Shown piece by piece: positions 1 through 64,000 of a stretch of DNA of 64,000 bases. The stretch comes from Candidatus Pacearchaeota archaeon. Lineage in GTDB: Archaea > Nanobdellota > Nanobdellia > Pacearchaeales > UBA284. The position numbers and the translations under genes are program-made. The stretch's first letter is position 1, and every line of letters starts with the position of its first letter. Location: NCBI GenBank assembly GCA_038886195.1, contig JAVZYK010000001.1, positions 163,456-227,455 on the forward strand, in the 5' to 3' direction. The notes beneath the pieces were generated by a model. It worked only from the letters and a program-made list of their open reading frames with translations. It did not search any database and was not told the DNA's origin.

Positions 1-532
1 TATCATTTGTAAGATAATCGACTTTTTTTTCTACTTTTAAATTAGATTCTATTTCTATTTCTTTAAGGGGAGCTGGATTGCCTATTATTGGAACGTGAGA
101 ATCTAAATTTATTTTTGCCTTAGGCATTTTTTTTAACTTAAAGTTCGCATCTACTGATTTTGTAGCAAGAGCTATTTCTTGCATTTTTTCTAAGAATTTT
201 GTTTTTTTAGCGGCTTTTGGTGATTTAATTTCTGAGACGAATCTTGAATAAATCATTCTTGATCTGTATGATAGTATATCTTGGATAGTTGCTTTTCTGG
301 CATGCCAATATTCTGGCATGCTTAAATATTCTGTATTTCCGTATTCGTTTGGTGCTATAATGCCGGCAAAAACATAAGGATAATTATATTGACCCACAAA
401 AATCTCTGGAGGAGACGAACCTGAAAATTCTAAAGAAATTTTAGGCCTGTATTGTTTTAATTGTTGTAGAATTTTACAACTTCTACCACACCATCCACGA
501 CCTTTACATCTAATACATAGATCTGAATTCAT
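1..532 (-). CDS. Conserved archaeal protein, 3'-truncated by the window edge; N-terminal Cys cluster (CIRCKGRGWCGRSC), possibly NreA-like
   Basis: My own translation of the minus strand from the ATG at 530-532: MNSDLCIRCKGRGWCGRSCKILQQLKQYRPK... runs with no stop to position 1. Absent from the ORF track because it is incomplete. The NreA assignment rests on my recollection of that family's N-terminal CxxCKG..CG..C motif. Confidence 0.45.
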   Translation of the reverse strand, partial: MNSDLCIRCKGRGWCGRSCKILQQLKQYRPKISLEFSGSSPPEIFVGQYNYPYVFAGIIAPNEYGNTEYLSMPEYWHARKATIQDILSYRSRMIYSRFVSEIKSPKAAKKTKFLEKMQEIALATKSVDANFKLKKMPKAKINLDSHVPIIGNPAPLKEIEIESNLKVEKKVDYLTND

Positions 533-602
533 ATAAAATGAAAAAATTAAGAATTAAAATAGTTTTTCCTCACTTTTTAATTTTACCCTGCTTTTTTGAT
601 TT

Positions 603-794
603 TTATCCCTTCAAATCACTGATCCCAATAATCAAAAAGATTATTCCAAACAAAACAATAAAAACCACTATTCCTCCTTTTAAAAACTCCAATGCCGCAA
701 TACCCCAACTATAAAAGAGAGGTACTGATGTTACTATTAAAATAGGCAAAACTATCAATATTATTCCTAACAAAATTTCAATCCACTTGTTCAT
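603..794 (-). CDS. Small hydrophobic membrane protein with two predicted TM helices
   Basis: 63-aa ORF made of two long hydrophobic stretches separated by a short loop, with a clean start and stop. Confidence 0.35.
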   Translation of the reverse strand: MNKWIEILLGIILIVLPILIVTSVPLFYSWGIAALEFLKGGIVVFIVLFGIIFLIIGISDLKG

Positions 795-879
795 AAAAAG
801 GTTAAACAGTTTTTATTTTTAAATTTTTTTATTTTTTAAATATCTAAAAATTTAAAAAGCCAAGATTGTTATAATAAAA

Positions 880-2835
880 ATGGAAAAAACGGGTGATAAA
901 ATAGTCATAGGTTTATTGATTATTGTGCTATTATCTCTTATAATATTTTTTTTAAGCCCAAAATTAATTATAGATGGTAAAGCGACAGCACCGCCGCCAC
1001 ACACATATCCTGAAAGAAGCGGCCATGTATGCGGTAATGGAAATTGTGAAAGTGGTGAAAATTACTATGATTGTCCAGAAGATTGTTGCGGCGAGGAAGA
1101 TATGCAAGTTAGAACACAAAATTCGTGTTGTGAAGGTTTAACTGCCGTTATAGATGTTTGTGAATTTGAATGGCCCAAAGAAGAAAAAGTGGAATTGCCT
1201 GTTTTGCCTCCAACACCTCCTTCTACAGAAGCTATAAAAGAATTCCCTCCAGGCACTGGGGCAGCTATAGCTCCTCCTCAACAAATTCCTGAAAAATATT
1301 GTTGGTTTTGTGTGAATTGTGGTGATGGTAAATGTAGTAAACATGAAACGGGCGAGAATTGTGCTATAGATTGTGCTGTTTGCGGTAACGGTATTTGTGA
1401 GTCTCCTAAAGAAACTTATGAAAATTGTCCAGAAGATTGTTGTGCACAAGCAGGTTATAGAGGAAAAGCTCCTGTAAAATGTTGTGAAGGTTTAAGAAAT
1501 ATTGATCCTTGCGATGTTCCTAATCCGCCTCAATATTGCACTATAACGATGAAACAAGAAGCCTGTATTAATTGTGGCAACGGCATTTGTGAAGAATATG
1601 AGAATGTTAAAAATTGTCCAGAAGATTGTTTATCTGTCGTAGCCAATTGCGAAGATTTGCCTAAATTAGAGATTTCTGCTTTAGATAGAAATGACAAAAT
1701 TGAATTTTGGTGGCGAGCTGACAGCATAATTCCTGAATCTAGAGTTTATATTAAAGAAGCTGATGAATGTATTAGTCAAGAATGCAATTTCGGTCAAGAA
1801 AATTTAATAATAAATAATTATCAACCGGGAACATCGCCTCAAGAATACTTTATTGATATGCCTCAAGATAATTTAAAATTTTATAAGTTTATTTCTAAAG
1901 TAAAAATTGGACCGAAAGAGGCCAATTGCAAGCCAGAATGTATGTTCATTGATAGTGACAGTGAAGGATTTTATGATCCTTGTTTTGAAGCACCAAAGTT
2001 GTTAAAATACAGCTCTTGCGCTAACAAAGAAGCTCATTGCTGCTTCAAAGGAACAAGAAGCGAAGGTTGGTATGATGTCGATTGTGATAAAGCTACAGAA
2101 GAAAATTTAATCACATATGATTCGACTTGTCATCTTGGAGCCATGCTTTGCGAACAGGAATCGGATTTAATGGTTAAATATACTCAAGAATTTAAAAAGC
2201 CAGAAGAAAGAGGAGCTTTAACTGCCAGAACTGGAGTTAATTGGTTACATTTTGTAAATTTTGGCGGAATAGTTTCAAGCGATCAGTTGCTTAAAATCGG
2301 AGGCTCGCCTTTTGATTATGTTGCTTATTGGGATCCAGAAAAACAAGAGCAGCACGGAACAGCAGAAGGCGATCCAAAAATGGTTTGCGAACAAAAGCCA
2401 GGACAAAAACAAGGCGTTTGTTATCTTGAGCGAGTCTTTACCGGCGTCTTTACAATGAAACGCGGCCATCCTTATTTCGTCTCACTTCGAGTTCCTCAAT
2501 TTGACATGACTTATGTCGGCAAAATTCCTGAACATGTGACGTTTGAGTTCAAGTATGGGCCGAGCAACTCAGGGCATGCTAATTATATTGTTCTTCCTTT
2601 AGACACGACAATAAAAACAGCAAAAGACTTATGTGAAGCTAAAGCAGACAACGGCCAAGATTTAATGAGCGATGATGATAACATTGGTTTCTGGGATGTT
2701 GAGCAACAAAAAATAATCATGCCTGCGGCAAGATGTTTTGAAATTAAAAATGTTCCTGGTTATAACTTTAATCTTGAAGCAGGCAAGATTTATTTAATAA
2801 CAGTTCCTGGAGACAGAACTTGGACACAAAAATAA
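880..2835 (+). CDS. Secreted or signal-anchored cysteine-rich repeat protein
   Basis: N-terminal hydrophobic anchor. At least four repeats of the pattern C-[GIN]-N-C-G-[ND]-G-x-C-E-x(4-8)-NCPEDC, for example CGNGNCESGENYYDCPEDCCG and CINCGNGICEEYENVKNCPEDC, followed by a Cys-rich C-terminal half of about 380 aa. The repeats resemble Myxococcus-type CxxCGDG...EECD repeats (DUF4215-like). Confidence 0.6.
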   Translation: MEKTGDKIVIGLLIIVLLSLIIFFLSPKLIIDGKATAPPPHTYPERSGHVCGNGNCESGENYYDCPEDCCGEEDMQVRTQNSCCEGLTAVIDVCEFEWPKEEKVELPVLPPTPPSTEAIKEFPPGTGAAIAPPQQIPEKYCWFCVNCGDGKCSKHETGENCAIDCAVCGNGICESPKETYENCPEDCCAQAGYRGKAPVKCCEGLRNIDPCDVPNPPQYCTITMKQEACINCGNGICEEYENVKNCPEDCLSVVANCEDLPKLEISALDRNDKIEFWWRADSIIPESRVYIKEADECISQECNFGQENLIINNYQPGTSPQEYFIDMPQDNLKFYKFISKVKIGPKEANCKPECMFIDSDSEGFYDPCFEAPKLLKYSSCANKEAHCCFKGTRSEGWYDVDCDKATEENLITYDSTCHLGAMLCEQESDLMVKYTQEFKKPEERGALTARTGVNWLHFVNFGGIVSSDQLLKIGGSPFDYVAYWDPEKQEQHGTAEGDPKMVCEQKPGQKQGVCYLERVFTGVFTMKRGHPYFVSLRVPQFDMTYVGKIPEHVTFEFKYGPSNSGHANYIVLPLDTTIKTAKDLCEAKADNGQDLMSDDDNIGFWDVEQQKIIMPAARCFEIKNVPGYNFNLEAGKIYLITVPGDRTWTQK

Positions 2836-2893
2836 TTGTAACTTAACAATAGTAAAACAAAAGATTTATAAAGTTCTTTGAATTGTTTTACAA

Positions 2894-3847
2894 ATGAAAA
2901 TTGTCAAACCTTTGATTACGGCAGGATTAATAGGATTAATTTCAGAAGTTGGCGCTCAAACAATAGGACAGAGAGTTTGGGATGCACACAATGGAGTAAG
3001 TTCTAATGGAACAATTGTCAATTGCTGGGTTAATAATGGAAGTTCTGGAATTCAAAAAGATACTGTTGATATCTATGGTAATTGGTGGGTACCAGCAGGC
3101 AATTTTAATCCACCGCCAGTTGCAGGTGATACAATAAAATCAGTTGATACTCTTGTTTATGGCGGAATAATTTATACAGGAAGGATGAGATGTCTTTATA
3201 CTGGAAGTAATACTAATATTCCAACTGGCTTTTTAGATGATCCTAACAAAAACGTTGTTGCTTTGAGTGTTGGAGCAAATAAAGTCAAAAACAGAAGTTT
3301 AAGGCCGCAATACAAAATGAATGCAAAAGGATGGCTTCAAAAAAATCCTAATCAGAAGATTCAGTTTATTAATTATTTTAGAAGGGCTTTAGGACAAGAC
3401 AGTTTGGCTATTGACACTACAGACATTCATAATCAGCTTTATTTCAATCTTGAAAAACAAGATTCAATTTGGCGCCAAGGAGATGTTTTTATAACAATGA
3501 TTTATCAGATCAAAGGCGACACAATGTGGTATCAATATTTCAGTCAAGTTATTGATACGACAAAATATGGCAGGGCATCTATAGTTGATTCTTTAAGATA
3601 TACTGCTGATTCAATGATCATCGGCATAGTTGAAGAAAAGTTAGAAAATAAAGTCAAAGAAGGCTTAATTATTAAACCAAATCCTGCAAGGAATTATCTT
3701 ATTTCAACTAAAGAAGCCATTTTATATGATGCTTTGGGAAGAAAAATTAAGAAAATAGATAAAGGTAAAAACAATCTTGATTTGAATTCTGGAGTTTATT
3801 TTGTTAAGAAAGATGAGGATATTGAAAAGTTAGTGATTTACAAGTGA
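2894..3847 (+). CDS. Secreted protein with a T9SS-type (Por secretion) C-terminal sorting-domain-like tail
   Basis: Signal peptide MKIVKPLITAGLIGLISEVGAQ. The C-terminal ~70 aa, KPNPARNYLIS...ILYDALGRKIKKID...LNSGVYFVKK, fits the NPA...YD..GR.V......L..GvYfv pattern of Por_Secre_tail/TIGR04183 domains. Confidence 0.5.
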   Translation: MKIVKPLITAGLIGLISEVGAQTIGQRVWDAHNGVSSNGTIVNCWVNNGSSGIQKDTVDIYGNWWVPAGNFNPPPVAGDTIKSVDTLVYGGIIYTGRMRCLYTGSNTNIPTGFLDDPNKNVVALSVGANKVKNRSLRPQYKMNAKGWLQKNPNQKIQFINYFRRALGQDSLAIDTTDIHNQLYFNLEKQDSIWRQGDVFITMIYQIKGDTMWYQYFSQVIDTTKYGRASIVDSLRYTADSMIIGIVEEKLENKVKEGLIIKPNPARNYLISTKEAILYDALGRKIKKIDKGKNNLDLNSGVYFVKKDEDIEKLVIYK

Positions 3848-3962
3848 TTTGGCGGCCATCCTTATTTCTTTCATTTTTCTTATAAAATAAGAAACTTTAA
3901 AAATACCTTTTCTTTATCTTTAAAATAATCTTTAAAATAAAAAAGAAAAATAGGAACAAAAA

Positions 3963-4544
3963 ATGAGATCAGCTTACAGCTATATTTCAGAGTTATGGAA
4001 AAGGCCGAAAGAATCTTTAGGAAAGTTATGGAGAGAAAGACTTATAGAATGGCGTAAAAGTGAGACGGTTGTTAGAGTTGATAAACCTACTCGATTAGAT
4101 AGAGCTAGAGCTCTTGGCTATAAAGCAAAACCGGGTTTTGTGATTGTGAGAGTTAGAGTAAGAAGAGGCGGCCATAAAAGACCGAGGCCAAGAGCTGGTA
4201 GAAGAAGCAAAAGAATGACTATAAGAAAAACACTCAAGATGAATTATCGATGGATAGCTGAACAAAGAGCTGCAAGAAAGTTCCCTAATTTAGAAGTGCT
4301 TAATTCATATTGGCTTGCTAAAGATGGCAATTATGCTTGGTATGAAGTTATTTTAGTTGATCCAAACAGGCCAGAAATAAAAGCAGATAAAAATATTGGT
4401 TGGATTGCAAGCAAGAAACACAAAGGCAGAGTATTCCGTGGATTAACAAGCGCTGCGAGAAAATCAAGAGGATTGAGAAAAAAAGGTAAAAGAGCAATAA
4501 AAGTCAGACCTTCTTTAAGAGCGCATGAAAGAAAAGGCAAGTAA
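3963..4544 (+). CDS. rpl15e: 50S ribosomal protein L15e
   Basis: [16 protein letters not shown]...[29 protein letters not shown] matches the conserved L15e N-terminus. 193 aa and highly basic. Confidence 0.9.
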
Positions 4545-4605
4545 TTAAATACTTAAACACACAAAAATTTAAATAGATGACTATTCTTTCTTTTAGTAAT
4601 AAAAA

Positions 4606-4761
4606 ATGGTAGAATATCAATGTGAAGCTTGTGGTTATAGATTTTATAGAGAAAGGTTGCCTTTTAGATGTCCTTATTGTGGTAAAGAATCAAGCATAAG
4701 ACCTTCTCCTAGTGCAGAAGAAATTATGAACGAAATCGAAAAAGAAGAAGCAACTAAATAG
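4606..4761 (+). CDS. rpoP: Small zinc-ribbon protein, probably RNA polymerase subunit P (RpoP/Rpb12 family)
   Basis: 51-aa ORF not in the track: MVEYQCEACGYRFYRERLPFRCPYCGKESSIRPSP.... The Y-x-C-x2-C-x2-F...RCPYCG...RP layout is typical of archaeal RpoP. It sits between rpl15e and disA. Confidence 0.45.
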   Translation: MVEYQCEACGYRFYRERLPFRCPYCGKESSIRPSPSAEEIMNEIEKEEATK

Positions 4762-4882
4762 ATTTTAGATTTTATTTTATAAAAGAACATCTTGTTTGAA
4801 GAAAAGAATTCTTAAATTCTGAATTAAAGAAAATTTATTTAAACTCAATTTTGTTTATTTTTTATAAAAAAGAAGTGAGAAA

Positions 4883-5992
4883 ATGTTAAATAGTGATAAA
4901 GAAAATTTTAAAGAAGAGCTCGAATTAAAAGCAATTGAGGATGAAAAAAAAGAACGAGAATTTGAAGAACTTTTAGATGTAATAAGGCTATTGACTCCTG
5001 GAACTCCTCTTCGTGCCGCTATTGATGATATTGCTCGTGCTGGAATGGGCGCTTTAATTGTTTTAGGCGATTCTCCAGAAGTTTTGAAAATTAAAAATGG
5101 TGGAATAAAAATTGATTGTAAATTTACGCCACAACAACTAGTAGAGCTCTGTAAGATGGACGGAGCAATTATTTTATCAGATGATTTAAAAAAAATAGTT
5201 TATTGCAATACTCAACTTGTTCCAGATCCCAACATAGAAACTAATGAAACGGGTACAAGACACAGGGCGGCTGAACGTACAGCAAAACAAACTTCTAGAC
5301 CAGTAATTGCAATATCAGAAAGAAGAAAAACTACAAGCCTTTATTATAAAAATATAAAATATCAATTAAGAAATTCTGATGAAATTTTAAACAAAGCAAC
5401 AGAAACTCTTAGAATGTTAGAAAAACATAAAGAAATTTTGAATGAATTGCTTATCAATCTCAATATTATGGAACTTACAAATTTCGTAAGTCTTAATGAA
5501 GTAGTTTTATGTATTCAAAGAATGGAAATTATTTCTAGAATTACAAGAACAATAAAAAAATATATTATTGAATTGGGAGCCGAGGGCAATTTAGTTAAAA
5601 TTTTGCTCAAGGAAATTATAAAGGGTTTGGAAAAAGAGAAAGATTTGTTATTGAAGGATTATAGTAGAAACTGGGGCTTTACAAAAACCGCATTGCCATC
5701 TTTAACTCTTGATGAGTTAATTGAGCCAGAAAATATTATAAGAATTTTACTTTATTCTAGTCCAACAGATCCTGTAAAACCAAAAGGTTACCGATTATTG
5801 TCTAAGACTTCACTAAATGAAGAAACTATAGAGATTCTTGTAAATAATTTCGGAACTTTACAAAATTTAATGGAAACTTTGAGCCTGCAATCAAATAAAC
5901 TGGTAGAAATTATTGGAGAAAAAGATACAAAAAAATTAGTAAGAGATTTTGAAAATTTGAAGGAGCAAGCTCTAGTTGGAAAGAAAATTTAA
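4883..5992 (+). CDS. disA: DisA-type diadenylate cyclase (DAC domain plus C-terminal HhH)
   Basis: LTPGTPLRAAIDDIARAGMGALIVLGDSPEV...KMDGAIILSDD...ETGTRHRAAERTAKQT reproduces the DisA_N DGA and RHR catalytic motifs. The C-terminus, LVNNFGTLQNLMETLSLQSNKLVEIIGEKDTKKL, is HhH-like. Confidence 0.75.
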   Translation: MLNSDKENFKEELELKAIEDEKKEREFEELLDVIRLLTPGTPLRAAIDDIARAGMGALIVLGDSPEVLKIKNGGIKIDCKFTPQQLVELCKMDGAIILSDDLKKIVYCNTQLVPDPNIETNETGTRHRAAERTAKQTSRPVIAISERRKTTSLYYKNIKYQLRNSDEILNKATETLRMLEKHKEILNELLINLNIMELTNFVSLNEVVLCIQRMEIISRITRTIKKYIIELGAEGNLVKILLKEIIKGLEKEKDLLLKDYSRNWGFTKTALPSLTLDELIEPENIIRILLYSSPTDPVKPKGYRLLSKTSLNEETIEILVNNFGTLQNLMETLSLQSNKLVEIIGEKDTKKLVRDFENLKEQALVGKKI

Positions 5993-6007
5993 ATTAAATG
6001 TAAAAAA

Positions 6008-7054
6008 ATGATAAGTCAAAAACAAATAGAACAAGTAAGAACATTTCTGGAAAAAACGCAAAATCCTTTGTTTTTTTTTGATAATGATGTAGATGGCTTG
6101 GCTTCTTTTCTTTTGCTTCGTAGATTTTGTGATAAAGGAAAAGGCATTGCTATTAAAAGCTTTCCTGATTTGAATACTTCTTATTCTCGTAAAATCGAAG
6201 AATTTAAGCCAGATTATATTTTTGTTCTAGACAAACCATTGATTGAGAAAGGTTTTAGAGAAGCAGCACAACAATTCAATATTCCTATAATATGGATAGA
6301 TCATCATCCAATTCCAGATTATGCAAATGAAAATAACATTTACTATTTCAATCCTTTGACAGAAGGAAAAATTAATGAGCCAGTATCTTATATATGTTAT
6401 AAAATAACGGGAAGAAAAGAAGATGAATGGATAGCAATGATAGGCTGTCTTTCTGACTGGTTTATTCCTGATTTTTCTGAAAATTTCATTAAAGAATATC
6501 CTGAACTATTTTCCAATATAAAAAGTCCTGCAAAGGCTCTGTATGAAACAGAACTTGGAAAAATAATTAAAATTCTTAGTTTTGCATTAAAAGATAGAAC
6601 AAGCAATGTAGTTAAGATGTTAAAAAATTTGCTTACAATTAAAAATCCCAGAGAATTATTAGATGCAAGTTCTCCTAAGATGGTTTCTATATATAAACGA
6701 TTTAATCAAATAAACCGAAGATATGAAAAAATATTAAACAAAGCTAAAGAACTTGCCAAAAATCATAAAAGATTAATTTTCTTCCAATATGGAGGAGATT
6801 TAAGTCTTAGTTCAGAAATTTCTAATGAATTAATATATCTTTTTCCAGATAGAGTAGTTGTTGTTGCATACATTAAAGGAACTAGAGCCAATGTATCAGT
6901 AAGAGGAGTATTTATGAATGTTAGAGAACTAGTGGCAAAGGCTTTAGAAGGAATCGAATCGACAAGTGGCGGCCATGAACATGCCTGTGGAGCTACTTTG
7001 CAAGTTGAAGACTTGCCAAAATTTAGAGACAATTTAATAAAACTTTTAAAATGA
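6008..7054 (+). CDS. DHH/DHHA1 family phosphoesterase (NrnA/DhhP-like; candidate c-di-AMP/pApA phosphodiesterase)
   Basis: Motif I FFFDNDVDGLAS, motif III WIDHHP, and DHHA1 GGHEHACGA. At 348 aa it matches the NrnA/DhhP size class rather than RecJ. It starts 16 nt after the disA stop. Confidence 0.75.
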   Translation: MISQKQIEQVRTFLEKTQNPLFFFDNDVDGLASFLLLRRFCDKGKGIAIKSFPDLNTSYSRKIEEFKPDYIFVLDKPLIEKGFREAAQQFNIPIIWIDHHPIPDYANENNIYYFNPLTEGKINEPVSYICYKITGRKEDEWIAMIGCLSDWFIPDFSENFIKEYPELFSNIKSPAKALYETELGKIIKILSFALKDRTSNVVKMLKNLLTIKNPRELLDASSPKMVSIYKRFNQINRRYEKILNKAKELAKNHKRLIFFQYGGDLSLSSEISNELIYLFPDRVVVVAYIKGTRANVSVRGVFMNVRELVAKALEGIESTSGGHEHACGATLQVEDLPKFRDNLIKLLK

Positions 7055-7959
7055 AAAAATCAATTAATGATAAAGAGTTAATGAAGAAAATAGGAATTGA
7101 TAAAAGATTGTTGTCATTATTTAAAAAAAGAAGGGAGGAAGCTTTGAAAGAAGCTAAAGAAATAAAAAAACATTTTTTTGAAAAGAAAATAAGAGTTCTT
7201 GGAATAAATGGCTCGAGGCGCATTAAAAATGATTGCCCAGCAGAAGATTCAACAACAGAATGGCTTCTTGATAAATGTTTAGATGAGGCAAAAAAACTGG
7301 GAGCTGAGGTAAAGAAAATTAATTTAATGGAATATAATATCGAACCTTGTAAAGGCTGCTATAGCACAACAAACACTCAATGTCATTACAAATGCACTTG
7401 TTACCCTGAAGGCGAATATGGAGATGATATGACTAATAAATTATACGATATTGTTTCGTGGGCTGATGTTATTGTTTTTGCAACACCAGTTCATAATTTT
7501 AAAATCTCTTCTCATATGTCTTTATTTCTTGACAGATTAATAAGTATGGACGGAAGTCTCGCTCCTGCAGACATATATAATGTTAAAAATAAGAAAATTA
7601 ATATAAAACATACTAAATTTATAGAGTTAACTGGAAATGAAAAATTTGGATCTGGATTTTTAAGAAGATTAACAGGAAAAATAGCTGGAATTATAGTTTC
7701 TGGCCATGAGGTTGGCGCAAGTATGGTGATATCTTCTCTTTTTATGACTTTAAATCATTTTGGAATGGTTTTCCCACCATTTAGTAATATGTATGCAATT
7801 AATACTATATGTGAAGGAACGTATAAAGATAAAGAAAAATTAAGAAACGAGTGTTATGAAAAAGAGGCTAGACGATTGGCAAAGAATTTAATTACTGCTG
7901 CAAAAGTATTAAAAAGAAATAATGATTATTGGTGGGTTTATGATGGAAAAAGCAATTAA
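7051..7959 (+). CDS. Flavodoxin-like fold NAD(P)H-dependent FMN reductase / iron-sulfur flavoprotein-like
   Basis: RVLGINGSRR...ADVIVFATPVHNFKISSHMSLFLDRL is the FMN_red/flavodoxin-like signature. An extra Cys cluster, CKGC...C..C.C, is as in Isf proteins. Its start overlaps the stop of the upstream DHH gene by 4 nt. Confidence 0.6.
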   Translation: MKKSINDKELMKKIGIDKRLLSLFKKRREEALKEAKEIKKHFFEKKIRVLGINGSRRIKNDCPAEDSTTEWLLDKCLDEAKKLGAEVKKINLMEYNIEPCKGCYSTTNTQCHYKCTCYPEGEYGDDMTNKLYDIVSWADVIVFATPVHNFKISSHMSLFLDRLISMDGSLAPADIYNVKNKKINIKHTKFIELTGNEKFGSGFLRRLTGKIAGIIVSGHEVGASMVISSLFMTLNHFGMVFPPFSNMYAINTICEGTYKDKEKLRNECYEKEARRLAKNLITAAKVLKRNNDYWWVYDGKSN

Positions 7960-8893
7960 AATGGAATTCAAAGAGATTAAGCACATTAAAATTGTAAATG
8001 GAATAAAAGTTTCTGAACTTGTGAATAGAATGAAAAATGTTGGATTTGGTGCTAAAAATTTAGCAGAAGCTTCAAATATTCTTGAAACAGCAATCAGAGA
8101 TAAAGAATGTAAATTATTTTTTGGAATGGCCGGCGCTCTTGTGCCTGGAGGAATGAGAGAGATAGTGATTGATATGTTAAGAAAAGAATTTGTTGATGTT
8201 TTTGTTACAACGGGGGCAAATTTAACTCACGATTTAATTGAAGCTCTTGGATTTAAACATTATCAAGGATCAGCCAATGTTGATGATGTTGAATTAAATA
8301 AAAAAGGCATTGACAGAATATATAACGTTTTTATGAAAAATCAAGTTTATGAACATCTAGAAAAATTTTTTACTAAAAATTTTGATGAATTATCGAAAAC
8401 AACTTCACCAAGAGAATTTTTATGGAAACTTGGAGAGTTAGTTCATAAAAAAAGCATTTTAAAAATTTGTTACGAAAGAAAAATTCCCATCTTTTGTCCA
8501 GCATTAACAGATTCTGGAATTGGTTTAATGGTTTGGGGCCAACTTATTAGAAAAAGGAAAATAGAGTTGGATTTTTTTAAAGATCTGGCCGAAATTATAG
8601 AAATATCTTGGAGTGCTAAGAAGACTGCTGTTTTGTATATTGGTGGAGGAGTTCCTAAAAATTACATTCAACAAGCTTTACAGTTTACAAAACCAGCAAT
8701 TTATGGAGTTCAAATCACTACAGACAGAGCAGAACCTGGCGGTTCTAGTGGAGCTTCACTTAAAGAAGGAATTTCTTGGGGAAAGATGTCTAGAAAGGCA
8801 AAATTTGTAGATGTTTTTTGTGATGCTACTATAGCTTTACCTTTGCTTTACGCTTCGTTAATAGATAAATTAAAAATAAAAAAAGAGGGTTAG
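7922..8893 (+). CDS. dys: Deoxyhypusine synthase
   Basis: FFGMAGALVPGGMREIVIDMLRKEFVDVFVTTGANLTHDLIEAL and YIGGGVPKNY...GGSSGASLKEGISWGKM correspond to the DHS NAD/spermidine-binding motifs. The true start may be the internal Met near 7940-7943 (MMEKAIK). Confidence 0.8.
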   Translation: MIIGGFMMEKAIKMEFKEIKHIKIVNGIKVSELVNRMKNVGFGAKNLAEASNILETAIRDKECKLFFGMAGALVPGGMREIVIDMLRKEFVDVFVTTGANLTHDLIEALGFKHYQGSANVDDVELNKKGIDRIYNVFMKNQVYEHLEKFFTKNFDELSKTTSPREFLWKLGELVHKKSILKICYERKIPIFCPALTDSGIGLMVWGQLIRKRKIELDFFKDLAEIIEISWSAKKTAVLYIGGGVPKNYIQQALQFTKPAIYGVQITTDRAEPGGSSGASLKEGISWGKMSRKAKFVDVFCDATIALPLLYASLIDKLKIKKEG

Positions 8894-10816
8894 ATGAAAA
8901 AAAATATTCTTAAATTATTTATAACAATTTTAATAATTTCATTTACTTTTAATTTTGTTTCAGGACAAGAGCTTAATCAAGAATTTAATAGTTCTATAAA
9001 AAAAATAGATTTATTGATGAATATTTCCAGCACCATCTATAGTGAAGCTGAAAAAATTATAGTTAATTTAACTTTATTTCCCAGAGAAAATGAAAATTGT
9101 ATTGTTAATTTAAAAACAAAACCTGTAGCTGATATAGGAGATGAATTCATAATTTTCAACTTTAGTGAAAAAGGAAAATTAAACTATGTGGTTGAGTCTA
9201 AAATTAGTAGTGAGTTTTTATTTAAGAAAATTAATAATGTTGTTTTACCTTTTAACGTTCCTTCAGAACTAGAAATTTATACGAGAAATTCTGAATATAT
9301 TGTTATAGATTCGTATATTAAAAATAAAGCTTATCAGTTAGTGGCCCAAGATAAAGATGCTTTTGAAACTTTATACAACATTGCAGAATATGTAAGAAGA
9401 AATATGAACTATTCATTAGAATATCAAGAATTAAGAAATGCTTCATGGATTATGCAAGAAAAAAAAGGCGTTTGTAGTCATTATACAATTCTTTTTGTGT
9501 CAATGGCTAGGGCTCTGGGAATTCCTGCTAGATTCGTTTCCGGAGTTGCTTATAGCAATAAAGACAAAGCAATTAGAGAACATGCTTGGGCTGAAGTGTG
9601 GCTTAATGGAGAATGGATTCCCTTTGATGTAACGTTTGGTCAGTATGGTTGGCTAGATGCAAGTCATATTGTATTGAAAAGAAGTCTCGACGCAGGTTCA
9701 TCTTCTGTAGAATATAAATATGTGGGAGAAATAATTATAGAAAATTTAACAATAGATACAAAAATAATTAATCAAGAAGGTTTAGTAAATTTACCAATTG
9801 AGATAAAACTTTCTCCTTATGTAGATAAAGCTGGTTTTAATTCTTATGTTCCTATAGAAGTAACTTTGAAAAATCCTTACAATTATTATGTTTCTGTTCC
9901 TATTTATGTTTCTATTGCTACTGGTGTTTTTGGAGAGAGTGAAAAAATATTTTTACTAAAACCCAACTCAGAAACAAAAAGTTTTTTTATAATGAAAGTT
10001 CCTGATAGTTCTGAACTTAAAGAATGTGGTAAAGAATGTTTGGCAAGTTTTGAAGTTAAAGATAAATTTGGTAACTCCGCTATTACAAAAATTTTAATTG
10101 GAATAAATAAGCCCCGAATATCATTGCAAGAGGCTGAAAATATAATTAGACCGTATAGAAAGGAAATGATAGATTTTTATTGTAAGAGCAATAAAGAATT
10201 CTATTACGATTATGAAAACATCTCCATAGTATGTCAAGCAAAAAGTCCTAGAAATGCAAATGTAAGTATATGTAATCAAAATATTTGTAAGAATATTACA
10301 CTTAATGCTAATGAATTGCAGAATATTGAATTAGAAGTGCCAGCAAATATCGTTAGAAATAAATCCATTGATTCGATAGAGATGACTTGTATGATTTTAT
10401 GCATAATAACGAGAGAGCTAAAAGACATTATTGCTGTTTCTTGTATCGATATGAAGCTTCTCACTATGCCTGAAGCAAAAATCGCAACATTACAAAACAC
10501 AGAAGCAAATTATGGTAGTAAGGGTGATTTAAGTGCAATTATAGAATCAAACAACAATATAAATGCCGAACTAAAGATTGTAACGGAAAAATATATTGAA
10601 ACTAAAAAGATTTTTCTCAGAAAAGGAACAAATATAATTCCTCTAGAAATAAAAACTTGGAAATTAGACGTAGGTAAAAATTCAATATCTTTAACTTTAA
10701 AATATAAAGATATGAATGATAAAAATTATGAAGATAAAAAAGATTTTACATTTATCGTTAAAGACACGAATATTTTTACAAAGATTATTATTTGTTTAAT
10801 TCATTTATTTGACTAA
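8894..10816 (+). CDS. Secreted transglutaminase-like domain protein
   Basis: Signal peptide. A transglutaminase core with a Cys-His-Asp triad: KKGVCSHYTILFVSMARALGIPARFV, HAWAEVWL, PFDVTFG. It is followed by long beta-rich, Cys-containing C-terminal domains. Confidence 0.7.
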   Translation: MKKNILKLFITILIISFTFNFVSGQELNQEFNSSIKKIDLLMNISSTIYSEAEKIIVNLTLFPRENENCIVNLKTKPVADIGDEFIIFNFSEKGKLNYVVESKISSEFLFKKINNVVLPFNVPSELEIYTRNSEYIVIDSYIKNKAYQLVAQDKDAFETLYNIAEYVRRNMNYSLEYQELRNASWIMQEKKGVCSHYTILFVSMARALGIPARFVSGVAYSNKDKAIREHAWAEVWLNGEWIPFDVTFGQYGWLDASHIVLKRSLDAGSSSVEYKYVGEIIIENLTIDTKIINQEGLVNLPIEIKLSPYVDKAGFNSYVPIEVTLKNPYNYYVSVPIYVSIATGVFGESEKIFLLKPNSETKSFFIMKVPDSSELKECGKECLASFEVKDKFGNSAITKILIGINKPRISLQEAENIIRPYRKEMIDFYCKSNKEFYYDYENISIVCQAKSPRNANVSICNQNICKNITLNANELQNIELEVPANIVRNKSIDSIEMTCMILCIITRELKDIIAVSCIDMKLLTMPEAKIATLQNTEANYGSKGDLSAIIESNNNINAELKIVTEKYIETKKIFLRKGTNIIPLEIKTWKLDVGKNSISLTLKYKDMNDKNYEDKKDFTFIVKDTNIFTKIIICLIHLFD

Positions 10817-10854
10817 TTCAAAAACTTTAAAAATATGCATTTTATAAAATTGTT

Positions 10855-11388
10855 ATGGGATTAAGAAAAGGTCATTGTTACACAAAAATAGAACGCCCTT
10901 ATACTCGCAAATCTAAAGTTAAAAGTAAAAGTTATATCAAAACAATTCCTCCGTTGAAAATAGCGAGATTTGAGATGGGTGATGTTTCTGGATTTAATAA
11001 AGGAAAATACAATTGCTTTGTAATGCTTACAGTTACAGAGCCAGTACAAATAAGAGACAATGCTCTAGAAGCTGCGAGACAGTATGCACATAAAAAACTA
11101 GAAGAAAAATTAAAAGGAAATTTTTATTTCGTTTTAAATGCTCATCCTCATCACATTTTGCGTGAGAATAAAATGTTAACTGGGGCTGGTGCGGATAGAA
11201 TGCAAACAGGAATGAGCCATAGTTTTGGAAAGCCTATAGGAATAGCTGCTCAACTTATGAAAGGAGACAAAATTTTTAGTGTAGCTTGTAATAGGGAAGC
11301 AATTCCAGCAGTTAGAGAAATTTTAAATAAGATAAAATCAAAATTGCCAGGTAAAAAAACAATAGTTGTAGAAGAAATAAAAAAATGA
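10855..11388 (+). CDS. rpl10e: 50S ribosomal protein L10e (uL16)
   Basis: MGLRKGHCYTKIERPYTRKSK...IARFEMGD and the rest align to the L10e/L16 family. 177 aa. Confidence 0.9.
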   Translation: MGLRKGHCYTKIERPYTRKSKVKSKSYIKTIPPLKIARFEMGDVSGFNKGKYNCFVMLTVTEPVQIRDNALEAARQYAHKKLEEKLKGNFYFVLNAHPHHILRENKMLTGAGADRMQTGMSHSFGKPIGIAAQLMKGDKIFSVACNREAIPAVREILNKIKSKLPGKKTIVVEEIKK

Positions 11389-11444
11389 TTTTTTTCTAGT
11401 TAAATTTAAATAATCTCTTTTTTTACTTTATAAAAAGAGGGAAG

Positions 11445-13811
11445 ATGGTGGATGATTCAAGAAACATAGTGTGGCTTTCTGAAATAACTAAGAAAGACGT
11501 AGCGATAGCTGGTGGTAAAGGGGCAAATCTTGCTGAAATGTATAATGCAGGATTTCCTGTTCCGCCCGCTTTCATAGTGACTGCTCAGGCTTTTGTTACT
11601 TTCTTAAGAGAATCCGGATTAAAAGAAAAAATTTTATCTATAGTGAATAAAATTGACTTAGAAAATACCTCTGAACTTGAAGCCAAAGCTAAAGAAATAC
11701 AACAAATGATTATTAAAGAAAAGATGCCTGAAACTCTTGCTGATGAAATTCTTGAGGCTTACTCTTGTTTAAGTTTAGACAAAGAGATTATATCTGATAT
11801 AAAAAATCCTTTAGATTTGGCAGAAGTTAAAGGAGAAGATGTTTTTGTAGCGGTTAGAAGTAGTGCTACAACAGAGGACTTAAGTACGGCGTCGTTTGCG
11901 GGACAACAGGAAACTTTTCTTAATATTAAAGGTAAAGAAGCTTTATTAGAAGCTGTACAAAAATGTTGGGCTTCGCTTTTCACTGCAAGAGCAATTTATT
12001 ATAGAGCTAAAAAAGGATTTAGCCACGAAACTAGTTATATTGCAGTTGTAGTTCAACGAATGGTAAATTCTGATAAATCAGGAGTTATGTTTACTATCAA
12101 TCCATTAACCAATAACAAAAATGAAATTGTAATAGAATCAGTATTTGGCTTAGGCGAAGGAATAGTTTCTGGAACAATAGAGCCAGATAGTTATGTAATT
12201 GATAAAAAGAATTTAGAAGTTATAAAAAAAAGATTGGGTTTGAAAAAATTGCGTTTTGTAAAAGATGAAACAGGCAAGACGGTTAAAGAAGAATTGCCAG
12301 AAGAACTTCAGAAAAAAGAAGTTTTAGAAAGCTCTGAAATAAAAAGCCTAGCAAATTATGGAATTGACATTGAAGAGCATTATAAATGGCCTCAAGATAT
12401 TGAATGGGCAATTGAAGGAAATAAAATTTATATAGTTCAATCCAGGCCAGTAACTACGGTAGAAAAAGAAACAAAAAAAGTTGAACTGCAGGGCAAAGTT
12501 CTTATAGAGGGACTTGGAGCATCTGCCGGAGTTGCTTCTGGAGTTGTTAAAATAATTCGTGATTTAAAAGATTTGCATAAAATTAAAGAAGGAGATATTC
12601 TCGTTACACGTATGACTAATCCTGACATGGTTGTTACAATGCAAAAAGCTAAGGCAATTGTAACAGATGAAGGAGGTCTAACTGCTCATGCGGCCATAGT
12701 TTCAAGAGAAATAGGATTGCCGTGTGTTGTTGGAACAAAAAAAGCAACGCAAGTTTTAGTTGAAGGTTCTATCGTTACGGTAGATGGAACTAATGGAAAA
12801 ATATACGAAGGCGTAGTAGAAATAAAAGAAAAAGAGAAAGAAGAAAAGCCGATTAAACCAACGCCACCAGCTTTGGCTAAAATGTTGATTCCTCCTGAAG
12901 TACGAGAAGCGTTCGAATTGGCAAGAAAAAGAAAAGAAGGAATTGAAGGAGGAGAGGAAAAAATTTTAGTAAAAGTTAATTGTGATTTGCCAGAAGTTGC
13001 TGAAAAAGCTGCTGCAACTGGAGCTGATGGAGTTGGACTAGTTAGAATAGAATTTATTATTGCTAAAGGAGGAATACATCCGGCAGAATATATTAGAAGA
13101 GGTAAAAGTGAAGAATATTCTAAAATACTGGCCGATGGAATTGAAAAAATAGCGAGAGCTTTTCAAGGCAAAAGTGTTTGGGTTAGAACAAGCGATATTA
13201 GAACAGATGAATATAGAAATCTTAAAGGCTCAGAACAAGAGCCAAAAGAAGATAACCCAATGCTTGGATGGCACGGGATTAGAAGAGGTTTGGATGAACC
13301 AGAAATTTTGAAAGCCGAATTCAGAGCAATAAAATTATTGCACGATAGAGGTTATAAAAATGTGGGTGTTATGATTCCATTTGTAATTAGAACAGAAGAA
13401 ATTAAAAAAGCTAAAGAGCTATGTCGAGAGGTTGGACTTGAACCTGGAAAAGATGTTGAATTTGGAGTTATGATTGAAACTCCTGCAAGCTGTATGATTA
13501 TTGAAGAATTATGTCGAGAAGGAATTGATTTCATAAGCTTTGGTACCAATGATTTAACTCAGTTGACTTTAGGCATTGATAGAAACAATGAAAGACTGGC
13601 CCGTTTGTATGATGAGATGCATCCCGGAGTATTGAGATTGCTTGAAATGGTAATAACTGTTTGTAAGAATTATGGTGTTAAAACTTCTATTTGTGGCCAA
13701 GCCGGCTCAAGGCCCGATATGGCAAAATTCTTAGCTAAGAAAGGAATAAATAGCATTTCTGCAAATATAGATTCCGTTGCTTTAATAAGAGAGGCTATTA
13801 GAGAAATTTAA
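11445..13811 (+). CDS. ppsA: Phosphoenolpyruvate synthase (pyruvate, water dikinase)
   Basis: N-terminal GGKGANLAEM...GFPVPPAF. A PEP-utilising mobile domain with the phospho-His, GGLTAHAAIVSREIGLPCVVG. A C-terminal PEP-utilising TIM barrel, NDLTQ. 788 aa. Confidence 0.85.
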   Translation: MVDDSRNIVWLSEITKKDVAIAGGKGANLAEMYNAGFPVPPAFIVTAQAFVTFLRESGLKEKILSIVNKIDLENTSELEAKAKEIQQMIIKEKMPETLADEILEAYSCLSLDKEIISDIKNPLDLAEVKGEDVFVAVRSSATTEDLSTASFAGQQETFLNIKGKEALLEAVQKCWASLFTARAIYYRAKKGFSHETSYIAVVVQRMVNSDKSGVMFTINPLTNNKNEIVIESVFGLGEGIVSGTIEPDSYVIDKKNLEVIKKRLGLKKLRFVKDETGKTVKEELPEELQKKEVLESSEIKSLANYGIDIEEHYKWPQDIEWAIEGNKIYIVQSRPVTTVEKETKKVELQGKVLIEGLGASAGVASGVVKIIRDLKDLHKIKEGDILVTRMTNPDMVVTMQKAKAIVTDEGGLTAHAAIVSREIGLPCVVGTKKATQVLVEGSIVTVDGTNGKIYEGVVEIKEKEKEEKPIKPTPPALAKMLIPPEVREAFELARKRKEGIEGGEEKILVKVNCDLPEVAEKAAATGADGVGLVRIEFIIAKGGIHPAEYIRRGKSEEYSKILADGIEKIARAFQGKSVWVRTSDIRTDEYRNLKGSEQEPKEDNPMLGWHGIRRGLDEPEILKAEFRAIKLLHDRGYKNVGVMIPFVIRTEEIKKAKELCREVGLEPGKDVEFGVMIETPASCMIIEELCREGIDFISFGTNDLTQLTLGIDRNNERLARLYDEMHPGVLRLLEMVITVCKNYGVKTSICGQAGSRPDMAKFLAKKGINSISANIDSVALIREAIREI

Positions 13812-13876
13812 AAAGATGTATTAAAAAATAATAAAATTTTTAAACTGTCTTTTATCTTTTAGATAATTTGTAAAAA

Positions 13877-14167
13877 ATGGTTATTGATATTTATATAAAT
13901 TGCACCAAATTTCCAGAAATATTAATAACACCTATACTTACTGGTAAAAGATATGATCCTATTGAATTTAATTTTTGCAAAGATAGTATTGAAAAATTTA
14001 AAAACCTCCTAGAAAAATATGAGGGTCATTCTGAAAAATATAGAATAAATTATGTGATGTCTGAAGAACAAATTAATTTTCTTATAAAAAGAAATATAAA
14101 AGTAAAAAAAACAATAGAGGCTATAGTATGTTTATTAGAGCAACAATATAAAACTTTGAAACAATAA
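13877..14167 (+). CDS. Hypothetical protein
   Basis: 96-aa ORF with no recognisable motif. Confidence 0.35.
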   Translation: MVIDIYINCTKFPEILITPILTGKRYDPIEFNFCKDSIEKFKNLLEKYEGHSEKYRINYVMSEEQINFLIKRNIKVKKTIEAIVCLLEQQYKTLKQ

Positions 14168-14207
14168 AAAACAATAAATTTTTTAATACTATTTTCTTCT
14201 TGTTTTT

Positions 14208-14867
14208 ATGTTAGAAAAGGAGGCTATTGAAAAGGGTATTGATATTGAAGCTTTAAAGGAAGAACAAAGAAAACTTGCTAAACTCGTATCTTGTAAAGAT
14301 GCATTTGATTTTAATAACGCTACAAGATTTGCAGGCATAGATTTAGAAACATTAAAAACAAAAGAAATTCTAGCCGCTATTGCGGTAGTTGATGAAAATA
14401 TGGAAATAGTTGAAGAAAAATATGCAATTAGACCAATCAAATTTCCTTATATTCCTGGCTTTAGAGCTTATAGAGAATTGCCTTGTATTTTGGCCGCTTA
14501 TGAGAAGCTGGAAGAACAACCAGATGTTTTTTTTATAGAAGCTCAAGGAATATCTCATCCAAGAGGTTTAGGATTGGCAAGTCATTTAGGAATTAGTATA
14601 AATAGACCAGTTATAGGAATAACGAATCATATACTTATTGGTGAAGAGAGAGGCGATGATGTTATATTGAATGGAAAAGTTATAGCAAAGAAACTCATTA
14701 CAAAAGAAGGTTCGAAACCATTTTATGTTTCTGTAGGCCATATGATTTCTCTTTCTTCAGCCGTAGAGCTTGTCAAAAAATGTGTTAGAGAGCCGCATAA
14801 ACTTCCAGAGCCTCTTGTAATGGCAAGAAAAATGGCTTCAAAAATAAGAAAAGAGATAGAAAGATAA
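14208..14867 (+). CDS. nfi: Endonuclease V
   Basis: IAVVDE...FPYIPGFRAYRELP...FIEAQGISHPRGLGLASHLG...GITNHIL matches the catalytic core of the endonuclease V family. Confidence 0.8.
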   Translation: MLEKEAIEKGIDIEALKEEQRKLAKLVSCKDAFDFNNATRFAGIDLETLKTKEILAAIAVVDENMEIVEEKYAIRPIKFPYIPGFRAYRELPCILAAYEKLEEQPDVFFIEAQGISHPRGLGLASHLGISINRPVIGITNHILIGEERGDDVILNGKVIAKKLITKEGSKPFYVSVGHMISLSSAVELVKKCVREPHKLPEPLVMARKMASKIRKEIER

Positions 14868-14916
14868 TAAAAAATAAAGTCCTTTATCTTTTACTTTTTT
14901 AATTCCGCTAATTAAT

Positions 14917-15141
14917 TTATAACCCCACAACGCCTATTTTTGTAGCGATTATTTTTAATTTGTCTATGAGCTCCTTAGCAGTGTCTTCTTCTATTTTTTT
15001 GCCCTCTCCTGGTTTTATTTCTTCCTCTGTTTTTATCTCAATAAAATTAATTAAGTCTCTAATGTCGTTTTCAATTTCCATGATTCTTTGTTTTATGTTG
15101 CCATCTACTGGTTTATATTTCTTTTTAGTTGAAAGCCTCAT
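14917..15141 (-). CDS. Hypothetical small charged protein
   Basis: 74-aa K/E-rich ORF. It is more protein-like than the overlapping plus-strand ORF at 14960..15154. Confidence 0.3.
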   Translation of the reverse strand: MRLSTKKKYKPVDGNIKQRIMEIENDIRDLINFIEIKTEEEIKPGEGKKIEEDTAKELIDKLKIIATKIGVVGL

Positions 15142-15205
15142 TTTATTTAATTAATACCTCCTTTTTAATATGATGATTAAACAATAATCTTTTTTAAATT
15201 TTTTC

Positions 15206-16624
15206 TCAGTTATTATATCCATTTAATTTTATATTTATTTCTAAATGGCGCCACAATTCTGAAGGAGTTAATGTAGATAGATGTTCTTTTGCTTCTTTTA
15301 TTCCAAATTTTTTTACATCTCTAACTTCTTTTACTTTCGGCGTCATTACTAAAGCGACTGCAAATCTTGCAATTCCACTAATTAAAAATACAATTAATAT
15401 TGAAGAAAGTCCAAACAAAGTTAAATGGGTTGAAGAAATGAAACCTCCCAGTGTAGCGCCTATAAAAACTCCGATTCCAGTCAAGAGATTTGAATAAGCA
15501 ACACATAATGCCATTCTTTGACGAGTTACTGCATCATATATGAAGTTGCTAGAAGCGAGGTTAAAGCCAGCCCAAACCATTCCAGAAAAAGCTTCTATTA
15601 AAATAAGGTATGGAATTAAAGAATTTTTATTTATAAATATAGAAACAAACCACAATAAAGGCACTAAAGGAATTAGAAAAGAAGTTATTTTTGTTGCCTT
15701 TATATTACCATAGCGATCAACAAATTTTCCCCATAAAGGCATAAAAAGCAAGGAAGTTAAAGAACTTGCCAATGTAACTAGAATCCATTGAAAATAACTA
15801 AAGCCGAGTTCTTTTAACATATAAACTGCGAAAAAAGGAGAAGCAATTGCTGTAGCAAGCTGCATCAAAGCTACAAGAACTGTAAATTTGCCAAAATTGC
15901 TTTTAGGAATATAACGAATAAATTGCCAAAAACTAAAATAGTAGCCTTTTTCATAGCTAATTTTTGGTTCATATTTTTTTGAGAGAATTAGCGTTGAAAT
16001 TAATCGTGCTATAAAAGCTATAGTGAATAAAATTACAAATCCTATAAATATTTTTGTTTTTGCAAAATAATCAAGAATAAAACTGCCGGCCAACATAGAA
16101 ACGAGCGCTACAAAACCAACAATTCGGTTTCTGTTACCAAAATATTTTCCGGAATTTTCTGTCACTATGTCTTTCATCCAGGAGTTCCATGCTGGCACGA
16201 GCATTGCTCCAAATAAAGTAAGTAAAGTATAGATTATTATAAGGAGAGTTGGCGTTATAGTTGAGTTAATGTTAAAAATAAAATATAATGCTCCAATGCC
16301 GATTACAAAAAGCCACATTATTGCTTGAAGCAATGCTCCTAAAACAACAATTTTTTTTCTAGAAGTCTTTTCCATAAGTTTTGGTGTAAACATTTGAGAA
16401 AAATTTCCTAGCAAAGAAGGTAAAGAAGTTAAGAAACCTATGTGGGCATTTGTAGCACCTAGTTTTAAAGCAAAAGGAGTTATATATCTCATGCCAAGTC
16501 CTTCACTCACCGAATATGCGCAGCCTTCACGAATGCTTAATATCTTTGTTTTTTCTATTAATCTACGTTCTTTTTTAATTTTCCTTTCTTTTTTCATTTT
16601 TTGTTTGCATTTAATAAAAAACAA
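15206..16624 (-). CDS. MFS transporter
   Basis: 472 aa with about 12 hydrophobic helices arranged as two six-helix halves, typical of the major facilitator superfamily. Confidence 0.7.
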   Translation of the reverse strand: MFFIKCKQKMKKERKIKKERRLIEKTKILSIREGCAYSVSEGLGMRYITPFALKLGATNAHIGFLTSLPSLLGNFSQMFTPKLMEKTSRKKIVVLGALLQAIMWLFVIGIGALYFIFNINSTITPTLLIIIYTLLTLFGAMLVPAWNSWMKDIVTENSGKYFGNRNRIVGFVALVSMLAGSFILDYFAKTKIFIGFVILFTIAFIARLISTLILSKKYEPKISYEKGYYFSFWQFIRYIPKSNFGKFTVLVALMQLATAIASPFFAVYMLKELGFSYFQWILVTLASSLTSLLFMPLWGKFVDRYGNIKATKITSFLIPLVPLLWFVSIFINKNSLIPYLILIEAFSGMVWAGFNLASSNFIYDAVTRQRMALCVAYSNLLTGIGVFIGATLGGFISSTHLTLFGLSSILIVFLISGIARFAVALVMTPKVKEVRDVKKFGIKEAKEHLSTLTPSELWRHLEINIKLNGYNN

Positions 16625-16660
16625 ATTTATAAACTTTTTTAATTTTTAATATTTAATGAA

Positions 16661-17689
16661 ATGAGTAAAAAAGAGAAAAAAGAAAAAATGACTAAACAAA
16701 TAACCAAAACACACAATTCTGAAATAGCCAAGATATTTTTTGAAATGGCTGATATTTTAGAAATGCAAAACGTTCAATGGAAACCGCAAGCTTATAGAAG
16801 AGCTGCTAAAGCAATTGATTCTTTAAGAGAAGATGTTGAAGAAATTTATAGAAATTATGGTTTAAAGGGTCTTAAAGAAATTCCAGGAGTTGGTGAAAAT
16901 CTTGCTAAGAAAATCGTTGAATTTATTAAAACTAATAAAATTAAGGCTTATGAAAAATTGAAAGCAAGCATTCCAGCCCATGTTGCTGAACTTTCACAAA
17001 TTCCAGGTATCGGGCCGAAGAAAATAAAAAAACTTTACCAAATTCTACATATAAAAACCTTGAAGGATTTAGAAAAAGCATTGAAACAACACAAGATTGC
17101 TAAATTGCCCGGCTTTGGTGAAAAATCTGAAAAGGCCATTATCGAAAGCTTAAAAATTAAAAAAGAAAAGCGCAGACCTTTGGAAGAAGTCTTGCCGATA
17201 GCAAATTCAATAGTTAAAAAATTAAAGAAATCAGGGGTTGTTGATAAAATTGACGTCGCAGGATCGATTAGAAGAAAAAAAGAAACCGTTAGAGATATTG
17301 ATATTTTAGTTACATCAAAGAATCCTAAAAAAGTTATGGATATTTTTACGACATTGCCCGAAGTATCAAAAGTGTTAGCAAAGGGGCCAACTAAAAGCGC
17401 GGTTATTTTGAAACAAGGAATTCAGGCAGACGTTCGTGTTGTTCCGGAGGAAAGTTATGGGGCAGCATTAATGTATTTTACTGGTTCAAAAGAGCACAAT
17501 ATTAAGATGAGAGAAATTGCTATGAAAAAAGGTTACAAGTTGAGCGAATATGGGTTATTTGATAGAAAAACTGGCAAACTTCTAGCTTCAAAAACAGAAG
17601 AAGAAATTTATAATAAACTCGGAATGAATTATATCGAGCCCCATTTGCGAGAGAATAAAGGCGAAATAGAAGATGCAATGAAAAAATAA
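16661..17689 (+). CDS. polX: DNA polymerase X family protein (Pol beta-like core; PHP domain absent)
   Basis: Tandem HhH motifs IPGVGENLAKKI and IPGIGPKKIKKL. A nucleotidyltransferase motif VAGSIRRKKETVRDIDILV. YFTGSKEHNIKMR...EYGLF. It ends at IEPHLRENKGEIE, the point where the PHP domain of full-length PolX would begin. Confidence 0.75.
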   Translation: MSKKEKKEKMTKQITKTHNSEIAKIFFEMADILEMQNVQWKPQAYRRAAKAIDSLREDVEEIYRNYGLKGLKEIPGVGENLAKKIVEFIKTNKIKAYEKLKASIPAHVAELSQIPGIGPKKIKKLYQILHIKTLKDLEKALKQHKIAKLPGFGEKSEKAIIESLKIKKEKRRPLEEVLPIANSIVKKLKKSGVVDKIDVAGSIRRKKETVRDIDILVTSKNPKKVMDIFTTLPEVSKVLAKGPTKSAVILKQGIQADVRVVPEESYGAALMYFTGSKEHNIKMREIAMKKGYKLSEYGLFDRKTGKLLASKTEEEIYNKLGMNYIEPHLRENKGEIEDAMKK

Positions 17690-17692
17690 AAA

Positions 17693-17798
17693 TGCGCCAG
17701 CCGGGATTCGAACCCGGGTAACAACCTCTCTCTATTGGGGATAATAAGGGGTATCCCCTTATTTGGGAGGGTTGTGTCTTGCCACTGGACTACTGGCG
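17693..17798 (-). tRNA. tRNA-Gly(CCC) carrying an anticodon-loop intron of about 35 nt
   Basis: Minus-strand read: GCGCCAG-TA-GTCCAGTGGCAAGAC-A-CAACC-CTCCCA[intron AATAAGGGG...AGAGAG]A-GGTTG-TTAC-CCGGGTTCGAATCCCGG-CTGGCGC-A. The acceptor and T arms pair perfectly, with discriminator A73. The intron lies at the canonical 37/38 site. Confidence 0.75.
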
Positions 17799-17868
17799 CG
17801 CAAATTACTATATATTCTTTAATAAACAAATCTTTATAAATTTTGGTCGTAGTTTAATAAAGTAAAAA

Positions 17869-18237
17869 ATGAGAAAATACAGAGTTTATATAGCAGGAAA
17901 ATTGAATGATGTGGCTGTAAATTATATTAAAAATTGCCACATCATGCTCGAAGAGGCAGAAAAAATCAGAAAGGAAGGCTTTAGCGTTTATGTTCCTTGT
18001 CTTAATTTCTTGATGGGGCTTTATGCTGGTAATTATAAATATAAAGATTATTTTGAAAACTCGCAACCATGGCTCGAAGTTTCCGATGCTTTATATGTTT
18101 GTAAAAATTGGAAAAAAAGCGAAGGGGCTAAAAAGGAAATTGAAAAAGCAAAAGAGTTTAGAATTCCAATTTTCTATGATTTAGAAAGCTTAATTAAATG
18201 GCGAGAACAAGAGCTTAGAAAGAAAAGAAACAAATAA
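17869..18237 (+). CDS. Hypothetical protein, possibly nucleoside 2-deoxyribosyltransferase-like (DUF4406-like)
   Basis: N-terminal VYIAGKL and an overall flavodoxin-like pattern resemble the DUF4406/NDT-like fold. The assignment is weak. Confidence 0.35.
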   Translation: MRKYRVYIAGKLNDVAVNYIKNCHIMLEEAEKIRKEGFSVYVPCLNFLMGLYAGNYKYKDYFENSQPWLEVSDALYVCKNWKKSEGAKKEIEKAKEFRIPIFYDLESLIKWREQELRKKRNK

Positions 18238-18251
18238 AAAAGGTAAATAAG

Positions 18252-18626
18252 ATGGAAACTAAATTTTTATTTGTGCCTGTTGGTGAAAAGCAAGGCGAGA
18301 AAGGCCAAAACTTTTTCTATTGTCCTAGAACAAGAAAGATTTTTGGCCCTCTAGCAGATTTGATTGTTGAGGAACATTTAAAGCATCTGCTTGAATGTGC
18401 TTGTTTTACTATTCTTTCAAAAACAGAGGGATCAAGAATTATAATTAAATGTGAAAGGACCCAAAATCTGCATTCATTGTGCCATATAGAAGTTAAGTAT
18501 GAAAATCCGGCGCATCTCAAAAGAATTGAAAATATAATTAAAATCTACACAGAAAATTACAACAATGGCAAGTCAATTGCTGTAGAATTGCCAAAAAAAT
18601 TTTATAAGCCAGAAGGAATGAGATAA
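18252..18626 (+). CDS. Hypothetical protein
   Basis: 124-aa ORF with no recognisable motif. Confidence 0.35.
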   Translation: METKFLFVPVGEKQGEKGQNFFYCPRTRKIFGPLADLIVEEHLKHLLECACFTILSKTEGSRIIIKCERTQNLHSLCHIEVKYENPAHLKRIENIIKIYTENYNNGKSIAVELPKKFYKPEGMR

Positions 18627-18680
18627 TTGAAGGTAAGGTTTTTAAAGTTCAAGACTTTGGGAAAAAGCTAAGGAAAGAAA

Positions 18681-19085
18681 ATGAGAATAAAATTTAGTGA
18701 TAAAGAGCTGTTAGGAAAGAAAACTGGTAGGCCTAGAGAATGGCCTTTATATTGGAACTTTATAGGGAACCCTGAAGAGGAAAAAACGATATATTATTTT
18801 TTAATTGTTAATACAAACAAAAGGCAGATTGAAGATATATCTGGAATTATCTATGGACAAGTCCCTGCACCCATAGAGGCTAAACAGAAAGATGGCGGAG
18901 TGCAAGATTTGTTTTATAGAATTATCACTGCAGACACGCATAATCAAAAAATAGATTTATACAAACTAAAGAGGGCATACAATGGCGAACTTGAGAAAGA
19001 CATTAATCTTTATGAAGGCAAAGATCCAGATAGGCTTGAAAATTATGTTATTAAGAAACTCGAAAAGATGTTAGATATTAATTAA
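18681..19085 (+). CDS. Hypothetical protein
   Basis: 134-aa ORF with no recognisable motif. Confidence 0.35.
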   Translation: MRIKFSDKELLGKKTGRPREWPLYWNFIGNPEEEKTIYYFLIVNTNKRQIEDISGIIYGQVPAPIEAKQKDGGVQDLFYRIITADTHNQKIDLYKLKRAYNGELEKDINLYEGKDPDRLENYVIKKLEKMLDIN

Positions 19086-19120
19086 GCAAACTTTTTAAGT
19101 CCATCTTTCTTTAACGTTTA

Positions 19121-20926
19121 ATGAAAAAGAGTAAAAAATACTATATTACCACAGCTATAGATTATGTAAACGCAAGGCCCCATATAGGGCATGCATTTGA
19201 GAAAGTTATAGCTGATTCTATAGCAAGATGGCAAAGGTTGAATGGCAAGCAAGTTTTCTTTTTGACAGGAACTGATGAAAATGCCCAAAAAAATGCACAG
19301 GCTGCTAAAGAAGCGGGCATACCAACAAAGCAATTTGTTGATAAAAATGTTAAGGCCTTTATTGAATTGTGCAAGAAACTCAATTTGAGTAATGATGATT
19401 TTATCAGGACTACCGAGCAAAGACATATTAAGGTAGCACAAGAAATTTTTGAGAAAGTTTACAAAAAAGGAGATATTTACAAAGGGACTTATGAAGGGCT
19501 TTATTGTTATGGCTGTGAAGCTTACAAAACTGAAAAAGATTTGGTTAATGGAAAATGTCCTCAACATCCAAATCGAGAGATTGTAACTTTGAAAGAAGAG
19601 GCATATTTTTTTAGATTAAGCAACTATAAAGCCAGGGTTGAAAAATTTGTTAAAAACTATGTTGTTCCGGAAAAAAGAAGAAATGAAATTCTTTCAAGAT
19701 TGAAAGAAGAGGAGCTTCGAGATTTGTGTGTTTCAAGACAAGGCTTAGATTGGGGTATTGATGTGCCATTTGATAAGAAACATAAGATTTATGTTTGGTT
19801 TGACGCGCTTATTAATTACATCTCAGGATCGCAAGGAAATTGGCCTGCTGATTTGCATATTATTGGCAAAGACATTAATTGGTTCCATAGCGTGATATGG
19901 CCCGCTATGTTAATCTCGGCAGGTTACGAGCTTCCAAAGAAATTGTTGGTCCATGGTTTTTTGAACTTGAGTGGAAGAAAGATAAGTAAAAGTATTGGCA
20001 ATGTTGTAGATCCTTTGATATTGATTGATAAATATGGAACCGATGTAGTGAGATACTCATTATTGAGGTGCTCTATTTTTGAGGATTCAGATTATGGCGA
20101 AGACATTTTAATAGAGAGGAACAACAAAGAGTTAGCAGATAAACTTGGAAATTTAGTTTCTAGAGTCTCAGCTTTGGCCGAGCAGCATGGCTTAGAAAAA
20201 TGTGAAAATAAATTATTGAAAAAATTGAAATTGAAAGAAATTAAAAAATGTTTTGAAAATTTTGAAGTTGATAAAGCCCTAGCTTTAATTTTAGAATTTG
20301 TCGATGAATGTAATTTATATGTTCAAGAAAATGAGTTATGGAAAACCCATGATAGAAAAAAATTGTATGAGTTGTGTGATTCAATTAAAGCAATAGCAAT
20401 TTTGTTGTGGCCTTTTATGCCTGAAACAAGCGAAAAAATTGCTAAAGTATTTGGGTTTAAAATAGAAAATTTAAAACAAATTGAAAAACCTATTGAAATT
20501 AAAAAAATTAAAAAGAGCGAAATCCTGTTCAAAAAAATTGAATTGAAAGAAGAATCTAAATTAAAAGAAAAGGAGGTTGAAAAAGAAAAAATGGAAATAG
20601 TGCCGTTTAAAGAATGGCAAAAAATTGACTTGAGAGTTGGCAAGATTCTTGCAGTAAAACCACATCCTAATGCAGACAAGCTAGTTTTGCTTGATATTGA
20701 TTTGGGCGAGCTGGGCAAAAGAACGCTAGTAGCAGGAATAAAACAATATTACAATGAAAAAGAGCTGAAAGGCAAGCAAGTCGTTGTTTTCACAAATCTT
20801 GAGCCAAAAGAAGTTAGAGGCATCAAGAGTGAAGGGATGATACTTGCTGCAGTGAACAAGGACAAATCAAAAGTCATACTAATTGCGCCCGAAAAAGAAA
20901 TTGAGCCAGGAAGCAAGGTCGAGTGA
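19121..20926 (+). CDS. metG: Methionyl-tRNA synthetase with C-terminal EMAP/Trbp111-like tRNA-binding domain
   Basis: HIGH motif ARPHIGHAF, KMSKS motif KISKSIGN, and a C-terminal tRNA-binding OB fold, WQKIDLRVGKILAVKPHPNADKLVLLDIDLG. Confidence 0.9.
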   Translation: MKKSKKYYITTAIDYVNARPHIGHAFEKVIADSIARWQRLNGKQVFFLTGTDENAQKNAQAAKEAGIPTKQFVDKNVKAFIELCKKLNLSNDDFIRTTEQRHIKVAQEIFEKVYKKGDIYKGTYEGLYCYGCEAYKTEKDLVNGKCPQHPNREIVTLKEEAYFFRLSNYKARVEKFVKNYVVPEKRRNEILSRLKEEELRDLCVSRQGLDWGIDVPFDKKHKIYVWFDALINYISGSQGNWPADLHIIGKDINWFHSVIWPAMLISAGYELPKKLLVHGFLNLSGRKISKSIGNVVDPLILIDKYGTDVVRYSLLRCSIFEDSDYGEDILIERNNKELADKLGNLVSRVSALAEQHGLEKCENKLLKKLKLKEIKKCFENFEVDKALALILEFVDECNLYVQENELWKTHDRKKLYELCDSIKAIAILLWPFMPETSEKIAKVFGFKIENLKQIEKPIEIKKIKKSEILFKKIELKEESKLKEKEVEKEKMEIVPFKEWQKIDLRVGKILAVKPHPNADKLVLLDIDLGELGKRTLVAGIKQYYNEKELKGKQVVVFTNLEPKEVRGIKSEGMILAAVNKDKSKVILIAPEKEIEPGSKVE

Positions 20927-20971
20927 AATAAACATTTCTGTGGAAGTAAAAAAAGAGAAAAAGAAGAAAAA

Positions 20972-21406
20972 TCATTTAACTTTAATTTTCTTTGTCGCGA
21001 TTTTCTTTTCTGCTTTAGGCAAAGTTATTGTTAAAATGCCGTCTTTGTAGCTAGCTTCCGCTTTTTCTGGAATAACTCTACAAGGCAAAGTCATGCTTCT
21101 GTAAAAACCTTTATATGATCTTTCTGCCCTGTAAAAACCTTTTTTCTTTTCTTCTATTGCTTCCTTTTTCTTTGCTTTTATTGTTATTGTGTCTGGCGTT
21201 ACATCAATATCTATGTCTTCTTTAGAAATGCCCGGCAACTCAACCGCTAGCTTAAGCTCATTTTCTGTTTCTTCCATGTCAACTAAAGGTTCTCGAAATT
21301 CTGGCATTTCAAAATGAAATTCTTGCCATCTTGGCATCGACCATTCCCAAAAATGTCTCATAGCCCGTCTTATTCTTCTAAATTCATCATCAAAATCATC
21401 GAACAT
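20972..21406 (-). CDS. Hsp20/alpha-crystallin family small heat-shock protein
   Basis: ACD core: VDMEETENELKLAVELPGISKEDIDIDV...ITIKAKK...GFYRSMTLPCRVIPEKAEASYKDGILTITLPK. Confidence 0.85.
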   Translation of the reverse strand: MFDDFDDEFRRIRRAMRHFWEWSMPRWQEFHFEMPEFREPLVDMEETENELKLAVELPGISKEDIDIDVTPDTITIKAKKKEAIEEKKKGFYRAERSYKGFYRSMTLPCRVIPEKAEASYKDGILTITLPKAEKKIATKKIKVK

Positions 21407-21518
21407 TTTACACCTCCTTTTAAAATTGCCTTAGACTTTATTTAAATAGCGTGTAAAATTTAAAAAATTTTCGAAAACTTAAGAAAGCCGGGTTTCCATC
21501 TATTTAATAAAGAATCCT

Positions 21519-21797
21519 TTATTTCCTTATATCTTTTATATTCTGGATGTTTTTTACATTAATATTGTAGCCGTCGCAAAGATAAGATAAGCAATCAAGA
21601 TGGTTTTTGATGATATCTTTTTCTTTGACCGCGCCCGTGTCTAAGCCCATCTTCCATATACACTTTTCTATTAGTTTTGGCTTTATTTGAGTGTATTTTG
21701 TTTTAGCTTCATTAAAGAATATTAAAGACTTGTGAAAGTTTCTTTCAGTTGCTGCTATGATTAAAAGTTCCCTACAGTCATCTATTTCTAATTTCAA
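21519..21797 (-). CDS. Hypothetical protein
   Basis: 92-aa ORF. Confidence 0.3.
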   Translation of the reverse strand: MKLEIDDCRELLIIAATERNFHKSLIFFNEAKTKYTQIKPKLIEKCIWKMGLDTGAVKEKDIIKNHLDCLSYLCDGYNINVKNIQNIKDIRK

Positions 21798-22048
21798 TGG
21801 ATTTGAATCATAAAGGTTATTTTTTAATAGAAATTCATATTTTTCATTTAACTTCCGAACTTTCTTGTAATTTTTTGTTCTATTGAGAGTTTCATTTCAT
21901 CCAGCAATGCAAACAATTTTCTTGTTATTTCCTCTATATTCATCATTTTATTTTGTATATTTTTATTTAAGATTTAACAAAATTTATTTAAAGTTATTTT
22001 TAAGATTCTTCAGACTTTATAAAAAAATTTGTTATAAAAAAGATAGAA

Positions 22049-22121
22049 TGGGCCTGCGCGGAATCGAACCGCGGATCTACACCGTGTGAGGGTGTCGTCT
22101 TAGCCACTGGACTACAGGCCC
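22049..22121 (-). tRNA. tRNA-Val(CAC)
   Basis: Minus-strand read: GGGCCTG-TA-GTCCAGTGGCTAAGAC-G-ACACC-CTCACAC-GGTGT-AGATC-CGCGGTTCGATTCCGCG-CAGGCCC-A. Perfect cloverleaf, anticodon CAC, no intron. Confidence 0.85.
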
Positions 22122-22151
22122 TAATAAGAAAAGAAAAGACATTATAAAAAT

Positions 22152-22901
22152 TTATTCTTGATATATAATTATATTGCCTCTGCCTCTTTTAATTTTTCTA
22201 ACTTTTCCTTGAGCTTCTAAATCAGCAATAATTAAAGACATTTTAGCTTCACTAAGTTTTAGTTCCTTTCTAATGTCTTTTTGTGTCACTCGTCTTTCGC
22301 GCTTTAAAATTTCTAAAGTTTTTTTCATTGCTTCATCACCTATTGGCTTTTCTTCTTCTAACTTTTCCTTAATTGCCTTTGCTCTAAATTTTCTTCTCCT
22401 TTTTATAGATTTGGCTTTTTTTCTTTCTCTTAAGATTAGATAAATTATGATAAATGCCAAAAGCAAAATTGCAATTATTCCACCGATTAAAGTCCAATCT
22501 GTTTTCTTTCTTTCTTTAAGCAAATCTTCAATCATTTTAAGTTCAGATTCATCAAATTCTATGTCTTCAATATCGGGAGTTTCGAACAAAATTAAGTCTA
22601 AAGTGAAAGAACCTTCTGCCGGTACAGTTATTATTTCTTTATCATAAAGCAAAGTTCCCTGGATAGTGTAAAAAGCTTCTATTTCATAGCTTCCTTGAGG
22701 CACTACGAAAGAATAATGGCCAGTATTTGCTACAAGGCTTTGTTTCGGCGTACTATTAATTTCAACTATTGCTTTCTTAGCTATTTCTAAATCTGGACCA
22801 TAAATATTGCCTTGAATTGTTGCTGCTTTAACTGAAAAAATTGATAAGATAAAAACTACTTCAATAATTACAACAAAACAAATTTCCTTAGCCTTTTTCA
22901 T
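22152..22901 (-). CDS. Membrane-anchored protein with an extracellular CarboxypepD_reg-like beta domain and a cytoplasmic C-terminal winged-helix domain
   Basis: Signal/anchor segment, then a beta-rich region (ATIQGNIYGPD...HYSFVVPQGSYEIEAFY). A TM helix, GGIIAILLLAFIIIYLIL, followed by basic residues. C-terminal TLEILKRERRVTQKDIRKELKLSEAKMSLIIADLEAQGKVRKIKRGRGNIIIY is a MarR/wHTH-like pattern. Confidence 0.5.
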   Translation of the reverse strand: MKKAKEICFVVIIEVVFILSIFSVKAATIQGNIYGPDLEIAKKAIVEINSTPKQSLVANTGHYSFVVPQGSYEIEAFYTIQGTLLYDKEIITVPAEGSFTLDLILFETPDIEDIEFDESELKMIEDLLKERKKTDWTLIGGIIAILLLAFIIIYLILRERKKAKSIKRRRKFRAKAIKEKLEEEKPIGDEAMKKTLEILKRERRVTQKDIRKELKLSEAKMSLIIADLEAQGKVRKIKRGRGNIIIYQE

Positions 22902-23084
22902 AGAGGCTTTTATTCATTTCTATTTTAAATATTTTGTGTTTTTTATATTATTTTTTCATAAAATCTTTCAATACTTTCTCTTAAATTAAAGATATAAAGC
23001 TTAAATATCCCTTTTACGCAAATACTTTAGAAAGTTTATTTATAAAGTAAAAAAAGCCCATAGATTCAGCATAAAAAATAGAAA

Positions 23085-24827
23085 ATGAGCTTGCTAGATA
23101 TTTTTGGAAAAAACAGGAAAATAGAAAACAAAAATAAAAACAAGGATGACATAGAAATAACAGCAACTTATAACTTAAACGAAATAATTGGAGCGCACGA
23201 ATCGAAAGATCAAGAGGAAGTAGCAAAAACAAATAAAATAGAAAAACAGGAGAAGTCAGAAGTGCCTTTTACAATTGTAAAAGAACCGATTGAGAAAACA
23301 ATATTTGTATTTGATGAAGCTTTTGACAGCAACGAAGGAAATTTAATTAAAAGGATAGTAAGAAAACAAAAAGGGATTTCATTTTTCTCTATTTCTAAAA
23401 AAGAAAGTTTTGAAATTATGTCAAAACTTTATAAAAATGAAGGTGAAGATTTGATAATAATAAAAGGAAATTACAAGAATATAGCCTCAGATATAGAAAT
23501 AGAAAATTTTCTAGAAAAAATTTTGAATAATAAAAAGTCAAAAATTTTACGTAGGTCTTTAAGTCTAGAAAATTGCAAGAATGAAAATAAAGACTATAGA
23601 TGGATGATTAGGAACTACTTGAAAAAGTTAAATATAGAAGCAGGATTAAACATTCGTGTTAAAAAAGGTTTAGAAAAAAAGGTGGAAGAAAAAATAGAAG
23701 AAGAATATAGTGAAAATAAATGTGATAAAAAGATTATAGATATTCCTAAACCTTTAGAAGTTGACGAGCCTAAAGTAGAAATGCCTACAGAAGTGCCTGA
23801 TTTTGTTAAAGAAATTCTAGAAGAAGAAAACCCTATTGAATTTATTTTTACAGGCGCCAAAATAGATAAAGAAAAGATAAAGAAGAATGAAGAAAACGAC
23901 ACTTTGTATAATATTGTAATAGATGAAAGTTATAGAAGTAAAATCTCTTTAACTAATGATGAACTTAAAAAATTATCTCTTGCCATTTCGTATGCATGGA
24001 AAAAAATGTTTCCATGGTGTGAAGTTGAAATAAATGAGAATGATTTTATAAGAATTGGGGATTCTATTAGTGAACTAGTTGATGCTATTTCATTTAAACT
24101 TAAAGAAAGAGAAACTGGAAAGTATACTGGAGATGTTATCAAAGTTAATAATGATTTTTTTGTAATATGGAGAAATGGTAGAGATTATTATGCTAAACCT
24201 ACTGAAAAAATAGCTCCATTGCTTGTAGATGTTGCTAAAAAATATAATTTTAATGAAAAAAATTTGGCGGAATATATTAATCCTTTAATAGAGCAAGTTT
24301 TTGAACACTATGTAAAGAAAAAAGGAGTTACGATAGAGCAGATAGTTACAGAGAAAGGAAAAGATGCGAAGGAGTTTGAGTGCAAACCAGGAGTAGCTTA
24401 TGTAGACTTTTCTGACATGTTTGTAAAGGATATAACGGCTTGTATCGAAGAAATTGCTGAAAGTAAAGGTAGTTTGGCCGGTCTGGTCGCAACAGAAGAA
24501 TACAAAGCGCCAGACAGCAACAATGCTGGTGAGATTTACTTGAAAAGAGAAGATCCGAAATTTGCAGAAGTTTTTAAACATTATCCTAAATTAGATAAGT
24601 TGAAGAGCATCGCTACTGGGCCTTTATTTATCAATGCTATTGTTGAAGCATACCATAGCAATATTAATATTAAAATTAAAAAACTAGAGGAAGCGGCATT
24701 GCTTGTCAAAACTTTGCCAAAAGAATATCAAAGCATTGCTTATTCTGTGATTATGGAAATGAAAAAAGAAAGTAAGCATACTCAATCAAATGCTCAATCA
24801 AAACTAAATAAAATTACTTATGCTTGA
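23085..24827 (+). CDS. Hypothetical K/E-rich protein
   Basis: 580 aa with a low-complexity charged N-terminal half. No motif recognised. Confidence 0.4.
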   Translation: MSLLDIFGKNRKIENKNKNKDDIEITATYNLNEIIGAHESKDQEEVAKTNKIEKQEKSEVPFTIVKEPIEKTIFVFDEAFDSNEGNLIKRIVRKQKGISFFSISKKESFEIMSKLYKNEGEDLIIIKGNYKNIASDIEIENFLEKILNNKKSKILRRSLSLENCKNENKDYRWMIRNYLKKLNIEAGLNIRVKKGLEKKVEEKIEEEYSENKCDKKIIDIPKPLEVDEPKVEMPTEVPDFVKEILEEENPIEFIFTGAKIDKEKIKKNEENDTLYNIVIDESYRSKISLTNDELKKLSLAISYAWKKMFPWCEVEINENDFIRIGDSISELVDAISFKLKERETGKYTGDVIKVNNDFFVIWRNGRDYYAKPTEKIAPLLVDVAKKYNFNEKNLAEYINPLIEQVFEHYVKKKGVTIEQIVTEKGKDAKEFECKPGVAYVDFSDMFVKDITACIEEIAESKGSLAGLVATEEYKAPDSNNAGEIYLKREDPKFAEVFKHYPKLDKLKSIATGPLFINAIVEAYHSNINIKIKKLEEAALLVKTLPKEYQSIAYSVIMEMKKESKHTQSNAQSKLNKITYA

Positions 24828-24842
24828 AAGGAGGTTTAAAAA

Positions 24843-25700
24843 ATGAAATTGCAAATTTTATCATTTGTAGTAATTGCTTTAGTTGTCTTATTGCCTTTAG
24901 CTTCGGCAGCGATGCAGCAAGGAAACAAAATATTGCCTATAGTCGGCGATAAAACAATGACTAGAGAACAACTTAGAGAAAAGTTTCTTGGAGAAGAGAG
25001 TTTTAGAGTACAGTTAAGAAACCAGATTCGAGAGTGTATTGGAAATGAATCTGTAGAATGCGAAGGAATTAGAGAACAAGCAAGAGAAACAGTAAGAGGA
25101 GTTATAGGAAAAGTATGTCAGAATACAGAGGAGATAATGGAAAGAACGAGGACAAGAATCCAGAACAACCCCAAATTAACAAATGAAGAAAAAGAATCTA
25201 TGATTCGAGTTGTAAATGAACAGAGAACAGAATTTGAAGGTTTGTGTGAAGGCCTAGAAGAAATGGATAATGAACAACTTAGAGAACGAATTAGAGAGAT
25301 GAAACAACTAATGCGAGAAACTAAAATTAAGTTTGGCATTGCTAAAGATTTAATTCATTTGAAACGTATTGGTCTCGTAATTGAAAGGGCAGAGCATCTT
25401 GAAACCAAATTACAAGATTTTATAGAAAAATGGAATTGTAGCACAAATGAAACACAACAACTTGCAGAAGATTTCAATGCAAAAATCGCTGAAGCACGAG
25501 CAGATTACAATGAATCTGTGGAATTGTGGCAACAATTTAAGGAATCAGTTAAGAATCACGAACCAAACACCGAGCTTTTAAGAGAGGCTCAAGAAAAAAT
25601 GAAGTTAGCTCAATTTAAACTAAAAGAAGCGCATCTTGTATTAAAGGAGATAATTATTGAGCTAAGAGAGTGTAAAGATACAGAAAAAGCAAAAAGTTAG
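24843..25700 (+). CDS. Secreted coiled-coil protein
   Basis: Signal peptide MKLQILSFVVIALVVLLPLASAA, then E/R/Q-rich heptad-like sequence with three Cys. Confidence 0.45.
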   Translation: MKLQILSFVVIALVVLLPLASAAMQQGNKILPIVGDKTMTREQLREKFLGEESFRVQLRNQIRECIGNESVECEGIREQARETVRGVIGKVCQNTEEIMERTRTRIQNNPKLTNEEKESMIRVVNEQRTEFEGLCEGLEEMDNEQLRERIREMKQLMRETKIKFGIAKDLIHLKRIGLVIERAEHLETKLQDFIEKWNCSTNETQQLAEDFNAKIAEARADYNESVELWQQFKESVKNHEPNTELLREAQEKMKLAQFKLKEAHLVLKEIIIELRECKDTEKAKS

Positions 25701-25720
25701 AGTTAAGAAATAAAGATAAA

Positions 25721-25939
25721 ATGGAATCAAAAATAGTTGTTTTGGGTTTGTTTATAACAATGATTATTTTGTTGGCGATTGTCTCTGGAGCAGGTTGCGG
25801 CAAAACGAACACAGAGGTCGAAGCTCAAGAACTTGAATCAACTTTTGGGGAATTAGAAGACCTTGATAACGAAATAAACAATTTGAATATTGATGAATTG
25901 AACGAAAGTGAGCTCGAAGAACTTGAAGAGTTGTTTTAA
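25721..25939 (+). CDS. Small secreted acidic protein with a lipobox-like Cys (…IVSGAGC)
   Basis: 72 aa. A hydrophobic h-region is followed by SGAGCGK, then an acidic tail. Confidence 0.35.
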   Translation: MESKIVVLGLFITMIILLAIVSGAGCGKTNTEVEAQELESTFGELEDLDNEINNLNIDELNESELEELEELF

Positions 25940-26521
25940 TTAGTTGAATTTTAATTTTTTTGTTTTTTTCTCTTTTATCTTTTTAAAATAATTTTTTAGT
26001 TTTTTAGTTAAAGAATTAGAATTTTCTATTAAGCCATCATCTTCTTTTTTCTTTGGTTCAGGTTCTATAATTTCTTTCATGTAGAACGGAATAAATATTT
26101 GTTTTGGTTCTGGAGCTATTTGTTCTTTAAGTTCAATAACTTTTTGATATAATTCCTCTTGTTTTGTTTTAATTATAAAAAACGAGGGAGGACATTCAGA
26201 TTCGATATTTTCTAAAACGTCCGTAAAAATGTAAAATTTATTTTTAATATTTTCTTGATCTTGATAATTTAAATTTAAAGAATAAATTAAATTTTTGAAA
26301 AAACAATAATTTTCTCCGAAGGCTTCAACGAAGATTAAACCTTTCTCTCTATTCCTATATATATTGACTTCCTTCTTTTTAAAAGGAGGCATTAAAGGCG
26401 TTTTTGCTTTAATTTCTAAAGACTTCTCTTTTATTGCTTTAAAATTGGCATACAATATATCTTCAAAGTCATAATAATTCCAAAAATCCAAGATAAACTT
26501 TATCAAATTATTTTTTGACAT
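25940..26521 (-). CDS. Hypothetical protein
   Basis: 193-aa ORF that ends the minus-strand nrdR-RNR gene string. Confidence 0.4.
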   Translation of the reverse strand: MSKNNLIKFILDFWNYYDFEDILYANFKAIKEKSLEIKAKTPLMPPFKKKEVNIYRNREKGLIFVEAFGENYCFFKNLIYSLNLNYQDQENIKNKFYIFTDVLENIESECPPSFFIIKTKQEELYQKVIELKEQIAPEPKQIFIPFYMKEIIEPEPKKKEDDGLIENSNSLTKKLKNYFKKIKEKKTKKLKFN

Positions 26522-26532
26522 TTTATTTATTA

Positions 26533-28194
26533 CTATTTATTACTTTTACTTAATTTTTTAATCAGAATTTCTCTTATGTTGGCATGTATTTCTTTATTAT
26601 AATTTGGATTATATTTAATTATTTTTTGACAATAATTTGGTTCGGTACAATAGCCTAGAATACATTTCGGTCCTATTAAGTTTTTTAATTCTGGAATGGC
26701 TTCTTTTATCAATTTTTCTTTTATTTCGGTTGTTTCAAGTCTTTCTGGCTCGCAAGTTGTACATAACCTTAATGACAGCTCTCCTAAAGTTAAATTATAT
26801 AAATCATAGGTTTCTAGAGTTCTAACTCTAACACATCTAGGCAATATGTAAATTGCATCTCTGGCTTCGATTCCATTTTGAATCAGATGTTTCATTAACA
26901 AAATTTGTTTTGCAGAAATATCAATGTAGTTAAATAATAAAATTTCTAGTCCTTCTTTTTTTAAGGCAGAAGGAATTACAATTGCTTGTTCAATTTTTTC
27001 TGTTAAATTTTTTAATTTTTTTTCATTTGGACTTTTTTTATATTCTTTAAAATTTTCTTTTAAAGAAATTATAGTTTTATAGGAATTTTCTGCTGCGTAA
27101 TAAATTGATTCAACACATTGCTTTAATGTGGCGTGTCTTTTTTGCTCTCCCCAAACGCGCCATGATATTGCACTTGCAGTTTGTAGATATACTGAATCAT
27201 TATATCTGTCGATTAAATCTCTAAAAGCAAGCAAATTTCTTCTTGCTTTTTTTTCAATTTCTTCTGGATTTTTTAAAGCGTATGTTTCTTTAAGCATTTG
27301 TTCAATCTCAACAATATTTTCTAAAAATCCGTCTGTAAATTTAACATTGAAATTAACGAGAACGGGCTTTAGAGGATTATCATATTCTTTTGCAATTTCT
27401 GTTGCAATGTTTTCTTTCGGAGCTTTAAAAACATTCCAATGTAAATAAGTATCACGCAAAGCGGCTTTTCTTGCATCATAAATTTTTTTCATATTTGCTA
27501 TTTTGACAATTTCTTTTTCTATAATTTCAACAAGATTTTCTATTTCTCTTGGGAAGAAAATTTCGCCTTCATTTCTTTGATACTCGAGCTCATTTGATAA
27601 TGTTATTATTGCTGAAATTGGCAAAACAATATAGAGATTGCCAGAACCATTATAAGCCATCATTTTGCTTGCGATTTGGGGTCCTTCTTTTTCTCCGAAA
27701 GTTTCTATTATTTTTTTATAATTTTCTAGTGCTTTCTGTGAAACTTTTATATAAAGTTCTTTCAGATGGCTATTTTCTTTTTTATTTAAAATTTCTGGAA
27801 CAATTAAATCTTCAATTAATGCTCGTCTGCCGCTTGTTGTAAAACTTCTAGAGTTCACCAAACCAGTTAGCGCAGGATCTATAAATTTGCTTCCTTCAAT
27901 TCCAAGAACTATGCCAGCCGTACCATCAAGAGAATGGCCACGAAGAACTGAACTAGATAGTTTTTTAGTAATAATATCTTCAAGTTCTCCTTTTTGAATT
28001 GCATTTTTAATTTCAAGTTCTAGGCTTTCATTAAATGAAATTTGTTGAGAAACTGCTTTCTGTAAAAAAGCAATAATTATATCAGCTCCTAAAAAATTTT
28101 TTGAAACTATGTTTTTTATTTCAGAACTTTCTATTTCATATCTTGGCCAGTATCCTAGAAGTCTTACCTTTAATCCATCTTTTGACCATTCCAT
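26533..28194 (-). CDS. Hypothetical protein (553 aa), co-directional and immediately downstream of the class II RNR
   Basis: Long ORF with no firm motif. Contains a Cys cluster near the C-terminus (CTTCEP...CILGYCTEPNYC). Confidence 0.45.
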   Translation of the reverse strand: MEWSKDGLKVRLLGYWPRYEIESSEIKNIVSKNFLGADIIIAFLQKAVSQQISFNESLELEIKNAIQKGELEDIITKKLSSSVLRGHSLDGTAGIVLGIEGSKFIDPALTGLVNSRSFTTSGRRALIEDLIVPEILNKKENSHLKELYIKVSQKALENYKKIIETFGEKEGPQIASKMMAYNGSGNLYIVLPISAIITLSNELEYQRNEGEIFFPREIENLVEIIEKEIVKIANMKKIYDARKAALRDTYLHWNVFKAPKENIATEIAKEYDNPLKPVLVNFNVKFTDGFLENIVEIEQMLKETYALKNPEEIEKKARRNLLAFRDLIDRYNDSVYLQTASAISWRVWGEQKRHATLKQCVESIYYAAENSYKTIISLKENFKEYKKSPNEKKLKNLTEKIEQAIVIPSALKKEGLEILLFNYIDISAKQILLMKHLIQNGIEARDAIYILPRCVRVRTLETYDLYNLTLGELSLRLCTTCEPERLETTEIKEKLIKEAIPELKNLIGPKCILGYCTEPNYCQKIIKYNPNYNKEIHANIREILIKKLSKSNK

Positions 28195-28262
28195 TTTTGA
28201 ATTATGATTTCAAGTTTTTAAAGAATTTAGATGTTCTGAAATATATTTTAAATTATAAAATT

Positions 28263-30740
28263 TCAACTACAAGGACTCCAGCCACATTCTGGGCATTTGC
28301 CCTCTCTACAACCTTCTGCTGGAATTAGAATCCCTTTACCGCATTGTTTACATACACCACCTTTTTTGCCTTCTTTTAAATAAAAAAGATTTTCTTTAAC
28401 AATTTTTTCTAGTTGTTCATTTTTTCCATTTTGAGCTAAAAATTTTTCTAAAGTTATTGCGATTGCGTCAGGACAAGATAGAACTTGTTGCTCTCCTTTA
28501 ATATACGGTCTATTACACCTTATCCCTCGAAGTTGTTCTATTATTTTTATAGGATCTATGTTTGCTCTCAATATTGTTGAAGCTAAACGACAGAGTCCTT
28601 CGGTTTGTGCAAGCAAACAACCCCCGGCTTTTCCTATGCTAGCAAAAATTTCGCGAGGATATTTCTTTGAATTTTTTTCTTCATAGGAAATATTAATATA
28701 GATAGTTCCACATCCAGTTTTTTCTTTATATCTTATTGCAGGAAGCATTTCTGGTAATTTGCGCATTTCAACAAATTCTTTTTCTTGTTCTTTTAATTTT
28801 GATTCTAAGACTTGTTTCTCTCTGCTTCCATCTCTATAAACCGTAATGCCTTTGCATCCTAGCTTGTAGGCTAAAAGATACGCTTTTTTTACATCTTCTA
28901 CTGTAGCATTGTAAGGCAAGTTTATTGTTTTACTTACTGCATTGTCAGTATATTTTTGAAATGCCGCTTGCATTTTGACATGCCATTCTGGCGCGATATC
29001 TCGAGCAGTAACAAAAATTCTTTTTATATTTTCTGGAACTTCATCTATGCCTTTTAAACTGCCATTATTTTTTTCAATTTTTTCAATTATAGTTTTATAA
29101 TCTATACCTATTTCTTCAAGAGCTTTTTCAAGTTCGTTTACAACGAATTTTCTTTTTTGACCATCTGCATCAGTGTGAGTATAAATTAAACCAAAATAAG
29201 GTTCAATGCCGCCGGAAGCTCCTGCGATTATTCCAATTGTGCCTGTTGGAGCAATTGTTGTTGTAGTAGCGTTTCTAATTGGTTCTTTATAGATACTATA
29301 TTCTATCGCTGGAAAAGGCCCTCTTTCTTGAGCTAATTTTTTGGATTCGTCTTTTGAAATTCTATTTATAAAATCCATCACTTCTTCTGCAAGTTTTAGA
29401 GCTTCATCTGAATCATATGGTATTCTTAATTTAACAAGCATGTCTGCCCAACCCATAATTCCTAAACCTATTTTTCTTGTTTTACGAACCATTTCATCGA
29501 TTTGTTTTATTGGATAATTCGACATGTCTATAACATTGTCGAGAAAATGAGTGGCTCTTCTTACAATTTCTTCCAATCTTTCATAATTAACTTTGCGATC
29601 TTTTACCATCAATCCTAAATTTATTGATCCAAGATTACAAGCTTCATATGGCAACAATGGTTGTTCTCCACAAGGATTGGTTGATTCAATTTTACCCAAA
29701 CCCGGAACTGTATTGTATTTGTTTATAGTATCTATAAATAAAACTCCTGGCTCTCCATTTCGCCAAGCCGATTGGGCTATAATATCAAACACTTCTCTTG
29801 CTTTTAATTGAATTTCTCCTTTTTCATTTACTCGACATTCTAGATTACTATTAGTTTCTATAACTTTTCCATTAACTATTTTAAAATTCAATTCATCTTC
29901 TCGAATCAATCCTTCTTCTACACTTTTTAGATCATTTTTTATATCTTCAATAGTGAAAGGATATATTTCTCCTTTAAATCTATTATATAGAGTAAAATAC
30001 TCATCTTTTTCTAAAGCTTCCATAAATTTATCGGTCAACAGAACTGAAAAATTAAAGCTTGGAAAAGAACCTTCTTCAGTTTTAGCTAAAATAAATTCTA
30101 AAGAATCTGGATGATCGACAATCATGCAACCCATGTTCGCTCCTCTTCTGAAACCTCCTTGATTGATAGAATTAGTTATAGCAGCGTAAGCTCCTATAAA
30201 AGAAACAGGTCCAGAGGCTTTGCCATAAGTAGTTGAAACAAAATGATTTTTTCTTCTAATATTAGAAAAACTAAATCCAGTGCCGCCGCCACTTTTATGT
30301 ATGGTGCCAGCATTGGCTATTTGTGTTAAAATTCCGTTAGGGCCATTCATATCGTCGTCTATAGGTAATACAAAACATGCGGCTAGTTGTTGCATTTCTC
30401 TACCAGCATTCATTAAAGTTGGAGAATTAGGAACAAATTCTCTTTTAATCAACATTTCATAAAATTCTTCACCAGTTTTTTCAAAAGCTGTTTCTCCTCT
30501 ATAACAAAGATCAGGATACGCTATATTTGCAGCAACTCTCGCCATCAATCCTTTTACATCTTCAAGAGCAATCCCCTTTTCATCTTTCATAAAATATCTT
30601 TTTTTTAAAATAGACAAGGCATTTTCTGTAAATTCTGGTTCATAATCTAAAGTTATTAATTTTTTTTCAAGCGCCGCCGTTTTAGTTTTATCATATTTAT
30701 CACACAATCTATAAATTACAAAATTTAATTTCTGTTCCAT
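28263..30740 (-). CDS. nrdJ: Class II adenosylcobalamin-dependent ribonucleotide reductase
   Basis: Active-site region NPCGEQPLLPYEACNLGSINL and the glycine-rich GWADML region. A C-terminal Cys4 zinc ribbon, CKQCG...CPECG. 825 aa. Confidence 0.85.
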   Translation of the reverse strand: MEQKLNFVIYRLCDKYDKTKTAALEKKLITLDYEPEFTENALSILKKRYFMKDEKGIALEDVKGLMARVAANIAYPDLCYRGETAFEKTGEEFYEMLIKREFVPNSPTLMNAGREMQQLAACFVLPIDDDMNGPNGILTQIANAGTIHKSGGGTGFSFSNIRRKNHFVSTTYGKASGPVSFIGAYAAITNSINQGGFRRGANMGCMIVDHPDSLEFILAKTEEGSFPSFNFSVLLTDKFMEALEKDEYFTLYNRFKGEIYPFTIEDIKNDLKSVEEGLIREDELNFKIVNGKVIETNSNLECRVNEKGEIQLKAREVFDIIAQSAWRNGEPGVLFIDTINKYNTVPGLGKIESTNPCGEQPLLPYEACNLGSINLGLMVKDRKVNYERLEEIVRRATHFLDNVIDMSNYPIKQIDEMVRKTRKIGLGIMGWADMLVKLRIPYDSDEALKLAEEVMDFINRISKDESKKLAQERGPFPAIEYSIYKEPIRNATTTTIAPTGTIGIIAGASGGIEPYFGLIYTHTDADGQKRKFVVNELEKALEEIGIDYKTIIEKIEKNNGSLKGIDEVPENIKRIFVTARDIAPEWHVKMQAAFQKYTDNAVSKTINLPYNATVEDVKKAYLLAYKLGCKGITVYRDGSREKQVLESKLKEQEKEFVEMRKLPEMLPAIRYKEKTGCGTIYINISYEEKNSKKYPREIFASIGKAGGCLLAQTEGLCRLASTILRANIDPIKIIEQLRGIRCNRPYIKGEQQVLSCPDAIAITLEKFLAQNGKNEQLEKIVKENLFYLKEGKKGGVCKQCGKGILIPAEGCREGKCPECGWSPCS

Positions 30741-30789
30741 TTTTTTTATTTTTTTTATGTTTTTTATTTTTTATGTAAATTATTTAAAT

Positions 30790-31272
30790 TTAACTTATTT
30801 CTTTTATAGTTTTCCTAAAATCTGAAACGTCTTGAAATTCGCGGTAAACTGAAGCGAAACGAACATAAGCAACTTTATCTAATTTTTTTAAAGCTTGCAT
30901 AACGAGCTCTCCTATGAATTTGGAAGGCACTTCTGGGCCATAGGCTCTAATCTTTGATTCAATATCATTAACTATTTTATCTATTGCTTCTTGACTTATC
31001 GGTCTTTTTTCACAAGCTTTCATAATTCCTGCCGCAAGTTTTTCTCTAGAAAAAGGTTCTCGCCGTTTATCTTTTTTAATGACGCGAACGTTTGTCTCTA
31101 CGCGCTCATATGTAGTGAATCTTTTTTTACATTTTTTATTAAGACATTCTCTTCTGCGTCTAGTAATGTTTTGAGTATCTCTTTTATCTATCACTCTTGT
31201 TTCGCTATTGCAATAAGGACACCTCATTTTTTTAATCACAACATGTTGTATTTTTAATTTCAATGACAACAA
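30790..31272 (-). CDS. nrdR: Transcriptional repressor NrdR (zinc ribbon plus ATP-cone)
   Basis: [17 protein letters not shown]...[22 protein letters not shown], then an ATP-cone, [16 protein letters not shown].... It lies immediately upstream of nrdJ. Confidence 0.85.
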
Positions 31273-31342
31273 TATATTGTTAATTATTTATAAATATTAT
31301 TGTTATGAAATATAGGTTTATAAAAATTTCCTTTAGAAATGA

Positions 31343-32002
31343 CTATTCAGTTATTATATAAACACGATTTTTTCCTAAAGCTTTGGCTTTGTAAAGCGCC
31401 ATATCTGCAAGATGTAACATATGATGAATTCCTTTTTTTGTTAATTGAGAAACCCCGGCACTTATCGTTACTTTATCGTATCCTTTTTCTAAATCTTTGG
31501 AAACTGCGGGAATTTTTATTTCTGATATTCTCTTTCTTATTCTTTCTGCCACTTCTTTTGCTTTTTCTATATCTGTATCGGGAAGTACAATAATAAATTC
31601 TTCACCTCCATAGCGAGCAACAAAATCTTCCTTGCGAGTTAATTTCTGTACTTCTTTAGTAACTGTCTTTAATGCCATATCTCCCTGAAGATGGCCAAAT
31701 CGATCGTTATATTGTTTAAAATTATCGATATCGAATAAGATGACTGAAAGGGGCAAGCCGTGTCTTATTGCTCGTTCCATTTCGTGGCTTAGCAATTCAT
31801 CAAGAATGCGACGATTAAAAACACCAGTTAGATGATCTCTAGTAGCAAACAAATAAAGTTCATTGAATAATCTTTCTAAGACCGTTGACTTTGGCCGGGG
31901 TTTTTTTATTTCTGTTTTAATTTCTTTTGATAATTGATATAAAGTATCAAACCTCTTTTCTTTATTCCTATTATCTTTTTTTATTTCTTTCTTATTCATC
32001 AT
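31343..32002 (-). CDS. Stand-alone GGDEF-domain diguanylate cyclase with an intact I-site
   Basis: RDHLTGVFNRR...ILFDIDNFKQYNDRFGH..GD...RKEDFVARYGGEEFIIVLPD...ADMALYKAKALGKNRV. The active-site GGEEF sits five residues after RKED, an RxxD I-site. A 50-aa K-rich N-terminal leader and no sensor domain. Confidence 0.8.
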   Translation of the reverse strand: MMNKKEIKKDNRNKEKRFDTLYQLSKEIKTEIKKPRPKSTVLERLFNELYLFATRDHLTGVFNRRILDELLSHEMERAIRHGLPLSVILFDIDNFKQYNDRFGHLQGDMALKTVTKEVQKLTRKEDFVARYGGEEFIIVLPDTDIEKAKEVAERIRKRISEIKIPAVSKDLEKGYDKVTISAGVSQLTKKGIHHMLHLADMALYKAKALGKNRVYIITE

Positions 32003-32015
32003 CTTTTATCTATTT

Positions 32016-34652
32016 TTAATCGTTTTTATATTTTATATTTTTATATATTTCAAAAACAACAAGACCTAAAATAGCCAGTAAAAAGGTCATTAATAATTCT
32101 TCTGACTTTAAAGGAATAAGCTTAAAGATTAGATTTAAAGGACTATAAATTATTATTAAATGAAGTGCTATTGAAGCAATTACAGCAATTATGAGATATT
32201 TATTAGAAAAAAAACCTATTTTTTGTAATGGTTTATTTGAACGACATGTAAAGACAAAGAACATTTGGAATAAAATAGATACAGTTAAAACAATCGTTCT
32301 CGTTTTATCAATTTCAAACTTTGAAAGGCCAATATAAAAAGCAATGAGCTCTATACCAAATGCCAAAATGCCAGCCATCAATATGAAAGTTAACATTCCT
32401 TCTAGAATGTTTTTTTCTTTAAGCGGTTTTCTTTTCATAACATTTTCGCCTTTTTCTATACTTAGTGCCAAAGCAGGAATGCTATCGGTAATAAGGTTCA
32501 TCCATAAAATTTGTAATGGCAATAGAGGCAAAGGCAATTTAAGCAAAATAGAATACAGAATTAAAAATATTTCAGAAAAATTAACGCTAAGAAGAAATTT
32601 AGTAAATTTTTTTGTGTTATCATAAACGATGCGGCCTTCTTCTATTGCTTTTACTATTGAAGCAAAATTATCATCCATAAGAACTATATCGGCAACGTCC
32701 CGAGTTACATCTGTTCCGCGAATGCCCATTGCTATTCCGATATCTGCTTTTTTCAAAGCGGGCGCATCATTAATACCATCACCTGTAACTGCAACTATCT
32801 CGCCTTGTTCTTTAAGCAAGGTTACAATCCTTAATTTTTGTTCTGGAGATGTTCTGGCAAAAATTACAGTTTCTTTTAATTTGGCTTTTAGTTCTTCATC
32901 GCTCAACATTTCTATTTCTTTACCATTCATTGCTTCTCCTACTAGGCCTATTTTTTTAGCCACTGCTTTTGCGGTCAATAAAGAATCTCCAGTAATCATT
33001 TTTACTTCTATACCTGCTTCTTTACATATTTTGATTGCATCTTTAACTTCGGGTCTTGGAGGATCGAGCATGCCTTGTAATCCTACAAAAACTAAATTAG
33101 TTTCGGCTTCTTTTTGATTGACTTTTTCTATTTTTTTAAAGGCAAATCCTAAAACTCTCAAGCCTTGTTCTGCAAGTTCTTCATAAACTTTTAAAAGCTC
33201 CTGTTTTCTTTTTTCATTAAGCAATAAATATTTTCCTTCTACGAATTCATATTTACATCTTTCTATTATTGTTTCAGGAGCTCCTTTTACATAACTATAC
33301 AATTCAGAATTGCTTTTTCTTACAATAGACATCATCTTTCTTGCAGAAGTAAATGTAAATTCTTTAACTCGCAATTCATTTTTTGTTAATTCCTCTTTAT
33401 TTAAACCACAAAAAATCGCAGCTCTCAATAAAGCTTGTTCTGTAGGATCGCCAAAATAAATTGTTTTGCCGTCAAGTTTCTCTGCTCTAGCATTATTACA
33501 TAGACAATTTATTTTTAATAACATAGAAGCAGTTTCGTTCTTTTTCACATCATCACGAGCTTGATGGAGCTCTTGAATTTTATTGTTATAAAATAATTTT
33601 ACCACCTCTATTTTTTCTTCTGTCATTGTTCCTGTTTTGTCAGAACAAATCACTGTTACTCTGCCCAAAGTTTCAGCTGCTGGCAGTTTTCTTATCAAGC
33701 TATTGGCTTTGAACATTCTTTGAACAGCCAAAGCTAAACAAATAGTTATAACTGCCGGCAATCCTTCAGGTACTGCCGACACTGCCAAACTTATTGCAGT
33801 AAGCATTGCTTCTATTCTATCTAAACCAAAATAAATTCCAAGAATTGCGATAATAAAACAAAGAGCCATAATAATAATGCCTAATTTTATAGCAAAACTA
33901 TCAATTGTCTTTTGCAAAGGTGCTTTTTCTTGTTTTGTTTTTTGAATAAGAGAAGCAATTTTACCGAATTCTGTATTCATTCCTGTTGCTACAACGATGG
34001 CTTTACAAGAACCTCTTACTACTGTGGTGCCAGAGTAGATCATATTTTGTCTTTCTGCAATAACTGTTTCTGGTTTGATTTTTTTGGCAAATTTATCAAC
34101 AGGCGCGCTTTCTCCAGTTAAAATAGCTTCATTACACTGAAGTTCGTGGCTTTCTATTATTCTGGCGTCTGCCATTATCTTGTCTCCTTCTTCTAGTATG
34201 AGAATATCTCCTGGAACGATTTCTGTAGCTGAAATTTCATAAAGAATGTTTTTTCTTAATACTCTTGCTTTAGGCACTAAAGATTTTTTTAGATTTTGAA
34301 TTGCTTTTTCTGCCTTATAATTTTGAATAAAACCAATAAAAGCATTTAATACAACGATAGCCAAAATAGCATAAAAATCAAGCAAATGAGCTGCCAGTAA
34401 GGAAATTATTGCTGCTATTAAAAGCAAATAAATAAAAAATGAATTAAATTGTGAAAGCAAGATTATAATGGGCCTTATTTTATGTCTTTCTTTTATTTCG
34501 TTTTTGCCATATATTTTTAGCCTTTCTTGCACTTCTTCTACATTAAGACCTTCTTTGGTTGAATTTAATTGTTTTAATACTTCCTCTTCTTCAAGGGCAT
34601 GCCACTCTATTACAGAATTTTTATTTTTTAATTTATTATCCTCTTTTTTCAT
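32016..34652 (-). CDS. P-type cation-transporting ATPase (P2-type, Ca2+/Mg2+-like)
   Basis: Phosphorylation motif ICSDKTGTMT, hinge motif TGDGINDAPALKKADIGIAMG, TGES-like TGESAPV, and 10 predicted TM helices. 878 aa. Confidence 0.85.
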   Translation of the reverse strand: MKKEDNKLKNKNSVIEWHALEEEEVLKQLNSTKEGLNVEEVQERLKIYGKNEIKERHKIRPIIILLSQFNSFFIYLLLIAAIISLLAAHLLDFYAILAIVVLNAFIGFIQNYKAEKAIQNLKKSLVPKARVLRKNILYEISATEIVPGDILILEEGDKIMADARIIESHELQCNEAILTGESAPVDKFAKKIKPETVIAERQNMIYSGTTVVRGSCKAIVVATGMNTEFGKIASLIQKTKQEKAPLQKTIDSFAIKLGIIIMALCFIIAILGIYFGLDRIEAMLTAISLAVSAVPEGLPAVITICLALAVQRMFKANSLIRKLPAAETLGRVTVICSDKTGTMTEEKIEVVKLFYNNKIQELHQARDDVKKNETASMLLKINCLCNNARAEKLDGKTIYFGDPTEQALLRAAIFCGLNKEELTKNELRVKEFTFTSARKMMSIVRKSNSELYSYVKGAPETIIERCKYEFVEGKYLLLNEKRKQELLKVYEELAEQGLRVLGFAFKKIEKVNQKEAETNLVFVGLQGMLDPPRPEVKDAIKICKEAGIEVKMITGDSLLTAKAVAKKIGLVGEAMNGKEIEMLSDEELKAKLKETVIFARTSPEQKLRIVTLLKEQGEIVAVTGDGINDAPALKKADIGIAMGIRGTDVTRDVADIVLMDDNFASIVKAIEEGRIVYDNTKKFTKFLLSVNFSEIFLILYSILLKLPLPLLPLQILWMNLITDSIPALALSIEKGENVMKRKPLKEKNILEGMLTFILMAGILAFGIELIAFYIGLSKFEIDKTRTIVLTVSILFQMFFVFTCRSNKPLQKIGFFSNKYLIIAVIASIALHLIIIYSPLNLIFKLIPLKSEELLMTFLLAILGLVVFEIYKNIKYKND

Positions 34653-34753
34653 AAGAATGAAAAGAAAAAGGCATATTAAAAACTTACTAAAAGAGAAAAT
34701 ATTTTAAGTATGGTTTTTCTTAGTTAAAATGTAAAAAGAGGCAAGATTATAGA

Positions 34754-36475
34754 ATGGATTTTTTAAACATAACCAGCAATGCAATTTTGGAGTTTCAGAA
34801 ATCAATTAGCCATATATATTTAGATAGTTCCATTTTATTAAGCGTTTCTTTTGTCGTTATAGTGGCAGCCATTTTGGCTTTAATATCTAAATTGCTTAAA
34901 CAAGAGTTCATTCTTGCCTATATTGTTGCTGGCATTGTTATTGGGCCTTTAGCTTTAGGATTAATTAAAGATAAAGTGATGATTAATGGTTTTGCTGAAA
35001 TTGGCATAACTTTTTTGCTTTTTACAGTCGGTTTGGAAATGAATTACAAAAAACTTAAAGAAAGCTTAGGAATTTCTGCAGTTGCTGGTATAATTCAAGT
35101 TGTAACCGTAGCTTTAGTGAGTTTTTTTATTCTTATCGCTTTTGCTTTTTCAAAAACAGAGGCGCTTTGGCTAGGAATTGCAATAGCCTTTAGTTCTACA
35201 ATTGTAGTTACAAAAATCCTTGCTGATAAAAATGAATTAAATACATTGCACGCCAGATTCATTATTGGCATTATGCTTGTACAAGACTTGCTTGCCATAA
35301 TTGCCTTGGCTATTTTAACAAAGGAATTTTCTATTTTATTTGTATTTTATACTTTAATAAAAATATTTATTCTTTTATTAGCCGCTTTTCTTGCAGTTTT
35401 TATTGCCAAAGGCATATTTGAAAAGGCTTCTTCATCAGTAGAGCTTTTATTCATAATTTCATTGGCCTTCTTATTCATCTTCGTTCTTATTACTTATTTT
35501 CTTAATTTTTCAATAGCCATAGGAGCTTTTGTTGCCGGCATAATTCTTGCTAATACGCCCTATAAACTTGAGATAGAAACAAGAACCAAAGCCTTGAGAG
35601 ATTTTTTTTCAGTAATGTTTTTTGTTTCAATAGGCATGATGTTAACAAGTATTAATCAAAGTATTTTGCTGCCTTTGATTCCCATTCTTTTTGTTTTAAT
35701 AATTATTGAACCTTTAGTTACTGCTTTAATTTTAAGATTTAAGGGATATAAAGCTAAAACATGTTTAGATATTGGTTTTTCTTTTGCTCAACTCAGCGAA
35801 TTTACTTTAATTTTAATGCTTACTGCTCTAAGTTTAGGCATAATAACACAGCGCGCTTTTGATTTAATTGTTTTAACTGCAATAATTTCCATTGCTATAA
35901 CTCCTTATACAATGAAGCTAAGCAAACCTTTCTACAAGTTATTTAACTTTATAGATAAATTTCCCACTACAAAAGAAGAAAAGAACTATAATTTAGGAAA
36001 GAAAACAATTTTACTTTTGGGTTGTCATAGAATGGGTTCTGTTTTCCTCAAAAATCTTGACAAATATAAAGAAAAATTGCTTGTGGTTGATTTCAACCCA
36101 GAAATTGTAAGTGCTCTGGCAAGACAAAAAATATCTTGTGTTTATGGAGATGTTAGCAATGTTGAATTTATGAATTCCTTGCCTTTAAATGAGATTAAAG
36201 TTGCAATATCTACAATTCCTAAAAAAGAAATTAACGCTTTATTAATTAAAAATCTTAAAGCAAGAAACAAAAATGTCTTTATTAGCGTAGTGGCTGAAAA
36301 AATTCATGATGCTTTAGAACTATATGATTTGGGAGCAGATTATGTAATTTTGCCTTTAATAACTGGCGCAGAGCACAGCCTTGAGTTAATTAAAAAAATG
36401 AACAAACAGGAATTTAAAAAATTCAGAGAACAGCAGATAAAATATTTAGAAGAACTGCATAGAACTCTTTATTAA
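34754..36475 (+). CDS. Kef-type monovalent cation:proton antiporter (CPA2) with C-terminal TrkA-N/RCK domain
   Basis: About 12 TM helices in the N-terminal 400 aa. Then a Rossmann RCK, ILLLGCHRMGSVFLKNL...VVDFNPE. Confidence 0.7.
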   Translation: MDFLNITSNAILEFQKSISHIYLDSSILLSVSFVVIVAAILALISKLLKQEFILAYIVAGIVIGPLALGLIKDKVMINGFAEIGITFLLFTVGLEMNYKKLKESLGISAVAGIIQVVTVALVSFFILIAFAFSKTEALWLGIAIAFSSTIVVTKILADKNELNTLHARFIIGIMLVQDLLAIIALAILTKEFSILFVFYTLIKIFILLLAAFLAVFIAKGIFEKASSSVELLFIISLAFLFIFVLITYFLNFSIAIGAFVAGIILANTPYKLEIETRTKALRDFFSVMFFVSIGMMLTSINQSILLPLIPILFVLIIIEPLVTALILRFKGYKAKTCLDIGFSFAQLSEFTLILMLTALSLGIITQRAFDLIVLTAIISIAITPYTMKLSKPFYKLFNFIDKFPTTKEEKNYNLGKKTILLLGCHRMGSVFLKNLDKYKEKLLVVDFNPEIVSALARQKISCVYGDVSNVEFMNSLPLNEIKVAISTIPKKEINALLIKNLKARNKNVFISVVAEKIHDALELYDLGADYVILPLITGAEHSLELIKKMNKQEFKKFREQQIKYLEELHRTLY

Positions 36476-37770
36476 ATTGCTTTTATCTCCTTTATTCCCA
36501 TTTCTTTCAGCTGTACCCTTGATATTGACTTGAGCAATCGTTGTATATTATAAATTTCACGCTTCGCTTTTGCAAACAAACGATTGTTCTTGACAAAAGC
36601 TTTGGGCCATCTTTTTTTGAAAGCTTTGATATATTTTTCTTCTACGGTTAAAGGGGGACCTTTCACAACATATTCTTTAGGGGGTTCTTTTAGTATAAAA
36701 TAGAATGTTGCTTCGAGAGTTTTTTCATTAAAGTCAAACTCGCCTCGCAAAACTTTAAAACCATTCTTTTTCATCAAGAAATACAAGAATTCATAAAGTT
36801 TTTTGAGTTTTGCACCAGCAACATCAATTTTATTTTTAAAACTTAAAGCTTTCAATATAATTAATTTTGATTCCATTTTTTTTGCTTGCAATTTTAATTT
36901 ATCTACATCAACTTTTTCTTTGAAAAAGTAGGATTCTGATGGATGATTAAGAAACTTTTTTACTTTTTCAATAAATTTCTTTAATGTTTCGAAACTTAAT
37001 GCTGCAGTAACGTTCCTTTCTTTTTGAACAGGATCAACAAGAATTATCGGTGAATAAAGTTTGGCTTCATTCATCTCTCCGAGAAGTTGCGATTTTGACT
37101 TATAATGATGTTCCGGATCGATAATTATTCTAGTTTCTAAACTTGTAGGAAGTTTCCATTTAGAAACTGCTTTTAGAAATTTTAAAAAAGAACCATAATA
37201 AGAAACAAGAACTTCAAGAGCATAGCCGCTAAAGCCTCTGATGTAGCTTTCTGCACCATAACAATCTGCAGCATAACAAAATGCTTTGGCAAGTTTTATT
37301 TCATCTGCAAGTTTCTTATCTTTCTTTATTTTGCTTAAAACATAAGAAACATGTAGTGGAGAAATGTCAGTGATATTTAAAGCCTGATTTGCTTTTTTTA
37401 TTGCTAAAATTGGAATAAGTTCAAGAGTTAGATTCTTGAACTTGACTTGGAAATAATTGCGTGAACCTTTTAATATTATGTATTTAATTTTTACTGAATT
37501 GAGTGCTTGTTCCAAGAAATTCGAAAGTTGATTTGATTTATTTTTAAATCTTGAATAAGGAAATAAGACGAAAATGTCAATATCATAGGTAACGTCTCTT
37601 TTAATTAGCGTTTGCTTTGCTAGAGAACCGCCAATGAATATTTTGGCTCCGTATTTTTTAAGTTTGGGTTTTAATTTCTTCTCGAATTCTAGAAGAGTTT
37701 TAGTTATGGCGATTTTTTCTTCCTGAAGTGGCGTTATTTTTTTTATGACTTTTGTTAATATTTCTTTCAT
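36472..37770 (-). CDS. cca: CCA-adding tRNA nucleotidyltransferase (archaeal class I)
   Basis: FIGGSLAKQTLIKRDVTYDIDIFVLFP matches the archaeal CCA enzyme GS-x9-DxD nucleotidyltransferase signature. 432 aa. Confidence 0.7.
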   Translation of the reverse strand: MKEILTKVIKKITPLQEEKIAITKTLLEFEKKLKPKLKKYGAKIFIGGSLAKQTLIKRDVTYDIDIFVLFPYSRFKNKSNQLSNFLEQALNSVKIKYIILKGSRNYFQVKFKNLTLELIPILAIKKANQALNITDISPLHVSYVLSKIKKDKKLADEIKLAKAFCYAADCYGAESYIRGFSGYALEVLVSYYGSFLKFLKAVSKWKLPTSLETRIIIDPEHHYKSKSQLLGEMNEAKLYSPIILVDPVQKERNVTAALSFETLKKFIEKVKKFLNHPSESYFFKEKVDVDKLKLQAKKMESKLIILKALSFKNKIDVAGAKLKKLYEFLYFLMKKNGFKVLRGEFDFNEKTLEATFYFILKEPPKEYVVKGPPLTVEEKYIKAFKKRWPKAFVKNNRLFAKAKREIYNIQRLLKSISRVQLKEMGIKEIKAI

Positions 37771-37865
37771 CTTACTCTCTTTTTCTTAGCCTAAGCAAAC
37801 CTTTTTAAATTTATAAATCTAACTTATTACAAAATAATCATGAATTAAAAAGAGGTTAGGAAAAA

Positions 37866-38951
37866 ATGTTGAAAATTGAAGAAGGAACAATAATGAGTTA
37901 TTGGTGTTTTGATGTAGGTAATGAAATAAAAATAGAAGAAATCGAAAAAGTTCTCGGGAAGAAAACTGAAAAAGTTCTATTAACTTATGAAAGACTTACT
38001 CCAGAGTATGTTCAGTACAAAACTCCTCCGCTATTTCTAAGAATGGGAAAGGAGAAAATAAATGGTAAAGACTGGGATGTTGATATTAAAATTTATGATT
38101 TTGGCGTTATTATTGTAAGGCCTTGGATCGCAGTTAAAGGTACGACTAAAGAAATCACTAAATTTCTTACTTTTTCTGAAGTAGAATTAAAGAAAAAAGT
38201 TTTTTCAATTTTATATAAAATACTTGAAGAAATTAAAAATCAAATAGAAAAACCTGTAATTGAAGTGGAGAAAAATTTTAGCAACTATAATATTTTTTTC
38301 ATACAAAAATTTGAGCGAATATGGAAACCTCAAGAACTTATAAAAAGATTTAGTGAGGATATTGCTCATTTAATTCGTTATGAAAATAAAAAATTAAGCG
38401 AAAATGAGGTAAAGGATATAATGAAAAATCCTTTATCCTATTACTCCGATGATTTAACAATTATAGATTTTTATTCTTCCTTGGTATATGACCCTAGAAG
38501 AAGCTATGATGTTCCTGATGTTCTTGAATATGCTATTATTGAATTAACTGAATTAAGAACTTATGACAATTTTTTAGATGAAGTTTTAGAAACGACTTAT
38601 GATGAACTAAACAAAAAAAGATTTTTTGCCGGCGGATCTATTATTAATAAACTTTCTCAAATTAAATTGGAAGTTTCAGAAGTTAAAGAAAAAGTTGAAA
38701 ATTTTATTAAACTAATAGATGATTCTTATCTCGGCAAAATTTATGTTGCTGCAAGCAATAAGTTTTATCTAGAAAAATGGAAGTCCAGTGTAAAAGAAAA
38801 ATTAGAATTATTAGATAATCTTTATACAAAGAGTTGGGAAAGATTACAAACAAGAAGAATGGTTGTGTTTGAAGCAGCAATAGTGATTTTATTTATTCTT
38901 GACATTATGTTAATTCTTTTAGAATTGTTCAGAAAAAAATTAGGACTTTAA
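37866..38951 (+). CDS. Hypothetical protein with a C-terminal TM helix
   Basis: 361 aa. The last ~35 aa are hydrophobic (VVFEAAIVILFILDIMLILLELF). Confidence 0.4.
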   Translation: MLKIEEGTIMSYWCFDVGNEIKIEEIEKVLGKKTEKVLLTYERLTPEYVQYKTPPLFLRMGKEKINGKDWDVDIKIYDFGVIIVRPWIAVKGTTKEITKFLTFSEVELKKKVFSILYKILEEIKNQIEKPVIEVEKNFSNYNIFFIQKFERIWKPQELIKRFSEDIAHLIRYENKKLSENEVKDIMKNPLSYYSDDLTIIDFYSSLVYDPRRSYDVPDVLEYAIIELTELRTYDNFLDEVLETTYDELNKKRFFAGGSIINKLSQIKLEVSEVKEKVENFIKLIDDSYLGKIYVAASNKFYLEKWKSSVKEKLELLDNLYTKSWERLQTRRMVVFEAAIVILFILDIMLILLELFRKKLGL

Positions 38952-38961
38952 ATATATTTTA

Positions 38962-40479
38962 TCACTTTACAACAACTGGCTTTATTCTTTCTGCTATCTT
39001 TTTAGCATAATCTAATTTTTCTTTAGTTTCTGAATAAATTGTAAAAAGCCTTTCGTTTTTCTTAACTGTATCATTAACATGTTTATGTAAATAAATTCCC
39101 GCACTTTTATCTGCTGGCGAACCTGCCAATCTTGCGATTCTTGACATTTTTTTATTGCTAATTTCAACGATTTTACCATCTTTATCTGATTTAATATCTA
39201 CACTTAAATCTGACAATCTCAATTTTTCGTCTATTTTTTCCGGCTTGCCTTTTTGAGCTGCTATAATTTGTTCAAACTTTTTAAGAGCTTCCTTCGATTC
39301 CAATATCTCTTTAACAATACTATCTGCTTTCTCTTTTGGAATTGCCAAAACAAAAGAAAGCAAAGTTGACGCTAGAAATGTTGCTCTTTTTTCTAAATCA
39401 AGAGGCCTGTCAGGTTCTTGCCTTAAGATCTTTATAACATCTCTCATACTAAGAATGGGACCAATTCCGTTGCCTACTGGTTGTGAACCGTCAGTTAAAG
39501 TAACTATTAAATTCAAACCAACTTTAGAAGCAACTTTCTCAAACTTTTCTTTTAATTCTCTGGCTTCTTTAATTGTTGGCACTTTTGAACCTTTTCCAAA
39601 AGATATGTCTATAAGAACGTGAGTTGCTCCTACTGAAAGTTTTTTTGACAGTATGGATGCTATAAGCTGCGCTTCAGGATCTAGTGATAAAATGCGTTCA
39701 ACTTGTATAATTTTATCATCTGCGGGAGCCAAACCTAAAGAACCGCCCCATACAAGACAGGCATTGGTTTTTTTAATTATATTTTTAATTTCGTTTACAT
39801 TAAATTCTACTTCTGCAATTGTTTCAACAACGTCTGCCGTTCCTGCAGCACTCGTTATAGCTCGTGATGATGTTTTTGGAATGACCGCCCTCATTTTAAA
39901 TTTATCTATTGCTGCGGCAATTATGCTTACTACAATGGGAGTAGTTCTATTGCCTTCTACACCTCCTATGCTGTGTTTATCGATTATTATTTCTTTATCG
40001 AGTTTAAGTTGATTACCAGTTTTAACTAGAGCCCTAGTTAAAGAAGCTATTTCATCAATAGTCATACCATGTAAATAAACTGCTGAAACAAAATAAGCTA
40101 CTTCTGCTTCTGTAAGTTCATTATTGACTATGTCTGAAATTATTGAGAATATTTCGGTAAATGTTAAATGGTGGCCATTTAATTTTTTCTTTATATATTC
40201 TACACTTATTGGCTTTAATGCCAAATTTACTTCAACTACCTCTTTATCTTTAAGTTTAAGCGCCTTTATTATTTCTTGTGATAAGGCAATTTCATCTCTA
40301 TTTAGAATTGTTGTTCCTCCAGTAATATCTATAGGGGCGACTATTTCTTGCTTCTTGCCATAACGTTTAATTCTGACTCTTTCTCCGGCACGGACATTTA
40401 ACCATTTAGAAGTATCTTCATGAACTATTGCAATAGGCCTTCCTGCCAATAATCGCAAAGCTTTAACTTTTAAAAGCAT
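38962..40479 (-). CDS. deoA: AMP phosphorylase (thymidine phosphorylase family with N-terminal extension)
   Basis: Glycosyltransferase family 3 core: KHSIGGVEGNRTTPIVVSIIAAA, TSSRAITSAAGTADV. The ~80-aa N-terminal domain and 505-aa length are typical of archaeal AMPpase. Confidence 0.75.
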   Translation of the reverse strand: MLLKVKALRLLAGRPIAIVHEDTSKWLNVRAGERVRIKRYGKKQEIVAPIDITGGTTILNRDEIALSQEIIKALKLKDKEVVEVNLALKPISVEYIKKKLNGHHLTFTEIFSIISDIVNNELTEAEVAYFVSAVYLHGMTIDEIASLTRALVKTGNQLKLDKEIIIDKHSIGGVEGNRTTPIVVSIIAAAIDKFKMRAVIPKTSSRAITSAAGTADVVETIAEVEFNVNEIKNIIKKTNACLVWGGSLGLAPADDKIIQVERILSLDPEAQLIASILSKKLSVGATHVLIDISFGKGSKVPTIKEARELKEKFEKVASKVGLNLIVTLTDGSQPVGNGIGPILSMRDVIKILRQEPDRPLDLEKRATFLASTLLSFVLAIPKEKADSIVKEILESKEALKKFEQIIAAQKGKPEKIDEKLRLSDLSVDIKSDKDGKIVEISNKKMSRIARLAGSPADKSAGIYLHKHVNDTVKKNERLFTIYSETKEKLDYAKKIAERIKPVVVK

Positions 40480-40527
40480 CTTTAATTTACCTCTTTTATT
40501 GTTTCTTTTATCTGTTTTTAATTTTTA

Positions 40528-41565
40528 TTAACTAATTAATTTTATATGTCCTGTTCTATAAAGCTCAATAAACATTAATAAATATTCAAGGATGAGCGGC
40601 CCTATCACAATACCGACTGGACCCATCATAGCCAGTCCTCCTATTATTCCTATTAAAACAATAACTTCGTTTATTTTACCTTTCTTTCCTACAACAAAAG
40701 GTTTTATTATGTTATCGATCCATGAAACCACTAATGCTCCAAAAATAAACATAAGAATTCCATTAGTATAGTTTCCTGTAGCCATCATAAAAACACTTAC
40801 AGGAACCCATACAAATGCTGGGCCTATAAAAGGAATTACTGCAAACAAAATGGCTAAAAGAGTAAAGAATAAAGGTGATGGAGCTCCAAAAATGTAGAAA
40901 CCTATTCCTGCGACGGCTCCTTGTACAATGCCTACTATAACCTGACCATAAATTGTAGCTGAACTTATTTCTTTAGCTCTCTTAATTAACTTTTCATTAA
41001 CCTCGGGACTAAAAGGTAAAATTTCTTTAATGTAATTTATTATTCTAGGACTTTCCTTTAATGAGTAATAGGCTATAAAAAATGTAACGAAAAGTTGCAG
41101 TATTATCGTAGGAGCATTTGTTAGAACTTTGCCTGCAGCATCTGCAAAATTGCTTGCCAAAGTTATTATTGCTTGTTGTATTGTAATAGTTATTTGTCTA
41201 GTTACCTCAGGAGACTCAAATACTTTTGAGAGAAGTCTGTCTATTAATGTGTAAAAATCTATTTTTTGAATTTCCATATAAAGTGTAAAAGCTTCTTTAA
41301 CCGAAATTTGAACTATAAAATAAAGAGCAACAGCAAGCACTATAATTGTTATCAAACATATCAATAATGCATTAATCGAAGGATTTTTTATTATCTTGTT
41401 TGTTTTTTTATAAATAGGCATCAATATGAATGCAAGTACAAAGCCAAACAATATTGCTGTTAAAAAAGGCTTAACTAAAATGAAAGCTATGACAAGTAAT
41501 GCTAAAAGAATTGCTACAGCAACTACTTTTCTTGAAGCCTGGTGATTTGCCGGACTACTAGCCAT
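40528..41565 (-). CDS. AI-2E family (PerM/UPF0118) transporter
   Basis: 8 TM helices with the AI-2E topology pattern. A conserved G-rich C-terminal region, LIGIIGGLAMMGPVGIVIGP. Confidence 0.65.
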   Translation of the reverse strand: MASSPANHQASRKVVAVAILLALLVIAFILVKPFLTAILFGFVLAFILMPIYKKTNKIIKNPSINALLICLITIIVLAVALYFIVQISVKEAFTLYMEIQKIDFYTLIDRLLSKVFESPEVTRQITITIQQAIITLASNFADAAGKVLTNAPTIILQLFVTFFIAYYSLKESPRIINYIKEILPFSPEVNEKLIKRAKEISSATIYGQVIVGIVQGAVAGIGFYIFGAPSPLFFTLLAILFAVIPFIGPAFVWVPVSVFMMATGNYTNGILMFIFGALVVSWIDNIIKPFVVGKKGKINEVIVLIGIIGGLAMMGPVGIVIGPLILEYLLMFIELYRTGHIKLIS

Positions 41566-41674
41566 TTTTTAATCAAAGTTTTCATTATAAATAGTTCTTA
41601 AACTTTTATAAACCTTTTTAAAGTTATAGAGATTAAAAATTAATATAAAGAAACGAAAAGTAAAATATCAAAAA

Positions 41675-42574
41675 ATGAGAAGGCCTGTTGTATCGGGCGA
41701 ATTTTATTTAAGTGACAAGAGCGGCTTAAATAAACAAATAGAGGCTTGTTTTTTTAATAAATTCGGCCCGGGTTCGCTTCCTAGAGCGTTTGATTTAAAA
41801 CAAAAAAAGATTGCTCTAATAGTTCCTCATGCAGGCTACCAATATTCAGGACCTTGTGCTGCTCATGGTTATAAAGCATTGATGGAAGTAACCAAAAAAG
41901 ATCTAGCTGAAACTTTTATTTTAATTGGACCAAATCATAGTGGTTATGGAAAGGTGCCTTTTGCTTTGTCCTTTGAAAATTTTGAAACTCCTTTGGGACT
42001 CATAAAAAATGATATTGAGCTAGGAGAAAAAATAGTTGAAGAGGCCAGCTATCTAGGATTGCAGAAAGATGAACAAGCCCATAAATTTGAACATAGTATT
42101 GAAGTGCAATTGCCTTTTTTGCAATTTTGTTACAATTTATTGAAAAAAGATTTTAAAATAGTTCCTTTAGTTGTGGGAACCGGAGATTATGAAAAATGTT
42201 TAAAAGCCGCAAGCGCCATAGTAAAGGTTTTGCGCGATATTAAAAAACAAGATAAAGTTTGTGTTATTGCTTCTAGCGATTTTACACATTATGGCTTAAA
42301 TTATGGATTTATTCCTTTTACTGAAAATATTAAACAAAATCTATATGAGTGGGATAAAAAATCTATAAACTATATTTTAAAACTCGATAGCAAAGGATTT
42401 TATCAAGAAGCTATAAAAACAACAATTTGTGGAATTGCCCCAATTGTTATGACAATAGAAATTGCTAAAGCAATTGGAGCTAGAAAAGCTTCATTGTTAA
42501 AATACTATACTAGTGGCGATGTTGTTAATGATTATAAAAATGCGGTAGGATACGCAAGCATTGCTATTGAATAA
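41675..42574 (+). CDS. MEMO1-family (AmmeMemoRadiSam system protein B-like) protein
   Basis: IVPHAGYQYSGPCAAHGYKAL and a downstream HS..VQLPF match Memo-like dioxygenase-fold signatures. Confidence 0.75.
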   Translation: MRRPVVSGEFYLSDKSGLNKQIEACFFNKFGPGSLPRAFDLKQKKIALIVPHAGYQYSGPCAAHGYKALMEVTKKDLAETFILIGPNHSGYGKVPFALSFENFETPLGLIKNDIELGEKIVEEASYLGLQKDEQAHKFEHSIEVQLPFLQFCYNLLKKDFKIVPLVVGTGDYEKCLKAASAIVKVLRDIKKQDKVCVIASSDFTHYGLNYGFIPFTENIKQNLYEWDKKSINYILKLDSKGFYQEAIKTTICGIAPIVMTIEIAKAIGARKASLLKYYTSGDVVNDYKNAVGYASIAIE

Positions 42575-42617
42575 ATGAAATAAAAATATACAAAAAATTA
42601 GAAATGAAGATAAGAGA

Positions 42618-43133
42618 ATGGAAAAGAAAGATAAAAAGAAAAGATTTGAAGATTTTTTTGAAAGGATAGAAAAAAAACTTGAAGAGGGAAAAGAAATAAA
42701 AAAAGGGAAAAAAGTAGAATATACTCCTTTAAAGGCTTTAAAAGAAATTACCTATAAACTGAAGAAAAGGAAAAGCATCATTAATGATTATGAGTATATA
42801 GAAGATAGAGGGAAATTAAAACTGATTGTTAGAGAATATATGAAGGGAGGGAGAAAATGGTATGAAGGACCTTACAAAGAAGAAGTTTATTCTTTGAAAG
42901 CCGAAAAGAACCCTCTCGCTCTTAAAGAGCTTGCCGTATTATTTTATGCATTTTTTGAAGCATTAAAGAAGAAAGAAAAAGGATATATCGAAGGATGGGA
43001 TGATGAAGGTAACAAAATGGGCACAAAACACTATGTTGAAAATTTGAAGAAATATGAAAAGAAACTTCTAGATAAATACGAAAAAGAAATGGAGGAGAAA
43101 GAAAAAATAAAGAAAAAAGAGATAGAAAAATAA
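42618..43133 (+). CDS. Hypothetical K/E-rich protein
   Basis: 171 aa, highly charged. Confidence 0.35.
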   Translation: MEKKDKKKRFEDFFERIEKKLEEGKEIKKGKKVEYTPLKALKEITYKLKKRKSIINDYEYIEDRGKLKLIVREYMKGGRKWYEGPYKEEVYSLKAEKNPLALKELAVLFYAFFEALKKKEKGYIEGWDDEGNKMGTKHYVENLKKYEKKLLDKYEKEMEEKEKIKKKEIEK

Positions 43134-43154
43134 ATGGCTTTAAGGAATATTTAA

Positions 43155-43484
43155 TTATTTCTTTGAAGTTTTCGTTGATAAATAAAGTTCTTCAATCAAT
43201 TCATAGATGTTCTCTAGATTTCTTCTATAAACATAGAGCAATTCTGGCCAGAAGTATTGAGAAAATTCTTGAGTTTTATAAAAACTCCATTCTTTTCTCA
43301 AATCTTTGTCCTTCGAAACATAATTTTCAACTGCTTTTATAGCTTTTTTATCAGGCACTTTTGGGATCAAATATGTAAAAAGTTCTTTAGTAGAATTTAT
43401 ATATTGCAATTTTTTTAAGCTCTCTATAGTTGCTCTAACCCTGTCCTCTAATTTTTTATCTTTCATTTTTCTTTTATCATTCAT
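43155..43484 (-). CDS. Hypothetical protein
   Basis: 109-aa ORF. Confidence 0.35.
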   Translation of the reverse strand: MNDKRKMKDKKLEDRVRATIESLKKLQYINSTKELFTYLIPKVPDKKAIKAVENYVSKDKDLRKEWSFYKTQEFSQYFWPELLYVYRRNLENIYELIEELYLSTKTSKK

Positions 43485-43626
43485 AGTTTTTTAAACAAAT
43501 GACTATTTAAAAAGTTTTTTAATATCTTCTAATTATTTATTACTATATTGTGGTTACAAAACGAAAGATTTATAAAGTTAATTTTCTGTTGAAATTACAC
43601 AAAAATAAAGGAGGAAAAGAATAAAA

Positions 43627-43938
43627 ATGAATAACGAAAAATTGGCCGATATAATAGTAAAAGCTTTAGGAATTGGGGCTTTAGTAGGTATCGGAGCAAT
43701 AGTATGGAAATTTGGATTAAATCCTGCTATTAAAGATGAACGAGATTTGAAAAGGATTATGAATCCCGAATCTACTATTACTTATAACGGTACAATATGG
43801 AGCTCTTGGAAAAAATATGGAAAACCATATGGAGTAAAGTGGGATATCTGGATGAAAGGAATTGTAGATTATAATAAAATAAGAAACCCCGATTTCCCTG
43901 GAACATATAAAGTTCCTATTTTAGAAAAAAATGATTGA
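43627..43938 (+). CDS. Hypothetical protein with N-terminal TM helix
   Basis: 103 aa. ALGIGALVGIGAIVW anchor. Confidence 0.35.
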   Translation: MNNEKLADIIVKALGIGALVGIGAIVWKFGLNPAIKDERDLKRIMNPESTITYNGTIWSSWKKYGKPYGVKWDIWMKGIVDYNKIRNPDFPGTYKVPILEKND

Positions 43939-44110
43939 AGAAGAAATAAAGAAAAGCTATAGAAGATTAGTAGAAGAATGTATAGAAAAGGAAGCTTTTT
44001 TCAAGGATAGGAAAACTGATCGTTGCATGTTAGCCGAGAAAGTAAATGACATTTATCTTATTCAATGCCCGTATTTGCTAAAGTGTAATTGCCATTATAA
44101 AAAAAATTAA
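43931..44110 (+). CDS. Possible small Cys-containing protein (59 aa), not in the ORF track
   Basis: ATG overlaps the upstream stop (ATGATTGA). MIEEEIKKSYRRLVEECIEKEAF...CPYLLKCNCHYKKN ends 40 nt before infB. Confidence 0.25.
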   Translation: MIEEEIKKSYRRLVEECIEKEAFFKDRKTDRCMLAEKVNDIYLIQCPYLLKCNCHYKKN

Positions 44111-44149
44111 AGAACAAAAGTTTAAAAGTTTCTTTTTCTTTTTGTTTTT

Positions 44150-45895
44150 ATGGCAATAATAAGACAACCCATCGTTACTGTAGCAGGTCATGTTGATCAT
44201 GGCAAGACAACAATTCTTGATTCAATTAGAGGTACTTGCATAGCAGCAAAAGAACCTGGTTTGATAACGCAAAAAATTAGTTTTACTTTTGTACCTAGCG
44301 AAATTATTGAAGAAAGATGTTCTAAATTGCTTAAAAAATTCAATATCAGGCTTGAAATTCCTGGCTTTTTATTTATCGATACGCCAGGACATGCGGCTTT
44401 TTCAAATTTAAGAAAAAGAGGTGGTGCTTTAGCAGATTTAGCTATAGTTGTCATCGATATAAATGAAGGAATAATGGAACAAACTCGTGAAAGCATAGAA
44501 GTTTTGAGAGCAGGAAAAGTTCCTTTTATTGTGGCTTTAAATAAAATTGACAATATTACGGGATGGACAAAAAGAAGCGAAAATTTACAAGAAAATATAG
44601 AAAAACAAGCGCAATTTACAAAAGAAGAATTTGATAAGAAACTTTATAAAATAATTAATGATTTTACAACTTTGGGTTTTGATTCTGATTTATTTTATAG
44701 AATTAGCAATTTTACAAAACAATTGGCCTTAGTTCCCTGTTCTGGCAAAACATGTGAAGGTCTGCCCGAGCTCATTGTTATGTTGGCTGGCTTAGCTCAG
44801 AGATTTTTGAAAGGTAAACTGACTTTGGGTGAAGAAGGCAAAGGTACAATTCTTGAGATAAAGAAAGAAAAAGGTTTCATTACAATTGAAGCAATTCTCT
44901 ATGATGGAGAACTTAATAAAAAAGATAGTTTAGTTATAGCTACTTTAGAAAAACCAATCGAGACAAAAATCAGGGCGCTTTTTGAAGCGCTACCTTTAGG
45001 TAAGGGTTTTAGGCCTTGTGATAAAGTTGTCGCCGCTTCAGGCATTAGACTTTATCTTCCAGAAACTACAGAAATAGTTCCTGGCATGCCTTTTGTTGTT
45101 ATTAATGAAAAAAACATAAAAAATATTGAAAATATAAAGAGCGCGTTACAAAAAGAAGTCCAACAGCAATTAAAACTGGATAAAGAAGGAATAATTGCTA
45201 AAGCGGAATCTCTTGGCTCTTTGGAGGCTTTGTTATTTTTGCTTAGAAAAGAAGGAATAGAAGTTAGCAAAGCAGAAATTGGAAATATAAAAAGACAAGA
45301 TATTGCTTTGGCTGTTGCAAATTTAGAAACTCAGCCTTTAAATGCCGTTATTGTTGGTTTTAATGTTGATATTGAAACTGGTACGCCTCTTGATGAACGC
45401 ATTAAGATAATTAAAAGCGACGTTGTTTATCATATTATCGAGCAACTTGGGAAATGGCGTCAAGAGAAGGCCTTGGAAATTGTAAGAGAAAAACTTGAAA
45501 GATTGAATTGGCCTTGTAAAATTAAAATTTTAAGAAACTGTTGTTTTAGACAAAGCAAACCAGCAATTTTTGGCATAAGAGTTGAGGCTGGAATTTTAAA
45601 ACCAGGAGTTCAATTAATTAATGAAGAAGGTAAAGAAATTGATAAAATAAAAAGTATGCAATCTGAAGGTAAGGGGGTTGAGAAAGCAATGGCTGGCCAA
45701 GAACTTGCAATATCTTTACCCAATATAACCTTTGGTAGACAAATTAGGGAGGATGAAATACTTTACGTAAACTTGAGCGAAGAAGAATTTAAAAAGTGGA
45801 AAGAGAATAAAAAATACTTAAGTGCCAGCGAAATTAAAGTCTTACAAGAGATCGCTGAGATTAAAAGAAAAACTAAGGCAACATGGGGAATTTAA
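44150..45895 (+). CDS. infB: Translation initiation factor aIF5B (IF2 homologue)
   Basis: G domain, IVTVAGHVDHGKTTILDSIRGT...DTPGHAAF...NKID, followed by the beta-barrel domains. 581 aa. Confidence 0.85.
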   Translation: MAIIRQPIVTVAGHVDHGKTTILDSIRGTCIAAKEPGLITQKISFTFVPSEIIEERCSKLLKKFNIRLEIPGFLFIDTPGHAAFSNLRKRGGALADLAIVVIDINEGIMEQTRESIEVLRAGKVPFIVALNKIDNITGWTKRSENLQENIEKQAQFTKEEFDKKLYKIINDFTTLGFDSDLFYRISNFTKQLALVPCSGKTCEGLPELIVMLAGLAQRFLKGKLTLGEEGKGTILEIKKEKGFITIEAILYDGELNKKDSLVIATLEKPIETKIRALFEALPLGKGFRPCDKVVAASGIRLYLPETTEIVPGMPFVVINEKNIKNIENIKSALQKEVQQQLKLDKEGIIAKAESLGSLEALLFLLRKEGIEVSKAEIGNIKRQDIALAVANLETQPLNAVIVGFNVDIETGTPLDERIKIIKSDVVYHIIEQLGKWRQEKALEIVREKLERLNWPCKIKILRNCCFRQSKPAIFGIRVEAGILKPGVQLINEEGKEIDKIKSMQSEGKGVEKAMAGQELAISLPNITFGRQIREDEILYVNLSEEEFKKWKENKKYLSASEIKVLQEIAEIKRKTKATWGI

Positions 45896-45934
45896 TTCCT
45901 AAAGATTTTTAAATATCCAAAAATAAAGATTATC

Positions 45935-46408
45935 ATGCCATTCAAACTGGATATAGGCGATCCTAAATCAAAACGTACGGTTCACTTAGAGACTAATAGC
46001 GACGCATTTATTGGCAAAAAGATCGGGGAAAAAATTAGCGGCTCTGTGATTAAAGAAATTCCTGATTTTAAAGATTATGAGTTTATTATTACTGGCGCTA
46101 CTGATAAAGCCGGATTTCCTGCTCTAAGCATTGTGGAAGGAACAGGAAGGAAAAGAGTTTTGTTAAAAAGAGGCCCTGGAATGAGAACAAAAAGACCGAA
46201 AGGATTAAGATTGAGAAAATTAATTAGAGGAAATATTATCGCCGAAGATATAGCACAAATCAACTTGAAAGTTTCAAAGCACGGCGCAAAAGGCTTTGAT
46301 GAAATTTTTGGTAAGAAAGAAAAAGCTGAAGCTAAAGAAGAAAGCAAAGAAATCGAAAAGCCAACGGAAGAAAGGAAAGAAGAGAAGGTTGAGGAAAAAA
46401 AGGAATAA
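45935..46408 (+). CDS. rps6e: 30S ribosomal protein S6e
   Basis: GDPKSKRT...YEFIITGATDKAGFP...RKRVLLKRGPG...LRLRKLIRGN matches S6e. Acidic/K-rich tail. Confidence 0.85.
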   Translation: MPFKLDIGDPKSKRTVHLETNSDAFIGKKIGEKISGSVIKEIPDFKDYEFIITGATDKAGFPALSIVEGTGRKRVLLKRGPGMRTKRPKGLRLRKLIRGNIIAEDIAQINLKVSKHGAKGFDEIFGKKEKAEAKEESKEIEKPTEERKEEKVEEKKE

Positions 46409-46557
46409 GTTGACTATTTCTCAATTAAAATTTTTGATCAAATTTTTATCCCTTAACCCTAAATAAGATTTTAAATATAGTAAAAGAAGATGGGGTTTGT
46501 TAAATTTGTTGTCACTTTAAAGGAAAAATTTAAATACCTTTAAGCCCGTGTTTTTCT

Positions 46558-46830
46558 ATGGCAAAAACAATTGACAAAACGGTTTATGAAATAATCGGAT
46601 ATGCCAAAAAATATTTGGAGAAGAGCAAGGATGATAAGTGTTATATTCAGCCAGAAGAATTTCTTTTGATTTTACAAAAAGCCCTGAATGATGGTATTGG
46701 ACCTGGATATGAAGCAGTCAGATTAAATAAACTTCAAGATAGAATGAGTAACTATGTTCATGAGATTCTCTACAAAGGAATTAATTTTATTACAGCCACG
46801 CCTAAGAGGATTAAAGTTGATTACGAATAA
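46558..46830 (+). CDS. Hypothetical protein
   Basis: 90-aa ORF. Confidence 0.35.
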   Translation: MAKTIDKTVYEIIGYAKKYLEKSKDDKCYIQPEEFLLILQKALNDGIGPGYEAVRLNKLQDRMSNYVHEILYKGINFITATPKRIKVDYE

Positions 46831-46831
46831 G

Positions 46832-47206
46832 ATGTCACTCGCGACTATTATTTCGAGTTTGGCATTGATTGCTCAGGCAAATCAACCGACAGTTTATGAG
46901 CTGCCAGTGCCAAAAGGCAAGTTATGGGATATAAGCAGAGAATACGGGGTAAAGGAACAAGTAATTTCGCTGGACGCTGATTCCACACAAGATATAATCT
47001 ACAGAAGAATCAGCGATGAAGGAGAAGCTACTATAATTGATTTCGGAAAAGATGGAAAGGTTGATTATGTTATAATAGTAGACGGAAAAAAGAACGAAAT
47101 TAGGATATACAACCCAAAGAACAAAAAAGACGAGTCGGGCATCAGCGCAGCTGAAAAACGGTTGAAAGAGACCATGGATTTTCTGTTGGGATACCAAAAA
47201 AGATAA
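46832..47206 (+). CDS. Small secreted hypothetical protein
   Basis: Track ORF 46754..47206 trimmed to the in-frame Met at 46832, which opens a signal peptide (MSLATIISSLALIAQANQP). This removes the 77-nt overlap with the upstream ORF. Confidence 0.4.
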   Translation: MSLATIISSLALIAQANQPTVYELPVPKGKLWDISREYGVKEQVISLDADSTQDIIYRRISDEGEATIIDFGKDGKVDYVIIVDGKKNEIRIYNPKNKKDESGISAAEKRLKETMDFLLGYQKR

Positions 47207-47531
47207 AATGGCAGAGGAAAAAGGAACAGACAGGAAAAGAGAAAAAGGAAAGTATAGAATTAATTGCGCTAAAGAGCGTTGCGATTATCTTGGATTTAGA
47301 TACATTTGTCTTAGCCTTGAAGAATAGTGGCAAACTTGTTTTTAAGAATCAATATCAAAAACACGAGAATGGCCCTTATTTCCATGCGTTAAAGTATAAA
47401 AGTGATTGGTACATAACCAAAACAGATAACTATATCAAAGATTTTTTTGTTTGATAAGAAATATTTAAAAGTTACTTGGCCTTGTTCTATTATAGTAACT
47501 ACTTTAAAATAGAAAATTTTTTAAATGCTTC

Positions 47532-48083
47532 TTGCTTGTTCAAATAATGGTTTCTAAAAAATTAAAACAAAATTTTTTTAGAAGAAAGGCTGAAGATGTT
47601 GCTAGAGAGCTAATAGGTAGGAAGCTTGTCAGAAATTTAGAGGAAAAAATTTTATCAGGGATTATTATAGAAACAGAAGTACACTCAAGAGAACAGAAAA
47701 GGACTCCTAAAACAGAAGGAGCTTTTGCTGATGCGGGGATAATACATATGTACCCTTCACAAGGCAAGTTAATCTTGGCTATTGCAACTGGTGACTTTAA
47801 TGAATACTCTGAAATCTCAATAAGAGCTTTAAAACCCTTAGAGGGCATAGAAAGAATGATAAAAAATCGAGGGACTAGAGATTACACTACTCTAACTAAT
47901 GGGCCTGGCAAACTAACGCAAGCATTGCAGATAACTAAAGATTTCAATGGAAAAGCCATCTATGATAGTCACGAGTTATGGATAGAGGGCGAATCTGCGA
48001 ACAACTCCCAAATTGTTTATAGTAAGCAAGGCAACTCAAAAGACTCAGGAGGAGTGTTCAAACTTAAGGATAATACGGAATAG
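47532..48083 (+). CDS. DNA-3-methyladenine glycosylase (MPG/AAG family)
   Basis: FFRRKAEDVARELIGRKLV...LSGIIIETEVH...DAG..HMY...GK...IRALKPLEGIERM...LTNGPGKLTQALQI matches MPG-family conserved blocks. Confidence 0.8.
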   Translation: MLVQIMVSKKLKQNFFRRKAEDVARELIGRKLVRNLEEKILSGIIIETEVHSREQKRTPKTEGAFADAGIIHMYPSQGKLILAIATGDFNEYSEISIRALKPLEGIERMIKNRGTRDYTTLTNGPGKLTQALQITKDFNGKAIYDSHELWIEGESANNSQIVYSKQGNSKDSGGVFKLKDNTE

Positions 48084-48151
48084 AAGGATATAGACCTTTT
48101 TAAGATATTCAAGAATTAAATTGAATTTGGCACTTTCAGCGTTTATGAAAA

Positions 48152-48592
48152 ATGTCAGAAAATTTAGAAGAAAAAATTGATGAAAGAAAACATGGAATAA
48201 AATGGCAAACAAAAGAAGAATGGCAACGATATGGCTTAGAACATGGTTATGATAAAAGAAATCCTTCGAGTTTAGTAAAAAGCGAGAATAAAGAAGAGAG
48301 AAGTTGGATAAGTAAAGGCAAGCGGGAAGGTTGGTATAAAGAGTTTAAGTTTGAAAGAAAACATGGAATAAAATGGCAAACAAAAGAAGAATGGCAACGA
48401 TATGGCTTAGAACATGGTTATGATAAAAGAAATCTTTCGAGTTTAGTAAAAAGCGAGAATAAAGAAGAGAGAAGTTGGATAAATAAAGGCATGCAGGAAG
48501 GTTGGTATAAAGAGTTTAAGTTTGAAAGAAAACGTGAAAGAAATAAAGATGCTCATTTAATTGAAATTCTTAAAATATATGTTAAGAAATAA
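48152..48592 (+). CDS. Hypothetical protein built from two 57-aa tandem repeats
   Basis: KHGIKWQTKEEWQRYGLEHGYDKRN.SSLVKSENKEERSWI.KG..EGWYKEFKFERK occurs twice. Confidence 0.45.
   Translation: MSENLEEKIDERKHGIKWQTKEEWQRYGLEHGYDKRNPSSLVKSENKEERSWISKGKREGWYKEFKFERKHGIKWQTKEEWQRYGLEHGYDKRNLSSLVKSENKEERSWINKGMQEGWYKEFKFERKRERNKDAHLIEILKIYVKK
48182..48523 (+). repeat. 171-bp in-frame tandem duplication, two copies about 97.7% identical
   Basis: Copy 1 is 48182..48352 and copy 2 is 48353..48523. I count four nucleotide differences between the copies. Confidence 0.85.
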
Positions 48593-48780
48593 GAAAAAGA
48601 TAAGTGTCCGCTTTTAATGTTCATTCGATAAATTAAGTTAGTCATTTTTCCTTCAATTATTTTACGCTTTCTTGCTTTTTCAATGAAAGCTTGATAAGGT
48701 GTTCTTAATTTTCCATTTGTCAGGCTTACAAAAACGATAAGAAGGTAAAAGTTTTAAAAGAGGACCAACTATTCTTTATT

Positions 48781-50019
48781 ATGGTTAATATTGAAATTAC
48801 AAAACAAGTCACAAAGCAACCTGTTTTGAATATAGGCATAGTTGGCCATATAGATCACGGCAAAACTACGCTACTTTATCAACTTACAGGAGTTTGGGCA
48901 GATAAGCACAGCGAGGAACTGAAAAGAGGAATTACAATTAAATTAGGTTATGCTGACGTAATTATTAGAAAATGTGAGAAATGTGAAAAATTTACAATAA
49001 AAAAAGAATGCGAGTGTGGCGGCAAAACGAAAGAAATTAGATATGTAAGTTTCATCGACGCTCCGGGACATGAAATGCTAATGGCAACTATGTTGGGAGG
49101 AGCCGCAATAATTGATGCCGCATTACTTGTTATTGCTGCCAACGAGCCATTTCCACAGCCCCAGACAAAAGAACATTTGCTTGCTCTGGAAGCCAAAGGA
49201 ATTAAACAAATTATTATTGTTCAAAACAAACTAGATTTAGTAACAAAAGAGCAAGCCTTGAAACAATATGAAGAAATAAAGAAATTTATTAAAGGCACTA
49301 TTGCAGAGAATGCTGTTATTGTGCCAGTATGTGCTCAGCAAGGAATTAATATTGATGCTTTACTTGAGGCAATAACTGAATTGGAAATTCCTGCAAGAGA
49401 CATTGAATCAAAACCTTTATTTTTAATTGCTCGTTCATTTGATGTTAATTTGCCTGGAACGAATGTTGAAAAACTTGTTGGAGGAATTCTTGGTGGAGTT
49501 CTTAAAAAAGGAAAACTTAAAGTCGGAGATATTATTGAAATAAAGCCTGGACAGGCAATAAAAAAACATGATAAAACAGAATATAAAACAATAGTAACAA
49601 AAATTTTAGGATTAAGAACCGGACAATTTTCTTTAGAAGAAGCTTTTCCTTCCGGTTCTTTAGCGATTCAAACTTCCCTTGATCCTTTTTTAACAAAATC
49701 AGATGCTTTGGCTGGATGTGTTGCTGGATTAAAAGAAACTTTACCTGAAATTACATATAATGTTAAATTGAAAACTCATATATTTAAAGAGATTGTTGGA
49801 GCTAAGGAAGAAATAAAAATAGAACCATTAAAAGCAGGAGAGTATCTTATGTTAAGTGCTAATACAACAATAACTTTAGGAATCGTAACAAAAATTAAAG
49901 ACGATGAAATTGAGTTGAATTTGAAAATTCCAATAGTTCCTTTCAAAGGCGATAGAGTTGGTATTGCAAGAAACTATCAAGGACATTGGCGCCTTATAGG
50001 TTGGGGTGAATTATTGTAA
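48781..50019 (+). CDS. eif2g: Translation initiation factor aIF2 gamma subunit
   Basis: IGIVGHIDHGKTTLLYQLTG...KRGITIKLGYA, a zinc-ribbon insert CEKCEKF...CECGG, DAPGHE, NKLD. 412 aa. Confidence 0.9.
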   Translation: MVNIEITKQVTKQPVLNIGIVGHIDHGKTTLLYQLTGVWADKHSEELKRGITIKLGYADVIIRKCEKCEKFTIKKECECGGKTKEIRYVSFIDAPGHEMLMATMLGGAAIIDAALLVIAANEPFPQPQTKEHLLALEAKGIKQIIIVQNKLDLVTKEQALKQYEEIKKFIKGTIAENAVIVPVCAQQGINIDALLEAITELEIPARDIESKPLFLIARSFDVNLPGTNVEKLVGGILGGVLKKGKLKVGDIIEIKPGQAIKKHDKTEYKTIVTKILGLRTGQFSLEEAFPSGSLAIQTSLDPFLTKSDALAGCVAGLKETLPEITYNVKLKTHIFKEIVGAKEEIKIEPLKAGEYLMLSANTTITLGIVTKIKDDEIELNLKIPIVPFKGDRVGIARNYQGHWRLIGWGELL

Positions 50020-50088
50020 AAAGGCTATAAAACAAAATATATTTTCTTAAGAATAAATTATTTTAAAGTCAGTTAATTTTTAATACAA

Positions 50089-50478
50089 ATGTCAAGATAT
50101 GGGTGCGGAATTTGTGGCAAAATAGCAACACATATTGCAATAATTTACTATCCTTTTATAAAAGACATGTATGTGTCAACTGACTATTTGATTTGCTCTG
50201 ACAAAAATTGTCAACAAGCAATTAGCAGAGAACTTACTGAAGGCTCAAGAGACAAAAATGTTCAGATTTATCCTTTGAATTTTGATTCCTTAAAACTAAT
50301 TCCAGATCAATATCGAGAAGAAAGAGAAAAATTAAAGAAGATTATTTTACAGAGTAATTTGGCTCGCGGGATAGAGAAAAAAGCATTAGAAAACTTGAAA
50401 CAAACAAAACAAGACAAACCCACTGACTTAAAGCTAATCCAAGGAAATTTATTTCATATTCTCGAAGAAAATCATTAA
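50089..50478 (+). CDS. Hypothetical Cys-containing protein
   Basis: 129-aa ORF with CGIC...C..C. Its 3' end overlaps the convergent lgt-like gene by 137 nt, so the ORF may be shorter or spurious. Confidence 0.25.
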   Translation: MSRYGCGICGKIATHIAIIYYPFIKDMYVSTDYLICSDKNCQQAISRELTEGSRDKNVQIYPLNFDSLKLIPDQYREEREKLKKIILQSNLARGIEKKALENLKQTKQDKPTDLKLIQGNLFHILEENH

Positions 50479-51136
50479 AAAAACGAAAGAAAGAATAAAA
50501 CAGAAGGAAAAATAAAAACATCGAACTTCTTTTTTCTAGAAGTTTTTTGAATCTCGTTTCGTAGCCTTGTTCTTTTATCTGTTTAAATCTTAAAAGAATA
50601 AAAAATAATAATAGAGCGTAAAAAGATTCATAGAGTTGAGTTGGATGTCTTGCAATGTCGTTTGGAGTCTGGATTGCCCAAGGCAAAGAGCTTTGAATGC
50701 CATAATCATCCCAATTCAAAAAACAACCTACTCTTGTTATTGCAATCGCGAGCAATAGATAAGGAGCGACAATGTCAAGAATTTGGCTAAAAGTTATGTC
50801 TTTCTGTTTTCTTGTGTAGAGCCATACAAATAACAAACTAAGAAAAGCGCCATAACTTGTTATGCCTCCTCGCCATGTCATGAAAATTTCTAAAGGTTTT
50901 TGCCAGAAATATGAAAAATGTTCAAAAACATAAAATAGACGAGGGCCTACAGTTGCGCCAATCAAAATTAATAAAGCCAAATTGCAAATGTGCTTATCTT
51001 GAATTTTTTGTTTTTTGGCTTCGCGCCAAGTTAGTAATAGAGCAGTAATAAACCCAACAACAAATATAAAACCCCATGTAAAAACTTTAAAGTTTCCTAT
51101 TTGAAATAAAACATGTAAAGGTTCGAATTGAATCAT
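50342..51136 (-). CDS. lgt: Prolipoprotein diacylglyceryl transferase (Lgt) homologue
   Basis: 7 TM helices. GPRLFYVFEH, WRGGITSYGAFLS (Lgt WxGGLxxHGG-like) and RVGCFLNWDDYG (Lgt RIGNFxNxE-like). 264 aa, a typical Lgt length. Confidence 0.65.
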   Translation of the reverse strand: MIQFEPLHVLFQIGNFKVFTWGFIFVVGFITALLLTWREAKKQKIQDKHICNLALLILIGATVGPRLFYVFEHFSYFWQKPLEIFMTWRGGITSYGAFLSLLFVWLYTRKQKDITFSQILDIVAPYLLLAIAITRVGCFLNWDDYGIQSSLPWAIQTPNDIARHPTQLYESFYALLLFFILLRFKQIKEQGYETRFKKLLEKRSSMFLFFLLFYSFFRFFNDFLREYEINFLGLALSQWVCLVLFVSSFLMLFSLSREPNYSVK

Positions 51137-51195
51137 AAATTATAAAATTGGAAGCCATATAAAAATTTATCTTATTTATTTTTGCTTTTTCTTTT

Positions 51196-51459
51196 TCATT
51201 CTTTTAACCATATTCTTTGGAGTTTTTCTCTTTCATCTCTTAACTGTTCATATCTTAGAATATAGCTTTCCAAAAATCCATAATCATATTCTCTCTTCAA
51301 CTCCTCTATTCTTTTCAAAAAAGCTATTTCTGGCCCATAATCATAAACGCAAGTTAAGTTAAGGTTTTTCTCTATCAAGGTCAACAGGGAACTCAATTCA
51401 CTTTTAATATGTGCTGGTAGCATATTTTCTAAAGATTGTTCTGAATGTTGTTCATCCAT
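51196..51459 (-). CDS. Hypothetical protein
   Basis: 87-aa ORF. Confidence 0.3.
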   Translation of the reverse strand: MDEQHSEQSLENMLPAHIKSELSSLLTLIEKNLNLTCVYDYGPEIAFLKRIEELKREYDYGFLESYILRYEQLRDEREKLQRIWLKE

Positions 51460-51570
51460 TTTAATTAATTTTATATTTGGTATTTTTTATTTTTTTCATT
51501 TGCAATATTATACCACTAATTAATAGTAACAAATAGAAAGATTTAAATATGCGCTTTTCTTGTATATTTC

Positions 51571-51927
51571 ATGAAAAACATATTCAATATAAAAAATTTT
51601 AGAAAAATTTTGGAAGAAATTATAGATGACTACACAATATTATATAAAAAAGGACCTTTCATATTGAAAGAAAAAAAACTTAAAACAAAAAATCACAAAT
51701 ATCGTACAGATAAAGGTTACATTGACGAAGAAAAGGGAATTATAGTGATTAATTATCTGCTTTCTAAAGAAGAAAGAGCAATAACCTTAAATCATGAGCT
51801 AATTCATGGTAAATTCCCAAATTTAAGTGAAGATAAAGTAGAAAACTTGGCATTAAAATTATTTAATAAATATGGTATAGGTTATGATTTTTATAAACCA
51901 AGAATAAATCAAAAAAAGAAAAGATGA
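51571..51927 (+). CDS. Small HExxH-motif protein (SprT/WLM-like minimal metallopeptidase?)
   Basis: ITLNHELIHGKFP in a 118-aa basic protein. Weak. Confidence 0.3.
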   Translation: MKNIFNIKNFRKILEEIIDDYTILYKKGPFILKEKKLKTKNHKYRTDKGYIDEEKGIIVINYLLSKEERAITLNHELIHGKFPNLSEDKVENLALKLFNKYGIGYDFYKPRINQKKKR

Positions 51928-53195
51928 AAATGACAAAAGAAAGAAAAGATAAAAAAATATTGAAGAGTGTTTATAAAAACATTAGACAGTTGCAAATTGA
52001 AAATAATCAAAGTTATTGTAATAATTTTTTTGAATTTACAAATAATTTATATCCTTGGGCCAAAAAGTTAGAAGATATCAATCAAAACCCAAGTCCTTTG
52101 CTTGCTTTTTGTATCGGAATTGATACGAGAGAATCTAACTATCTTAAACAAATTGGAATTGAAAACAATAAACAAATTTTGGATATAGTTTTAGTTAATG
52201 AATTTTTAAATTATATTCTAAAAAATACCAATCTTGATGAAGAGGAATATAAGTATCAAAATCTTGATGAATGTTTGAATTATTTTTTAAATCAAAAAAA
52301 TCCATTAAAAAAAGAAAAACGTAAAGGATCTTTTTTAAAAAAGATTTTTAAAAAAAATGAAAAAGATACGAATGAAGAAACTTTAGGAAAAGCCTTAGAA
52401 GAAAAATTTGAATTAAACAAAGAAAAATTATGTGACTACATAAATAACTTTACAAATAATCTTTACACTTCTTTTATTGAAATTCTAAAAAAAATGAATG
52501 GAAAACTTAATGAATTAAATCTTTTAGAAAATTATAAAGAAAGTAAGGAAAAAATAGATAATCTTAAAAAAATTGGAATTGAAAAGAAAATATATATTAA
52601 AGAAAAAAATGAAGAAAAACTTTTGAGCGACAAAGAAATTAAAGATATTGCTATAAATTATGCTTTAAAAGAAATAGATTTTATTAAAGACAACATTTCT
52701 TTAGTGAATAATTATGAATTCTATAAATTCTTTTTTCAAGACGCTGTTCAAGATCATTATTCTTTTTTAAAAGAATTCTTACTAAGCAATATTGAAAATG
52801 ATAATGAAATTGAAATGATTAATAAATTGGATGAAATCGTTGAAAAAAAGAAAGAAATTTTTTCTGAAAATTTATCGGAATTACAAGATGAACTTCTTGA
52901 AAGCGCTCAGGAGAAGGCGCAGAGTGGAAATTTAAAATACAAGGAAGATTTATTTAATTTTATAAATCTTTCAATAAACTATAGTCAAATTTTAGAAGAG
53001 GATAAAGAAGAAATAAAAATATTATATAATATTTATAATCCAGATTTACATGTCAAGATGAATGAAAAAAATAAAGAAGAGACATTGCCTCTTTATAAAT
53101 TCTATAAAAATTTATCAGAAACAAGTTTAATTAAGAATATCCTTAATATAGAATTAAGTTATATAAAAGCGAAGAATCATGCGAAAAATTTATAA
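51924..53195 (+). CDS. Hypothetical N/K/E-rich protein
   Basis: 423-aa low-complexity ORF. Its start overlaps the upstream stop, so the two look like an operon. Confidence 0.35.
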   Translation: MKMTKERKDKKILKSVYKNIRQLQIENNQSYCNNFFEFTNNLYPWAKKLEDINQNPSPLLAFCIGIDTRESNYLKQIGIENNKQILDIVLVNEFLNYILKNTNLDEEEYKYQNLDECLNYFLNQKNPLKKEKRKGSFLKKIFKKNEKDTNEETLGKALEEKFELNKEKLCDYINNFTNNLYTSFIEILKKMNGKLNELNLLENYKESKEKIDNLKKIGIEKKIYIKEKNEEKLLSDKEIKDIAINYALKEIDFIKDNISLVNNYEFYKFFFQDAVQDHYSFLKEFLLSNIENDNEIEMINKLDEIVEKKKEIFSENLSELQDELLESAQEKAQSGNLKYKEDLFNFINLSINYSQILEEDKEEIKILYNIYNPDLHVKMNEKNKEETLPLYKFYKNLSETSLIKNILNIELSYIKAKNHAKNL

Positions 53196-53342
53196 ATTCT
53201 AAAAGCACGAAAATTATACTTAAAATGTCACGGATGAGTGCCTTAATAACATGTTCATACATTAAGGTATGATGTTGTAAGGGCAATCATTCAGTGAACT
53301 TATGATTCTAGCCATTTCCTTTGTTTCTTGCGACTATCTCTA

Positions 53343-54803
<1,461 letters not shown>

Positions 54804-54885
54804 ATAAATTTTTTTATGGCTGAAGAAGTCCTGAATGTTTTGCCCTTACAATAATTTTAAAAATACTACGGCTCTTAAAAAATAA

Positions 54886-54958
54886 GGGCCTGTAGTTCAG
54901 CGGTAGAATGCCTCCCTTGCACGGAGGAGGTCCCGGGTTCGATTCCCGGCGGGTCCAT
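54886..54958 (+). tRNA. tRNA-Ala(TGC) in the 16S-23S spacer
   Basis: GGGCCTG-TA-GTTCAGCGGTAGAAT-G-CCTCC-CTTGCAC-GGAGG-AGGTC-CCGGGTTCGATTCCCGG-CGGGTCC-A. A G3:U70 alanine identity pair is present. Confidence 0.9.
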
Positions 54959-55044
54959 AATATTCAAAAAACGTTATATTTTAATAAAAATGAAGTAGGT
55001 AAAAGCAATTTTACCTACGGAGTTTGATGCTTAATTTTTAAGCA

Positions 55045-57960
55045 AATGAGACGTTGTATGAGGAATAGTTTAGCTTCCCTAAAAGCTGCTAGACGGATGA
55101 CTTGGCTTAGACTGCGATGAAGGACGTGGCAAGCTGCGATAAGTCCGAGGGAGCTGCACGCAAGCCTTGATCTCGGAATCTCCGAATGCGAAACGTTATT
55201 CCTGAAGAAGGAATATCTCTCTTTTGAGAGAGCTGACGCCGGGAATTGAAACATCTTAGTACCGGCAGGAAAAGAAAACAAAAGTGATTCCCTGAGTAGC
55301 AGCGAGCGAAAAGGGAATAAGGCAAACCGAATTTTCTATCGAAAGATAGAAAAGATGTGGAGTCGGGCAGGAGTACAGCTAAACTGTCGAAGTCGAAGTT
55401 TCCTGGAAAGGAACGCCATAGAGAGTGATAGCCTCGTAGACTAAGACAGCATGCTGATTTCCTGCTTTCAAGAGTAGCGTATCCCGGTTAGGATGCGTGA
55501 AGATGGCTCTACTAAGAGCTAACTTTAAATATGAGTCTAAGTCCGATAGCGCACTAGTACCGCGAGGGAATGTTGAAAAGCACCTCTAGCGAGGAGTGAA
55601 AAGACCTGAAATCTAGCAGCTATAGTTAGTTACGGCTCTCTACGGAGAGTTGTAACGTACGTTTTGGAAAACGGGCCAGGGAGTTAAGGTAAGTGGCGAG
55701 GTTAAGTTGCTTCTGCAACGTAGCCGTAGCGAAAGCGAAGCCGCGCATCGAAAGAGAGGCGGCGTGTTCTAACAAGCATTAGTCACTTGCCTTAGACCTG
55801 AAACCAAGCGATCTACTCGTGAGCAGGATGAAGCTTCCCTAACGGGGAGTGGAGGTCCGAACAAGTGCTACGGGCAAGTGCTTTGATGACTCACGAGTAG
55901 GGGTGAAAAGCCTATCTAGCTTGGCGATGGCTGGTTCCTGCTGAAATATACTTTCGTATAGTCTCTTGTTAGTTGGCCAACGCGGTAGAGTACGGATTGG
56001 GCATGCAGGCATCTTTTGATGTCGGTGTCCTTTTCAACTCCGAACGTGTTGGCAACGCAACAAGGGAAACAGGTGTGCGGGGTAAGCTTGTACACCGAGA
56101 CCGGAACAACGGAGACTAAAGTTAAGGTCCCAAAATGCTGACTAAGTGCATCGAAAGGAGTCCTGATTCTGAGACAGTGGGGAGGTAGGCTTAGAGGCAG
56201 CCATCCTTTAAAGAAAGCGTAACAGCTCACCCATCGAGAATCAGGGCACTGAAAATTGACGGGGCTAAGTCAGCTACCGAGACTTTAGTGTTTTTCCTTC
56301 GGGAAAAACAGGTAAGCAGGCGTGCTGTTCGGGTAGAAGCTTCTTCGTAAGAAGGAGTGGACCGAATAGCAATGAGAATCCTGGCGTTAGTAGGATCTTA
56401 CTTGTGTGAGAACCACAAGGGTCGTAAGAGCTAGGGTTCCTCGACAATGTCGATCAGTCGAGGGTTAGCCGATCCTAACTGCTACCTTAACTGAGTAGCG
56501 GGAAAGGGAAGCCTGTTAATATTCAGGCGCTGCTTGGCAATGTTGAAATTCTCGGTGACGTTTTGGGATAGGCAGAGTGTCTCCGAAAGGACATCTATCG
56601 CGAGAAAGTTGTGGATCGTAATGAAGAGAAGCAACTGAATCGCGATAGCGAAAGTCTGTTGATTCCTAGAACCCGTGAAAAGCCGAGAATGGAGTTGTCA
56701 AGCAATCGTACCTAGAACTTGCACTTGTGCTCTTGCTGAGAAGGTAAAGACCTGCAAGCTTAAAGCTAGTAAGGGAACTCGGCAAATTGGCCTCGTATCT
56801 TCGGTAGAAGAGGTGCCTATGTTTGTGCCTTTGATTCGTAAGAATTGGAGGTGCAAGCGTAGGTTGCAATAACAAGGACCGCCCGACTGTTTATCAAAAA
56901 CGTAGCCAAGTGCTAAGCCGAAAGGCTTCGTACACTTGGTGAGACCTGCCCAGTCGCGGTGTTTGAAAGCCCTTTCCAAGGGGCCTAAGACCCGTGAAAC
57001 GGCGGGCCTAACTGTGAGGCTCTTAAGGTAGCGTAATACCTTGTCGTCTGAATGGCGACTTGCATGAATGGTTTAACGAGGTGGTCACTGTCCCTACTAG
57101 CGAGCTTCTGAACTCACCCTCCTGGTGCAAAGGCCAGGGACATCTAGTGGGAAGCGAAGACCTTGTAGACCTTTACTGCAACTTGTCGTTGAATCTTGTA
57201 GTAAAATACATAGCGTAGCTAGGAGAGATGAAGCGAGGCTTCGGCGTAGCGGATCGCCAATGTAACACTAGCTATTTTTTTACAAGATTCTAACTCGAAA
57301 GAGGACAGCGGCAGGCGGGCAGTTTGGCTGGGGCGGCACCCTCCCGAAAAGATATCGGGAGGGCCCAAAGGTGAGCTCAACATAGTTGGAAACTATGTGT
57401 AGAGCGCAGGGGCAAAAGCTCGCCTGACTGTGGCTCGCATAGAGAGAGCTGCAGATACGAAAGTAGGGCCCAGCGAACTCTTGAGGCCTTTTAGTGGGGC
57501 CCAAGAATGACAGAAAAGGTACCTCAAGGATAACAGGCTCGTCGCGCCCGATAGTCCACATTGACGGCGCGGTTTGGTACATCGCCGTCGGCTCTTCCTA
57601 TCCTGGCTGTGCATAAGCAGCCAAGGGTGCCGGGGTTCACGCATTAAAAGGGATCGTTAGCTGGGTTAAGAACGTCGCGAGACAGTTTGTTTGATATCTA
57701 CTAGATGTGTTGTTGCCTGAATGGAACGAAGCTCTAGTACGAGAGGAACGAGCTTCGGGAGCCTCTGGTTTAGCGGTTGTCCTTACAGGGCAGGCCGCGC
57801 AGCTACGCTCTGTGCTGATAAGAGCTGAACGCATCTAAGCTCGAAGCAGCCCGTAAAAATAGGCAACTAAGGCCGTTCTAGAAGAGAACGTTGATAGAGT
57901 TGGGGTGTACGCAAGAAGCTTCGGCGACTTGCTCAGCCCGCAACTACTAAAAGCCTCAAA
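55045..57960 (+). rRNA. rrl: 23S ribosomal RNA (ends approximate, ±20 nt)
   Basis: The 5' region, ...GGATGACTTGGCTTAGACTGCGATGAAGGACGTGGCAAGCTGCGATAAGTC, matches the conserved 23S start. GTP-ase centre and sarcin-ricin-like blocks are seen (AGTACGAGAGGAAC at about 57735). No 5S follows. Confidence 0.85.
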
Positions 57961-58016
57961 AAACTAAACTATTCCTTGTACAACGTCGATATTAAAAAGA
58001 AACAATGAAAAAGAAT

Positions 58017-58349
58017 CTAGATAAATCTTCTGGCCTTTTTTATCGTTCCGCTGATACCGACACATTTCAAATCAGTAAAAATAAAAGAAGCTTTTACTTT
58101 ATCAACCCATTTTGTCGTTACGCTTACAATCGCGTAGTTGTTTTTAACCTCTATATATAAAGGTCCAGCTTTTGCATAACCATAAATTCCTATAAAATCA
58201 AAAATCGCTCCATCAATTTTTTCCTTAAGCTCTTTTTCATTAGTTTCATAAATGGGCTTTATTACCAAATAATGTCTTTTTTCTCTAAGTGTTGGCAAAA
58301 GCTTTAATTTTTTTTCTTTTAATTTCTTTGTTTTTTCTTTTTCATTCAT
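58017..58349 (-). CDS. Possible RNase P protein subunit Rnp2 (Pop5 family)
   Basis: 110 aa. REKRHYLVIKPIYE...GAIFDFIGIYGYAKAG..YIEVKNNYAIVSV resembles the Pop5 R-K-R-Y-[LI] start and beta-alpha layout. Uncertain. Confidence 0.4.
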   Translation of the reverse strand: MNEKEKTKKLKEKKLKLLPTLREKRHYLVIKPIYETNEKELKEKIDGAIFDFIGIYGYAKAGPLYIEVKNNYAIVSVTTKWVDKVKASFIFTDLKCVGISGTIKKARRFI

Positions 58350-58355
58350 TTTAGA

Positions 58356-58661
58356 TTAACTCGCCACGCACTTGCCATTCACACAAGAACAATTCTTAAT
58401 TTTACAATTATAAACTGCGGTACAAACAAGCTCATTCATACTAGGACACTTTTTTAATTTATCTTCGTAAATTTGAGCCATCGCCCTTGGCATGCAAGCT
58501 TCTTTGCCGCCCATATTACAAGGACAGCAAGTAGTTTGAATTTTAACGCAATCACCATCGCTATAACATTCTTGTGGCTTACAACCTTCTTGGCCATTAA
58601 TAAATATTACAGAAATTGTCGCTATAAAAATAAAAATGAAAAAAAAATTTTCCTTTTTCAT
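58356..58661 (-). CDS. Small secreted cysteine-rich protein
   Basis: Signal peptide FFFIFIFIATISVIFING, then about 80 aa carrying 14 Cys. Confidence 0.5.
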   Translation of the reverse strand: MKKENFFFIFIFIATISVIFINGQEGCKPQECYSDGDCVKIQTTCCPCNMGGKEACMPRAMAQIYEDKLKKCPSMNELVCTAVYNCKIKNCSCVNGKCVAS

Positions 58662-58709
58662 ATAATAATTAAAAAAAACAATATTAAAAAATGTTTCTAA
58701 AGTTAAAAC

Positions 58710-61625
58710 TTAATAAGAAACCGCTCTAAATGATTCTTCTATAGCTTCTTTTGGCCAGCCAGCTTCTTGAAGCTTTGCTGTAATTTCTGCTTTTGTTGCG
58801 CCGGTGGCTAAAGCATCTTTAATATATGATATCAGTTCAGGATAGGATGTTTCGGCTGCTCCTGCAGTTTTTGATTTGCCTTTCTTTGATTTAGGCATTA
58901 CGAAAACAATAATTACGATTACTGCAACCACAATTATTGTGGCTATTATTACAATCCATATCCAGCCACTTACAGATGGCTTTTCCTCTACACCATAGAT
59001 GTGATTTAATATTGATTCTATCTCGCTTTGAGACCAGCCTGCTTGCTGCAATGCTCTTTGAACTTGTGAACGTGTAATGCCTTGGCTATATTGTGCTTGG
59101 ACATATTCTATTATTATATTCCTGTCACAAGTGCGTTCAGTTATAGGAGCTGTCGAACCGGTTACATTAGGGCTGCAAGTTGTGGAAGTTAATTGACAAG
59201 TCCTTGTTTGTGTTGATTGTGGAGAACACAACGCGGGTTGCCATTCGTCACAGCTGTAGTCAGATTCTGAGCAAGGAATTACAACAGTACAATTTTGAGT
59301 TTCAGTTTGTGTTATTGCTCTATATCTTTCGCATTGAGGATTCGTGCCTATATAAGTACAATTTAAGATTCTTGATCTTGATTGTTGTCCATTCACGCAA
59401 TTGCTCCAAGCACTCCAATCTTGTATTATAGGAGCATTAGCACAATTATAATAAGAATCATAACATTCTGCAGGAGCTGAAATTTCTTCTCCAACCGCGA
59501 AAGGAGCTTTTATTTCAGTTATAACGCAATACTTTCTACAACTATCTTCACCGTAATTTAAACAACCTTCGCTACAATTAGCATTAGGAGTTTGATGATT
59601 ATATAATAATTTTAATGTTAAAGCATAAGTACCGTTTTGTGTCGGAGCTTTGAAAGCAGCAAAAGCGTTGTGATTTAAATCTATAACGTAAGTATTATCC
59701 CATCCGCGGCAGTTTAGTGGAGTGGAGCTTGTATTGCCTGTGTCAATACAGGCCGTATAACCTTCTCCTGCAAGGATAGGATTTGGAGGAATGCCCTGCG
59801 GATAGCAATAATCTATCAAATCTATTTCTCTACCTTCTATAATAACCCTGCATTTTTCTGTGGTTTTGTTGAATTTTGATGGTGTTGAAGATAAAGCTTT
59901 AAAGCCTTCAAAATTTCTAACTAAAGAAGGAGTGCATCTATCGTAACATGCAAGATCTTCAGGACAAATGAATTGATCACCTAAATAATTTCCTAATCCG
60001 GCTCCTTTAACACAACAGTTTTTTCCTCTAGATGTGCAGTTTAATGAAGGTTCGGTTCCATATTTTCTTAATTCAACATTGTCAAAATAAACTCTTTGGC
60101 CATGGATTTGGTTATTTTGATCTAAAACACCATAAGAAACAAGAGTTACTTCTGTAATTATGTCAGTTACATTCCAGCCTGCTTGTATCCAAGCAGAATA
60201 TAAGTCTATTGAATAATTAGAAACGTTGTTTTGTGGTGGTGGGGACATTGATATGTATTTGTCTGTTGATGTATTTGAAGGCTTATTACATGAATTTGGA
60301 GATGTAGGAACTTTATACCAGAAGTGTAAATTTCTTGTAGCAGTTGTATTTATTGAATCTACTCCCTTTACAACAATTTCAAAGGCACAACCTTGACTTT
60401 GAATAATTGGTGTTATAGTTGTATAAGCCAAAGTCCATCTTATTAATCCTCTTTGTCCTGGCACTGGTTGTGGCGAAGGTTGGACTGGAAGTTGAGCTTG
60501 AAAGTAAACTTCTTTCGGTTGATTTTGTTGTTGATTTTGCTGATAGGAGTCAAATTTTAATTCTGGTACAATGTTTTTTGATTCAGTTTTTTCTTCTATA
60601 GTTTGGCCAGTACATTCATGTAAAGAAACATTATAAACGCAAACAAATATATAACGAGTTGCTGTTTTACCTTCATATGTTGCTGTTACAGTTATTGTTG
60701 TTGTTCCCTTTTCTGTAGCATTAAATTTAACAACCTTTTCTGTTGTTGCATTTAAAATTCCAACAGAATTATTTAAATTAGTCCAAGAATATGTAGCATT
60801 TACAGGAATGCCTCCAGTATAACAAGTTGTTGCATTATAACAAATATACATTGTTGCATTATAAATAGAATAGTTGCCTTTTTTAACCATGATTGGTCCC
60901 TGAACATAAATTCTTGTTGAACTTGGTACCAAATCTTTAACTGCGAATTGTCTTGTTCCTAGAGGTTGAGAAACTGTTGCAGTAACATTTGGAATTGTAT
61001 AAGCAACATCGGTTGAATCTAAAAATAAAGCTTTTTCAAGAGTGATGTTTCCTGAAATAGGATCTATTAAGTCTTCTACGCCTATTGCTGTAGGATTTGT
61101 ACCATATGGAATAGTCATCCAGTTTGGAAATCTAAGCGGAGCGTTAAATTTACTATTTAAAATTAGTTGAATGCAAGCAGGACCCATTAAAAAGCAACAT
61201 TTGCCTTCTGGATCTGGTTCAATTTCAACACACTGCCCATCAGTATAGTTGTGCCAATCTATTGTAACACCATTTGGACAAACGTATTTGAGCTGACAGT
61301 CTGGAACATTTGTAGAAATAGATATTTGAAATTTAGTTTCTTTTGGTAAAACATCTAATTGCTCCATTTGTAATGTTATTACTCCTTTAATTCTTTCGGA
61401 AGCATTATATTGTGTTTTGTCAAGTTGTATAGAAGCTATGGCTTTGCTGGTTGTTGGTGTCTGTATTTGTGAAGTAGGAACTTTAAATAAAATCATTGTG
61501 ACAATTATAACAAACACAAGAAATAAAGCAAGAATTATTTTTTCTAGAACTCTTTCTTTATTATTCTTGTTAGTTACAATATGGCCCCTGCTTTTATGAA
61601 GCTGTGGCCTCTTTTTTATGGCCAT
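58710..61625 (-). CDS. Large Cys-rich cell-surface protein with an N-terminal anchor, a C-terminal TM helix and a short cytoplasmic tail
   Basis: 971 aa. N-terminal TM ILALFLVFVIIVTMILF, then about 820 aa that is extracellular, beta-rich and N-glycosylation-sequon-rich with many Cys. A TM helix, IWIVIIATIIVVAVIVIIVFV, followed by KSKKGKSK. A short helical motif is repeated on both sides of that TM (QVQRALQQAGWSQSEIESI and ITAKLQEAGWPKEAIEESF). Confidence 0.6.
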   Translation of the reverse strand: MAIKKRPQLHKSRGHIVTNKNNKERVLEKIILALFLVFVIIVTMILFKVPTSQIQTPTTSKAIASIQLDKTQYNASERIKGVITLQMEQLDVLPKETKFQISISTNVPDCQLKYVCPNGVTIDWHNYTDGQCVEIEPDPEGKCCFLMGPACIQLILNSKFNAPLRFPNWMTIPYGTNPTAIGVEDLIDPISGNITLEKALFLDSTDVAYTIPNVTATVSQPLGTRQFAVKDLVPSSTRIYVQGPIMVKKGNYSIYNATMYICYNATTCYTGGIPVNATYSWTNLNNSVGILNATTEKVVKFNATEKGTTTITVTATYEGKTATRYIFVCVYNVSLHECTGQTIEEKTESKNIVPELKFDSYQQNQQQNQPKEVYFQAQLPVQPSPQPVPGQRGLIRWTLAYTTITPIIQSQGCAFEIVVKGVDSINTTATRNLHFWYKVPTSPNSCNKPSNTSTDKYISMSPPPQNNVSNYSIDLYSAWIQAGWNVTDIITEVTLVSYGVLDQNNQIHGQRVYFDNVELRKYGTEPSLNCTSRGKNCCVKGAGLGNYLGDQFICPEDLACYDRCTPSLVRNFEGFKALSSTPSKFNKTTEKCRVIIEGREIDLIDYCYPQGIPPNPILAGEGYTACIDTGNTSSTPLNCRGWDNTYVIDLNHNAFAAFKAPTQNGTYALTLKLLYNHQTPNANCSEGCLNYGEDSCRKYCVITEIKAPFAVGEEISAPAECYDSYYNCANAPIIQDWSAWSNCVNGQQSRSRILNCTYIGTNPQCERYRAITQTETQNCTVVIPCSESDYSCDEWQPALCSPQSTQTRTCQLTSTTCSPNVTGSTAPITERTCDRNIIIEYVQAQYSQGITRSQVQRALQQAGWSQSEIESILNHIYGVEEKPSVSGWIWIVIIATIIVVAVIVIIVFVMPKSKKGKSKTAGAAETSYPELISYIKDALATGATKAEITAKLQEAGWPKEAIEESFRAVSY

Positions 61626-61650
61626 TTTAGCTTGTTAAAAATAATAAAAT

Positions 61651-61694
61651 AAGCTTTAAATATATTTCGCTGAAGCTTTAAATATATTTCGCTG
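61651..61694. repeat. Perfect 22-bp tandem direct repeat (AGCTTTAAATATATTTCGCTGA x2) in the divergent promoter region
   Basis: Copies at 61651..61672 and 61673..61694. Each carries a TATA-like TTTAAATAT between the divergently transcribed surface-protein gene and valS. Confidence 0.8.
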
Positions 61695-61766
61695 ATTTTT
61701 TTACAGTCAAAAGGCATTATAAATGGAATTGAAAACATTTAAAAAAATACATTTCTTGTTTTTAGC

Positions 61767-64000
61767 ATGACAAAAAAAGAGAAAAAAAGCGAGTTTGATA
61801 AGGTATTAGATATAAAAGCAATAGAGAAAAAATGGCAAGAGTTCTGGGAACAAGAAGGGATTTATAAATTTGATATAAAAAAGAAGATCGAGTTTTCTAT
61901 AGACACCCCTCCGCCAACTGTCTCCGGGAAGATGCATCTTGGTCATGCTTTTTCTTATTCGCAACAAGATTTTATAGCGCGCTTTCGAAGGATGTTCCAT
62001 GGCAATATTTTTTATCCTTTTGGCACAGATGACAATGGCTTGCCAACAGAAAGATTGGTAGAAAAATTAAACAACGTTAAGAGTAAAGAAATGACAAGAG
62101 CTGATTTTATCGCATTGTGTTTAAAGACTTTAGATAATATTCGCGAAGATTTTATACAAGATTGGAAAAATTTAGGAATTAGTTGCGATTATAATATTTA
62201 TTATTCAACAATTGACAAACATTGTCAAAGAATTTCACAGAAATCATTTATAGAACTTTACAAAAAAGGTTTAATTTATAGAGCAGAATTTCCTACTGTT
62301 TTCTGTGTTAATTGTCAAACTCCTATTGCTCAAGCGGAGCTAGAAGACAAGCAAGAAACTACTTTATTTACTACAATCGCATTTCCTATTAAAAATTCTA
62401 ATCAAAAAATTGAAATTGCTACAACGAGGCCAGAATTTCTTGCTTCGTGCTTGGCCATTTTTGTAAACCCAAAAGATGTTCGATATAAGAAATTTATAGG
62501 AAAGAAAGCCATTGTACCTATATTTAATCAAGAAGTAGAAATTATTGCCGATGCTTCGGCAGAAATGACTAAAGGAACTGGAGCAATGATGATTTGTAGT
62601 TACGGAGACAAATACGATGTTGAAGCGATCAAAAGACACAAACTCAAGCCCAAAATAATTTTTAATTCTGATGGGACTATGAACGAGCATGGCGGTAAAT
62701 TTAAAGGAATGACGATTAAAGAAGCGAGAGAAGCTATATTAAAAGAATTGCAAGAAAGAAAAATTATCGTGAAACAAGAAAAAATTTTACATGTAGTTAA
62801 TGTTCATGATAAATGTGGTACCCCAATAGAATTTTTACCAACGAAACAATGGTTTATTAAAATTCTTGATAAAAAATCTGAACTTATAAAACAAGGTAAA
62901 AAAATAAAATGGTATCCTGAATTTATGTTTAAACGTTATGAAAATTGGATAAATGGCTTAGAATGGGATTGGAGTATTAGCAGAGAAAGACATTTTGGTG
63001 TTCCGATTCCTGTTTGGCAATGTAAAAAATGTAATGAAATTATTTTACCAGATGAACAGGAATTGCCAGTCGATCCAATAAAAGATAGACCTAAAACTAA
63101 GTGTAAATGTGGATCGAATGAGTTTGAACCAGAAAAAAACGTGCTTGATACGTGGGCTACAAGTTCTCTAACGCCCGAAATTGCTCTTTCGTTAATTTCA
63201 AAAGAACCTGAAAAACTAATACCGATGACTCTAAGACCACAAGCTCACGATATTATAAGAACTTGGGCATTTTATACAATCGTAAAAGCATTTTATCATT
63301 ACAACAAAATACCGTGGCAAAATATCATGGTATCTGGTTTTGTTACTTTAGGTGGAGAGAAAATGGCAAAAAGTAAAGGCATCGTAATCGATCCAAAAAC
63401 AATTTTAAATAAATATGGAGCTGATGCTTTAAGATTCTGGGCTGCATCAAGCAGACTAGGAGAGGATTTAGAATATCAAGAAAAAGATTTAATAACGGGA
63501 CAAAAAACTATAACTAAATTATGGAATGCTGCAAAATTTGTCTCATTACATTTAGCTAAAGTTCCTAAGCCTAAGAAGCTCGAAGCATTTGACTCGTGGC
63601 TTCTATCAAAATTAAACAAACTTGTGAAAGAATGTACTGAAAATTTCCTTAATTATGAATATAGTAAAGCAAAGACATTAACTGAACAATTTTTTTGGCA
63701 TATTTTTTGTGATAATTATCTAGAGATAATCAAAAAAAGAATTTATCAAGGAACTAAGAATGAAAAGGCTTCTGCACAATATACTCTTTATGAAGCATTT
63801 TTAACTCTATTGAAACTCTTTGCTCCAATTATGCCACACATAACTGAAGAATTATATCAACAGCATTTCAAAAAATATGAAAAAAACAAGAGCATACATA
63901 TTAGTAAATGGCCAAAATTCAATAAACAACTTATCAACAATAAAATAGAAAAAAAAGGCGATATGGCTCTAGAAATAATAGGAGAAGTTAGGAAAGCTAA
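61767..64000 (+). CDS. valS: Valyl-tRNA synthetase, 3'-truncated by the window edge
   Basis: My own translation: TPPPTVSGKMHLGHAFSY (HIGH motif), WDWSISRERHFGVPIPVW (ValRS DWCISRQ-like), KMAKSKG (KMSKS motif). No stop through 64000. Absent from the ORF track because it is incomplete. Confidence 0.85.
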   Translation, partial: MTKKEKKSEFDKVLDIKAIEKKWQEFWEQEGIYKFDIKKKIEFSIDTPPPTVSGKMHLGHAFSYSQQDFIARFRRMFHGNIFYPFGTDDNGLPTERLVEKLNNVKSKEMTRADFIALCLKTLDNIREDFIQDWKNLGISCDYNIYYSTIDKHCQRISQKSFIELYKKGLIYRAEFPTVFCVNCQTPIAQAELEDKQETTLFTTIAFPIKNSNQKIEIATTRPEFLASCLAIFVNPKDVRYKKFIGKKAIVPIFNQEVEIIADASAEMTKGTGAMMICSYGDKYDVEAIKRHKLKPKIIFNSDGTMNEHGGKFKGMTIKEAREAILKELQERKIIVKQEKILHVVNVHDKCGTPIEFLPTKQWFIKILDKKSELIKQGKKIKWYPEFMFKRYENWINGLEWDWSISRERHFGVPIPVWQCKKCNEIILPDEQELPVDPIKDRPKTKCKCGSNEFEPEKNVLDTWATSSLTPEIALSLISKEPEKLIPMTLRPQAHDIIRTWAFYTIVKAFYHYNKIPWQNIMVSGFVTLGGEKMAKSKGIVIDPKTILNKYGADALRFWAASSRLGEDLEYQEKDLITGQKTITKLWNAAKFVSLHLAKVPKPKKLEAFDSWLLSKLNKLVKECTENFLNYEYSKAKTLTEQFFWHIFCDNYLEIIKKRIYQGTKNEKASAQYTLYEAFLTLLKLFAPIMPHITEELYQQHFKKYEKNKSIHISKWPKFNKQLINNKIEKKGDMALEIIGEVRKA

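Follow-up and report, generated by a model that had tools for sequence, protein, structure and literature searches.

A compact type-A T9SS-like C-terminal domain on a recombining two-gene cassette of a Pacearchaeota archaeon

The C-terminal domains (CTDs) of cargo proteins of type IX secretion (T9SS) are taken as the hallmark of a machine for secretion across the outer membrane that is restricted to FCB-group bacteria. What such a tail is doing at the end of a predicted secreted protein of an archaeon is the question raised by a gene in a 64,000-nucleotide stretch of a Candidatus Pacearchaeota genome (the whole of this stretch is called the window; its relevant features are collected in Table 1). 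A preliminary description of the window had recognised the Por_Secre_tail consensus in the last part of the protein, and proposed that the tail is either read by some other sortase-like machinery or is a horizontally acquired fossil. The residues on which that recognition was based (KPNPARN, LYDALGRKI and GVYFVK) are indeed all present in the open reading frame. The encoded protein (P0001) is identical to NCBI entry MEM4152671.1, from a Ca. Pacearchaeota MAG contig of 620,194 bp, which already bears the product name “T9SS type A sorting domain-containing protein”; the CTD-like tail of this protein has previously been noticed by the NCBI pipeline.

The tail and its bacterial relatives

When the 317-aa protein was compared with Pfam and NCBIfam, each collection returned a single match: PF18962 (Por_Secre_tail) over residues 262-314 (19.1 bits, E = 1.7e-3) and TIGR04183 over residues 262-305 (22.5 bits, E = 8e-5). 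HMM scoring, the check that had been put forward for the T9SS assignment, is therefore favourable in its E-values, which are significant, but the curated thresholds of both families were narrowly missed (gathering cut-off of 27 bits for PF18962; curated cut-off of 23 bits for TIGR04183). A homologue search yielded a small family (P0001-P0011), of which P0005, 42% identical to the window protein overall, exceeds the Pfam threshold at 29.2 bits. Profile A1, built from eight tails of this family and nothing else, had as its top matches in the PDB 8glk_D (E = 1.6e-4, residues 3-74 of 75) and 8glj_D, which are CTDs of Flavobacterium johnsoniae T9SS cargo from translocon complexes, followed by the RgpB CTDs 5hfs and 7pq4. 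In a set of 1.84 billion representative proteins, A1 had 2219 matches at E <= 1e-3, mostly at the extreme C-terminus, and PF18962 was present in 125 of the 128 best single-stretch matches; matches to many stretches of giant proteins were set aside as probable YD/Rhs-repeat cross-matches to “YD..GR”. The AF2 model of the tail (pLDDT 68; AF2 models overall 66-68, a moderate confidence) gave the RgpB and NucA CTDs as its top Foldseek matches, with a probability of 0.96-0.98 and an E-value of about 0.07 for this moderate-confidence model. Of the motifs B, D and E that have been defined for type-A CTDs (PMC10202324), the tail contains PNP (B), LYDALGRKI (D) and SGVYFVKK...EKLVIYK-stop (E, with its terminal lysines), while its loops are trimmed relative to those of a bacterial CTD from a WOR-3 bacterium (P0013). 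At the level of sequences and profiles, the final ~60-73 residues are truly homologous to the type-A T9SS CTD, in a compacted form.

The host of the tailed gene was confirmed to be archaeal. The window contains an archaeal 16S-tRNA(Ala)-23S rRNA operon (positions 53343-57970) and genes for deoxyhypusine synthase, L10e, endonuclease V and PolX, an archaeal-type CCA enzyme, and aIF2-gamma and aIF5B-like factors, and the gene for L15e lies 115 nt downstream of the tailed gene on the same strand. The composition of the tailed gene (GC 0.33, GC3 0.23) is within the range of neighboring genes. Together with the archaeal genes around it, this excludes contamination and recent acquisition. The same synteny is found in a sibling MAG (GCA_038885395.1) at 99.4-99.95% identity, and among the proteins of this sibling genome is an S-layer protein that contains S_layer_C. 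Single-sequence scores below threshold might be taken to indicate an artefact, that is, a mis-binned or mis-assembled bacterial gene or a chance resemblance to a CTD, but we regard this explanation as scarcely conceivable. Mis-binning and mis-assembly were rejected on the adjacency to archaeal L15e, the presence of the archaeal rRNA operon on the contig, the independent assembly of the same arrangement in the second MAG and the host-like GC3; chance resemblance was rejected on the profile matches among 1.84 billion proteins and the matches in the PDB.

The remainder of the protein is that of a secreted β-rich polypeptide. An N-terminus equivalent to the predicted signal peptide is present in all homologues, and hydrophobicity analysis identified this signal peptide as the sole hydrophobic segment of the 317-aa protein, which has 2 Cys; neither a C-terminal TM segment nor a lipobox was found by hydrophobicity analysis and in the sequence. 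The first domain of the passenger (the part between signal peptide and tail) had weak Foldseek matches, some of them multi-domain pilins or adhesins and others transthyretin-like/CnaB domains, and the second passenger region carries the motifs NLEKQDS and IDTTKYG, which are conserved in the family alignment. The passenger matched no Pfam family. A fold search with the full model gave only weak matches to pilin/adhesin-like multi-Ig proteins, and as the TM-scores were poor, “adhesin-like” is a loose description. With that restriction, the features show that this archaeon, a member of the Pacearchaeota (DPANN), encodes a Sec-signal-bearing, all-β envelope protein that is loosely adhesin-like.

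Table 1. Features of the tailed gene, its upstream neighbor and flanking repeats, in window coordinates
Feature	Position	Strand	Basis or remark
Upstream partner gene, 651 aa, 44 Cys	880..2835	+	ORF; 58-nt gap to tailed gene
Domain X, C-terminal ~140 aa of the 651-aa partner	2407..2835	+	Conserved at C-termini
GGCCATCCTTATTTC, copy 1, within domain X, encodes GHPYF	2464..2478	+	Sequence comparison
Tailed gene, 317 aa	2894..3847	+	ATG start; ORF listing
Predicted Sec signal peptide, MKIVKPLITAGLIGLISEVGA (followed by QT)	2894..2956	+	Inspection: basic n-region, hydrophobic core, small -3/-1 residues
N-terminal beta-sandwich domain, aa 23-113	2960..3232	+	AF2 pLDDT 80-91
Second passenger region, aa 114-243, beta-rich	3233..3622	+	Alignment; AF2 confidence low to moderate
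Linker GIVEEKLENKVKEGL between passenger and tail	3623..3667	+	Family-wide conserved motif; recombination breakpoint
T9SS type-A-like CTD core, aa 259-317	3668..3844	+	Pfam/TIGRFAM and profile matches; reaches stop codon
Gene-conversion tract within tail	3766..3779	+	6 differences in 14 nt versus sibling genome
GGCCATCCTTATTTC, copy 2, just past stop codon	3854..3868	+	Marks site of 1,433-bp cassette

The tail as an exchangeable module

Two family HMMs applied to all six-frame ORFs found one tailed gene only in the 64-kb window. A second tailed protein is encoded on the same 620,194-bp contig (P0008, MEM4153138.1, 467 aa), with a longer passenger that includes a CARDB-like insert, and the sibling MAG encodes at least three: P0175 (the orthologue of the window protein), P0009 and a 338-aa protein. 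These tail counts are a lower bound (at least two on the 620-kb contig and at least three in the sibling MAG); protein searches with the tail profile returned short proteins only, none of them from the 620-kb contig. The preliminary description had staked its claim on a tail that CTD models recognise and that other proteins of the genome share, and on both counts the claim survives: the HMM scores are significant, and P0001 and P0008 carry the tail on the same contig. Organisms with T9SS typically have twenty or more tailed proteins, whereas only 2-3 are documented per archaeal genome.

Comparison of passenger and tail identities to the window protein revealed a mosaic. Among orthologues, passengers are more similar than tails (passenger 82% and tail 35% in P0002; 74% and 50% in P0003; 72% and 43% in P0004), and the reverse is seen in P0008, the paralogue from the same genome (passenger 32%, tail 93%), in P0009, the paralogue from the sibling genome (30% and 89%), and in P0011, a paralogue-type protein from a metagenome contig (29% and 78%). 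In DNA alignments, positions 2508-3639 of the window match an orthologous locus (L006) at 78.5% identity, with homology ending at 3639, and positions 3623-3868 match a paralogue tail in locus L004 at 94.7% identity, beginning at 3623; the switch therefore falls within the linker GIVEEKLENKV. Across the family, this linker upstream of the CTD is conserved above its surroundings. A shorter “EEN”-type stretch precedes PNP in ordinary bacterial CTDs too, and the linker is thus not uniquely archaeal. Taken together, the alignments show the tail to be an exchangeable module, joined to different passengers at the GIVEEKLENKV linker, and they also show that the near-identity of tails among paralogues is kept by gene conversion. 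In the conversion tract (Table 1) the window copy encodes NNLDLN and the sibling orthologue P0175 encodes NSINLN, as do the paralogues; at all six sites, P0175 is identical to P0009, the paralogue of its own genome, and the window copy has the variant of P0011. Such homogenisation of the tails could arise from recombination alone, without selection for a common partner.

This pattern bears directly on the suggestion of a fossil, that is, a functionless and decaying remnant of a bacterial T9SS cargo gene that was transferred into DPANN. Several observations are consistent with decay: the 317-aa protein falls under both curated thresholds, the loops are shorter than those of bacterial CTDs, and key motifs or the last strand are gone in some relatives (neither PNP nor YD..GR is present in the tail of P0002, and truncation is seen in P0007 and P0010, the homologues from bacteria), which indicates that the tail is dispensable in some contexts. 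Passenger relatives next to toxin-antitoxin genes on a bacterial contig would likewise fit an inter-domain transfer. However, every tail is in frame up to its end at the stop codon, with motifs B, D and E intact and the Lys-rich last strand retained, and the tail is carried by several different passengers. Between paralogues it is the most conserved part of the protein (93% in the tail, against 32% in the passenger, and 94.7% in DNA), with a fresh conversion tract, and its fully host-like GC and GC3 indicate a long residence without degradation. Because of this conservation pattern the fossil reading is disfavored, and we consider it rather improbable.

Where the tail came from is a separate matter. 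Two homologues of the passenger (39-41% identical), whose tails are degenerate and truncated, are encoded on a bacterial contig (L005) that contains a ribD-ribE-ribBA-ribH-nusB operon, where they adjoin AbiEii and ParE modules. As this contig is genuinely bacterial, the family must have crossed between domains, in either direction. For the CTD itself, an origin in bacteria of the FCB group or neighboring phyla, long ago and followed by full amelioration, is most likely, since the CTD is vastly more diverse in bacteria.

A two-gene cassette that turns over between strains

The partner gene directly upstream encodes a protein with an N-terminal signal-anchor/TM segment from residue 3 and four CGNGxCE...C(P)xDC repeats, and had no Pfam or NCBIfam match. 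The C-terminal part of this protein is here called domain X; in four related loci (L001, L004, L006 and L002), the gene directly before the tailed gene encodes a C-terminus that aligns with domain X at 44-66%. The genes with domain X differ widely in size, encoding 1749 aa in L001 (with a β-helix), 1558 aa in L004, 184 aa in L006 and 114 aa in L002 and L003, and domain X is also found in the sibling locus L007. Matches of the domain X HMM were confined to that upstream position or to remnants just after tailed genes, and no relative of domain X was found in Pfam or the PDB. Domain X is absent beside a more distant DPANN-type tailed gene (L008/L009), which suggests that the pairing is clade-specific. 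In every close relative examined, domain X lies directly upstream of the tailed gene, which goes beyond the earlier proposal, also supported here, that the tailed gene and its Cys-rich neighbor form one surface locus. The tailed gene is thereby shown to be the downstream half of a two-gene cassette, in which the upstream protein is membrane-anchored and has domain X at its end.

Comparison of the window with locus L007 of the sibling MAG showed how such cassettes change between closely related genomes. Positions 1-3868 of the window correspond to 7108-10975 of L007 at 99.35% identity, and positions 3854-12399 correspond to 12409-20954 at 99.95% identity. In L007 the two blocks are separated by 1,433 bp that the window lacks, encoding a second pair of domain X and tailed genes (a 108-aa domain-X-only protein and a 338-aa protein consisting of signal peptide plus tail). 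A 15-nt direct repeat, GGCCATCCTTATTTC, lies on either side of this additional segment; in the window, the repeat sequence is found in domain X, where it encodes GHPYF, and a single copy is left at the cassette site just past the stop codon (Table 1). The differences between window and sibling are concentrated in the cassette: of the 25 found up to position 3,868, 23 are within the two surface genes (~2,900 coding nt), and the next 8,546 nt have only 4. Cassettes are thus shown to be duplicated, deleted and recombined between almost identical strains.

Sorting machinery and the probable role of the tail

No part of T9SS (core SprA/Sov, PorV, PorU, GldK/L/M/N), sortase, archaeosortase or obvious C-terminal peptidase was detected among the 38 window proteins compared with Pfam (33 of the 52 listed ORFs of >=110 aa; ~10% of the genome), or in the Pfam listings of related loci; the search for machinery covered the 64-kb window, out of a genome of ~620 kb, and ~40 kb of the sibling genome. 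Archaea have been reported to lack T9SS genes (PMC11285876). The role of the tail must, as far as gene content allows one to judge, differ from the bacterial one. The reading we favor, and hold to be fairly probable, is that of a Sec-exported, variable surface protein whose tail works independently of T9SS. The organism would have a single membrane with an S-layer and no T9SS, and under these circumstances the tail could not serve as an outer-membrane translocation signal. The protein would cross the membrane by Sec, and the tail would then act, without T9SS, as a folded C-terminal module of Ig-like type. Its most probable role is retention or docking, by which these variable proteins would stay on the cell surface; this role is suggested by the lack of any other anchor (no C-terminal TM segment and no lipobox in the protein). 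The whole locus would provide strain-level variation of surface proteins, which may possibly be involved in host contact. The CTD may also have been re-purposed in DPANN as a T9SS-independent sorting or docking signal, either cleaved at the VEExLENKV linker by an archaeal enzyme or docked on the S-layer or on the domain-X protein, within a recombining two-component host-contact appendage. This proposal is possible but doubtful; if true, it would represent the first bacterial outer-membrane secretion signal to survive and work in a monoderm archaeon.

Dedicated sorting would make the tail a true signal for a T9SS-independent archaeal peptidase or transpeptidase, PorU- or archaeosortase-like in role, with cleavage at or near the VEExLENKV linker, the passenger being joined to the S-layer, to a lipid or to a glycan. 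The linker before the CTD is better conserved than its surroundings; one tail is common to different passengers; and tails are homogenised within a genome but divergent between lineages, the same pattern as the species-specific compatibility of CTDs and machinery in bacteria (PMC11285876). However, neither the window nor any of the seven related loci has a candidate processing enzyme beside a tailed gene, the only invariably linked gene is that of the domain-X protein, which is without protease-like features, the “EEN”-type linker stretch occurs in bacterial CTDs as well, and the substrates would number only 2-3 per genome. We think dedicated sorting unlikely. Mimicry, in which CTD proteins presented by an epibiotic Pacearchaeote would interact with T9SS, or with receptors of PorV type, in a host bacterium of the FCB group, draws circumstantial support from the otherwise exclusive association of the domain with T9SS recognition, from the likeness of the locus to a fast-evolving contact locus and from the sharing of the family with a bacterium. 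In the established T9SS model, though, bacterial CTDs are recognised from the periplasmic side (PMC10202324), a site that an external archaeal protein would not reach, and the literature searched contained no supporting data; mimicry is highly improbable.

Set against the type-A CTDs of bacterial T9SS cargo (RgpB, NucA, RemA), the archaeal tail shares its place as the very last part of a protein that begins with a Sec signal peptide (here predicted), a similar size class, the elements PNP, YD..G.. and G.YF.K...K..V..K, and attachment to many unrelated passengers, and a model of moderate confidence predicts that it may also have their Ig-like β-sandwich fold; its closest neighbors in sequence and structure are bona fide CTDs. 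In contrast to these CTDs, the archaeal tail belongs to a host that would be monoderm, without an outer membrane, and with no T9SS detected in ~10% of the genome, is shorter (about 60 residues follow the linker, and the loops are trimmed), falls under the curated thresholds, is documented in 2-3 copies per genome, is preceded by an elaborated VEExLENKV linker and is linked to a domain X gene that is without a bacterial counterpart. A C-terminal module common to several surface proteins of one genome is also known from PGF-CTERM/archaeosortase A and from IPTLxG-type and other exosortase-like signals. In those signals a short motif precedes a hydrophobic helix and a basic end, whereas the tail described here, which ends in ...KKDEDIEKLVIYK, has no C-terminal hydrophobic segment and is predicted to be a folded β domain; no archaeosortase was seen among the 38 window proteins compared with Pfam.

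Other Por-CTD annotations in archaea, such as that on a C25 peptidase of Thermoprofundales/MBG-D, a table entry (PMC6461988), and PGAP names in Pacearchaeota MAGs, resemble the present case in that the tail was caught by automatic annotation. In the literature searched, these other proteins appear as table entries or product names only, with no analysis of function, recurrence, cassettes or evolution, and no paper linked T9SS or “type IX secretion” with DPANN. As far as this literature shows, we are dealing with a known domain in a new context, with cassette dynamics and a domain-X pairing that are undescribed. The CTD fold would thus have a second, machinery-independent use, which would bear on the role of CTDs beyond that of a “zip code”. 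A more practical consequence is that the name “T9SS type A sorting domain-containing protein” in archaeal and other non-FCB genomes should not be taken to indicate T9SS.

To our knowledge, the host-contact proteins of Pacearchaeota are essentially unknown, and a compact, fast-evolving two-gene surface cassette offers a concrete target for localisation and binding experiments. In its dynamics the cassette resembles known variable surface-protein systems such as the pilin and adhesin cassettes of bacteria: paralogues have conversion tracts, whole cassettes are gained or lost via short repeats, and divergence between near-identical strains is locally raised. Unlike those systems, the archaeal locus has no silent-cassette archive, invertase or diversity-generating elements, and here the conserved tail and domain X are the recombination handles.

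C-terminal endings and possible mobility of the tailed family

The tailed gene (window 2894-3847, +) encodes a secreted protein with a C-terminal T9SS type-A-like domain (CTD tail), and its upstream partner, a 651-aa Cys-rich protein, ends in domain X. In the short fragment P0012, the CTD tail is joined directly to sequence of the giant upstream beta-helix type (...RWNPEQQKQYGSARGN...LLPGQYLD), in place of domain X, a fusion that points to domain X and the tail as possible alternatives for the C-terminal end. None of the four Cys-rich repeats of the upstream partner was matched by Pfam.

The tails of the bacterial passenger homologues P0010 and P0007 are degenerate and truncated. A ParE gene lies close to these homologues and the DUF6577/AbiEii module that they flank, and AbiEii is also found 3' of the tailed gene in the related loci L001 to L003. 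This recurrent proximity hints that the tailed-protein family moves across domains with mobile toxin-antitoxin islands. Two related contigs, L001 and L004, share a conserved block in the vicinity of the domain-X/tailed pair. It encodes a prepilin-type peptidase (Peptidase_A24) along with three proteins of ~300 to 425 aa that lack annotation and may be pilin-like or surface proteins; one of the three has a weak CARDB match.

Features of the window and of related contigs (coordinates are those of the window unless a locus is named)
Feature	Position	Strand	Remarks
Cys-rich repeat CG[ND]GxC-x(6-10)-C(P)xDC, 4 copies	880-2835 (residues 51-250 of upstream partner)	+	
DisA-type diadenylate cyclase (DAC + DisA linker), then directly DHH/DHHA1 phosphoesterase	4883-7054	+	
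640-aa transglutaminase-like protein	8894-10816	+	signal peptide, transglutaminase-like core (PF01841, E 2.8e-26), second TM segment
tRNA, 107 nt	17693-17799	-	Rfam, 52 bits
Ribonucleotide reductase	28263-30740	-	same neighbourhood as the next two
NrdR-like repressor	30790-31272	-	adjoins GGDEF cyclase
GGDEF diguanylate cyclase, stand-alone	31343-32002	-	E 2e-47
Lgt, bacterial type	50342-51136	-	PF01790, E 7.5e-56
971-aa protein, 38 Cys	58710-61625	-	N-terminal signal anchor, C-terminal TM helix
Conserved block near domain-X/tailed pair	L001 1-4047; L004 360-4696		two related contigs
P0010 and P0007, either side of DUF6577/AbiEii module	L005 6857-11137		bacterial MAG GCA_050239825.1
P0012	543-bp ENA contig		114-aa fragment

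Putative envelope and secreted proteins

Within 10 kb of the tailed gene, the only protease-like secreted candidate is the 640-aa transglutaminase-like protein, which may act as a cysteine protease or in cross-linking, either secreted or in the envelope; nothing in the data links it to the CTD tail. The 971-aa protein, which matches no Pfam family, carries numerous N-x-S/T sequons and is unrelated to the 651-aa upstream partner, is probably a further major envelope glycoprotein. Prolipoprotein diacylglyceryl transferase (Lgt) is unusual in a DPANN archaeon, since it is the first enzyme of lipoprotein maturation in bacteria, and may have a bearing on surface-protein anchoring in this genome.

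Nucleotide signalling and a tRNA candidate

Just 3' of the tailed gene, the diadenylate cyclase and DHH/DHHA1 phosphoesterase look like a pair for c-di-AMP synthesis and degradation. Farther downstream are the GGDEF cyclase and the NrdR-like repressor; NrdR and c-di-GMP signalling are typically found in bacteria. The tRNA candidate, matched by Rfam without an ARAGORN call, is probably an archaeal, intron-containing tRNA.

Follow-up and report, generated by a model that had tools for sequence, protein, structure and literature searches.

In bacteria, DisA is an octameric c-di-AMP synthase, inhibited by branched DNA, whose gene usually lies beside radA/sms. Bacterial DisA proteins (TM0200/3c1y; M. 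tuberculosis 9y4s) consist of a DAC domain with DGA and RHR motifs, a helical linker and a C-terminal helical domain. The archaeal c-di-AMP literature is centred on DacZ, as an earlier note on this DNA had said; signalling has been studied only for that cyclase, in Euryarchaeota, and the degrading enzymes were unknown until recently (PMC10249747). Stand-alone DHH/DHHA1 enzymes are known hydrolases of pApA and c-di-AMP (PMC10249747). For archaea, PMC12699388 cites a characterised DHH-type phosphodiesterase (PDE), PyaPDE, of TrkA_N-DHH-DHHA1 architecture, and with it an archaeal system of c-di-AMP cyclase plus DHH/DHHA1 hydrolase; the same make-and-break logic would apply to the locus described here, in which the cyclase is DisA, not DacZ. 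PyapApase, an archaeal DHH/DHHA1 enzyme with a long helix, cleaves neither c-di-AMP nor pApA nor nanoRNA (PMC8268124). Our literature search joining Pacearchaeota with diadenylate cyclase found no paper.

A DisA-type cyclase in Pacearchaeota

The window, which is the whole 64,000-nt stretch of DNA that we analysed, comes from a member of the Pacearchaeota (DPANN). It contains archaeal SSU and LSU rRNA genes, and the host is archaeal; a DHH protein identical to the window's is on record from a Candidatus Pacearchaeota contig of 620 kb. Both ORFs that the earlier note had singled out, a putative cyclase and a putative phosphodiesterase, were found on the + strand, with the following predicted features.

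4883..5992, + strand: disA, full-length DNA-integrity-scanning diadenylate cyclase, 369 aa (NF010009, 3c1y, model)
5015..5353, + strand: DAC catalytic domain, residues 45-157, DGA and RHR motifs (Pfam PF02457, 92.4 bits)
5366..5761, + strand: DisA-linker helical domain, residues 162-293 (Pfam PF10635, 108.3 bits)
5780..5989, + strand: C-terminal helical domain in the place of the DisA HhH DNA-binding domain, degenerate hairpin (3c1y alignment to residue 361)
5993..6007, + strand: spacer from the disA stop to the DHH start, 15 nt, read from the sequence
6008..7054, + strand: mini-RecJ (our name), 348-aa DHH/DHHA1 phosphoesterase, lineage-specific and built on a RecJ-type core (Pfam, family profile, model)
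6008..6472, + strand: DHH domain, about residues 1-155, with DNDVDG, D75, DHH 98-100 and D150 (aligns to 7bhi residues 28-173)
6770..7051, + strand: DHHA1 domain, about residues 255-348, with S297-x-R299 and GGH 321-323 (Pfam PF02272, residues 267-347)
7051..7959, + strand: FMN-reductase-like flavoprotein (Pfam FMN_red, 72.1 bits), genomic context only
7922..8893, + strand: deoxyhypusine synthase, DS (Pfam DS, 342 bits), in conserved synteny with the DHH gene, outside the module

As judged from sequence and model together, the ORF at 4883-5992 encodes a DisA of orthodox build, with all three domains and a predicted intact diadenylate-cyclase site. The NCBIfam DisA equivalog NF010009 scored 366.5 bits (cutoff 201) over residues 25-367, T. 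maritima DisA (3c1y) matched residues 28-361 (E 2e-66), and the Pfam scores for the DAC and linker domains were both far over cutoff. The AlphaFold model (pLDDT 89.5) superposed on solved full-length DisA structures with TM 0.85-0.91. Both catalytic motifs, KMDGAIILSDD and ETGTRHRAAER, are present, bearing out the complete signature that the earlier note had described, and DGA and TGTRH(R/K)AAER are kept across 33 archaeal DisA orthologues. We infer that this DisA makes c-di-AMP, a putative activity. The NCBIfam model for DacZ gave only 15.7 bits (cutoff 430), marking the cyclase as DisA and not DacZ.

Identity to T. maritima DisA is 43% overall and 57% in the DAC domain. Relative to bacterial DisA, the window's protein has about 27 additional N-terminal residues forming a charged helix, a DPANN host, and a gene neighbour that is RecJ-like DHH rather than radA/sms. 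The archaeal proteins also differ from bacterial DisA in the HhH G-h-G hairpin, which is degenerate: it reads EIIGEK in the window's DisA and is unconserved among archaeal orthologues. The C-terminal HhH of the earlier note held only in part; the domain is helical in the model (pLDDT 82-92) and its position and fold match DisA, but Pfam HHH_2 matched weakly (E 0.02, 15.5 bits against a cutoff of 27).

A neighbour-joining tree on BLOSUM distances, which carries no support values, showed a coherent archaeal clade and cannot name a bacterial donor. The archaeal DisAs grouped as a single 31-tip clade, to which Iainarchaeota were adjacent; the rest of the tree was largely unlabelled, T. maritima included. 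By this analysis the window's DisA belongs to a DPANN-wide clade of Nanoarchaeota and Iainarchaeota. T. maritima DisA was as close to it as distant Pacearchaeota orthologues were, and the 43% and 57% identities are compatible with DisA alone having passed between domains long ago.

Relationships of the adjacent DHH/DHHA1 protein

The ORF at 6008-7054 is a predicted metal-dependent DHH/DHHA1 phosphoesterase whose catalytic and phosphate-binding residues all appear intact in sequence and model. DNDVDG, D75, DHH, D150, S297-x-R299 and GGH were invariant in 81 of 81 orthologues, confirming the intact motifs first reported for this 348-aa neighbour. Scoring was uneven: Pfam DHHA1 passed its cutoff (33.8 bits against 25.9), but DHH fell slightly under (26.2 bits against 28.1). 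In the model (pLDDT 93.6), a long linker helix (residues 226-250) precedes the DHHA1 domain, and the predicted fold is a bare RecJ core of DHH, linker helix and DHHA1, with neither CID nor OB. The family numbers 2339 homologues, of which all that are named come from DPANN archaea, and the 80 genome loci that we compared belong to Pace-, Woese- or Nanoarchaeota, bar one labelled Aenigmarchaeum and one probably misbinned contig. By homology the family is confined to these three groups.

The earlier note had assigned this protein to NrnA/DhhP, an identification that both sequence and structure grouping contradict. We compared it with DhhP (Borrelia, 9r7o), Pde2/NrnA (S. aureus, 8iu7), TM1595 (5o1u), Rv2837c/MsNrnA (4ls9) and the GdpP catalytic domain (5xsi). 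Mini-RecJ shares with these PDEs a size of about 320-350 aa, the DHH plus DHHA1 layout, the metal-binding motifs and GGH, and its position beside a diadenylate cyclase can be counted as a further likeness to the stand-alone enzymes. However, DxDxD, D75, DHH, D150 and (S/G)GGH are features of the superfamily and unspecific for NrnA, DhhP or Pde2, and neither sequence nor structure grouped mini-RecJ with NrnA/DhhP over other DHH families or placed it in any characterised c-di-AMP/pApA PDE family. It lacks the GdpP architecture, in which a membrane anchor, PAS and degenerate GGDEF precede DHH/DHHA1. Whereas PDEs of the PyaPDE type have TrkA_N fused, mini-RecJ gave no TrkA_N/RCK_N match, and its DHH domain begins at residue 25 or earlier.

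A PDB search with the single mini-RecJ sequence returned nothing meaningful, and relationships to PDB structures were obtained with a family profile. By that profile and by fold, the DHH and DHHA1 domains were most similar to the RecJ family, and the top structural matches were RecJ-type proteins. The archaeal nucleases compared were M. thermautotrophicus RecJ-Cdc45 (7bhi), MjaRecJ2 (7ykv), P. furiosus RecJ (5x4h), T. kodakarensis GAN (5ght) and PF0399 (5yh1). Full archaeal RecJ/GAN proteins measure about 430-470 aa; mini-RecJ, at 348 aa, falls about 100 aa short and has no CID-type insertion, lacking about 85-100 residues between motif IV and DHHA1 when set against 7bhi. NCBIfam RecJ models scored 23-50 bits against cutoffs of 360-550 (RecJ_archaeal 29.3 against 360; RecJ_Meth 22.6 against 550).

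When the compared loci were scanned with profiles, locus L044 was also found to encode a separate, canonical RecJ/GAN of 445 aa (RecJ_archaeal 321 bits; PfuRecJ E 2e-51), a family widespread in Pacearchaeota. One member, P0347, is encoded on a contig of 282,829 bp that also carries a DisA-DHH pair. We therefore rejected the small DHH protein as the archaeal GAN/RecJ-Cdc45; from these sequence comparisons, it is a paralogue and not an orthologue of the replisome RecJ/GAN of about 445 aa in the same lineage.

With nucleases as nearest relatives (RecJ-Cdc45, MjaRecJ2, PfuRecJ, GAN, PF0399 and bacterial RecJ), the pair might serve DNA surveillance. DisA would then be mainly an integrity scanner and mini-RecJ a 5'-phosphate-dependent ssDNA/RNA exonuclease acting on the DNA ends or stalled forks that DisA detects, with c-di-AMP turned over elsewhere or not at all. 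RadA/Sms, the partner of DisA in bacteria, provides an analogy. Mini-RecJ has its long linker helix and its S-x-R/GGH pocket in common with RecJ, and the whole DisA architecture is retained, C-terminal domain included. We nevertheless consider this reading unlikely: the hairpin that would bind branched DNA is degenerate and unconserved in the archaeal DisAs, mini-RecJ has no CID, OB or other DNA-handling domain and lies far under the RecJ cutoffs, and a canonical RecJ/GAN is already present in the lineage. Nor need a RecJ fold mean nuclease activity, since MtPAPP of Methanothermococcus thermolithotrophicus (8a8k), an exonuclease-derived PAP phosphatase with a bare RecJ-like core of the same size, is a mononucleotide phosphatase, specific for the 3'-phosphate of pAp. 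MtPAPP itself has negligible sequence similarity to mini-RecJ (16% identity in structural alignment), and its gene sits in a sulfate-assimilation cluster, whereas that of mini-RecJ lies beside DisA, DS and ProRS.

Conservation of the gene pair and its surroundings

In the window, the genes for DisA, mini-RecJ, the flavoprotein, DS and a transglutaminase are co-directional, with successive junctions of +15, -4, -38 and 0 nt. These small gaps and overlaps make an operon plausible, in keeping with the proposal of co-transcription with the flavoprotein and DS. The DHH gene is adjacent downstream of disA as first described, although the distance given as 16 nt measures 15 nt, a spacer too short to hold a promoter of its own that did not reach into the disA coding sequence. 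In a genome of 30% GC, the AT-rich stretches resembling TATA boxes ahead of disA are uninformative.

A DisA-type cyclase directly before a DHH/DHHA1 gene, as the earlier note had reported for this archaeon, recurred in related genomes: DisA lay within four genes of the DHH gene in 32 of 80 loci and was its immediate upstream neighbour (position -1) in 28, co-directional without exception. Spacers were at most 40 nt in 21 of 29 related loci, and six of nine loci entered from Nanoarchaeota-type DisA proteins had the downstream DHH gene. The pair persists while its upstream neighbour varies (L15e, DS, decarboxylase, ackA or NreA). Distance matrices for the two proteins correlated (r = 0.82, Mantel 0/2000), and by this measure DisA and DHH co-diverge. 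By these comparisons the genes form an old, vertically co-inherited pair, and they are almost certainly co-transcribed.

The DHH gene, by its surroundings, is native and lineage-specific, in conserved housekeeping synteny with DS, ProRS and HtrA. Its block runs TFIIE-alpha, rhomboid, SpoIIM, DUF378, DS, (decarboxylase), (DisA), DHH, followed by ProRS and HtrA on the opposite strand, and DS and ProRS were each no more than four genes away from DHH in 41 of the 80 loci, with DisA present or absent. No DisA was found within about 10 kb of DHH in 36 of 70 informative loci, in which the DHH catalytic residues were all retained. In CP070794.1, ackA directly abuts DHH at the place where L085 has ackA-DisA-DHH, and in assembly MNVX DisA has relocated to a separate contig (L042 versus L088). 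These sequences suggest that DisA has repeatedly left or moved from the site while DHH stays catalytically intact. DisA presence on the DHH tree required at least 16 changes (Fitch), fewer than in all 500 shuffles (mean 23.6, minimum 17), so the DisA state is phylogenetically structured and not random.

Because DisA adjacency is no stronger than that of the unrelated DS and ProRS, the link could be inherited synteny. DHH would then do housekeeping work as a nanoRNase or pAp phosphatase and have nothing specific to do with c-di-AMP; DisA would once have inserted beside it, the adjacency persisting by descent in compact, slowly rearranging genomes. The conserved block from TFIIE-alpha to HtrA, the many changes in DisA presence over an unchanged DHH and the ackA junction of CP070794.1 all agree with this account, and PyapApase is a precedent for pAp specificity in an archaeal DHH enzyme with a long helix (PMC8268124). 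Yet where DisA is within 10 kb it is nearly always directly upstream, co-directional and tight despite differing flanks, and the Fitch count lies under every shuffle. Moreover, a profile scan of six-frame ORFs found no other DHH candidate in the window, and Pfam assigned no PDE-type domain in the 18 window ORFs scanned. Producers of c-di-AMP normally need a degrading enzyme. On balance we regard synteny alone as somewhat improbable.

The same data bear on a bacterial DisA plus DhhP/NrnA cassette, jointly acquired by horizontal transfer and wired into translation-factor modification through deoxyhypusine synthesis, as the earlier note had envisaged. The two genes are indeed adjacent and co-directional, and the identities to T. 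maritima DisA would suit an old transfer of the cyclase by itself. But the DHH partner is archaeal, RecJ-like and lineage-specific, and keeps its syntenic position in genomes lacking DisA; the archaeal DisAs fall in the single 31-tip, DPANN-wide clade rather than being scattered, and occur in other contexts too. As for the wiring, DS adjoins DHH irrespective of DisA, as ProRS does, and tblastn found no counterpart of the flavoprotein in 80 related loci, making it specific to the window's genome. Such a cassette is largely refuted and very improbable.

PADLOC gave no defence-model match for DisA, DHH, the flavoprotein or a small Zn-ribbon ORF, and a CBASS-like or DAC-based anti-phage defence system was rejected.

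Candidate roles of the pair

We tentatively favour, with a little less than even confidence, an arrangement in which DisA makes c-di-AMP and mini-RecJ is a candidate hydrolase of pApA, c-di-AMP or short nucleotides. DisA would synthesise c-di-AMP; mini-RecJ, as an Mn2+-dependent hydrolase of very short 5'-phosphorylated nucleotides, would clear pApA and possibly c-di-AMP as well. It would probably also serve in general nanoRNA or pAp clearance, which would explain why it is kept intact where DisA is gone. The DS, transglutaminase and flavoprotein genes would be neighbours through inherited gene order in a compact genome, with no regulatory wiring. The invariant S-x-R and GGH of the DHHA1 domain are compatible with small-nucleotide substrates. 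As the phosphoesterase is of archaeal RecJ type and not a bacterial DhhP/NrnA, its role as a c-di-AMP breaker is that of a candidate only.

Several observations speak against the hydrolase reading. No characterised PDE family fits mini-RecJ, and PyapApase is inert on c-di-AMP, pApA and nanoRNA. Each gene also occurs without the other, DHH with no nearby DisA in the 36 of 70 loci above and DisA elsewhere without DHH. Finally, neither a riboswitch nor an obvious receptor was seen in the examined part of the window: no ydaO-type riboswitch reached the gathering threshold there, and none of the c-di-AMP receptor types RCK_C, CBS and PII-like was found among the 18 window ORFs scanned with Pfam.

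DisA in Pacearchaeota is already known, in that NCBI annotation of these genomes uses the name, and our claim is limited to candidate functions. Within that limit, a whole DPANN radiation uses DisA instead of DacZ, most often coupled to a previously uncharacterised family of RecJ-core phosphoesterases with at least 2,300 members. Mini-RecJ could be a c-di-AMP/pApA hydrolase of a new structural class, or a DisA-linked nuclease amid eukaryote-like replication. A DHH/DHHA1 protein of about 340 aa beside a cyclase should not be labelled 'DhhP' automatically.

DisA genes that lie apart from DHH have surroundings that would suit the surveillance role. On another DPANN contig DisA stands between genes for the RFC small subunit and AAA+/SSB, and the relocated DisA of MNVX lies beside RNase J and Mre11/Rad50; DisA without DHH was also found in Iainarchaeota-type loci. 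A more speculative and decidedly unlikely extension would couple a bacterial-derived DisA to a pared-down RecJ paralogue as a checkpoint on archaeal, eukaryote-like replication and repair. DisA would signal DNA or fork status by c-di-AMP, mini-RecJ would be either a new RecJ-derived PDE class or a nuclease arm, and this coupling would also lie behind the RFC/SSB and Mre11-Rad50 contexts of DisA in sister lineages. Also favourable to surveillance is the repair gene nreA, found in 13 loci upstream of DisA/DHH and in divergent orientation.

The DisA gene and its surroundings

The window has a G+C content of ~30% and contains an archaeal rRNA operon:

53343-54803, SSU rRNA, archaeal
55067-57970, LSU rRNA, archaeal

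It also encodes archaeal-type L15e and L10e ribosomal proteins and a deoxyhypusine synthase (DS). A 620,194-bp contig of a Candidatus Pacearchaeota MAG encodes a protein identical to that of ORF 6008-7054. On this evidence the host is a DPANN archaeon. Five + strand ORFs at 4883-10816 encode DisA, a DHH/DHHA1 protein, an FMN-reductase-like flavoprotein, DS and a transglutaminase-like protein, with successive gaps of +15, -4, -38 and 0 nt; co-transcription of the run is plausible. The first three are:

4883-5992, + strand, DisA (Pfam DAC 92.4 bits, DisA-linker 108.3 bits)
6008-7054, + strand, DHH/DHHA1 protein (Pfam DHHA1 33.8 bits, cutoff 25.9; DHH 26.2 bits, narrowly missing the cutoff of 28.1)
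7051-7959, + strand, FMN-reductase-like flavoprotein, between DHH and DS

Both domain profiles and structure modeling show the first ORF to be a complete, orthodox DisA. It scored 366.5 bits against the NCBIfam DisA equivalog (cutoff 201) and 16-33 bits against the NCBIfam CdaA, CdaS, CdaM and DacZ models. Thermotoga maritima DisA matched residues 28-361 (E 2e-66) with 43% identity overall and 57% in the diadenylate cyclase (DAC) domain. The DGA and RHR motifs quoted in the earlier note are present and conserved in 33 archaeal orthologues. An AlphaFold model (28 archaeal sequences; pLDDT 89.5) superposed on full-length M. tuberculosis, M. smegmatis and T. maritima DisA with TM 0.85-0.91 (2-3 Å, ~350 columns), indicating the same full-length fold. 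The C-terminal HhH proposed earlier held up in part: a helical domain occupies the expected position, but Pfam HHH_2 reached only E 0.02, and the G-h-G hairpin, EIIGEK here and EGIGEK in Thermotoga, is unconserved among archaeal DisAs.

Several smaller features were noted nearby. Between L15e and disA is a 51-aa zinc-ribbon ORF (two CxxC pairs; 4606-4761, + strand), below the size included in the ORF listings used. It had tblastn matches in 10 related loci (32-47% identity), usually in the same L15e-to-DisA/DHH interval, and is probably a real small gene. Upstream (880-3847, + strand) are two putative secreted proteins: a Cys-rich one of 651 aa that has no Pfam match, and one of 317 aa with a weak match to Por_Secre_tail, a T9SS sorting domain (E 0.0017), which is odd in an archaeon. 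The stretch at 14208-17689, ~7-10 kb downstream of the pair, encodes endonuclease V along with a Pol beta-like DNA polymerase of family X that carries HhH domains. A tRNA match at 17693-17799 (- strand) is 107 nt long, the model having 71 positions, and is likely an intron-containing archaeal tRNA.

The DHH/DHHA1 protein

The DHHA1 score and the motifs bear out the assignment of the second ORF to the DHH/DHHA1 type. DNDVDG, D75, DHH98-100, D150, S297-x-R299 and GGH321-323 were invariant in 81 of 81 orthologues, and the catalytic residues did not vary with the presence or absence of a DisA neighbor. Homology and the predicted structure show an intact two-metal hydrolase with S-x-R/GGH phosphate-binding elements. 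The family is large: a cutoff of E <= 1e-3 gave 2,339 homologues, and every named one is from a DPANN archaeon.

The earlier note had placed this protein in the DhhP/NrnA type, and every comparison favored the RecJ type instead. NCBIfam gave weak recJ-type scores only (TIGR00644 49.7, RecJ_archaeal 29.3, RecJ_Meth 22.6 bits) and no NrnA-type match. When a profile of 24 family members was run against the PDB, only archaeal RecJ-type chains matched: RecJ-Cdc45 of M. thermautotrophicus (7bhi, E 1.6e-10), MjaRecJ2 and the RecJ of P. furiosus. For the DhhP chain of Borrelia the E value was 0.59. In the AlphaFold model (pLDDT 93.6) the DHH domain is followed by a helical region, then by a linker helix of 25 residues (226-250) and DHHA1. 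Foldseek ranked RecJ-Cdc45, MjaRecJ2, PfuRecJ and GAN highest (E 1e-18 to 1e-15), with NrnA/Pde2/PggH at E 1e-9 to 1e-7. A second structure comparison separated the same two groups, although open and closed domain arrangements may account for part of the gap.

Second structure comparison with the DHH/DHHA1 model (structure, type, score)
PF0399 DHH, RecJ-type, 27.9
RecJ-Cdc45, RecJ-type, 27.1
T. thermophilus RecJ core, RecJ-type, 26.9
M. thermolithotrophicus PAP phosphatase, RecJ-type, 26.4
MjaRecJ2, RecJ-type, 26.4
TM1595 phosphodiesterase (PDE), PDE-type, 17.6
S. aureus Pde2/NrnA, PDE-type, 17.3
Borrelia DhhP, PDE-type, 16.9
M. smegmatis NrnA, PDE-type, 12.7
GdpP, PDE-type, 12.1

Sequence profiles and both structure methods are concordant: the protein is a bare RecJ-type core, here called mini-RecJ. 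Archaeal RecJ/GAN has a CID-type insertion of ~100 aa and bacterial RecJ has OB domains; mini-RecJ has neither.

A family HMM scan of six-frame ORFs from the window and all fetched loci gave one weak extra match, in L044, a Nanoarchaeota contig:

L044 5125-6462, canonical archaeal RecJ/GAN, 445 aa (RecJ_archaeal 321 bits, GAN_nuclease 206 bits)

This ORF matched PfuRecJ at E 2e-51 and GAN at E 1e-49, and lies two genes downstream of a DisA-mini-RecJ pair, the sole such arrangement among 80 loci. Its family has >2,200 members (68-75% identity among top matches), several named Pacearchaeota, and one family member, P0347, shares a 282,829-bp contig with a DisA-DHH pair. This makes the 348-aa protein a further paralogue specific to the lineage. 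The separate canonical RecJ in the same lineage rules out mini-RecJ as the replisome RecJ/GAN.

Genomic coupling and its exceptions

We fetched 80 genome loci around DHH-family members (45-69% identity to the query), nearly all from Pace-, Woese- or Nanoarchaeota. By tblastn and ORF clustering, DisA lay within four genes of DHH in 32, invariably upstream and co-directional (position -1 in 28 loci, -2 in 3, -3 in 1). Spacers were <=40 nt in 21 of 29 cases, several being -4 to +2 nt. In the reverse look-up, five of nine Nanoarchaeota-type DisAs had DHH directly downstream and one had it two genes away. On its upstream side DisA has different neighbors in different loci (L15e, DS, PLP decarboxylase, ackA, nreA), so the pair is the stable unit. 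Pairwise DisA and DHH distances were correlated (r = 0.82; Mantel, 0 of 2000 permutations): the two genes are inherited together. These data show a coupling that is tight, ancient and co-inherited.

Three observations accompany these loci. The archaeal repair gene nreA (Nre_N/Nre_C, ~405 aa) lies divergently upstream of DisA/DHH in 13 of the 80 loci, and likewise at L083, L085, L086, L092 and L093. In L093 the usual DHH position after DisA is taken by a VapB-like/ParE toxin-antitoxin pair (5346-5812) and an 823-aa ORF, which looks like an insertion splitting the pair. L034 (CAVSQA010000028.1, 282 kb), deposited as 'uncultured Gemmatimonadales bacterium', has the archaeal order DisA-DHH-DS-transglutaminase-L10e-PEP synthase and is probably misbinned or mislabelled.

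Linkage to DisA has exceptions. DHH belongs to a conserved block of TFIIE-alpha, rhomboid, SpoIIM, DUF378, DS, in some loci a decarboxylase and DisA, then DHH, followed by convergent ProRS and an HtrA-like protease. In 41 of the 80 loci DS was within four genes of DHH, and ProRS likewise in 41, both more often than DisA. Among the 70 loci whose upstream sequence reached 3 kb or more, 36 had no DisA in the locus. On the DHH neighbor-joining tree the DisA state requires at least 16 changes; shuffled states averaged 23.6, with 17 the lowest value. On the complete chromosome CP070794.1, ackA overlaps DHH by 4 nt, and L085 has ackA-DisA-DHH at the same place. Absence of DisA in these counts is local: the Pacearchaeota CG1_02_32_21 assembly (MNVX) has a DHH locus without DisA (L042) and a 336-aa DisA on a separate contig (L088).

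That 336-aa DisA (L087/L088/L089 1-7011; CG1_02_32_21 and relatives) is transcribed divergently from RNase J. Mre11 (Metallophos) and Rad50 (SMC_N) are encoded ~3.5 kb away, and the proteasome/exosome superoperon lies downstream. A further archaeal metagenome contig, L084 (3995-8126), has a replication context without a DHH gene: DisA is flanked by the RFC small subunit and an AAA+ gene, with an OB-fold SSB-like gene next. A reading of mini-RecJ as a DisA-linked DNA-end nuclease draws on these contexts, on nreA and on the RecJ affinities; we consider it unlikely.

The same block bears on the proposed wiring into hypusination, which was not supported: DS accompanies DHH as a block member (41/80), and the flavoprotein had no tblastn counterpart among the 80 loci and is a lineage-specific insertion into the DHH-DS interval. 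Two DS kinds flank DHH in different genomes (L059 8959-9960, L073 7823-8875 and many other loci); each is a full-length PF01916 protein, one sharing ~60% and the other ~30% identity with the DS of the window. Some loci place a PLP-dependent Orn/Arg-type decarboxylase between DS and DisA/DHH, pointing to a polyamine-hypusine gene pair.

Possible function and origin

DisA would produce c-di-AMP, and mini-RecJ would hydrolyze short 5'-phosphorylated nucleotides, with pApA the obvious candidate, possibly c-di-AMP itself, and probably nanoRNA or pAp as well. Such a general activity would account for retention of mini-RecJ at sites that DisA has left or in lineages without it. The classical hydrolases of pApA and c-di-AMP are stand-alone DHH/DHHA1 proteins (PMC10249747), and an archaeal TrkA_N-DHH-DHHA1 PDE is known (cited in PMC12699388). 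The M. thermolithotrophicus RecJ-like core, of similar size, is a specific PAP phosphatase, and the long-helix archaeal PyapApase does not cleave c-di-AMP, pApA or nanoRNA (PMC8268124). As these related cores differ, the fold does not predict the substrate. We tentatively favor the PDE-type reading, as quite possible; that DHH is a housekeeping enzyme linked to DisA by synteny only is somewhat unlikely. The adjacent DisA and DHH genes were confirmed, and a make-and-break pair is a reasonable hypothesis; the 'DhhP', 'horizontally acquired' and 'hypusination wiring' parts of the proposal were unsupported. Two points are new: the large uncharacterised mini-RecJ family and its conserved coupling to DisA in Nanoarchaeota.

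Across the whole library, phmmer with DisA as query returned only 270 cluster representatives at E <= 1e-30. A neighbor-joining tree built from 111 of these, all full-length, and the locus sequences placed every sampled Nanoarchaeota DisA in one 31-tip clade (named members Pace-, Woese- and Nanoarchaeia), with T. maritima DisA outside it among the remaining, mostly unlabelled sequences. Adjacent branches held Candidatus Iainarchaeum and 'archaeon' sequences, whose loci had no DHH neighbor. DisA is therefore a DPANN-wide gene. The 43% identity to Thermotoga DisA fits an old interdomain transfer of DisA alone. Joint transfer of a two-gene cassette, as first proposed, found no support, its DHH partner being archaeal, and the original DisA-DhhP cassette is highly improbable. 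On DACs in candidate archaeal phyla, a review (PMC10249747) refers to Galperin 2023, and the NCBI pipeline already labels these archaeal proteins DisA.

Follow-up and report, generated by a model that had tools for sequence, protein, structure and literature searches.

A gene in a 64,000-nucleotide stretch of archaeal DNA (hereafter the window) probably encodes a minimal diguanylate cyclase of Pacearchaeota: a chromosomal gene acquired once and inherited vertically, whose product is inhibited by its own reaction product and dimerises through its N-terminal helices. This joint explanation is the one we consider likely. Judged from the sequence, the function of the protein is most likely that of a constitutively dimeric, product-inhibited c-di-GMP synthase, which would place a canonical enzyme type in an unexpected domain of life.

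Domain assignment and predicted fold

The gene and its catalytic domain are located as follows.

31343..32002, minus strand: GGDEF gene, stand-alone putative diguanylate cyclase of 219 aa (ORF list, ATG start; Pfam, NCBIfam, AF2/Foldseek)
31364..31846, minus strand: GGDEF catalytic domain, aa 53-213 (Pfam envelope; alignments to 5euh, 3ign and 3i5c)

The Pfam profile PF00990 (GGDEF) matched aa 53-213 over its full length (positions 1-161 of 161), with E = 2.1e-47 and 161.3 bits against a cut-off of 23.8 bits. This search had been proposed as a check in the preliminary description, and it returned a complete domain and no degenerate GGDEF-like fold. The NCBIfam model TIGR00254 gave E = 3e-50 and 170 bits against a cut-off of 37.4 bits. 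Secondary Pfam matches to GGDEF_GdpP (24 bits) and GGDEF_2 (21 bits) were weak and under their own cut-offs, and a GdpP-type ATPase GGDEF identity was rejected on this score. Equivalog identity with PleD, DgcR or SiaD was likewise rejected, the NCBIfam scores being far under the cut-offs, and the protein has no Pfam match to the REC domain (PF00072). In phmmer alignments to the solved cyclases 5euh, 3ign and 3i5c (a GCN4-WspR fusion), GGEEF falls on GGEEF and the RxxD position is aligned without gaps; therefore, the GGEEF assignment is not a misalignment, a danger that had been raised at the outset.

The AF2 model displays a GGDEF fold with a pLDDT of 82.5, mostly above 85 from about residue 80. 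Compared with the PDB by Foldseek, the model matched 3ign, 6eib and 4zvf at TM(target) 0.83-0.88, resembled c-di-GMP- or GTP-bound GGDEF structures at 1.8-2.1 Å, and also matched the coiled-coil-GGDEF structures 3i5c and 6ttr. The predicted fold is thus the ferredoxin-like GGDEF fold.

Catalytic and I-site residues

Four motifs were assigned within the domain.

31823-31837, minus strand: DHLTG "wide-turn" motif, aa 56-60 (read from sequence)
31703-31732, minus strand: DIDNFKQYND, aa 91-100, in which D91 binds metal and N99 contacts guanine (identical in 56/56 family members)
31625-31636, minus strand: I-site RKED (RxxD), aa 123-126 (read from sequence; family conservation)
31595-31609, minus strand: A-site GGEEF, aa 132-136 (invariant in all family members)

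The motifs listed in the preliminary description for the 219-aa ORF, namely DxLTG, DIDNFKxxND and GGEEF with RKED five residues upstream, can all be read directly from the sequence, and exactly five residues (FVARY) separate D126 from G132. Directly after DHLTG, N63-R64-R65 occupies the position of the secondary I-site arginine. No substitution occurs in the family alignments at D56, L58, T59, G60 or N63, and R64 is conserved to 90% or more. GTP specificity is set by the Asp D108, which sits in GHLQGD after DIDNFKQYND. D91, D93, N99, D108, GGEEF and K207 are identical in all 56 orthologues compared, while R123 and D126 each show a single exception; in the set of 59 family members, R123 is found in 57 with Lys in the other two, and D126 in 58. 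Equivalents of PleD D327 and E370 follow from a constant numbering offset of 236. Near the C-terminus, the Lys position (PleD K442) is held by K207. The Arg position (PleD R446) is occupied here by K211, and family members carry either K or R (G[KR]N), a conservative swap, so that the C-terminal phosphate/transition-state Lys/Arg appears to be present, with the caveat that Lys stands in place of Arg.

These residues bear directly on the identity of the product. GGDEF proteins of altered specificity exist (PMC6456294), and c-di-AMP chemistry is encoded in the same genome, by DisA together with a DHH/DHHA1 protein (4883-7054, the DHH/DHHA1 protein at 6008-7054). A Hypr or promiscuous enzyme making 3',3'-cGAMP or c-di-AMP, or one yielding only linear pppGpG, might therefore be considered. 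However, Asp versus Ser at the D108 position distinguishes canonical from Hypr GGDEFs: Asp with GGEEF denotes a pure diguanylate cyclase, Ser with GGEEF is inactive, and Hypr enzymes combine Ser with strictly GGDEF (PMC6456294). Asp108 and GGEEF occur in every family member, which rules out a Hypr/cGAMP synthase identity, and c-di-AMP is already covered by the dedicated DisA. A different product is thus very unlikely.

N-terminal helices and proposed mechanism

Only 52 residues precede the GGDEF domain, and Pfam recognises no sensor domain in the protein. The N-terminal region divides into two parts.

31955..32002, minus strand: variable Lys-rich leader, aa 1-16 (orthologue alignment, AF2)
31844..31954, minus strand: conserved N-terminal helical module, aa 17-53 (alignment, AF2)

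The preliminary description had reported no sensor domain and only a K-rich leader. The first part of this statement stands; the second does not, since aa 17-53 form a conserved helical module with a coiled-coil linker of the Rec-GGDEF type. The leader varies from about 3 to about 45 residues among orthologues, has zero conserved columns and is modelled with a pLDDT of about 53, and the dN of the whole N-terminal region (aa 1-52) is higher than that of the GGDEF domain. The module consists of helix 1, a kink at K34-x-x-P37 and helix 2, the last forming a coiled-coil stalk with the heptad L42/L45/F46/L49/F52/A53. AF2 places helices at residues 4-32 and 39-53 with a modest pLDDT of 50-74. In an alignment of 30 sequences L21, E31, K34, P37, L42 and F46 reach a conservation of 90% or more, and L49, Y50, A53 and T54 are invariant; in the set of 59 sequences these last four are kept in 53-56. 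Furthermore, the stalk follows the a-x-x-d-e pattern described for the linkers of DgcR and WspR, in which e lies at -3 from DxLT (PMC8041772), and phmmer pairs aa 26-53 with the GCN4 zipper in 3i5c, the active WspR fusion. The heptad pattern and predicted helices suggest that two chains may dimerise through aa 17-53 as a parallel coiled coil. In addition, F46 and Y50 place aromatic side chains where the "slippery" linkers of bacteria make weak contacts through N/Q/E/K, suggesting that the stalk register may be fixed rather than switchable.

A mechanism can be proposed on this basis. The helices of aa 17-53 would join two chains as a parallel coiled coil, and the coiled coil would place two GGDEF domains face to face. 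Each domain would bind GTP-Mg2+ through D91, E134, N99, D108 and K207, residues that are all present and invariant, and the pair would then condense two GTP into c-di-GMP. Binding of the product at the RxxD I-site (R123/D126) and the NRR arginine, where the residues themselves are observed, may cap the output. As no sensor domain can be recognised, regulation would work through expression, probably together with the upstream Ca2+-type P-type ATPase, through product inhibition, and possibly through a partner acting on the stalk.

Archaeal identity of the contig

The GGDEF ORF is confirmed as a genuine gene on the chromosome of an archaeon of the Pacearchaeota (DPANN). In the literature, contamination is the default suspicion for GGDEF and HD-GYP matches in archaeal MAGs, which according to reviews "need to be confirmed in archaeal contigs" (PMC5847659; bioRxiv 2021.11.05.467447), and the neighbours nrdR, P-type ATPase, LGT and DisA also look bacterial. 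Mis-binned or chimerically assembled bacterial DNA was weighed as an alternative, and the contig itself contradicts it.

53343..57970, plus strand: archaeal 16S - tRNA-Ala - 23S operon (Rfam, tRNA call)

This operon, with 1392 bits for SSU_rRNA_archaea and 2490 bits for LSU_rRNA_archaea in Rfam, lies 21 kb from the GGDEF ORF. Archaeal markers, including translation and ribosomal genes, flank the ORF on both sides (L15e, L10e, aIF5B, S6e, eIF2-gamma, Rpp14 and the class I CCA-adding enzyme). GC is uniform at about 0.30, and the GC3 of the GGDEF gene (0.23) is within that of its neighbours (0.16-0.29). Moreover, the locus recurs elsewhere: 11 orthologue contexts were examined, all from independent assemblies of four sources (NCBI, JGI, ENA and Logan), with archaeal markers in 10 of the 11, and one of these contexts is a 710-kb single-contig Pacearchaeota genome. 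A closed genome of a relative is CP061211.1. Among the matches listed, no bacterial sequence exceeds 51% identity. The divergence of orthologues also runs parallel to that of the flanking archaeal genes, as described below. The contamination or chimera reading, which the preliminary description had named as a way in which it could fail, is thus refuted for practical purposes, its probability being negligible.

Orthologue family and evolution

The Pacearchaeota GGDEF protein is no isolated case: its clade comprises at least 59 orthologue clusters with 44-99% identity and lengths of about 205-265 aa, and for some of them the automatic annotation of NCBI already reads [quoted passage not shown]. 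A 2021 paper (PMC8646023) mentioned over 300 BLAST hits in archaea. Identity to the relative L008 is 79% for GGDEF, 78% for CCA and 81% for NrdR, and to L003 it is 60% for GGDEF, 61% for CCA and 68% for aIF5B. The identity of the GGDEF gene thus tracks that of neighbouring housekeeping genes across relatives, which argues for vertical inheritance. The family is under strong purifying selection, with a dN/dS of 0.077 for the GGDEF gene and 0.054 in the domain.

In a neighbour-joining tree the archaeal sequences form one clade with moderate bootstrap support (160/300, 53%). The nearest bacterial matches are Rec-GGDEF proteins with 44-51% identity over aa ~45-219. A contig scan with the degenerate patterns ARYGGEEF and D[IV]D[NDH]FKxYN returned at least 80 loci, of which all those listed are bacterial with at most 48% identity. 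When 1.84 billion representatives were searched with a profile, multi-GGDEF proteins with summed scores dominated the best entries listed, among which only three full-length single-stretch family representatives stood out (P0036, P0030 and P0033). The gene probably derives from a bacterial Rec-GGDEF response regulator through a single acquisition, with loss of the receiver and subsequent vertical inheritance.

Gene neighbourhood

The genes surrounding the GGDEF ORF in the window were assigned as follows.

32016..34652, minus strand: Ca2+-type (IIA/IIB) P-type ATPase, 13-nt gap upstream of GGDEF (Pfam, NCBIfam)
30790..31227, minus strand: nrdR, downstream of GGDEF (ORF to 31272; ATG at 31227 taken as start) (NCBIfam, Pfam)
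31238..31280, no strand assigned: two palindromic NrdR-box-like sites, ACAACATGTTGT and ACAATATATTGT (DNA pattern search, GGDEF-nrdR spacer)
28263..30740, minus strand: B12-dependent class II ribonucleotide reductase, nrdJ (NCBIfam NrdJ_Z 678 bits, cut-off 400)
34754..36475, plus strand: CPA2/Kef-type cation:proton antiporter with RCK (TrkA_N) domain, divergent from the ATPase (Pfam)

Coordinates and Pfam/NCBIfam assignments agree with the earlier placement of the ORF between nrdR-nrdJ and a P-type ATPase on the same strand. The best NCBIfam matches of the ATPase are of PMR1/SERCA type, and its PMCA-type score (519.5) is above the cut-off of 507. The antiporter is KefB/YbaL-like in NCBIfam, under equivalog cut-offs. 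NrdR was recognised as an equivalog with 176 bits against a cut-off of 125 in NCBIfam, and as Zn_ribbon_NrdR plus ATP-cone in Pfam.

The P-type ATPase and GGDEF genes are probably co-transcribed, as indicated by the 13-nt gap and by the tight junctions that recur in relatives. An AT-rich TATA-like sequence lies inside the 3' end of the ATPase gene, so that an independent GGDEF promoter is also possible. Downstream, the spacer before nrdR holds its own TATA-like elements and the NrdR-box-like palindromes, and co-transcription of GGDEF with nrdR was rejected on these grounds. The NrdR-box pattern has three matches in the window against 0.7 expected, of which the two exact ones are the spacer sites, with centres 31 bp apart. 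ACAACATGTTGT and ACAATATATTGT resemble bacterial NrdR boxes, including their spacing of about 31 bp, and this putative pair marks a separate nrdR promoter region.

Among relatives, the order Ca2+-type P-type ATPase, GGDEF, (CaCA exchanger), nrdR is frequently shared, so that the gene lies mostly inside a putative cation-export cluster. The ATPase and GGDEF are adjacent in L001, L091, L094 and L095 with gaps of about 4-41 nt, and a Kef-type antiporter adjoins the cluster in L001, L008, L091, L094 and L095. The tight ATPase-GGDEF and GGDEF-CaCA junctions reappear despite differing outer flanks. The more divergent members L007, L089, L092 and L093 are without linkage to a Ca2+ transporter, and the association could reflect inherited gene order rather than function.

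Search for partners

The absence of EAL, HD-GYP and PilZ partners from the window, already remarked upon at first sight, was borne out by a Pfam scan of its 53 ORFs, which also gave no T2SSE_N/MshEN domain. The precomputed Pfam tables of the genes that lie up to 8-10 kb from the 11 orthologues contain no EAL, HD-GYP, PilZ or MshEN domain, and an Rfam search at gathering thresholds, run over the window and about 137 kb from related loci, gave no c-di-GMP riboswitch (GEMM-I/II). The partner search covered less than 10% of a genome. A cyclase without a reader would be an orphan in an incomplete pathway, which is a point against the c-di-GMP synthase reading.

The lack of a partner phosphodiesterase or receptor in the window and related loci would also suit a catalytically silent GGDEF, acting as a scaffold or as a c-di-GMP/GTP sensor like GdpS, LapD-type or GdpP-type proteins and making no messenger. 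Non-enzymatic roles are documented, for example recruitment of DgkB by S. aureus GdpS (PMC11962490), and the sub-threshold GGDEF_GdpP and GGDEF_2 matches point the same way. However, those matches fall far short of the PF00990 score, silent domains normally lose their A-site residues, and in this family neither the ligands of metal, base and phosphate nor GGEEF vary across the whole identity range, at a dN/dS of ~0.05-0.08. A silent domain is therefore unlikely. The same lack of an internal reader or eraser in these loci might instead indicate that c-di-GMP is aimed at a host or partner cell, where it could manipulate the biofilm or motility of a bacterial neighbour; a symbiotic lifestyle is assumed for Pacearchaeota, and DPANN archaea, with their reduced genomes, depend on other cells (PMC9938205). 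Against this, the gene has no linked exporter or contact apparatus, the presence of an I-site suggests that a pool inside the cell is under homeostatic control, and the absence of readers refers to the small fraction of a genome covered. Such a host-directed signal is highly improbable, more so than an altered product.

For the c-di-GMP synthase favoured here, a rather doubtful extension is a one-enzyme circuit without canonical erasers or readers, wired to Ca2+/cation export through the P-type ATPase-GGDEF-CaCA operon. If true, it would be the first archaeal c-di-GMP pathway and would imply new classes of c-di-GMP receptor, for example a transporter domain, an RCK domain or an ATP-cone, and turnover could run through the DHH/DHHA1 enzyme beside DisA, a protein that has no PDB sequence relative at E ≤ 0.001. 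As a DisA-type diadenylate cyclase is encoded in the same window, two cyclic-dinucleotide systems may be kept in genomes of about 0.7 Mb, which is unexpected for such reduced organisms.

Comparison with known systems

No archaeon has so far yielded a detection of c-di-GMP (PMC10249747), and according to reviews the messenger is still undescribed in this domain of life. The confirmation in archaeal contigs called for by the reviews cited above is now supplied for one lineage, through an archaeal rRNA contig, synteny in independent assemblies, and purifying selection with catalytic residues intact. Consequently, whether any archaeon uses c-di-GMP is now directly testable. The 219-aa candidate, sensor-less and predicted to be constitutively active, should be easy to express and assay, and if activity were shown, the hunt for non-canonical receptors would be tractable in a tiny proteome.

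Among known systems, the Rec-GGDEF cyclases WspR, PleD and DgcR belong to the group that is closest in sequence, and they share with the Pacearchaeota protein GGEEF, the RxxD I-site, the NRR arginine and an a-x-x-d-e linker ending three residues before DxLT. In contrast to these, the archaeal protein lacks the receiver and has instead a lineage-specific helical segment of about 40 aa with a KxxP kink, and its e and flanking positions are aromatic (F46 and Y50, invariant or nearly so) where bacterial linkers carry weak N/Q/E/K residues. The engineered GCN4-WspR fusion (3i5c), which is reported to be highly active (PMC8041772), and Caulobacter DgcB (6ttr) likewise have a short parallel coiled coil directly before GGDEF; 3i5c was aligned by phmmer from aa 26 including the zipper, and both were matched by Foldseek over ~190-200 columns. 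Unlike them, the Pacearchaeota protein is a natural archaeal one that carries a further helix upstream as well as a Lys-rich tail, and its dimer is a predicted one. For the catalytic domain, the best matches are Marinobacter 3ign, GcbC 5euh and V. cholerae 6eib (c-di-GMP bound), with E down to 1e-34, rmsd of 1.8-3.0 Å and 39-41% identity. These three structures are pieces of larger sensor proteins, whereas in Pacearchaeota the short form is the native full length. Another GGDEF protein from an archaeal genome, Methanocella arvoryzae CAJ37382 (REC-PAS-PocR-GGDEF-HD-GYP), has been cited as the sole accepted archaeal case (PMC5847659; bioRxiv 2021.11.05.467447). Compared by description, CAJ37382 is a single multidomain protein of bacterial type in one methanogen, while the Pacearchaeota proteins constitute a minimal, single-domain clade across a DPANN lineage.

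Identity and catalytic residues of the GGDEF protein

The GGDEF domain of the 219-residue ORF matches PF00990 over the full profile (1-161/161, aa 53-213) at E=2.1e-47, scoring 161 bits against a Pfam threshold of 23.8 bits, and TIGR00254 of NCBIfam is matched at E=3e-50. The sole further Pfam matches, GGDEF_GdpP and GGDEF_2, fall under their own thresholds, and the ORF scores far under the NCBIfam cut-offs of PleD, SiaD, DgcR and other full-length equivalog models because the match is confined to the catalytic domain. The motifs and their spacing are exactly as in the preliminary description.

GGDEF ORF and its sequence motifs
31343-32002, minus strand: GGDEF ORF, 219 residues
aa 56-60: DHLTG
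aa 91-100: DIDNFKQYND
aa 123-126: RKED
aa 132-136: GGEEF, separated from RKED by five residues

In phmmer alignments these motifs pair without gaps with their counterparts in solved, active cyclases, which disposes of the possibility, raised earlier, that GGEEF had been misaligned. The AlphaFold model, built from 30 orthologues, has a mean pLDDT of 82.5, with most values over 85 beyond about residue 80, and its fold superposes on GGDEF structures bound to c-di-GMP or a GTP analogue at 1.8-2.1 Å with TM 0.83-0.88 (target-normalised). Key positions were checked over 56 orthologues, with PleD equivalents given by a constant offset of 236.

Conservation of key positions among the 56 orthologues
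D91: identical in 56/56; PleD D327 (metal)
D93: identical in 56/56; no PleD equivalent listed
N99: identical in 56/56; PleD N335
D108: identical in 56/56; PleD D344
GGEEF: identical in 56/56; no PleD equivalent listed
R123: R, with K in 1/56; no PleD equivalent listed
D126: D, with Y in 1/56; no PleD equivalent listed
K207: identical in all, two truncated sequences stopping before it; PleD K442

Family members have K or R at the position of PleD R446. By the structural study of Hypr-GGDEF proteins, a diguanylate cyclase specific for GTP results when Asp occupies the D108 position together with GGDEF or GGEEF, and Ser there is linked to cGAMP synthesis and incompatible with GGEEF (PMC6456294). 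With Asp108 and GGEEF, c-di-GMP would be the expected product. Furthermore, both I-site elements, RxxD and the arginine of the N63-R64-R65 motif, are conserved, and product inhibition would thus be expected. Judged from these residues, the protein is likely to be an active c-di-GMP synthase.

Archaeal placement and descent of the gene

Bacterial contamination or a chimeric contig had been named as a further objection. An archaeal rRNA operon lies 21 kb from the GGDEF ORF.

53343-54803: archaeal SSU rRNA, complete (Rfam)
tRNA-Ala, between the SSU and LSU rRNAs
55067-57970: archaeal LSU rRNA (Rfam)

Pfam scans of 53 window ORFs placed archaeal or eukaryotic-type genes on both sides of the ORF, namely those for ribosomal proteins L15e, L10e and S6e, deoxyhypusine synthase, aIF5B, eIF2-gamma and RNase P Rpp14, with a class I CCA-adding enzyme gene at 4.5 kb. 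GC is about 0.30 throughout the window, rRNA excepted, and the GGDEF gene (GC 0.324, GC3 0.227) lies inside the range of its neighbours.

A large protein search returned about 56 short relatives (complete ones about 205-265 aa) at 47-99% identity. After a score gap follow bacterial proteins at 51% or less, mostly receiver-domain GGDEF (Rec-GGDEF) response regulators, the named ones coming from Desulfobacterota, Thermodesulfovibrio and Desulfotalea. Five close relatives are labelled by NCBI as GGDEF protein from Candidatus Pacearchaeota archaeon, Pacearchaeota being a clade in Nanobdellati (DPANN). Among 11 orthologue contexts compared, that of GCA_026413745.1 (88% identical) has exactly the gene order of the window: CCA enzyme, Kef antiporter, P-ATPase, GGDEF, nrdR, nrdJ, Thy1-like. 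The order P-ATPase, GGDEF, CaCA exchanger, nrdR, RNR gene (nrdD or nrdJ) is seen in CP061211.1, a genome in a single contig of 710,724 bp, and in two others; another has Kef, GGDEF, nrdR, nrdJ. In two orthologues at 60-62% identity the order is aIF5B, S6e, eIF2-gamma, LGT, GGDEF, CaCA, nrdD, nrdG, thermosome, TFS. More distant members adjoin genes for aEF2, aCPSF1, proteasome and IleRS in one case, AlaRS, a RIO/Bud32-like kinase, L35Ae and aEF1-alpha in a second, and L24e, S28e and L7Ae in a third; one context (L092) held no diagnostic markers. A representative Rec-GGDEF outgroup sits amid LexA, HU, S1 and CMK, a bacterial context.

Identity to the relatives runs parallel to that of flanking housekeeping genes.

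Identity in three related loci
L008: GGDEF 79%; CCA 78%, NrdR 81%
L001: GGDEF 70%; CCA 67%, NrdR 76%
L003: GGDEF 60%; CCA 61%, aIF5B 68%

Against the closest orthologue dN/dS is 0.077 (domain 0.054, N-terminus 0.14), values that are rough because dS is about 1.5. In a neighbour-joining domain tree all archaeal-context sequences, family members P0058 and P0061 included, form one clade with moderate bootstrap (160/300). On this evidence contamination, chimerism and recent transfer are each rejected. The simplest reading is that the gene was acquired once, long ago, and has descended vertically since, and it is close to certain that the original observation holds and that the gene is genuinely archaeal.

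Several other features of the window may be recorded. Lgt, the bacterial lipoprotein-maturation enzyme prolipoprotein diacylglyceryl transferase (50342-51136, minus strand; Pfam E=7.6e-56), again points to a set of genes of bacterial origin in this lineage; in L003 and L006 its gene directly precedes the GGDEF gene. A 107-nt Rfam tRNA match (17693-17799, minus strand; 52 bits), with no ARAGORN call, is probably an intron-containing archaeal tRNA; comparable long matches occur in L003 (18274-18388) and L006 (15438-15563). Four large ORFs have no significant Pfam family and could hide non-canonical signalling or surface proteins.

880-2835, plus strand: 651 aa
23085-24827, plus strand: 580 aa
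51924-53195, plus strand: 423 aa
58710-61625, minus strand: 971 aa, with a sub-threshold RecX_HTH1 match alone (E=6e-4, 20.1 bits vs cut-off 26)

The N-terminal region and its predicted stalk

The N-terminus had been described as a K-rich leader. A variable Lys-rich tail, the first 3 to 45 residues in the orthologue alignment, is indeed present; it is followed by a conserved helical segment with heptads, so the region is more than a leader. The consensus is KRFxxLxxLSKEIKxEIxKxxPxxxxLxKLFNELYxxATKDHLTG, in which conservation reaches at least 90% at L21, E31, K34, P37, L42 and F46 and is complete at L49, Y50, A53 and T54 (30-sequence alignment). AlphaFold predicts a helix at 4-32, a break at 33-38 and a helix at 39-53 continuing into the domain. 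Two a-x-x-d-e heptads are formed by L42, L45/F46, L49 and F52/A53, the last e lying three residues before DxLT. The same heptad geometry, including this position of e, is described for DgcR, WspR and PadC (PMC8041772), whose coiled-coil linkers fix the spacing of the two catalytic domains. Moreover, in phmmer the GCN4 zipper of the active GCN4-WspR fusion was matched by aa 26-53.

At the d, e and flanking positions the bacterial Rec-GGDEF relatives have weak contacts (A/L, N/Q, E/K), whereas the archaeal family has L/V/I, F and Y. These features suggest that the N-terminal helices form a stable, non-switching dimer; the cyclase would then be constitutive, held in check by its expression level and the I-site. 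Dimerisation through the coiled coil, with mainly product and expression control, is judged somewhat probable. The stalk would also be in keeping with an origin from a Rec-GGDEF protein through loss of the receiver.

Cation transport and nrdR neighbours

The P-type ATPase noted earlier on the same strand ends 13 nt upstream of the GGDEF start. It scores best against Ca2+-type IIA/IIB models, and the sole NCBIfam cut-off passed is PMCA-type. Related loci have gaps of about 4-41 nt between ATPase and GGDEF, and of 1-112 nt between GGDEF and CaCA, a gene of the Na+/Ca2+ exchanger family.

CaCA genes 3' of the GGDEF gene in related loci
L001: 10642-11595
L094: 8675-9628
L003: 10788-11729
L006: 10671-11609
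L091: 9389-10351, with a GT2 glycosyltransferase gene between GGDEF and CaCA

The window has lost CaCA, as have L095 and L008, the two relatives closest to it, so that in these the GGDEF gene adjoins the nrdR promoter. The GGDEF-CaCA pair is kept where the outer flanks vary (LGT vs ATPase upstream), which is mild evidence of functional linkage to cation (Ca2+) export. Four more divergent members among the 11 contexts show no cation-transporter linkage, and the pairing may therefore be inherited gene order; a functional tie of the protein to Ca2+ or cation export appears rather doubtful. A processive-type GT2 gene (chitin/cellulose-synthase-like) lies about 9-10 kb downstream in L003 and L006. 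The 3' end of the ATPase gene (32003-32060), whose last ~50 nt encode a K/N/I/Y-rich tail, has the coding-strand sequence ATATATAAAAATATAAAATATAAAAAC. Lying 20-45 nt before the GGDEF ATG, its TATA-box-like runs are a candidate internal promoter for a leaderless GGDEF mRNA, and in a 30% GC genome they may be chance.

On the 3' side, the nrdR ATG is closely preceded by two perfect 12-bp palindromes, 31 bp apart from centre to centre.

30790-31227, minus strand: nrdR, 3' of the GGDEF gene
31238-31249: palindrome ACAACATGTTGT
31269-31280: palindrome ACAATATATTGT

The two sites resemble tandem bacterial NrdR boxes. Since the spacer also holds TATA-like runs, nrdR-nrdJ is placed in a separate unit outside the GGDEF transcript and is probably autoregulated. 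NrdR is 73-81% identical in L001, L008, L091 and L094, and a complete bacterial-type NrdR repressor regulon (nrdR-nrdJ) seems, given the palindromes, to be at work in this archaeon and its relatives. Directly downstream of nrdJ, a 553-aa protein (26533-28194, minus strand) has a weak partial ThyX/Thy1 match in its C-terminal part (E=2.8e-6) and no NCBIfam match. L008, L094 and L095 have it in the same place, with 47-69% identity in the first two, and it may represent a divergent, thymidylate-synthase-like enzyme of an operon for dNTP supply.

Partners and a second cyclic dinucleotide system

As first described for EAL, HD-GYP and PilZ, none of these domains, nor T2SSE_N/MshEN, was found by Pfam in the 53 scanned window ORFs, or in precomputed Pfam tables within 8-10 kb of the 11 orthologues; GEMM-I and GEMM-II riboswitches were absent from the window and 137 kb of related loci. 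These searches span less than one tenth of any one genome, and a lineage devoid of all canonical readers and erasers is judged improbable. A putative c-di-AMP synthase/hydrolase-like pair is encoded elsewhere in the window.

4883-5992, plus strand: DisA-type diadenylate cyclase (DAC and DisA-linker; DisA equivalog 366 bits vs 201, NCBIfam)
6008-7054, plus strand: DHH/DHHA1 phosphoesterase, 15 nt after DisA, DHH and GGH motifs intact

The phosphoesterase, which has no close relative among solved structures, is a candidate for dinucleotide turnover. Since dacZ is reported absent from DPANN (PMC12699388, 2025), this genome may use a bacterial-type DisA instead. If both readings are true, two cyclic-dinucleotide cyclases occur in one genome.

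Comparison with known systems

A multidomain protein of Methanocella arvoryzae has been cited as the sole accepted archaeal GGDEF, other matches being possible contamination (PMC5847659, 2018; bioRxiv 2021.11.05.467447). More than 300 archaeal BLAST matches are reported, many in DPANN and Asgard MAGs, and neither Haloferax nor Sulfolobus yielded detectable c-di-GMP (PMC8646023, 2021); a 2022 source asks that the presence of GGDEF proteins be "confirmed in archaeal contigs". Our literature search found no paper on this Pacearchaeota family. The finding turns the open question of archaeal c-di-GMP into a simple experiment. The enzyme itself belongs to the canonical GGDEF cyclases. Its novelty lies in being securely placed and conserved in an archaeal lineage, and in its minimal form of a stalk plus the domain.

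Follow-up and report, generated by a model that had tools for sequence, protein, structure and literature searches.

A predicted prolipoprotein diacylglyceryl transferase of the N146C subtype in a syntenic clade of Pacearchaeota-type DPANN archaea

Introduction

Does an archaeal genome encode a prolipoprotein diacylglyceryl transferase (Lgt) and, if so, which reaction might the enzyme carry out there? The question is raised by an open reading frame (ORF) in a 64,000-nucleotide stretch of DNA (referred to here as the window), whose product had been presented, in a preliminary description made from the sequence alone, as a 264-aa Lgt-like protein with seven transmembrane (TM) segments in an archaeal genome. 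In one recent paper, Lgt homologues are stated to be lacking in archaea (Nat Commun 2025; PMC12462473); a second describes Lgt as "absent from archaea" (mBio 2026; PMC13251419). This premise motivated the search for AliA and AliB, the route of archaeal lipoprotein lipidation that has been described (PMC12462473), and the remark in the preliminary description that a bacterial-type Lgt is not the canonical archaeal route agrees with that literature.

Our literature search on Lgt in DPANN archaea or Pacearchaeota found no paper. Three points of the present analysis go beyond the preliminary description: (i) the N146C subtype of the enzyme, (ii) a large syntenic archaeal clade and (iii) lspA-lgt operons found in the bacterial relatives only. 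A bona fide Lgt in a syntenic archaeal clade amends the published picture of where the family occurs and bears on the proposed Lgt-to-AliA evolutionary scenario. It also provides a natural experiment, either an Lgt working with archaeal lipids or lipid-auxotrophic symbionts carrying bacterial-type lipids. Its significance should not be overstated: gene transfer from bacteria to DPANN genomes is common, and the NCBI pipeline already labels these archaeal proteins "prolipoprotein diacylglyceryl transferase", the gene call as such being no novelty. What is new is a predicted Lgt in an unexpected domain of life, with a clade-specific donor-site signature.

The lgt gene and its predicted product

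The following features of the window define the locus:

50342..51136, minus strand: lgt, encoding a predicted 264-aa Lgt-family lipid transferase of the N146C subtype (ATG start; HMMs, AlphaFold2 model and alignment)
50699..50734, minus strand: Lgt signature motif RVGCFLNWDDYG, residues 135-146 (read from the ORF and the alignment)
50846..50875, minus strand: WRGGITSYGA block, residues 88-97 (corresponds to W97-GG...H103-GG of E. coli Lgt, where TM3 begins)
51137..51195, minus strand: A+T-rich 59-nt spacer located 5' of lgt (read from the sequence)
48781..50019, plus strand: aIF2-gamma gene, convergent neighbour of lgt and synteny anchor (PF09173 eIF2_C on orthologues)
45935..46408, plus strand: ribosomal protein S6e gene, synteny anchor
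53343..57970, plus strand: archaeal 16S - tRNA-Ala - 23S operon, 2.2 kb from lgt

Both sequence blocks to which the preliminary description had drawn attention were thus located within the ORF, and the HMM check that it proposed gave a strong match. The ORF product aligned with positions 2-239 of the 240-position Pfam profile PF01790 (LGT) at E=7.6e-56 (189.6 bits; cut-off 24.9) and scored 126.7 bits with the TIGR00544 equivalog model, exceeding the curated cut-off of 118.9 bits; a search of PDB sequences matched it to E. coli Lgt (5azb; E=2.7e-18). An AlphaFold2 model, for which an alignment of 92 sequences served as input, reached a pLDDT of 95.3 and a pTM of 0.90, and is composed of an N-terminal beta hairpin (arm-1), seven long helices, corresponding to the seven TM segments described earlier, and a short arm-2. 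In a Foldseek comparison of this model with the PDB, E. coli Lgt (5AZB) was the sole significant match (E=4.6e-11, TM-score 0.79/0.74). Judged by HMMs, sequence and modelled fold, the predicted product is a clear member of the Lgt family.

The window Lgt shares with the E. coli enzyme (PDB 5AZB/5AZC) both the Pfam and the TIGRFAM family and a 7-TM fold with the arm-1 hairpin and arm-2. The two proteins are only 24% identical in the structural alignment, and the host is archaeal. The TM4-TM5 segment, the periplasmic head domain of the E. coli protein, comprises ~24 residues in the AlphaFold2 model of the window Lgt compared with ~44 in E. coli, and the kink residue P269 is missing. The AliA and AliB proteins of Haloferax volcanii (arCOG02177 and arCOG02178, respectively) have the same presumed task, i.e., thioether lipidation of the lipobox Cys. 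AliA, which is possibly an Lgt derivative, has been reported to keep a pair of Arg residues within a comparable pocket, and the HHpred probability of a match between arCOG02177 and PF01790 is only 29% (PMC12462473). Since the window ORF product is a strong PF01790 member and the similarity of AliA to PF01790 is marginal, as far as can be compared through the published description of AliA (PMC12462473), the window protein is not AliA.

The spacer upstream of lgt contains a TATA-like sequence, TTTTTATAT, at 51157-51165, the centre of which is placed ~25 nt before the lgt ATG. Read together, the sequence and the 59-nt spacer would fit an archaeal promoter giving a leaderless lgt mRNA.

Conserved core, N146C subtype and donor-site signature

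For residue comparisons, homologues were aligned to E. coli Lgt; the reference sequence used is consistent with the residues in the 5azb match. The key residues of the window Lgt (with their E. coli equivalents) are:

W21 (=Y26), Y95 (=H103), R135 (=R143), C138 (=N146)
D143 (=E151), G146 (=G154), Y214 (=Y235)
R218 (=R239), D222 (=E243), R225 (=R246)

The core of the family is retained. Seven E. coli positions, G99, G104, R143, G145, G154, R239 and R246 (G91, G96, R135, G137, G146, R218 and R225 in the window Lgt, respectively), are kept in 108-109 of the 109 aligned archaeal-clade sequences, as is the H196-P-x-Q-x-Y201 block (also 108-109/109). All 221 aligned homologues share the R, the G, the C and the last G of the RVGCFLNWDDYG signature. 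Conserved between the window Lgt and E. coli Lgt are R143, G145, G154, Y235, R239, R246 and the H196-P-x-Q-x-Y201 block; the departures are Y26W, F102S, H103Y, N146C, E151D and E243D. The preliminary description had named the equivalents of H103, Y235 and the signature Gly as the catalytic residues to be found in an alignment: the latter two are conserved (Y214 and G146, respectively), while the position of H103 is occupied by Tyr95 and not by His. Tyr, Trp or Phe is a usual state at H103 in Firmicutes, Actinobacteria and other groups (PMC13251419), and Tyr95 is therefore no argument against Lgt membership.

The substitution at N146 places the window Lgt in a defined subtype. Cys at N146 combined with Cys or Asp at E151 was present in all 120 best homologues, archaeal and bacterial, and is documented as a natural Lgt variant, e.g., in Leptospira interrogans, whose Lgt partially rescues E. 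coli (PMC13251419). The bacterial enzymes of the N146C type (L. interrogans; Omnitrophota, Bacillota and Planctomycetia) share with the window Lgt the R-x-G-C sequence, Cys or Asp at E151, and Tyr, Phe or Trp at H103, and are its nearest relatives among the matches listed (30-37% identity). Three essential residues of E. coli Lgt, Y26, H103 and N146, thus correspond to W21, Y95 and C138 in the window Lgt, respectively, and in E. coli Lgt the substitutions Y26A/F/Q and H103Y give inactive protein (PMC4728403). Because natural variants at H103, N146 and E151 are documented, yet the E. coli enzyme does not tolerate Y26F or H103Y, the states at Y26, H103, N146, E151 and E243 are not decisive for family membership.

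Three of the departures, Y26W, F102S and E243D, constitute an archaeal signature at positions that contact the donor lipid. In the E. coli structure, the hydroxyl of Y26 bonds to the sn-2 ester oxygen of phosphatidylglycerol (PG), and F102 lines the pocket for the glycerol of the donor lipid (PMC4728403). The W26/S102/D243 triple occurs in 81 of the 109 archaeal-clade sequences as against 4 of the 111 others, a set in which the bacterial enzymes of the N146C type are found, and of these four the one that was checked (P0185) is also archaeal. The W26/D243 pair was considered as an archaeal-specific trait and rejected, as both residues are present in a CPR-like bacterial group (P0065 and its relatives; P0065 is encoded among MraZ, RsmH, PBP and Mur ligase genes), which does not have S102. 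Unlike W26/D243 alone, the triple appears, from the aligned sequences, to be nearly restricted to archaea. With Y26W, F102S and E243D, the donor-lipid site of the archaeal protein is therefore unlike that of the model enzyme, and the alteration may reflect a different lipid.

Pathway linkage, candidate substrates and proposed function

An lspA ORF is located directly 5' of lgt, on the same strand, in 42 of the 76 loci of the nearest bacterial relatives, and this adjacency therefore identifies the Lgt subtype as a lipoprotein-pathway enzyme in those bacteria. The 42 ORFs were found by phmmer (E down to 1e-29) using LspA sequences of E. coli and B. subtilis as queries, which these matches validate indirectly, and further searches employed a motif regular expression and an HMM built from the 42 bacterial ORFs. 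In contrast to the bacterial genes, archaeal lgt is never preceded by lspA in the DNA examined: no lspA was found by phmmer, motif or HMM search in the window, in line with the preliminary description, or in ~185 kb of archaeal flanking DNA (best E=0.04, chance level). The apparent lack of lspA from this DNA would count against a complete bacterial pathway in the reading that we prefer below.

Candidate substrates of the predicted enzyme are encoded in the same genomes. The window contains one:

25721..25939, plus strand: 72-aa candidate substrate with a signal peptide and the lipobox VSGAG followed by C26 (PROSITE-type lipobox rule)

Its product, mentioned earlier as a small secreted protein with a Cys directly after a hydrophobic segment, starts with MESKIVVLGLFITMIILLAIVSGAG followed by CGKT and satisfies the PROSITE-type lipobox rule. 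VSGAGC is invariant in the three known homologues of the protein (42-58% identity), in which the hydrophobic core varies. Altogether, six plausible lipobox precursors were identified in ~179 kb of archaeal DNA, i.e., the window protein and five proteins encoded in the flanks; in one genome (L007), a precursor gene is divergently adjacent to lgt. In a residue-swap control, Cys ranked top per unit frequency, with 3-4 matches compared with 0-5 for other residues, a control without power on a sample too small for any significance claim. SignalP-based prediction indicates that lipoproteins are common in DPANN archaea (PMC12462473).

The archaeal lgt genes are under purifying selection, with a dN/dS of 0.26 against a 91%-identical homologue and of 0.15 against the gene of genome L001. 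We consider it likely, on the basis of sequence, the structural model and analogy with known enzymes, that the window gene encodes a functional Lgt of the N146C type, which would have been acquired by a DPANN ancestor through an ancient bacterial transfer, inherited vertically, and used for lipidating lipobox proteins. By analogy with E. coli Lgt, a PG-type glycerophospholipid would bind in the cavity lined by R135 and R218, and its (di)radylglyceryl group would be moved to secreted lipobox proteins, namely to the Cys thiol directly behind their signal peptide, the 72-aa protein encoded at 25721..25939 being an example of a putative acceptor. The lipidated proteins would thereby be anchored in the cell membrane, whichever enzyme, if any, might remove their signal peptides.

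Another explanation is that the Lgt fold was retained with an altered or lost function. The protein might be a low-activity, paralogue-like relic; or, instead of lipidating lipobox proteins, it could now serve a different acceptor or catalyse a different lipid reaction, e.g., in lipid remodelling or in the handling of scavenged host lipids. The replacement of all three E. coli-essential residues, the reduced head domain and the separation from lspA, to which bacterial lgt is linked, can be cited for this explanation, as can a DedA/VTT gene that overlaps the start of lgt at one archaeal locus. A precedent is the Mycobacterium smegmatis paralogue MSMEG_5408, in which Y26 and N146 of E. coli Lgt are likewise altered (Y26H and N146C); it accompanies a canonical Lgt as an additional copy and is itself presumed to be weakly active (PMC13251419). 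Archaeal lgt differs from it in being under purifying selection and in being the only PF01790 gene that was found in the archaeal stretches covered (up to ~20 kb per genome, and 64 kb for the window). Moreover, purifying selection has preserved the catalytic Arg pair and all family-invariant residues in over 100 archaeal clusters, enzymes with the same N146C/H103Y constitution occur in bacterial lspA-lgt operons, and the N146C-type enzyme of Leptospira partly complements E. coli (PMC13251419). With lipobox precursors also present, one of them having an invariant lipobox, we judge an altered or lost function to be unlikely.

The lipid donor

The donor of bacterial Lgt is the diacyl PG with an sn-glycerol-3-phosphate backbone. 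Archaeal membranes are made of lipids with the opposite backbone stereochemistry and ether bonds, a circumstance that counts against a functional Lgt as the preferred reading as regards the donor. The donor would be either an archaeal ether lipid or a scavenged lipid. The latter may apply, since archaea of DPANN cluster 2, including Pacearchaeota, commonly do not have complete lipid synthesis and rely on the lipids of their partners (PMC7414124). A Pfam scan of 30 window proteins assigned none of them to lipid biosynthesis.

Two versions of the proposed function follow from these options. In the first, the lipid divide would have been crossed: the pocket of a bacterial-derived Lgt may have been re-tuned by Y26W, F102S and E243D for the archaeal ether lipid archaetidylglycerol, with its sn-glycerol-1-phosphate backbone. 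Alternatively, the membranes of Pacearchaeota might hold bacterial-type diacyl phosphatidylglycerol scavenged from bacterial partners, which, if true, points to bacterial hosts for these DPANN archaea. Either version would imply the lipidation of surface proteins by a route unlike that of AliA/AliB, possibly involving a non-LspA protease. We put this forward tentatively, as a possible but somewhat doubtful extension of the preferred reading.

Distribution and origin of the archaeal Lgt

The close family of the window Lgt consists of ~59 clusters (at 90% identity) whose members are 39-100% identical to the window protein and come from Pacearchaeota wherever they are named. Beneath it, identity is at most about 36-37% and the named matches are bacterial, e.g., Omnitrophota and Deltaproteobacteria; the best non-archaeal matches among those listed belong to Omnitrophota, Bacillota and Planctomycetia. 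A core archaeal clade of 58 sequences was monophyletic in 92 of 100 bootstraps of the neighbor-joining (NJ) trees, the only type of tree computed. A second archaeal group of ~52 clusters is centred on the Pacearchaeota-labelled protein of locus L063. The lgt genes of this group are surrounded by aEF1A, S10 and diphthamide synthase genes (L091, an 831-kb contig) or by proteasome alpha, SBDS, exosome and Rpb6 genes (L093, a 362-kb contig), and the more divergent members P0057 and P0185 are likewise archaeal. The archaeal Lgts thus fall into two subclades with at least ~110 clusters (90% identity) in total, from DPANN archaea of the Pacearchaeota/Woesearchaeota type, the number of species being a lower bound obtained from a profile scan of genome contigs and the matches listed. 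All archaeal Lgts checked for source or context, among the matches listed, are labelled Pacearchaeota or Woesearchaeota or have a DPANN-like context.

In NJ trees rooted on E. coli Lgt, the archaeal sequences nest inside the bacterial N146C/E151(C/D) subset. The trees gave no resolution of the wider grouping, of the sister group among bacteria or of how many transfers took place, and rank-based clade definitions were not monophyletic in a larger set, partly because some of the "others", such as P0185, are archaeal. It could accordingly be argued that no bacterial transfer took place, and that lgt is an ancestral archaeal gene, a surviving relative of the Lgt-like progenitor proposed for AliA (arCOG02177), or was passed from DPANN archaea to bacteria. 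AliA has been proposed as a derivative of the Lgt family (PMC12462473), the archaeal clades are deep (identity between them is as low as 34-47%), synteny spans ~14% SSU divergence, and the NJ trees identify no bacterial sister group. Such an origin is nevertheless quite improbable, given that the derived N146C/E151(C/D) state within which the archaeal sequences nest is common to only a subset of bacterial Lgts, that the archaeal Lgts checked are confined to the DPANN lineages named above, and that no PF01790 protein was present in RefSeq archaea in February 2021 (PMC13251419). The preferred reading is rather that an ancestor of Pacearchaeota/Woesearchaeota-type DPANN archaea acquired lgt from bacteria long ago, and that the gene would then have been passed on vertically at a fixed locus beside aIF2-gamma and the rRNA operon.

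The archaeal locus

The archaeal identity of the window, assumed in the preliminary description, is borne out by an archaeal rRNA operon, with the SSU rRNA gene at 53343-54803 and the LSU rRNA gene at 55067-57970, and by the aIF2-gamma gene; an aIF5B gene is also present, and the G+C content of the window is uniformly low. NCBI records of "Candidatus Pacearchaeota archaeon" contain an Lgt that is one residue (V27I) apart from the window Lgt and an exact copy of the 72-aa protein encoded at 25721..25939. The order S6e ... aIF2-gamma followed by convergent lgt is shared by seven archaeal genomes (the window, L001, L003, L005, L006, L007 and L094), and in four of them (the window, L001, L005 and L094) the archaeal rRNA operon is found on the far side of lgt. 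Across the syntenic loci, Lgt is 47-77% identical to the window protein and 16S (SSU) rRNA identity is 86-92%.

Contamination with bacterial DNA, or wrong assembly or binning of a bacterial fragment into an archaeal bin, might be suspected for a family that is otherwise bacterial and whose best non-archaeal matches are those given above, but it was rejected on synteny and composition and has a negligible probability: on one contiguous sequence, lgt is separated from aIF2-gamma by 323 nt and from the rRNA operon by 2.2 kb, the gene order recurs in seven independent archaeal assemblies, including a genome deposited as a single NCBI record (L001, CP061211.1; 710,724 bp), the GC content (0.32) and GC3 (0.25) of lgt are the same as in neighbouring genes, and the closest bacterial protein is only ~36% identical. 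Synteny and base composition likewise exclude a recent transfer.

Beside these shared neighbours, an M48 peptidase gene adjoins lgt at two archaeal loci, and the DedA/VTT gene overlapping the lgt start at a single locus belongs to a lipid-transporter family.

Genes adjoining lgt

The lspA-lgt operon is widespread in bacteria, including Omnitrophota, Bacillota and Planctomycetia. In 42 of the 76 bacterial loci (L008-L084), lspA lies directly upstream of an N146C-type lgt on the same strand, and the two genes often have overlapping stop-to-stop frames. Near archaeal lgt genes, two loci were found to carry Peptidase_M48 genes and a third a gene of a membrane lipid-transporter family:

L093 (archaeal locus), 10795-11655, + strand: Peptidase_M48 gene (HtpX/Ste24-type membrane metalloprotease), starting 21 nt past lgt on the same strand
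L085 (another lgt-carrying locus), 8111-9007, - strand: second Peptidase_M48 gene, approximately 1 kb from lgt, with a LemA gene alongside
L094 (archaeal locus), 9381-10004, + strand: DedA/VTT-domain gene, overlapping the start of lgt by 4 nt

It is conceivable that the M48 protease serves as a processing partner in lineages in which no lspA was seen; in the window, the surroundings of lgt showed no M48 gene. The arrangement of the DedA/VTT gene and lgt looks operon-like, and this overlap was found in L094 only.

In the window itself, lgt is flanked by the following open reading frames (ORFs):

50089-50478, + strand: Cys-rich ORF of 129 aa (CGICGK...C..C), between the aIF2-gamma gene and lgt
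51571-51927, + strand: small ORF weakly matching IrrE/Peptidase_M78-like proteins (E=1.2e-4)
51924-53195, + strand: Asn/Lys-rich ORF of 423 aa, with no assigned function

The Cys-rich ORF, which gave no Pfam match, is convergent with lgt and overlaps its 3' end by 137 nt. Its conservation amounts to 91% in the lgt-carrying locus L090 and is weak in the archaeal locus L001 (28% identity, E=9e-6). The other two ORFs, which overlap by 4 nt, separate lgt from the rRNA operon; locus L089 has this pair as well.

CPR-like bacterial Lgts

A bacterial CPR-like group comprises the Lgt encoded at L087 (8001-8750) and the homologues P0065, P0079, P0091, P0093, P0099 and P0106. Its members share with the archaeal clades W at position Y26 and D at positions E151 and E243 (E. 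coli Lgt numbering), and the neighbouring genes encode MraZ, RsmH, a PBP, a Mur ligase, L10/L12 and DnaB. The residues common to both groups hint at an exchange of CPR bacteria with DPANN archaea, or at convergent evolution among symbionts that scavenge lipids.

Other features of the window

48152-48592, + strand: protein of 146 aa composed of two near-identical repeats of approximately 60 aa
17693-17799, - strand: tRNA of 107 nt (Rfam, 52 bits)
8894-10816, + strand: large secreted protein with a transglutaminase core and a type-I signal peptide

The two-repeat protein (repeat pattern KHGIKWQTKEEWQRYGLEHGYDKRN.SSLVKSENKEERSWI.KG..EGWYKEFKFERK) had no Pfam match. The tRNA, not called by ARAGORN, is probably an archaeal tRNA with an intron. 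L094 encodes a counterpart of the large transglutaminase-core protein, likewise secreted and bearing a type-I signal peptide, in the vicinity of its lgt (15641-17515, - strand).
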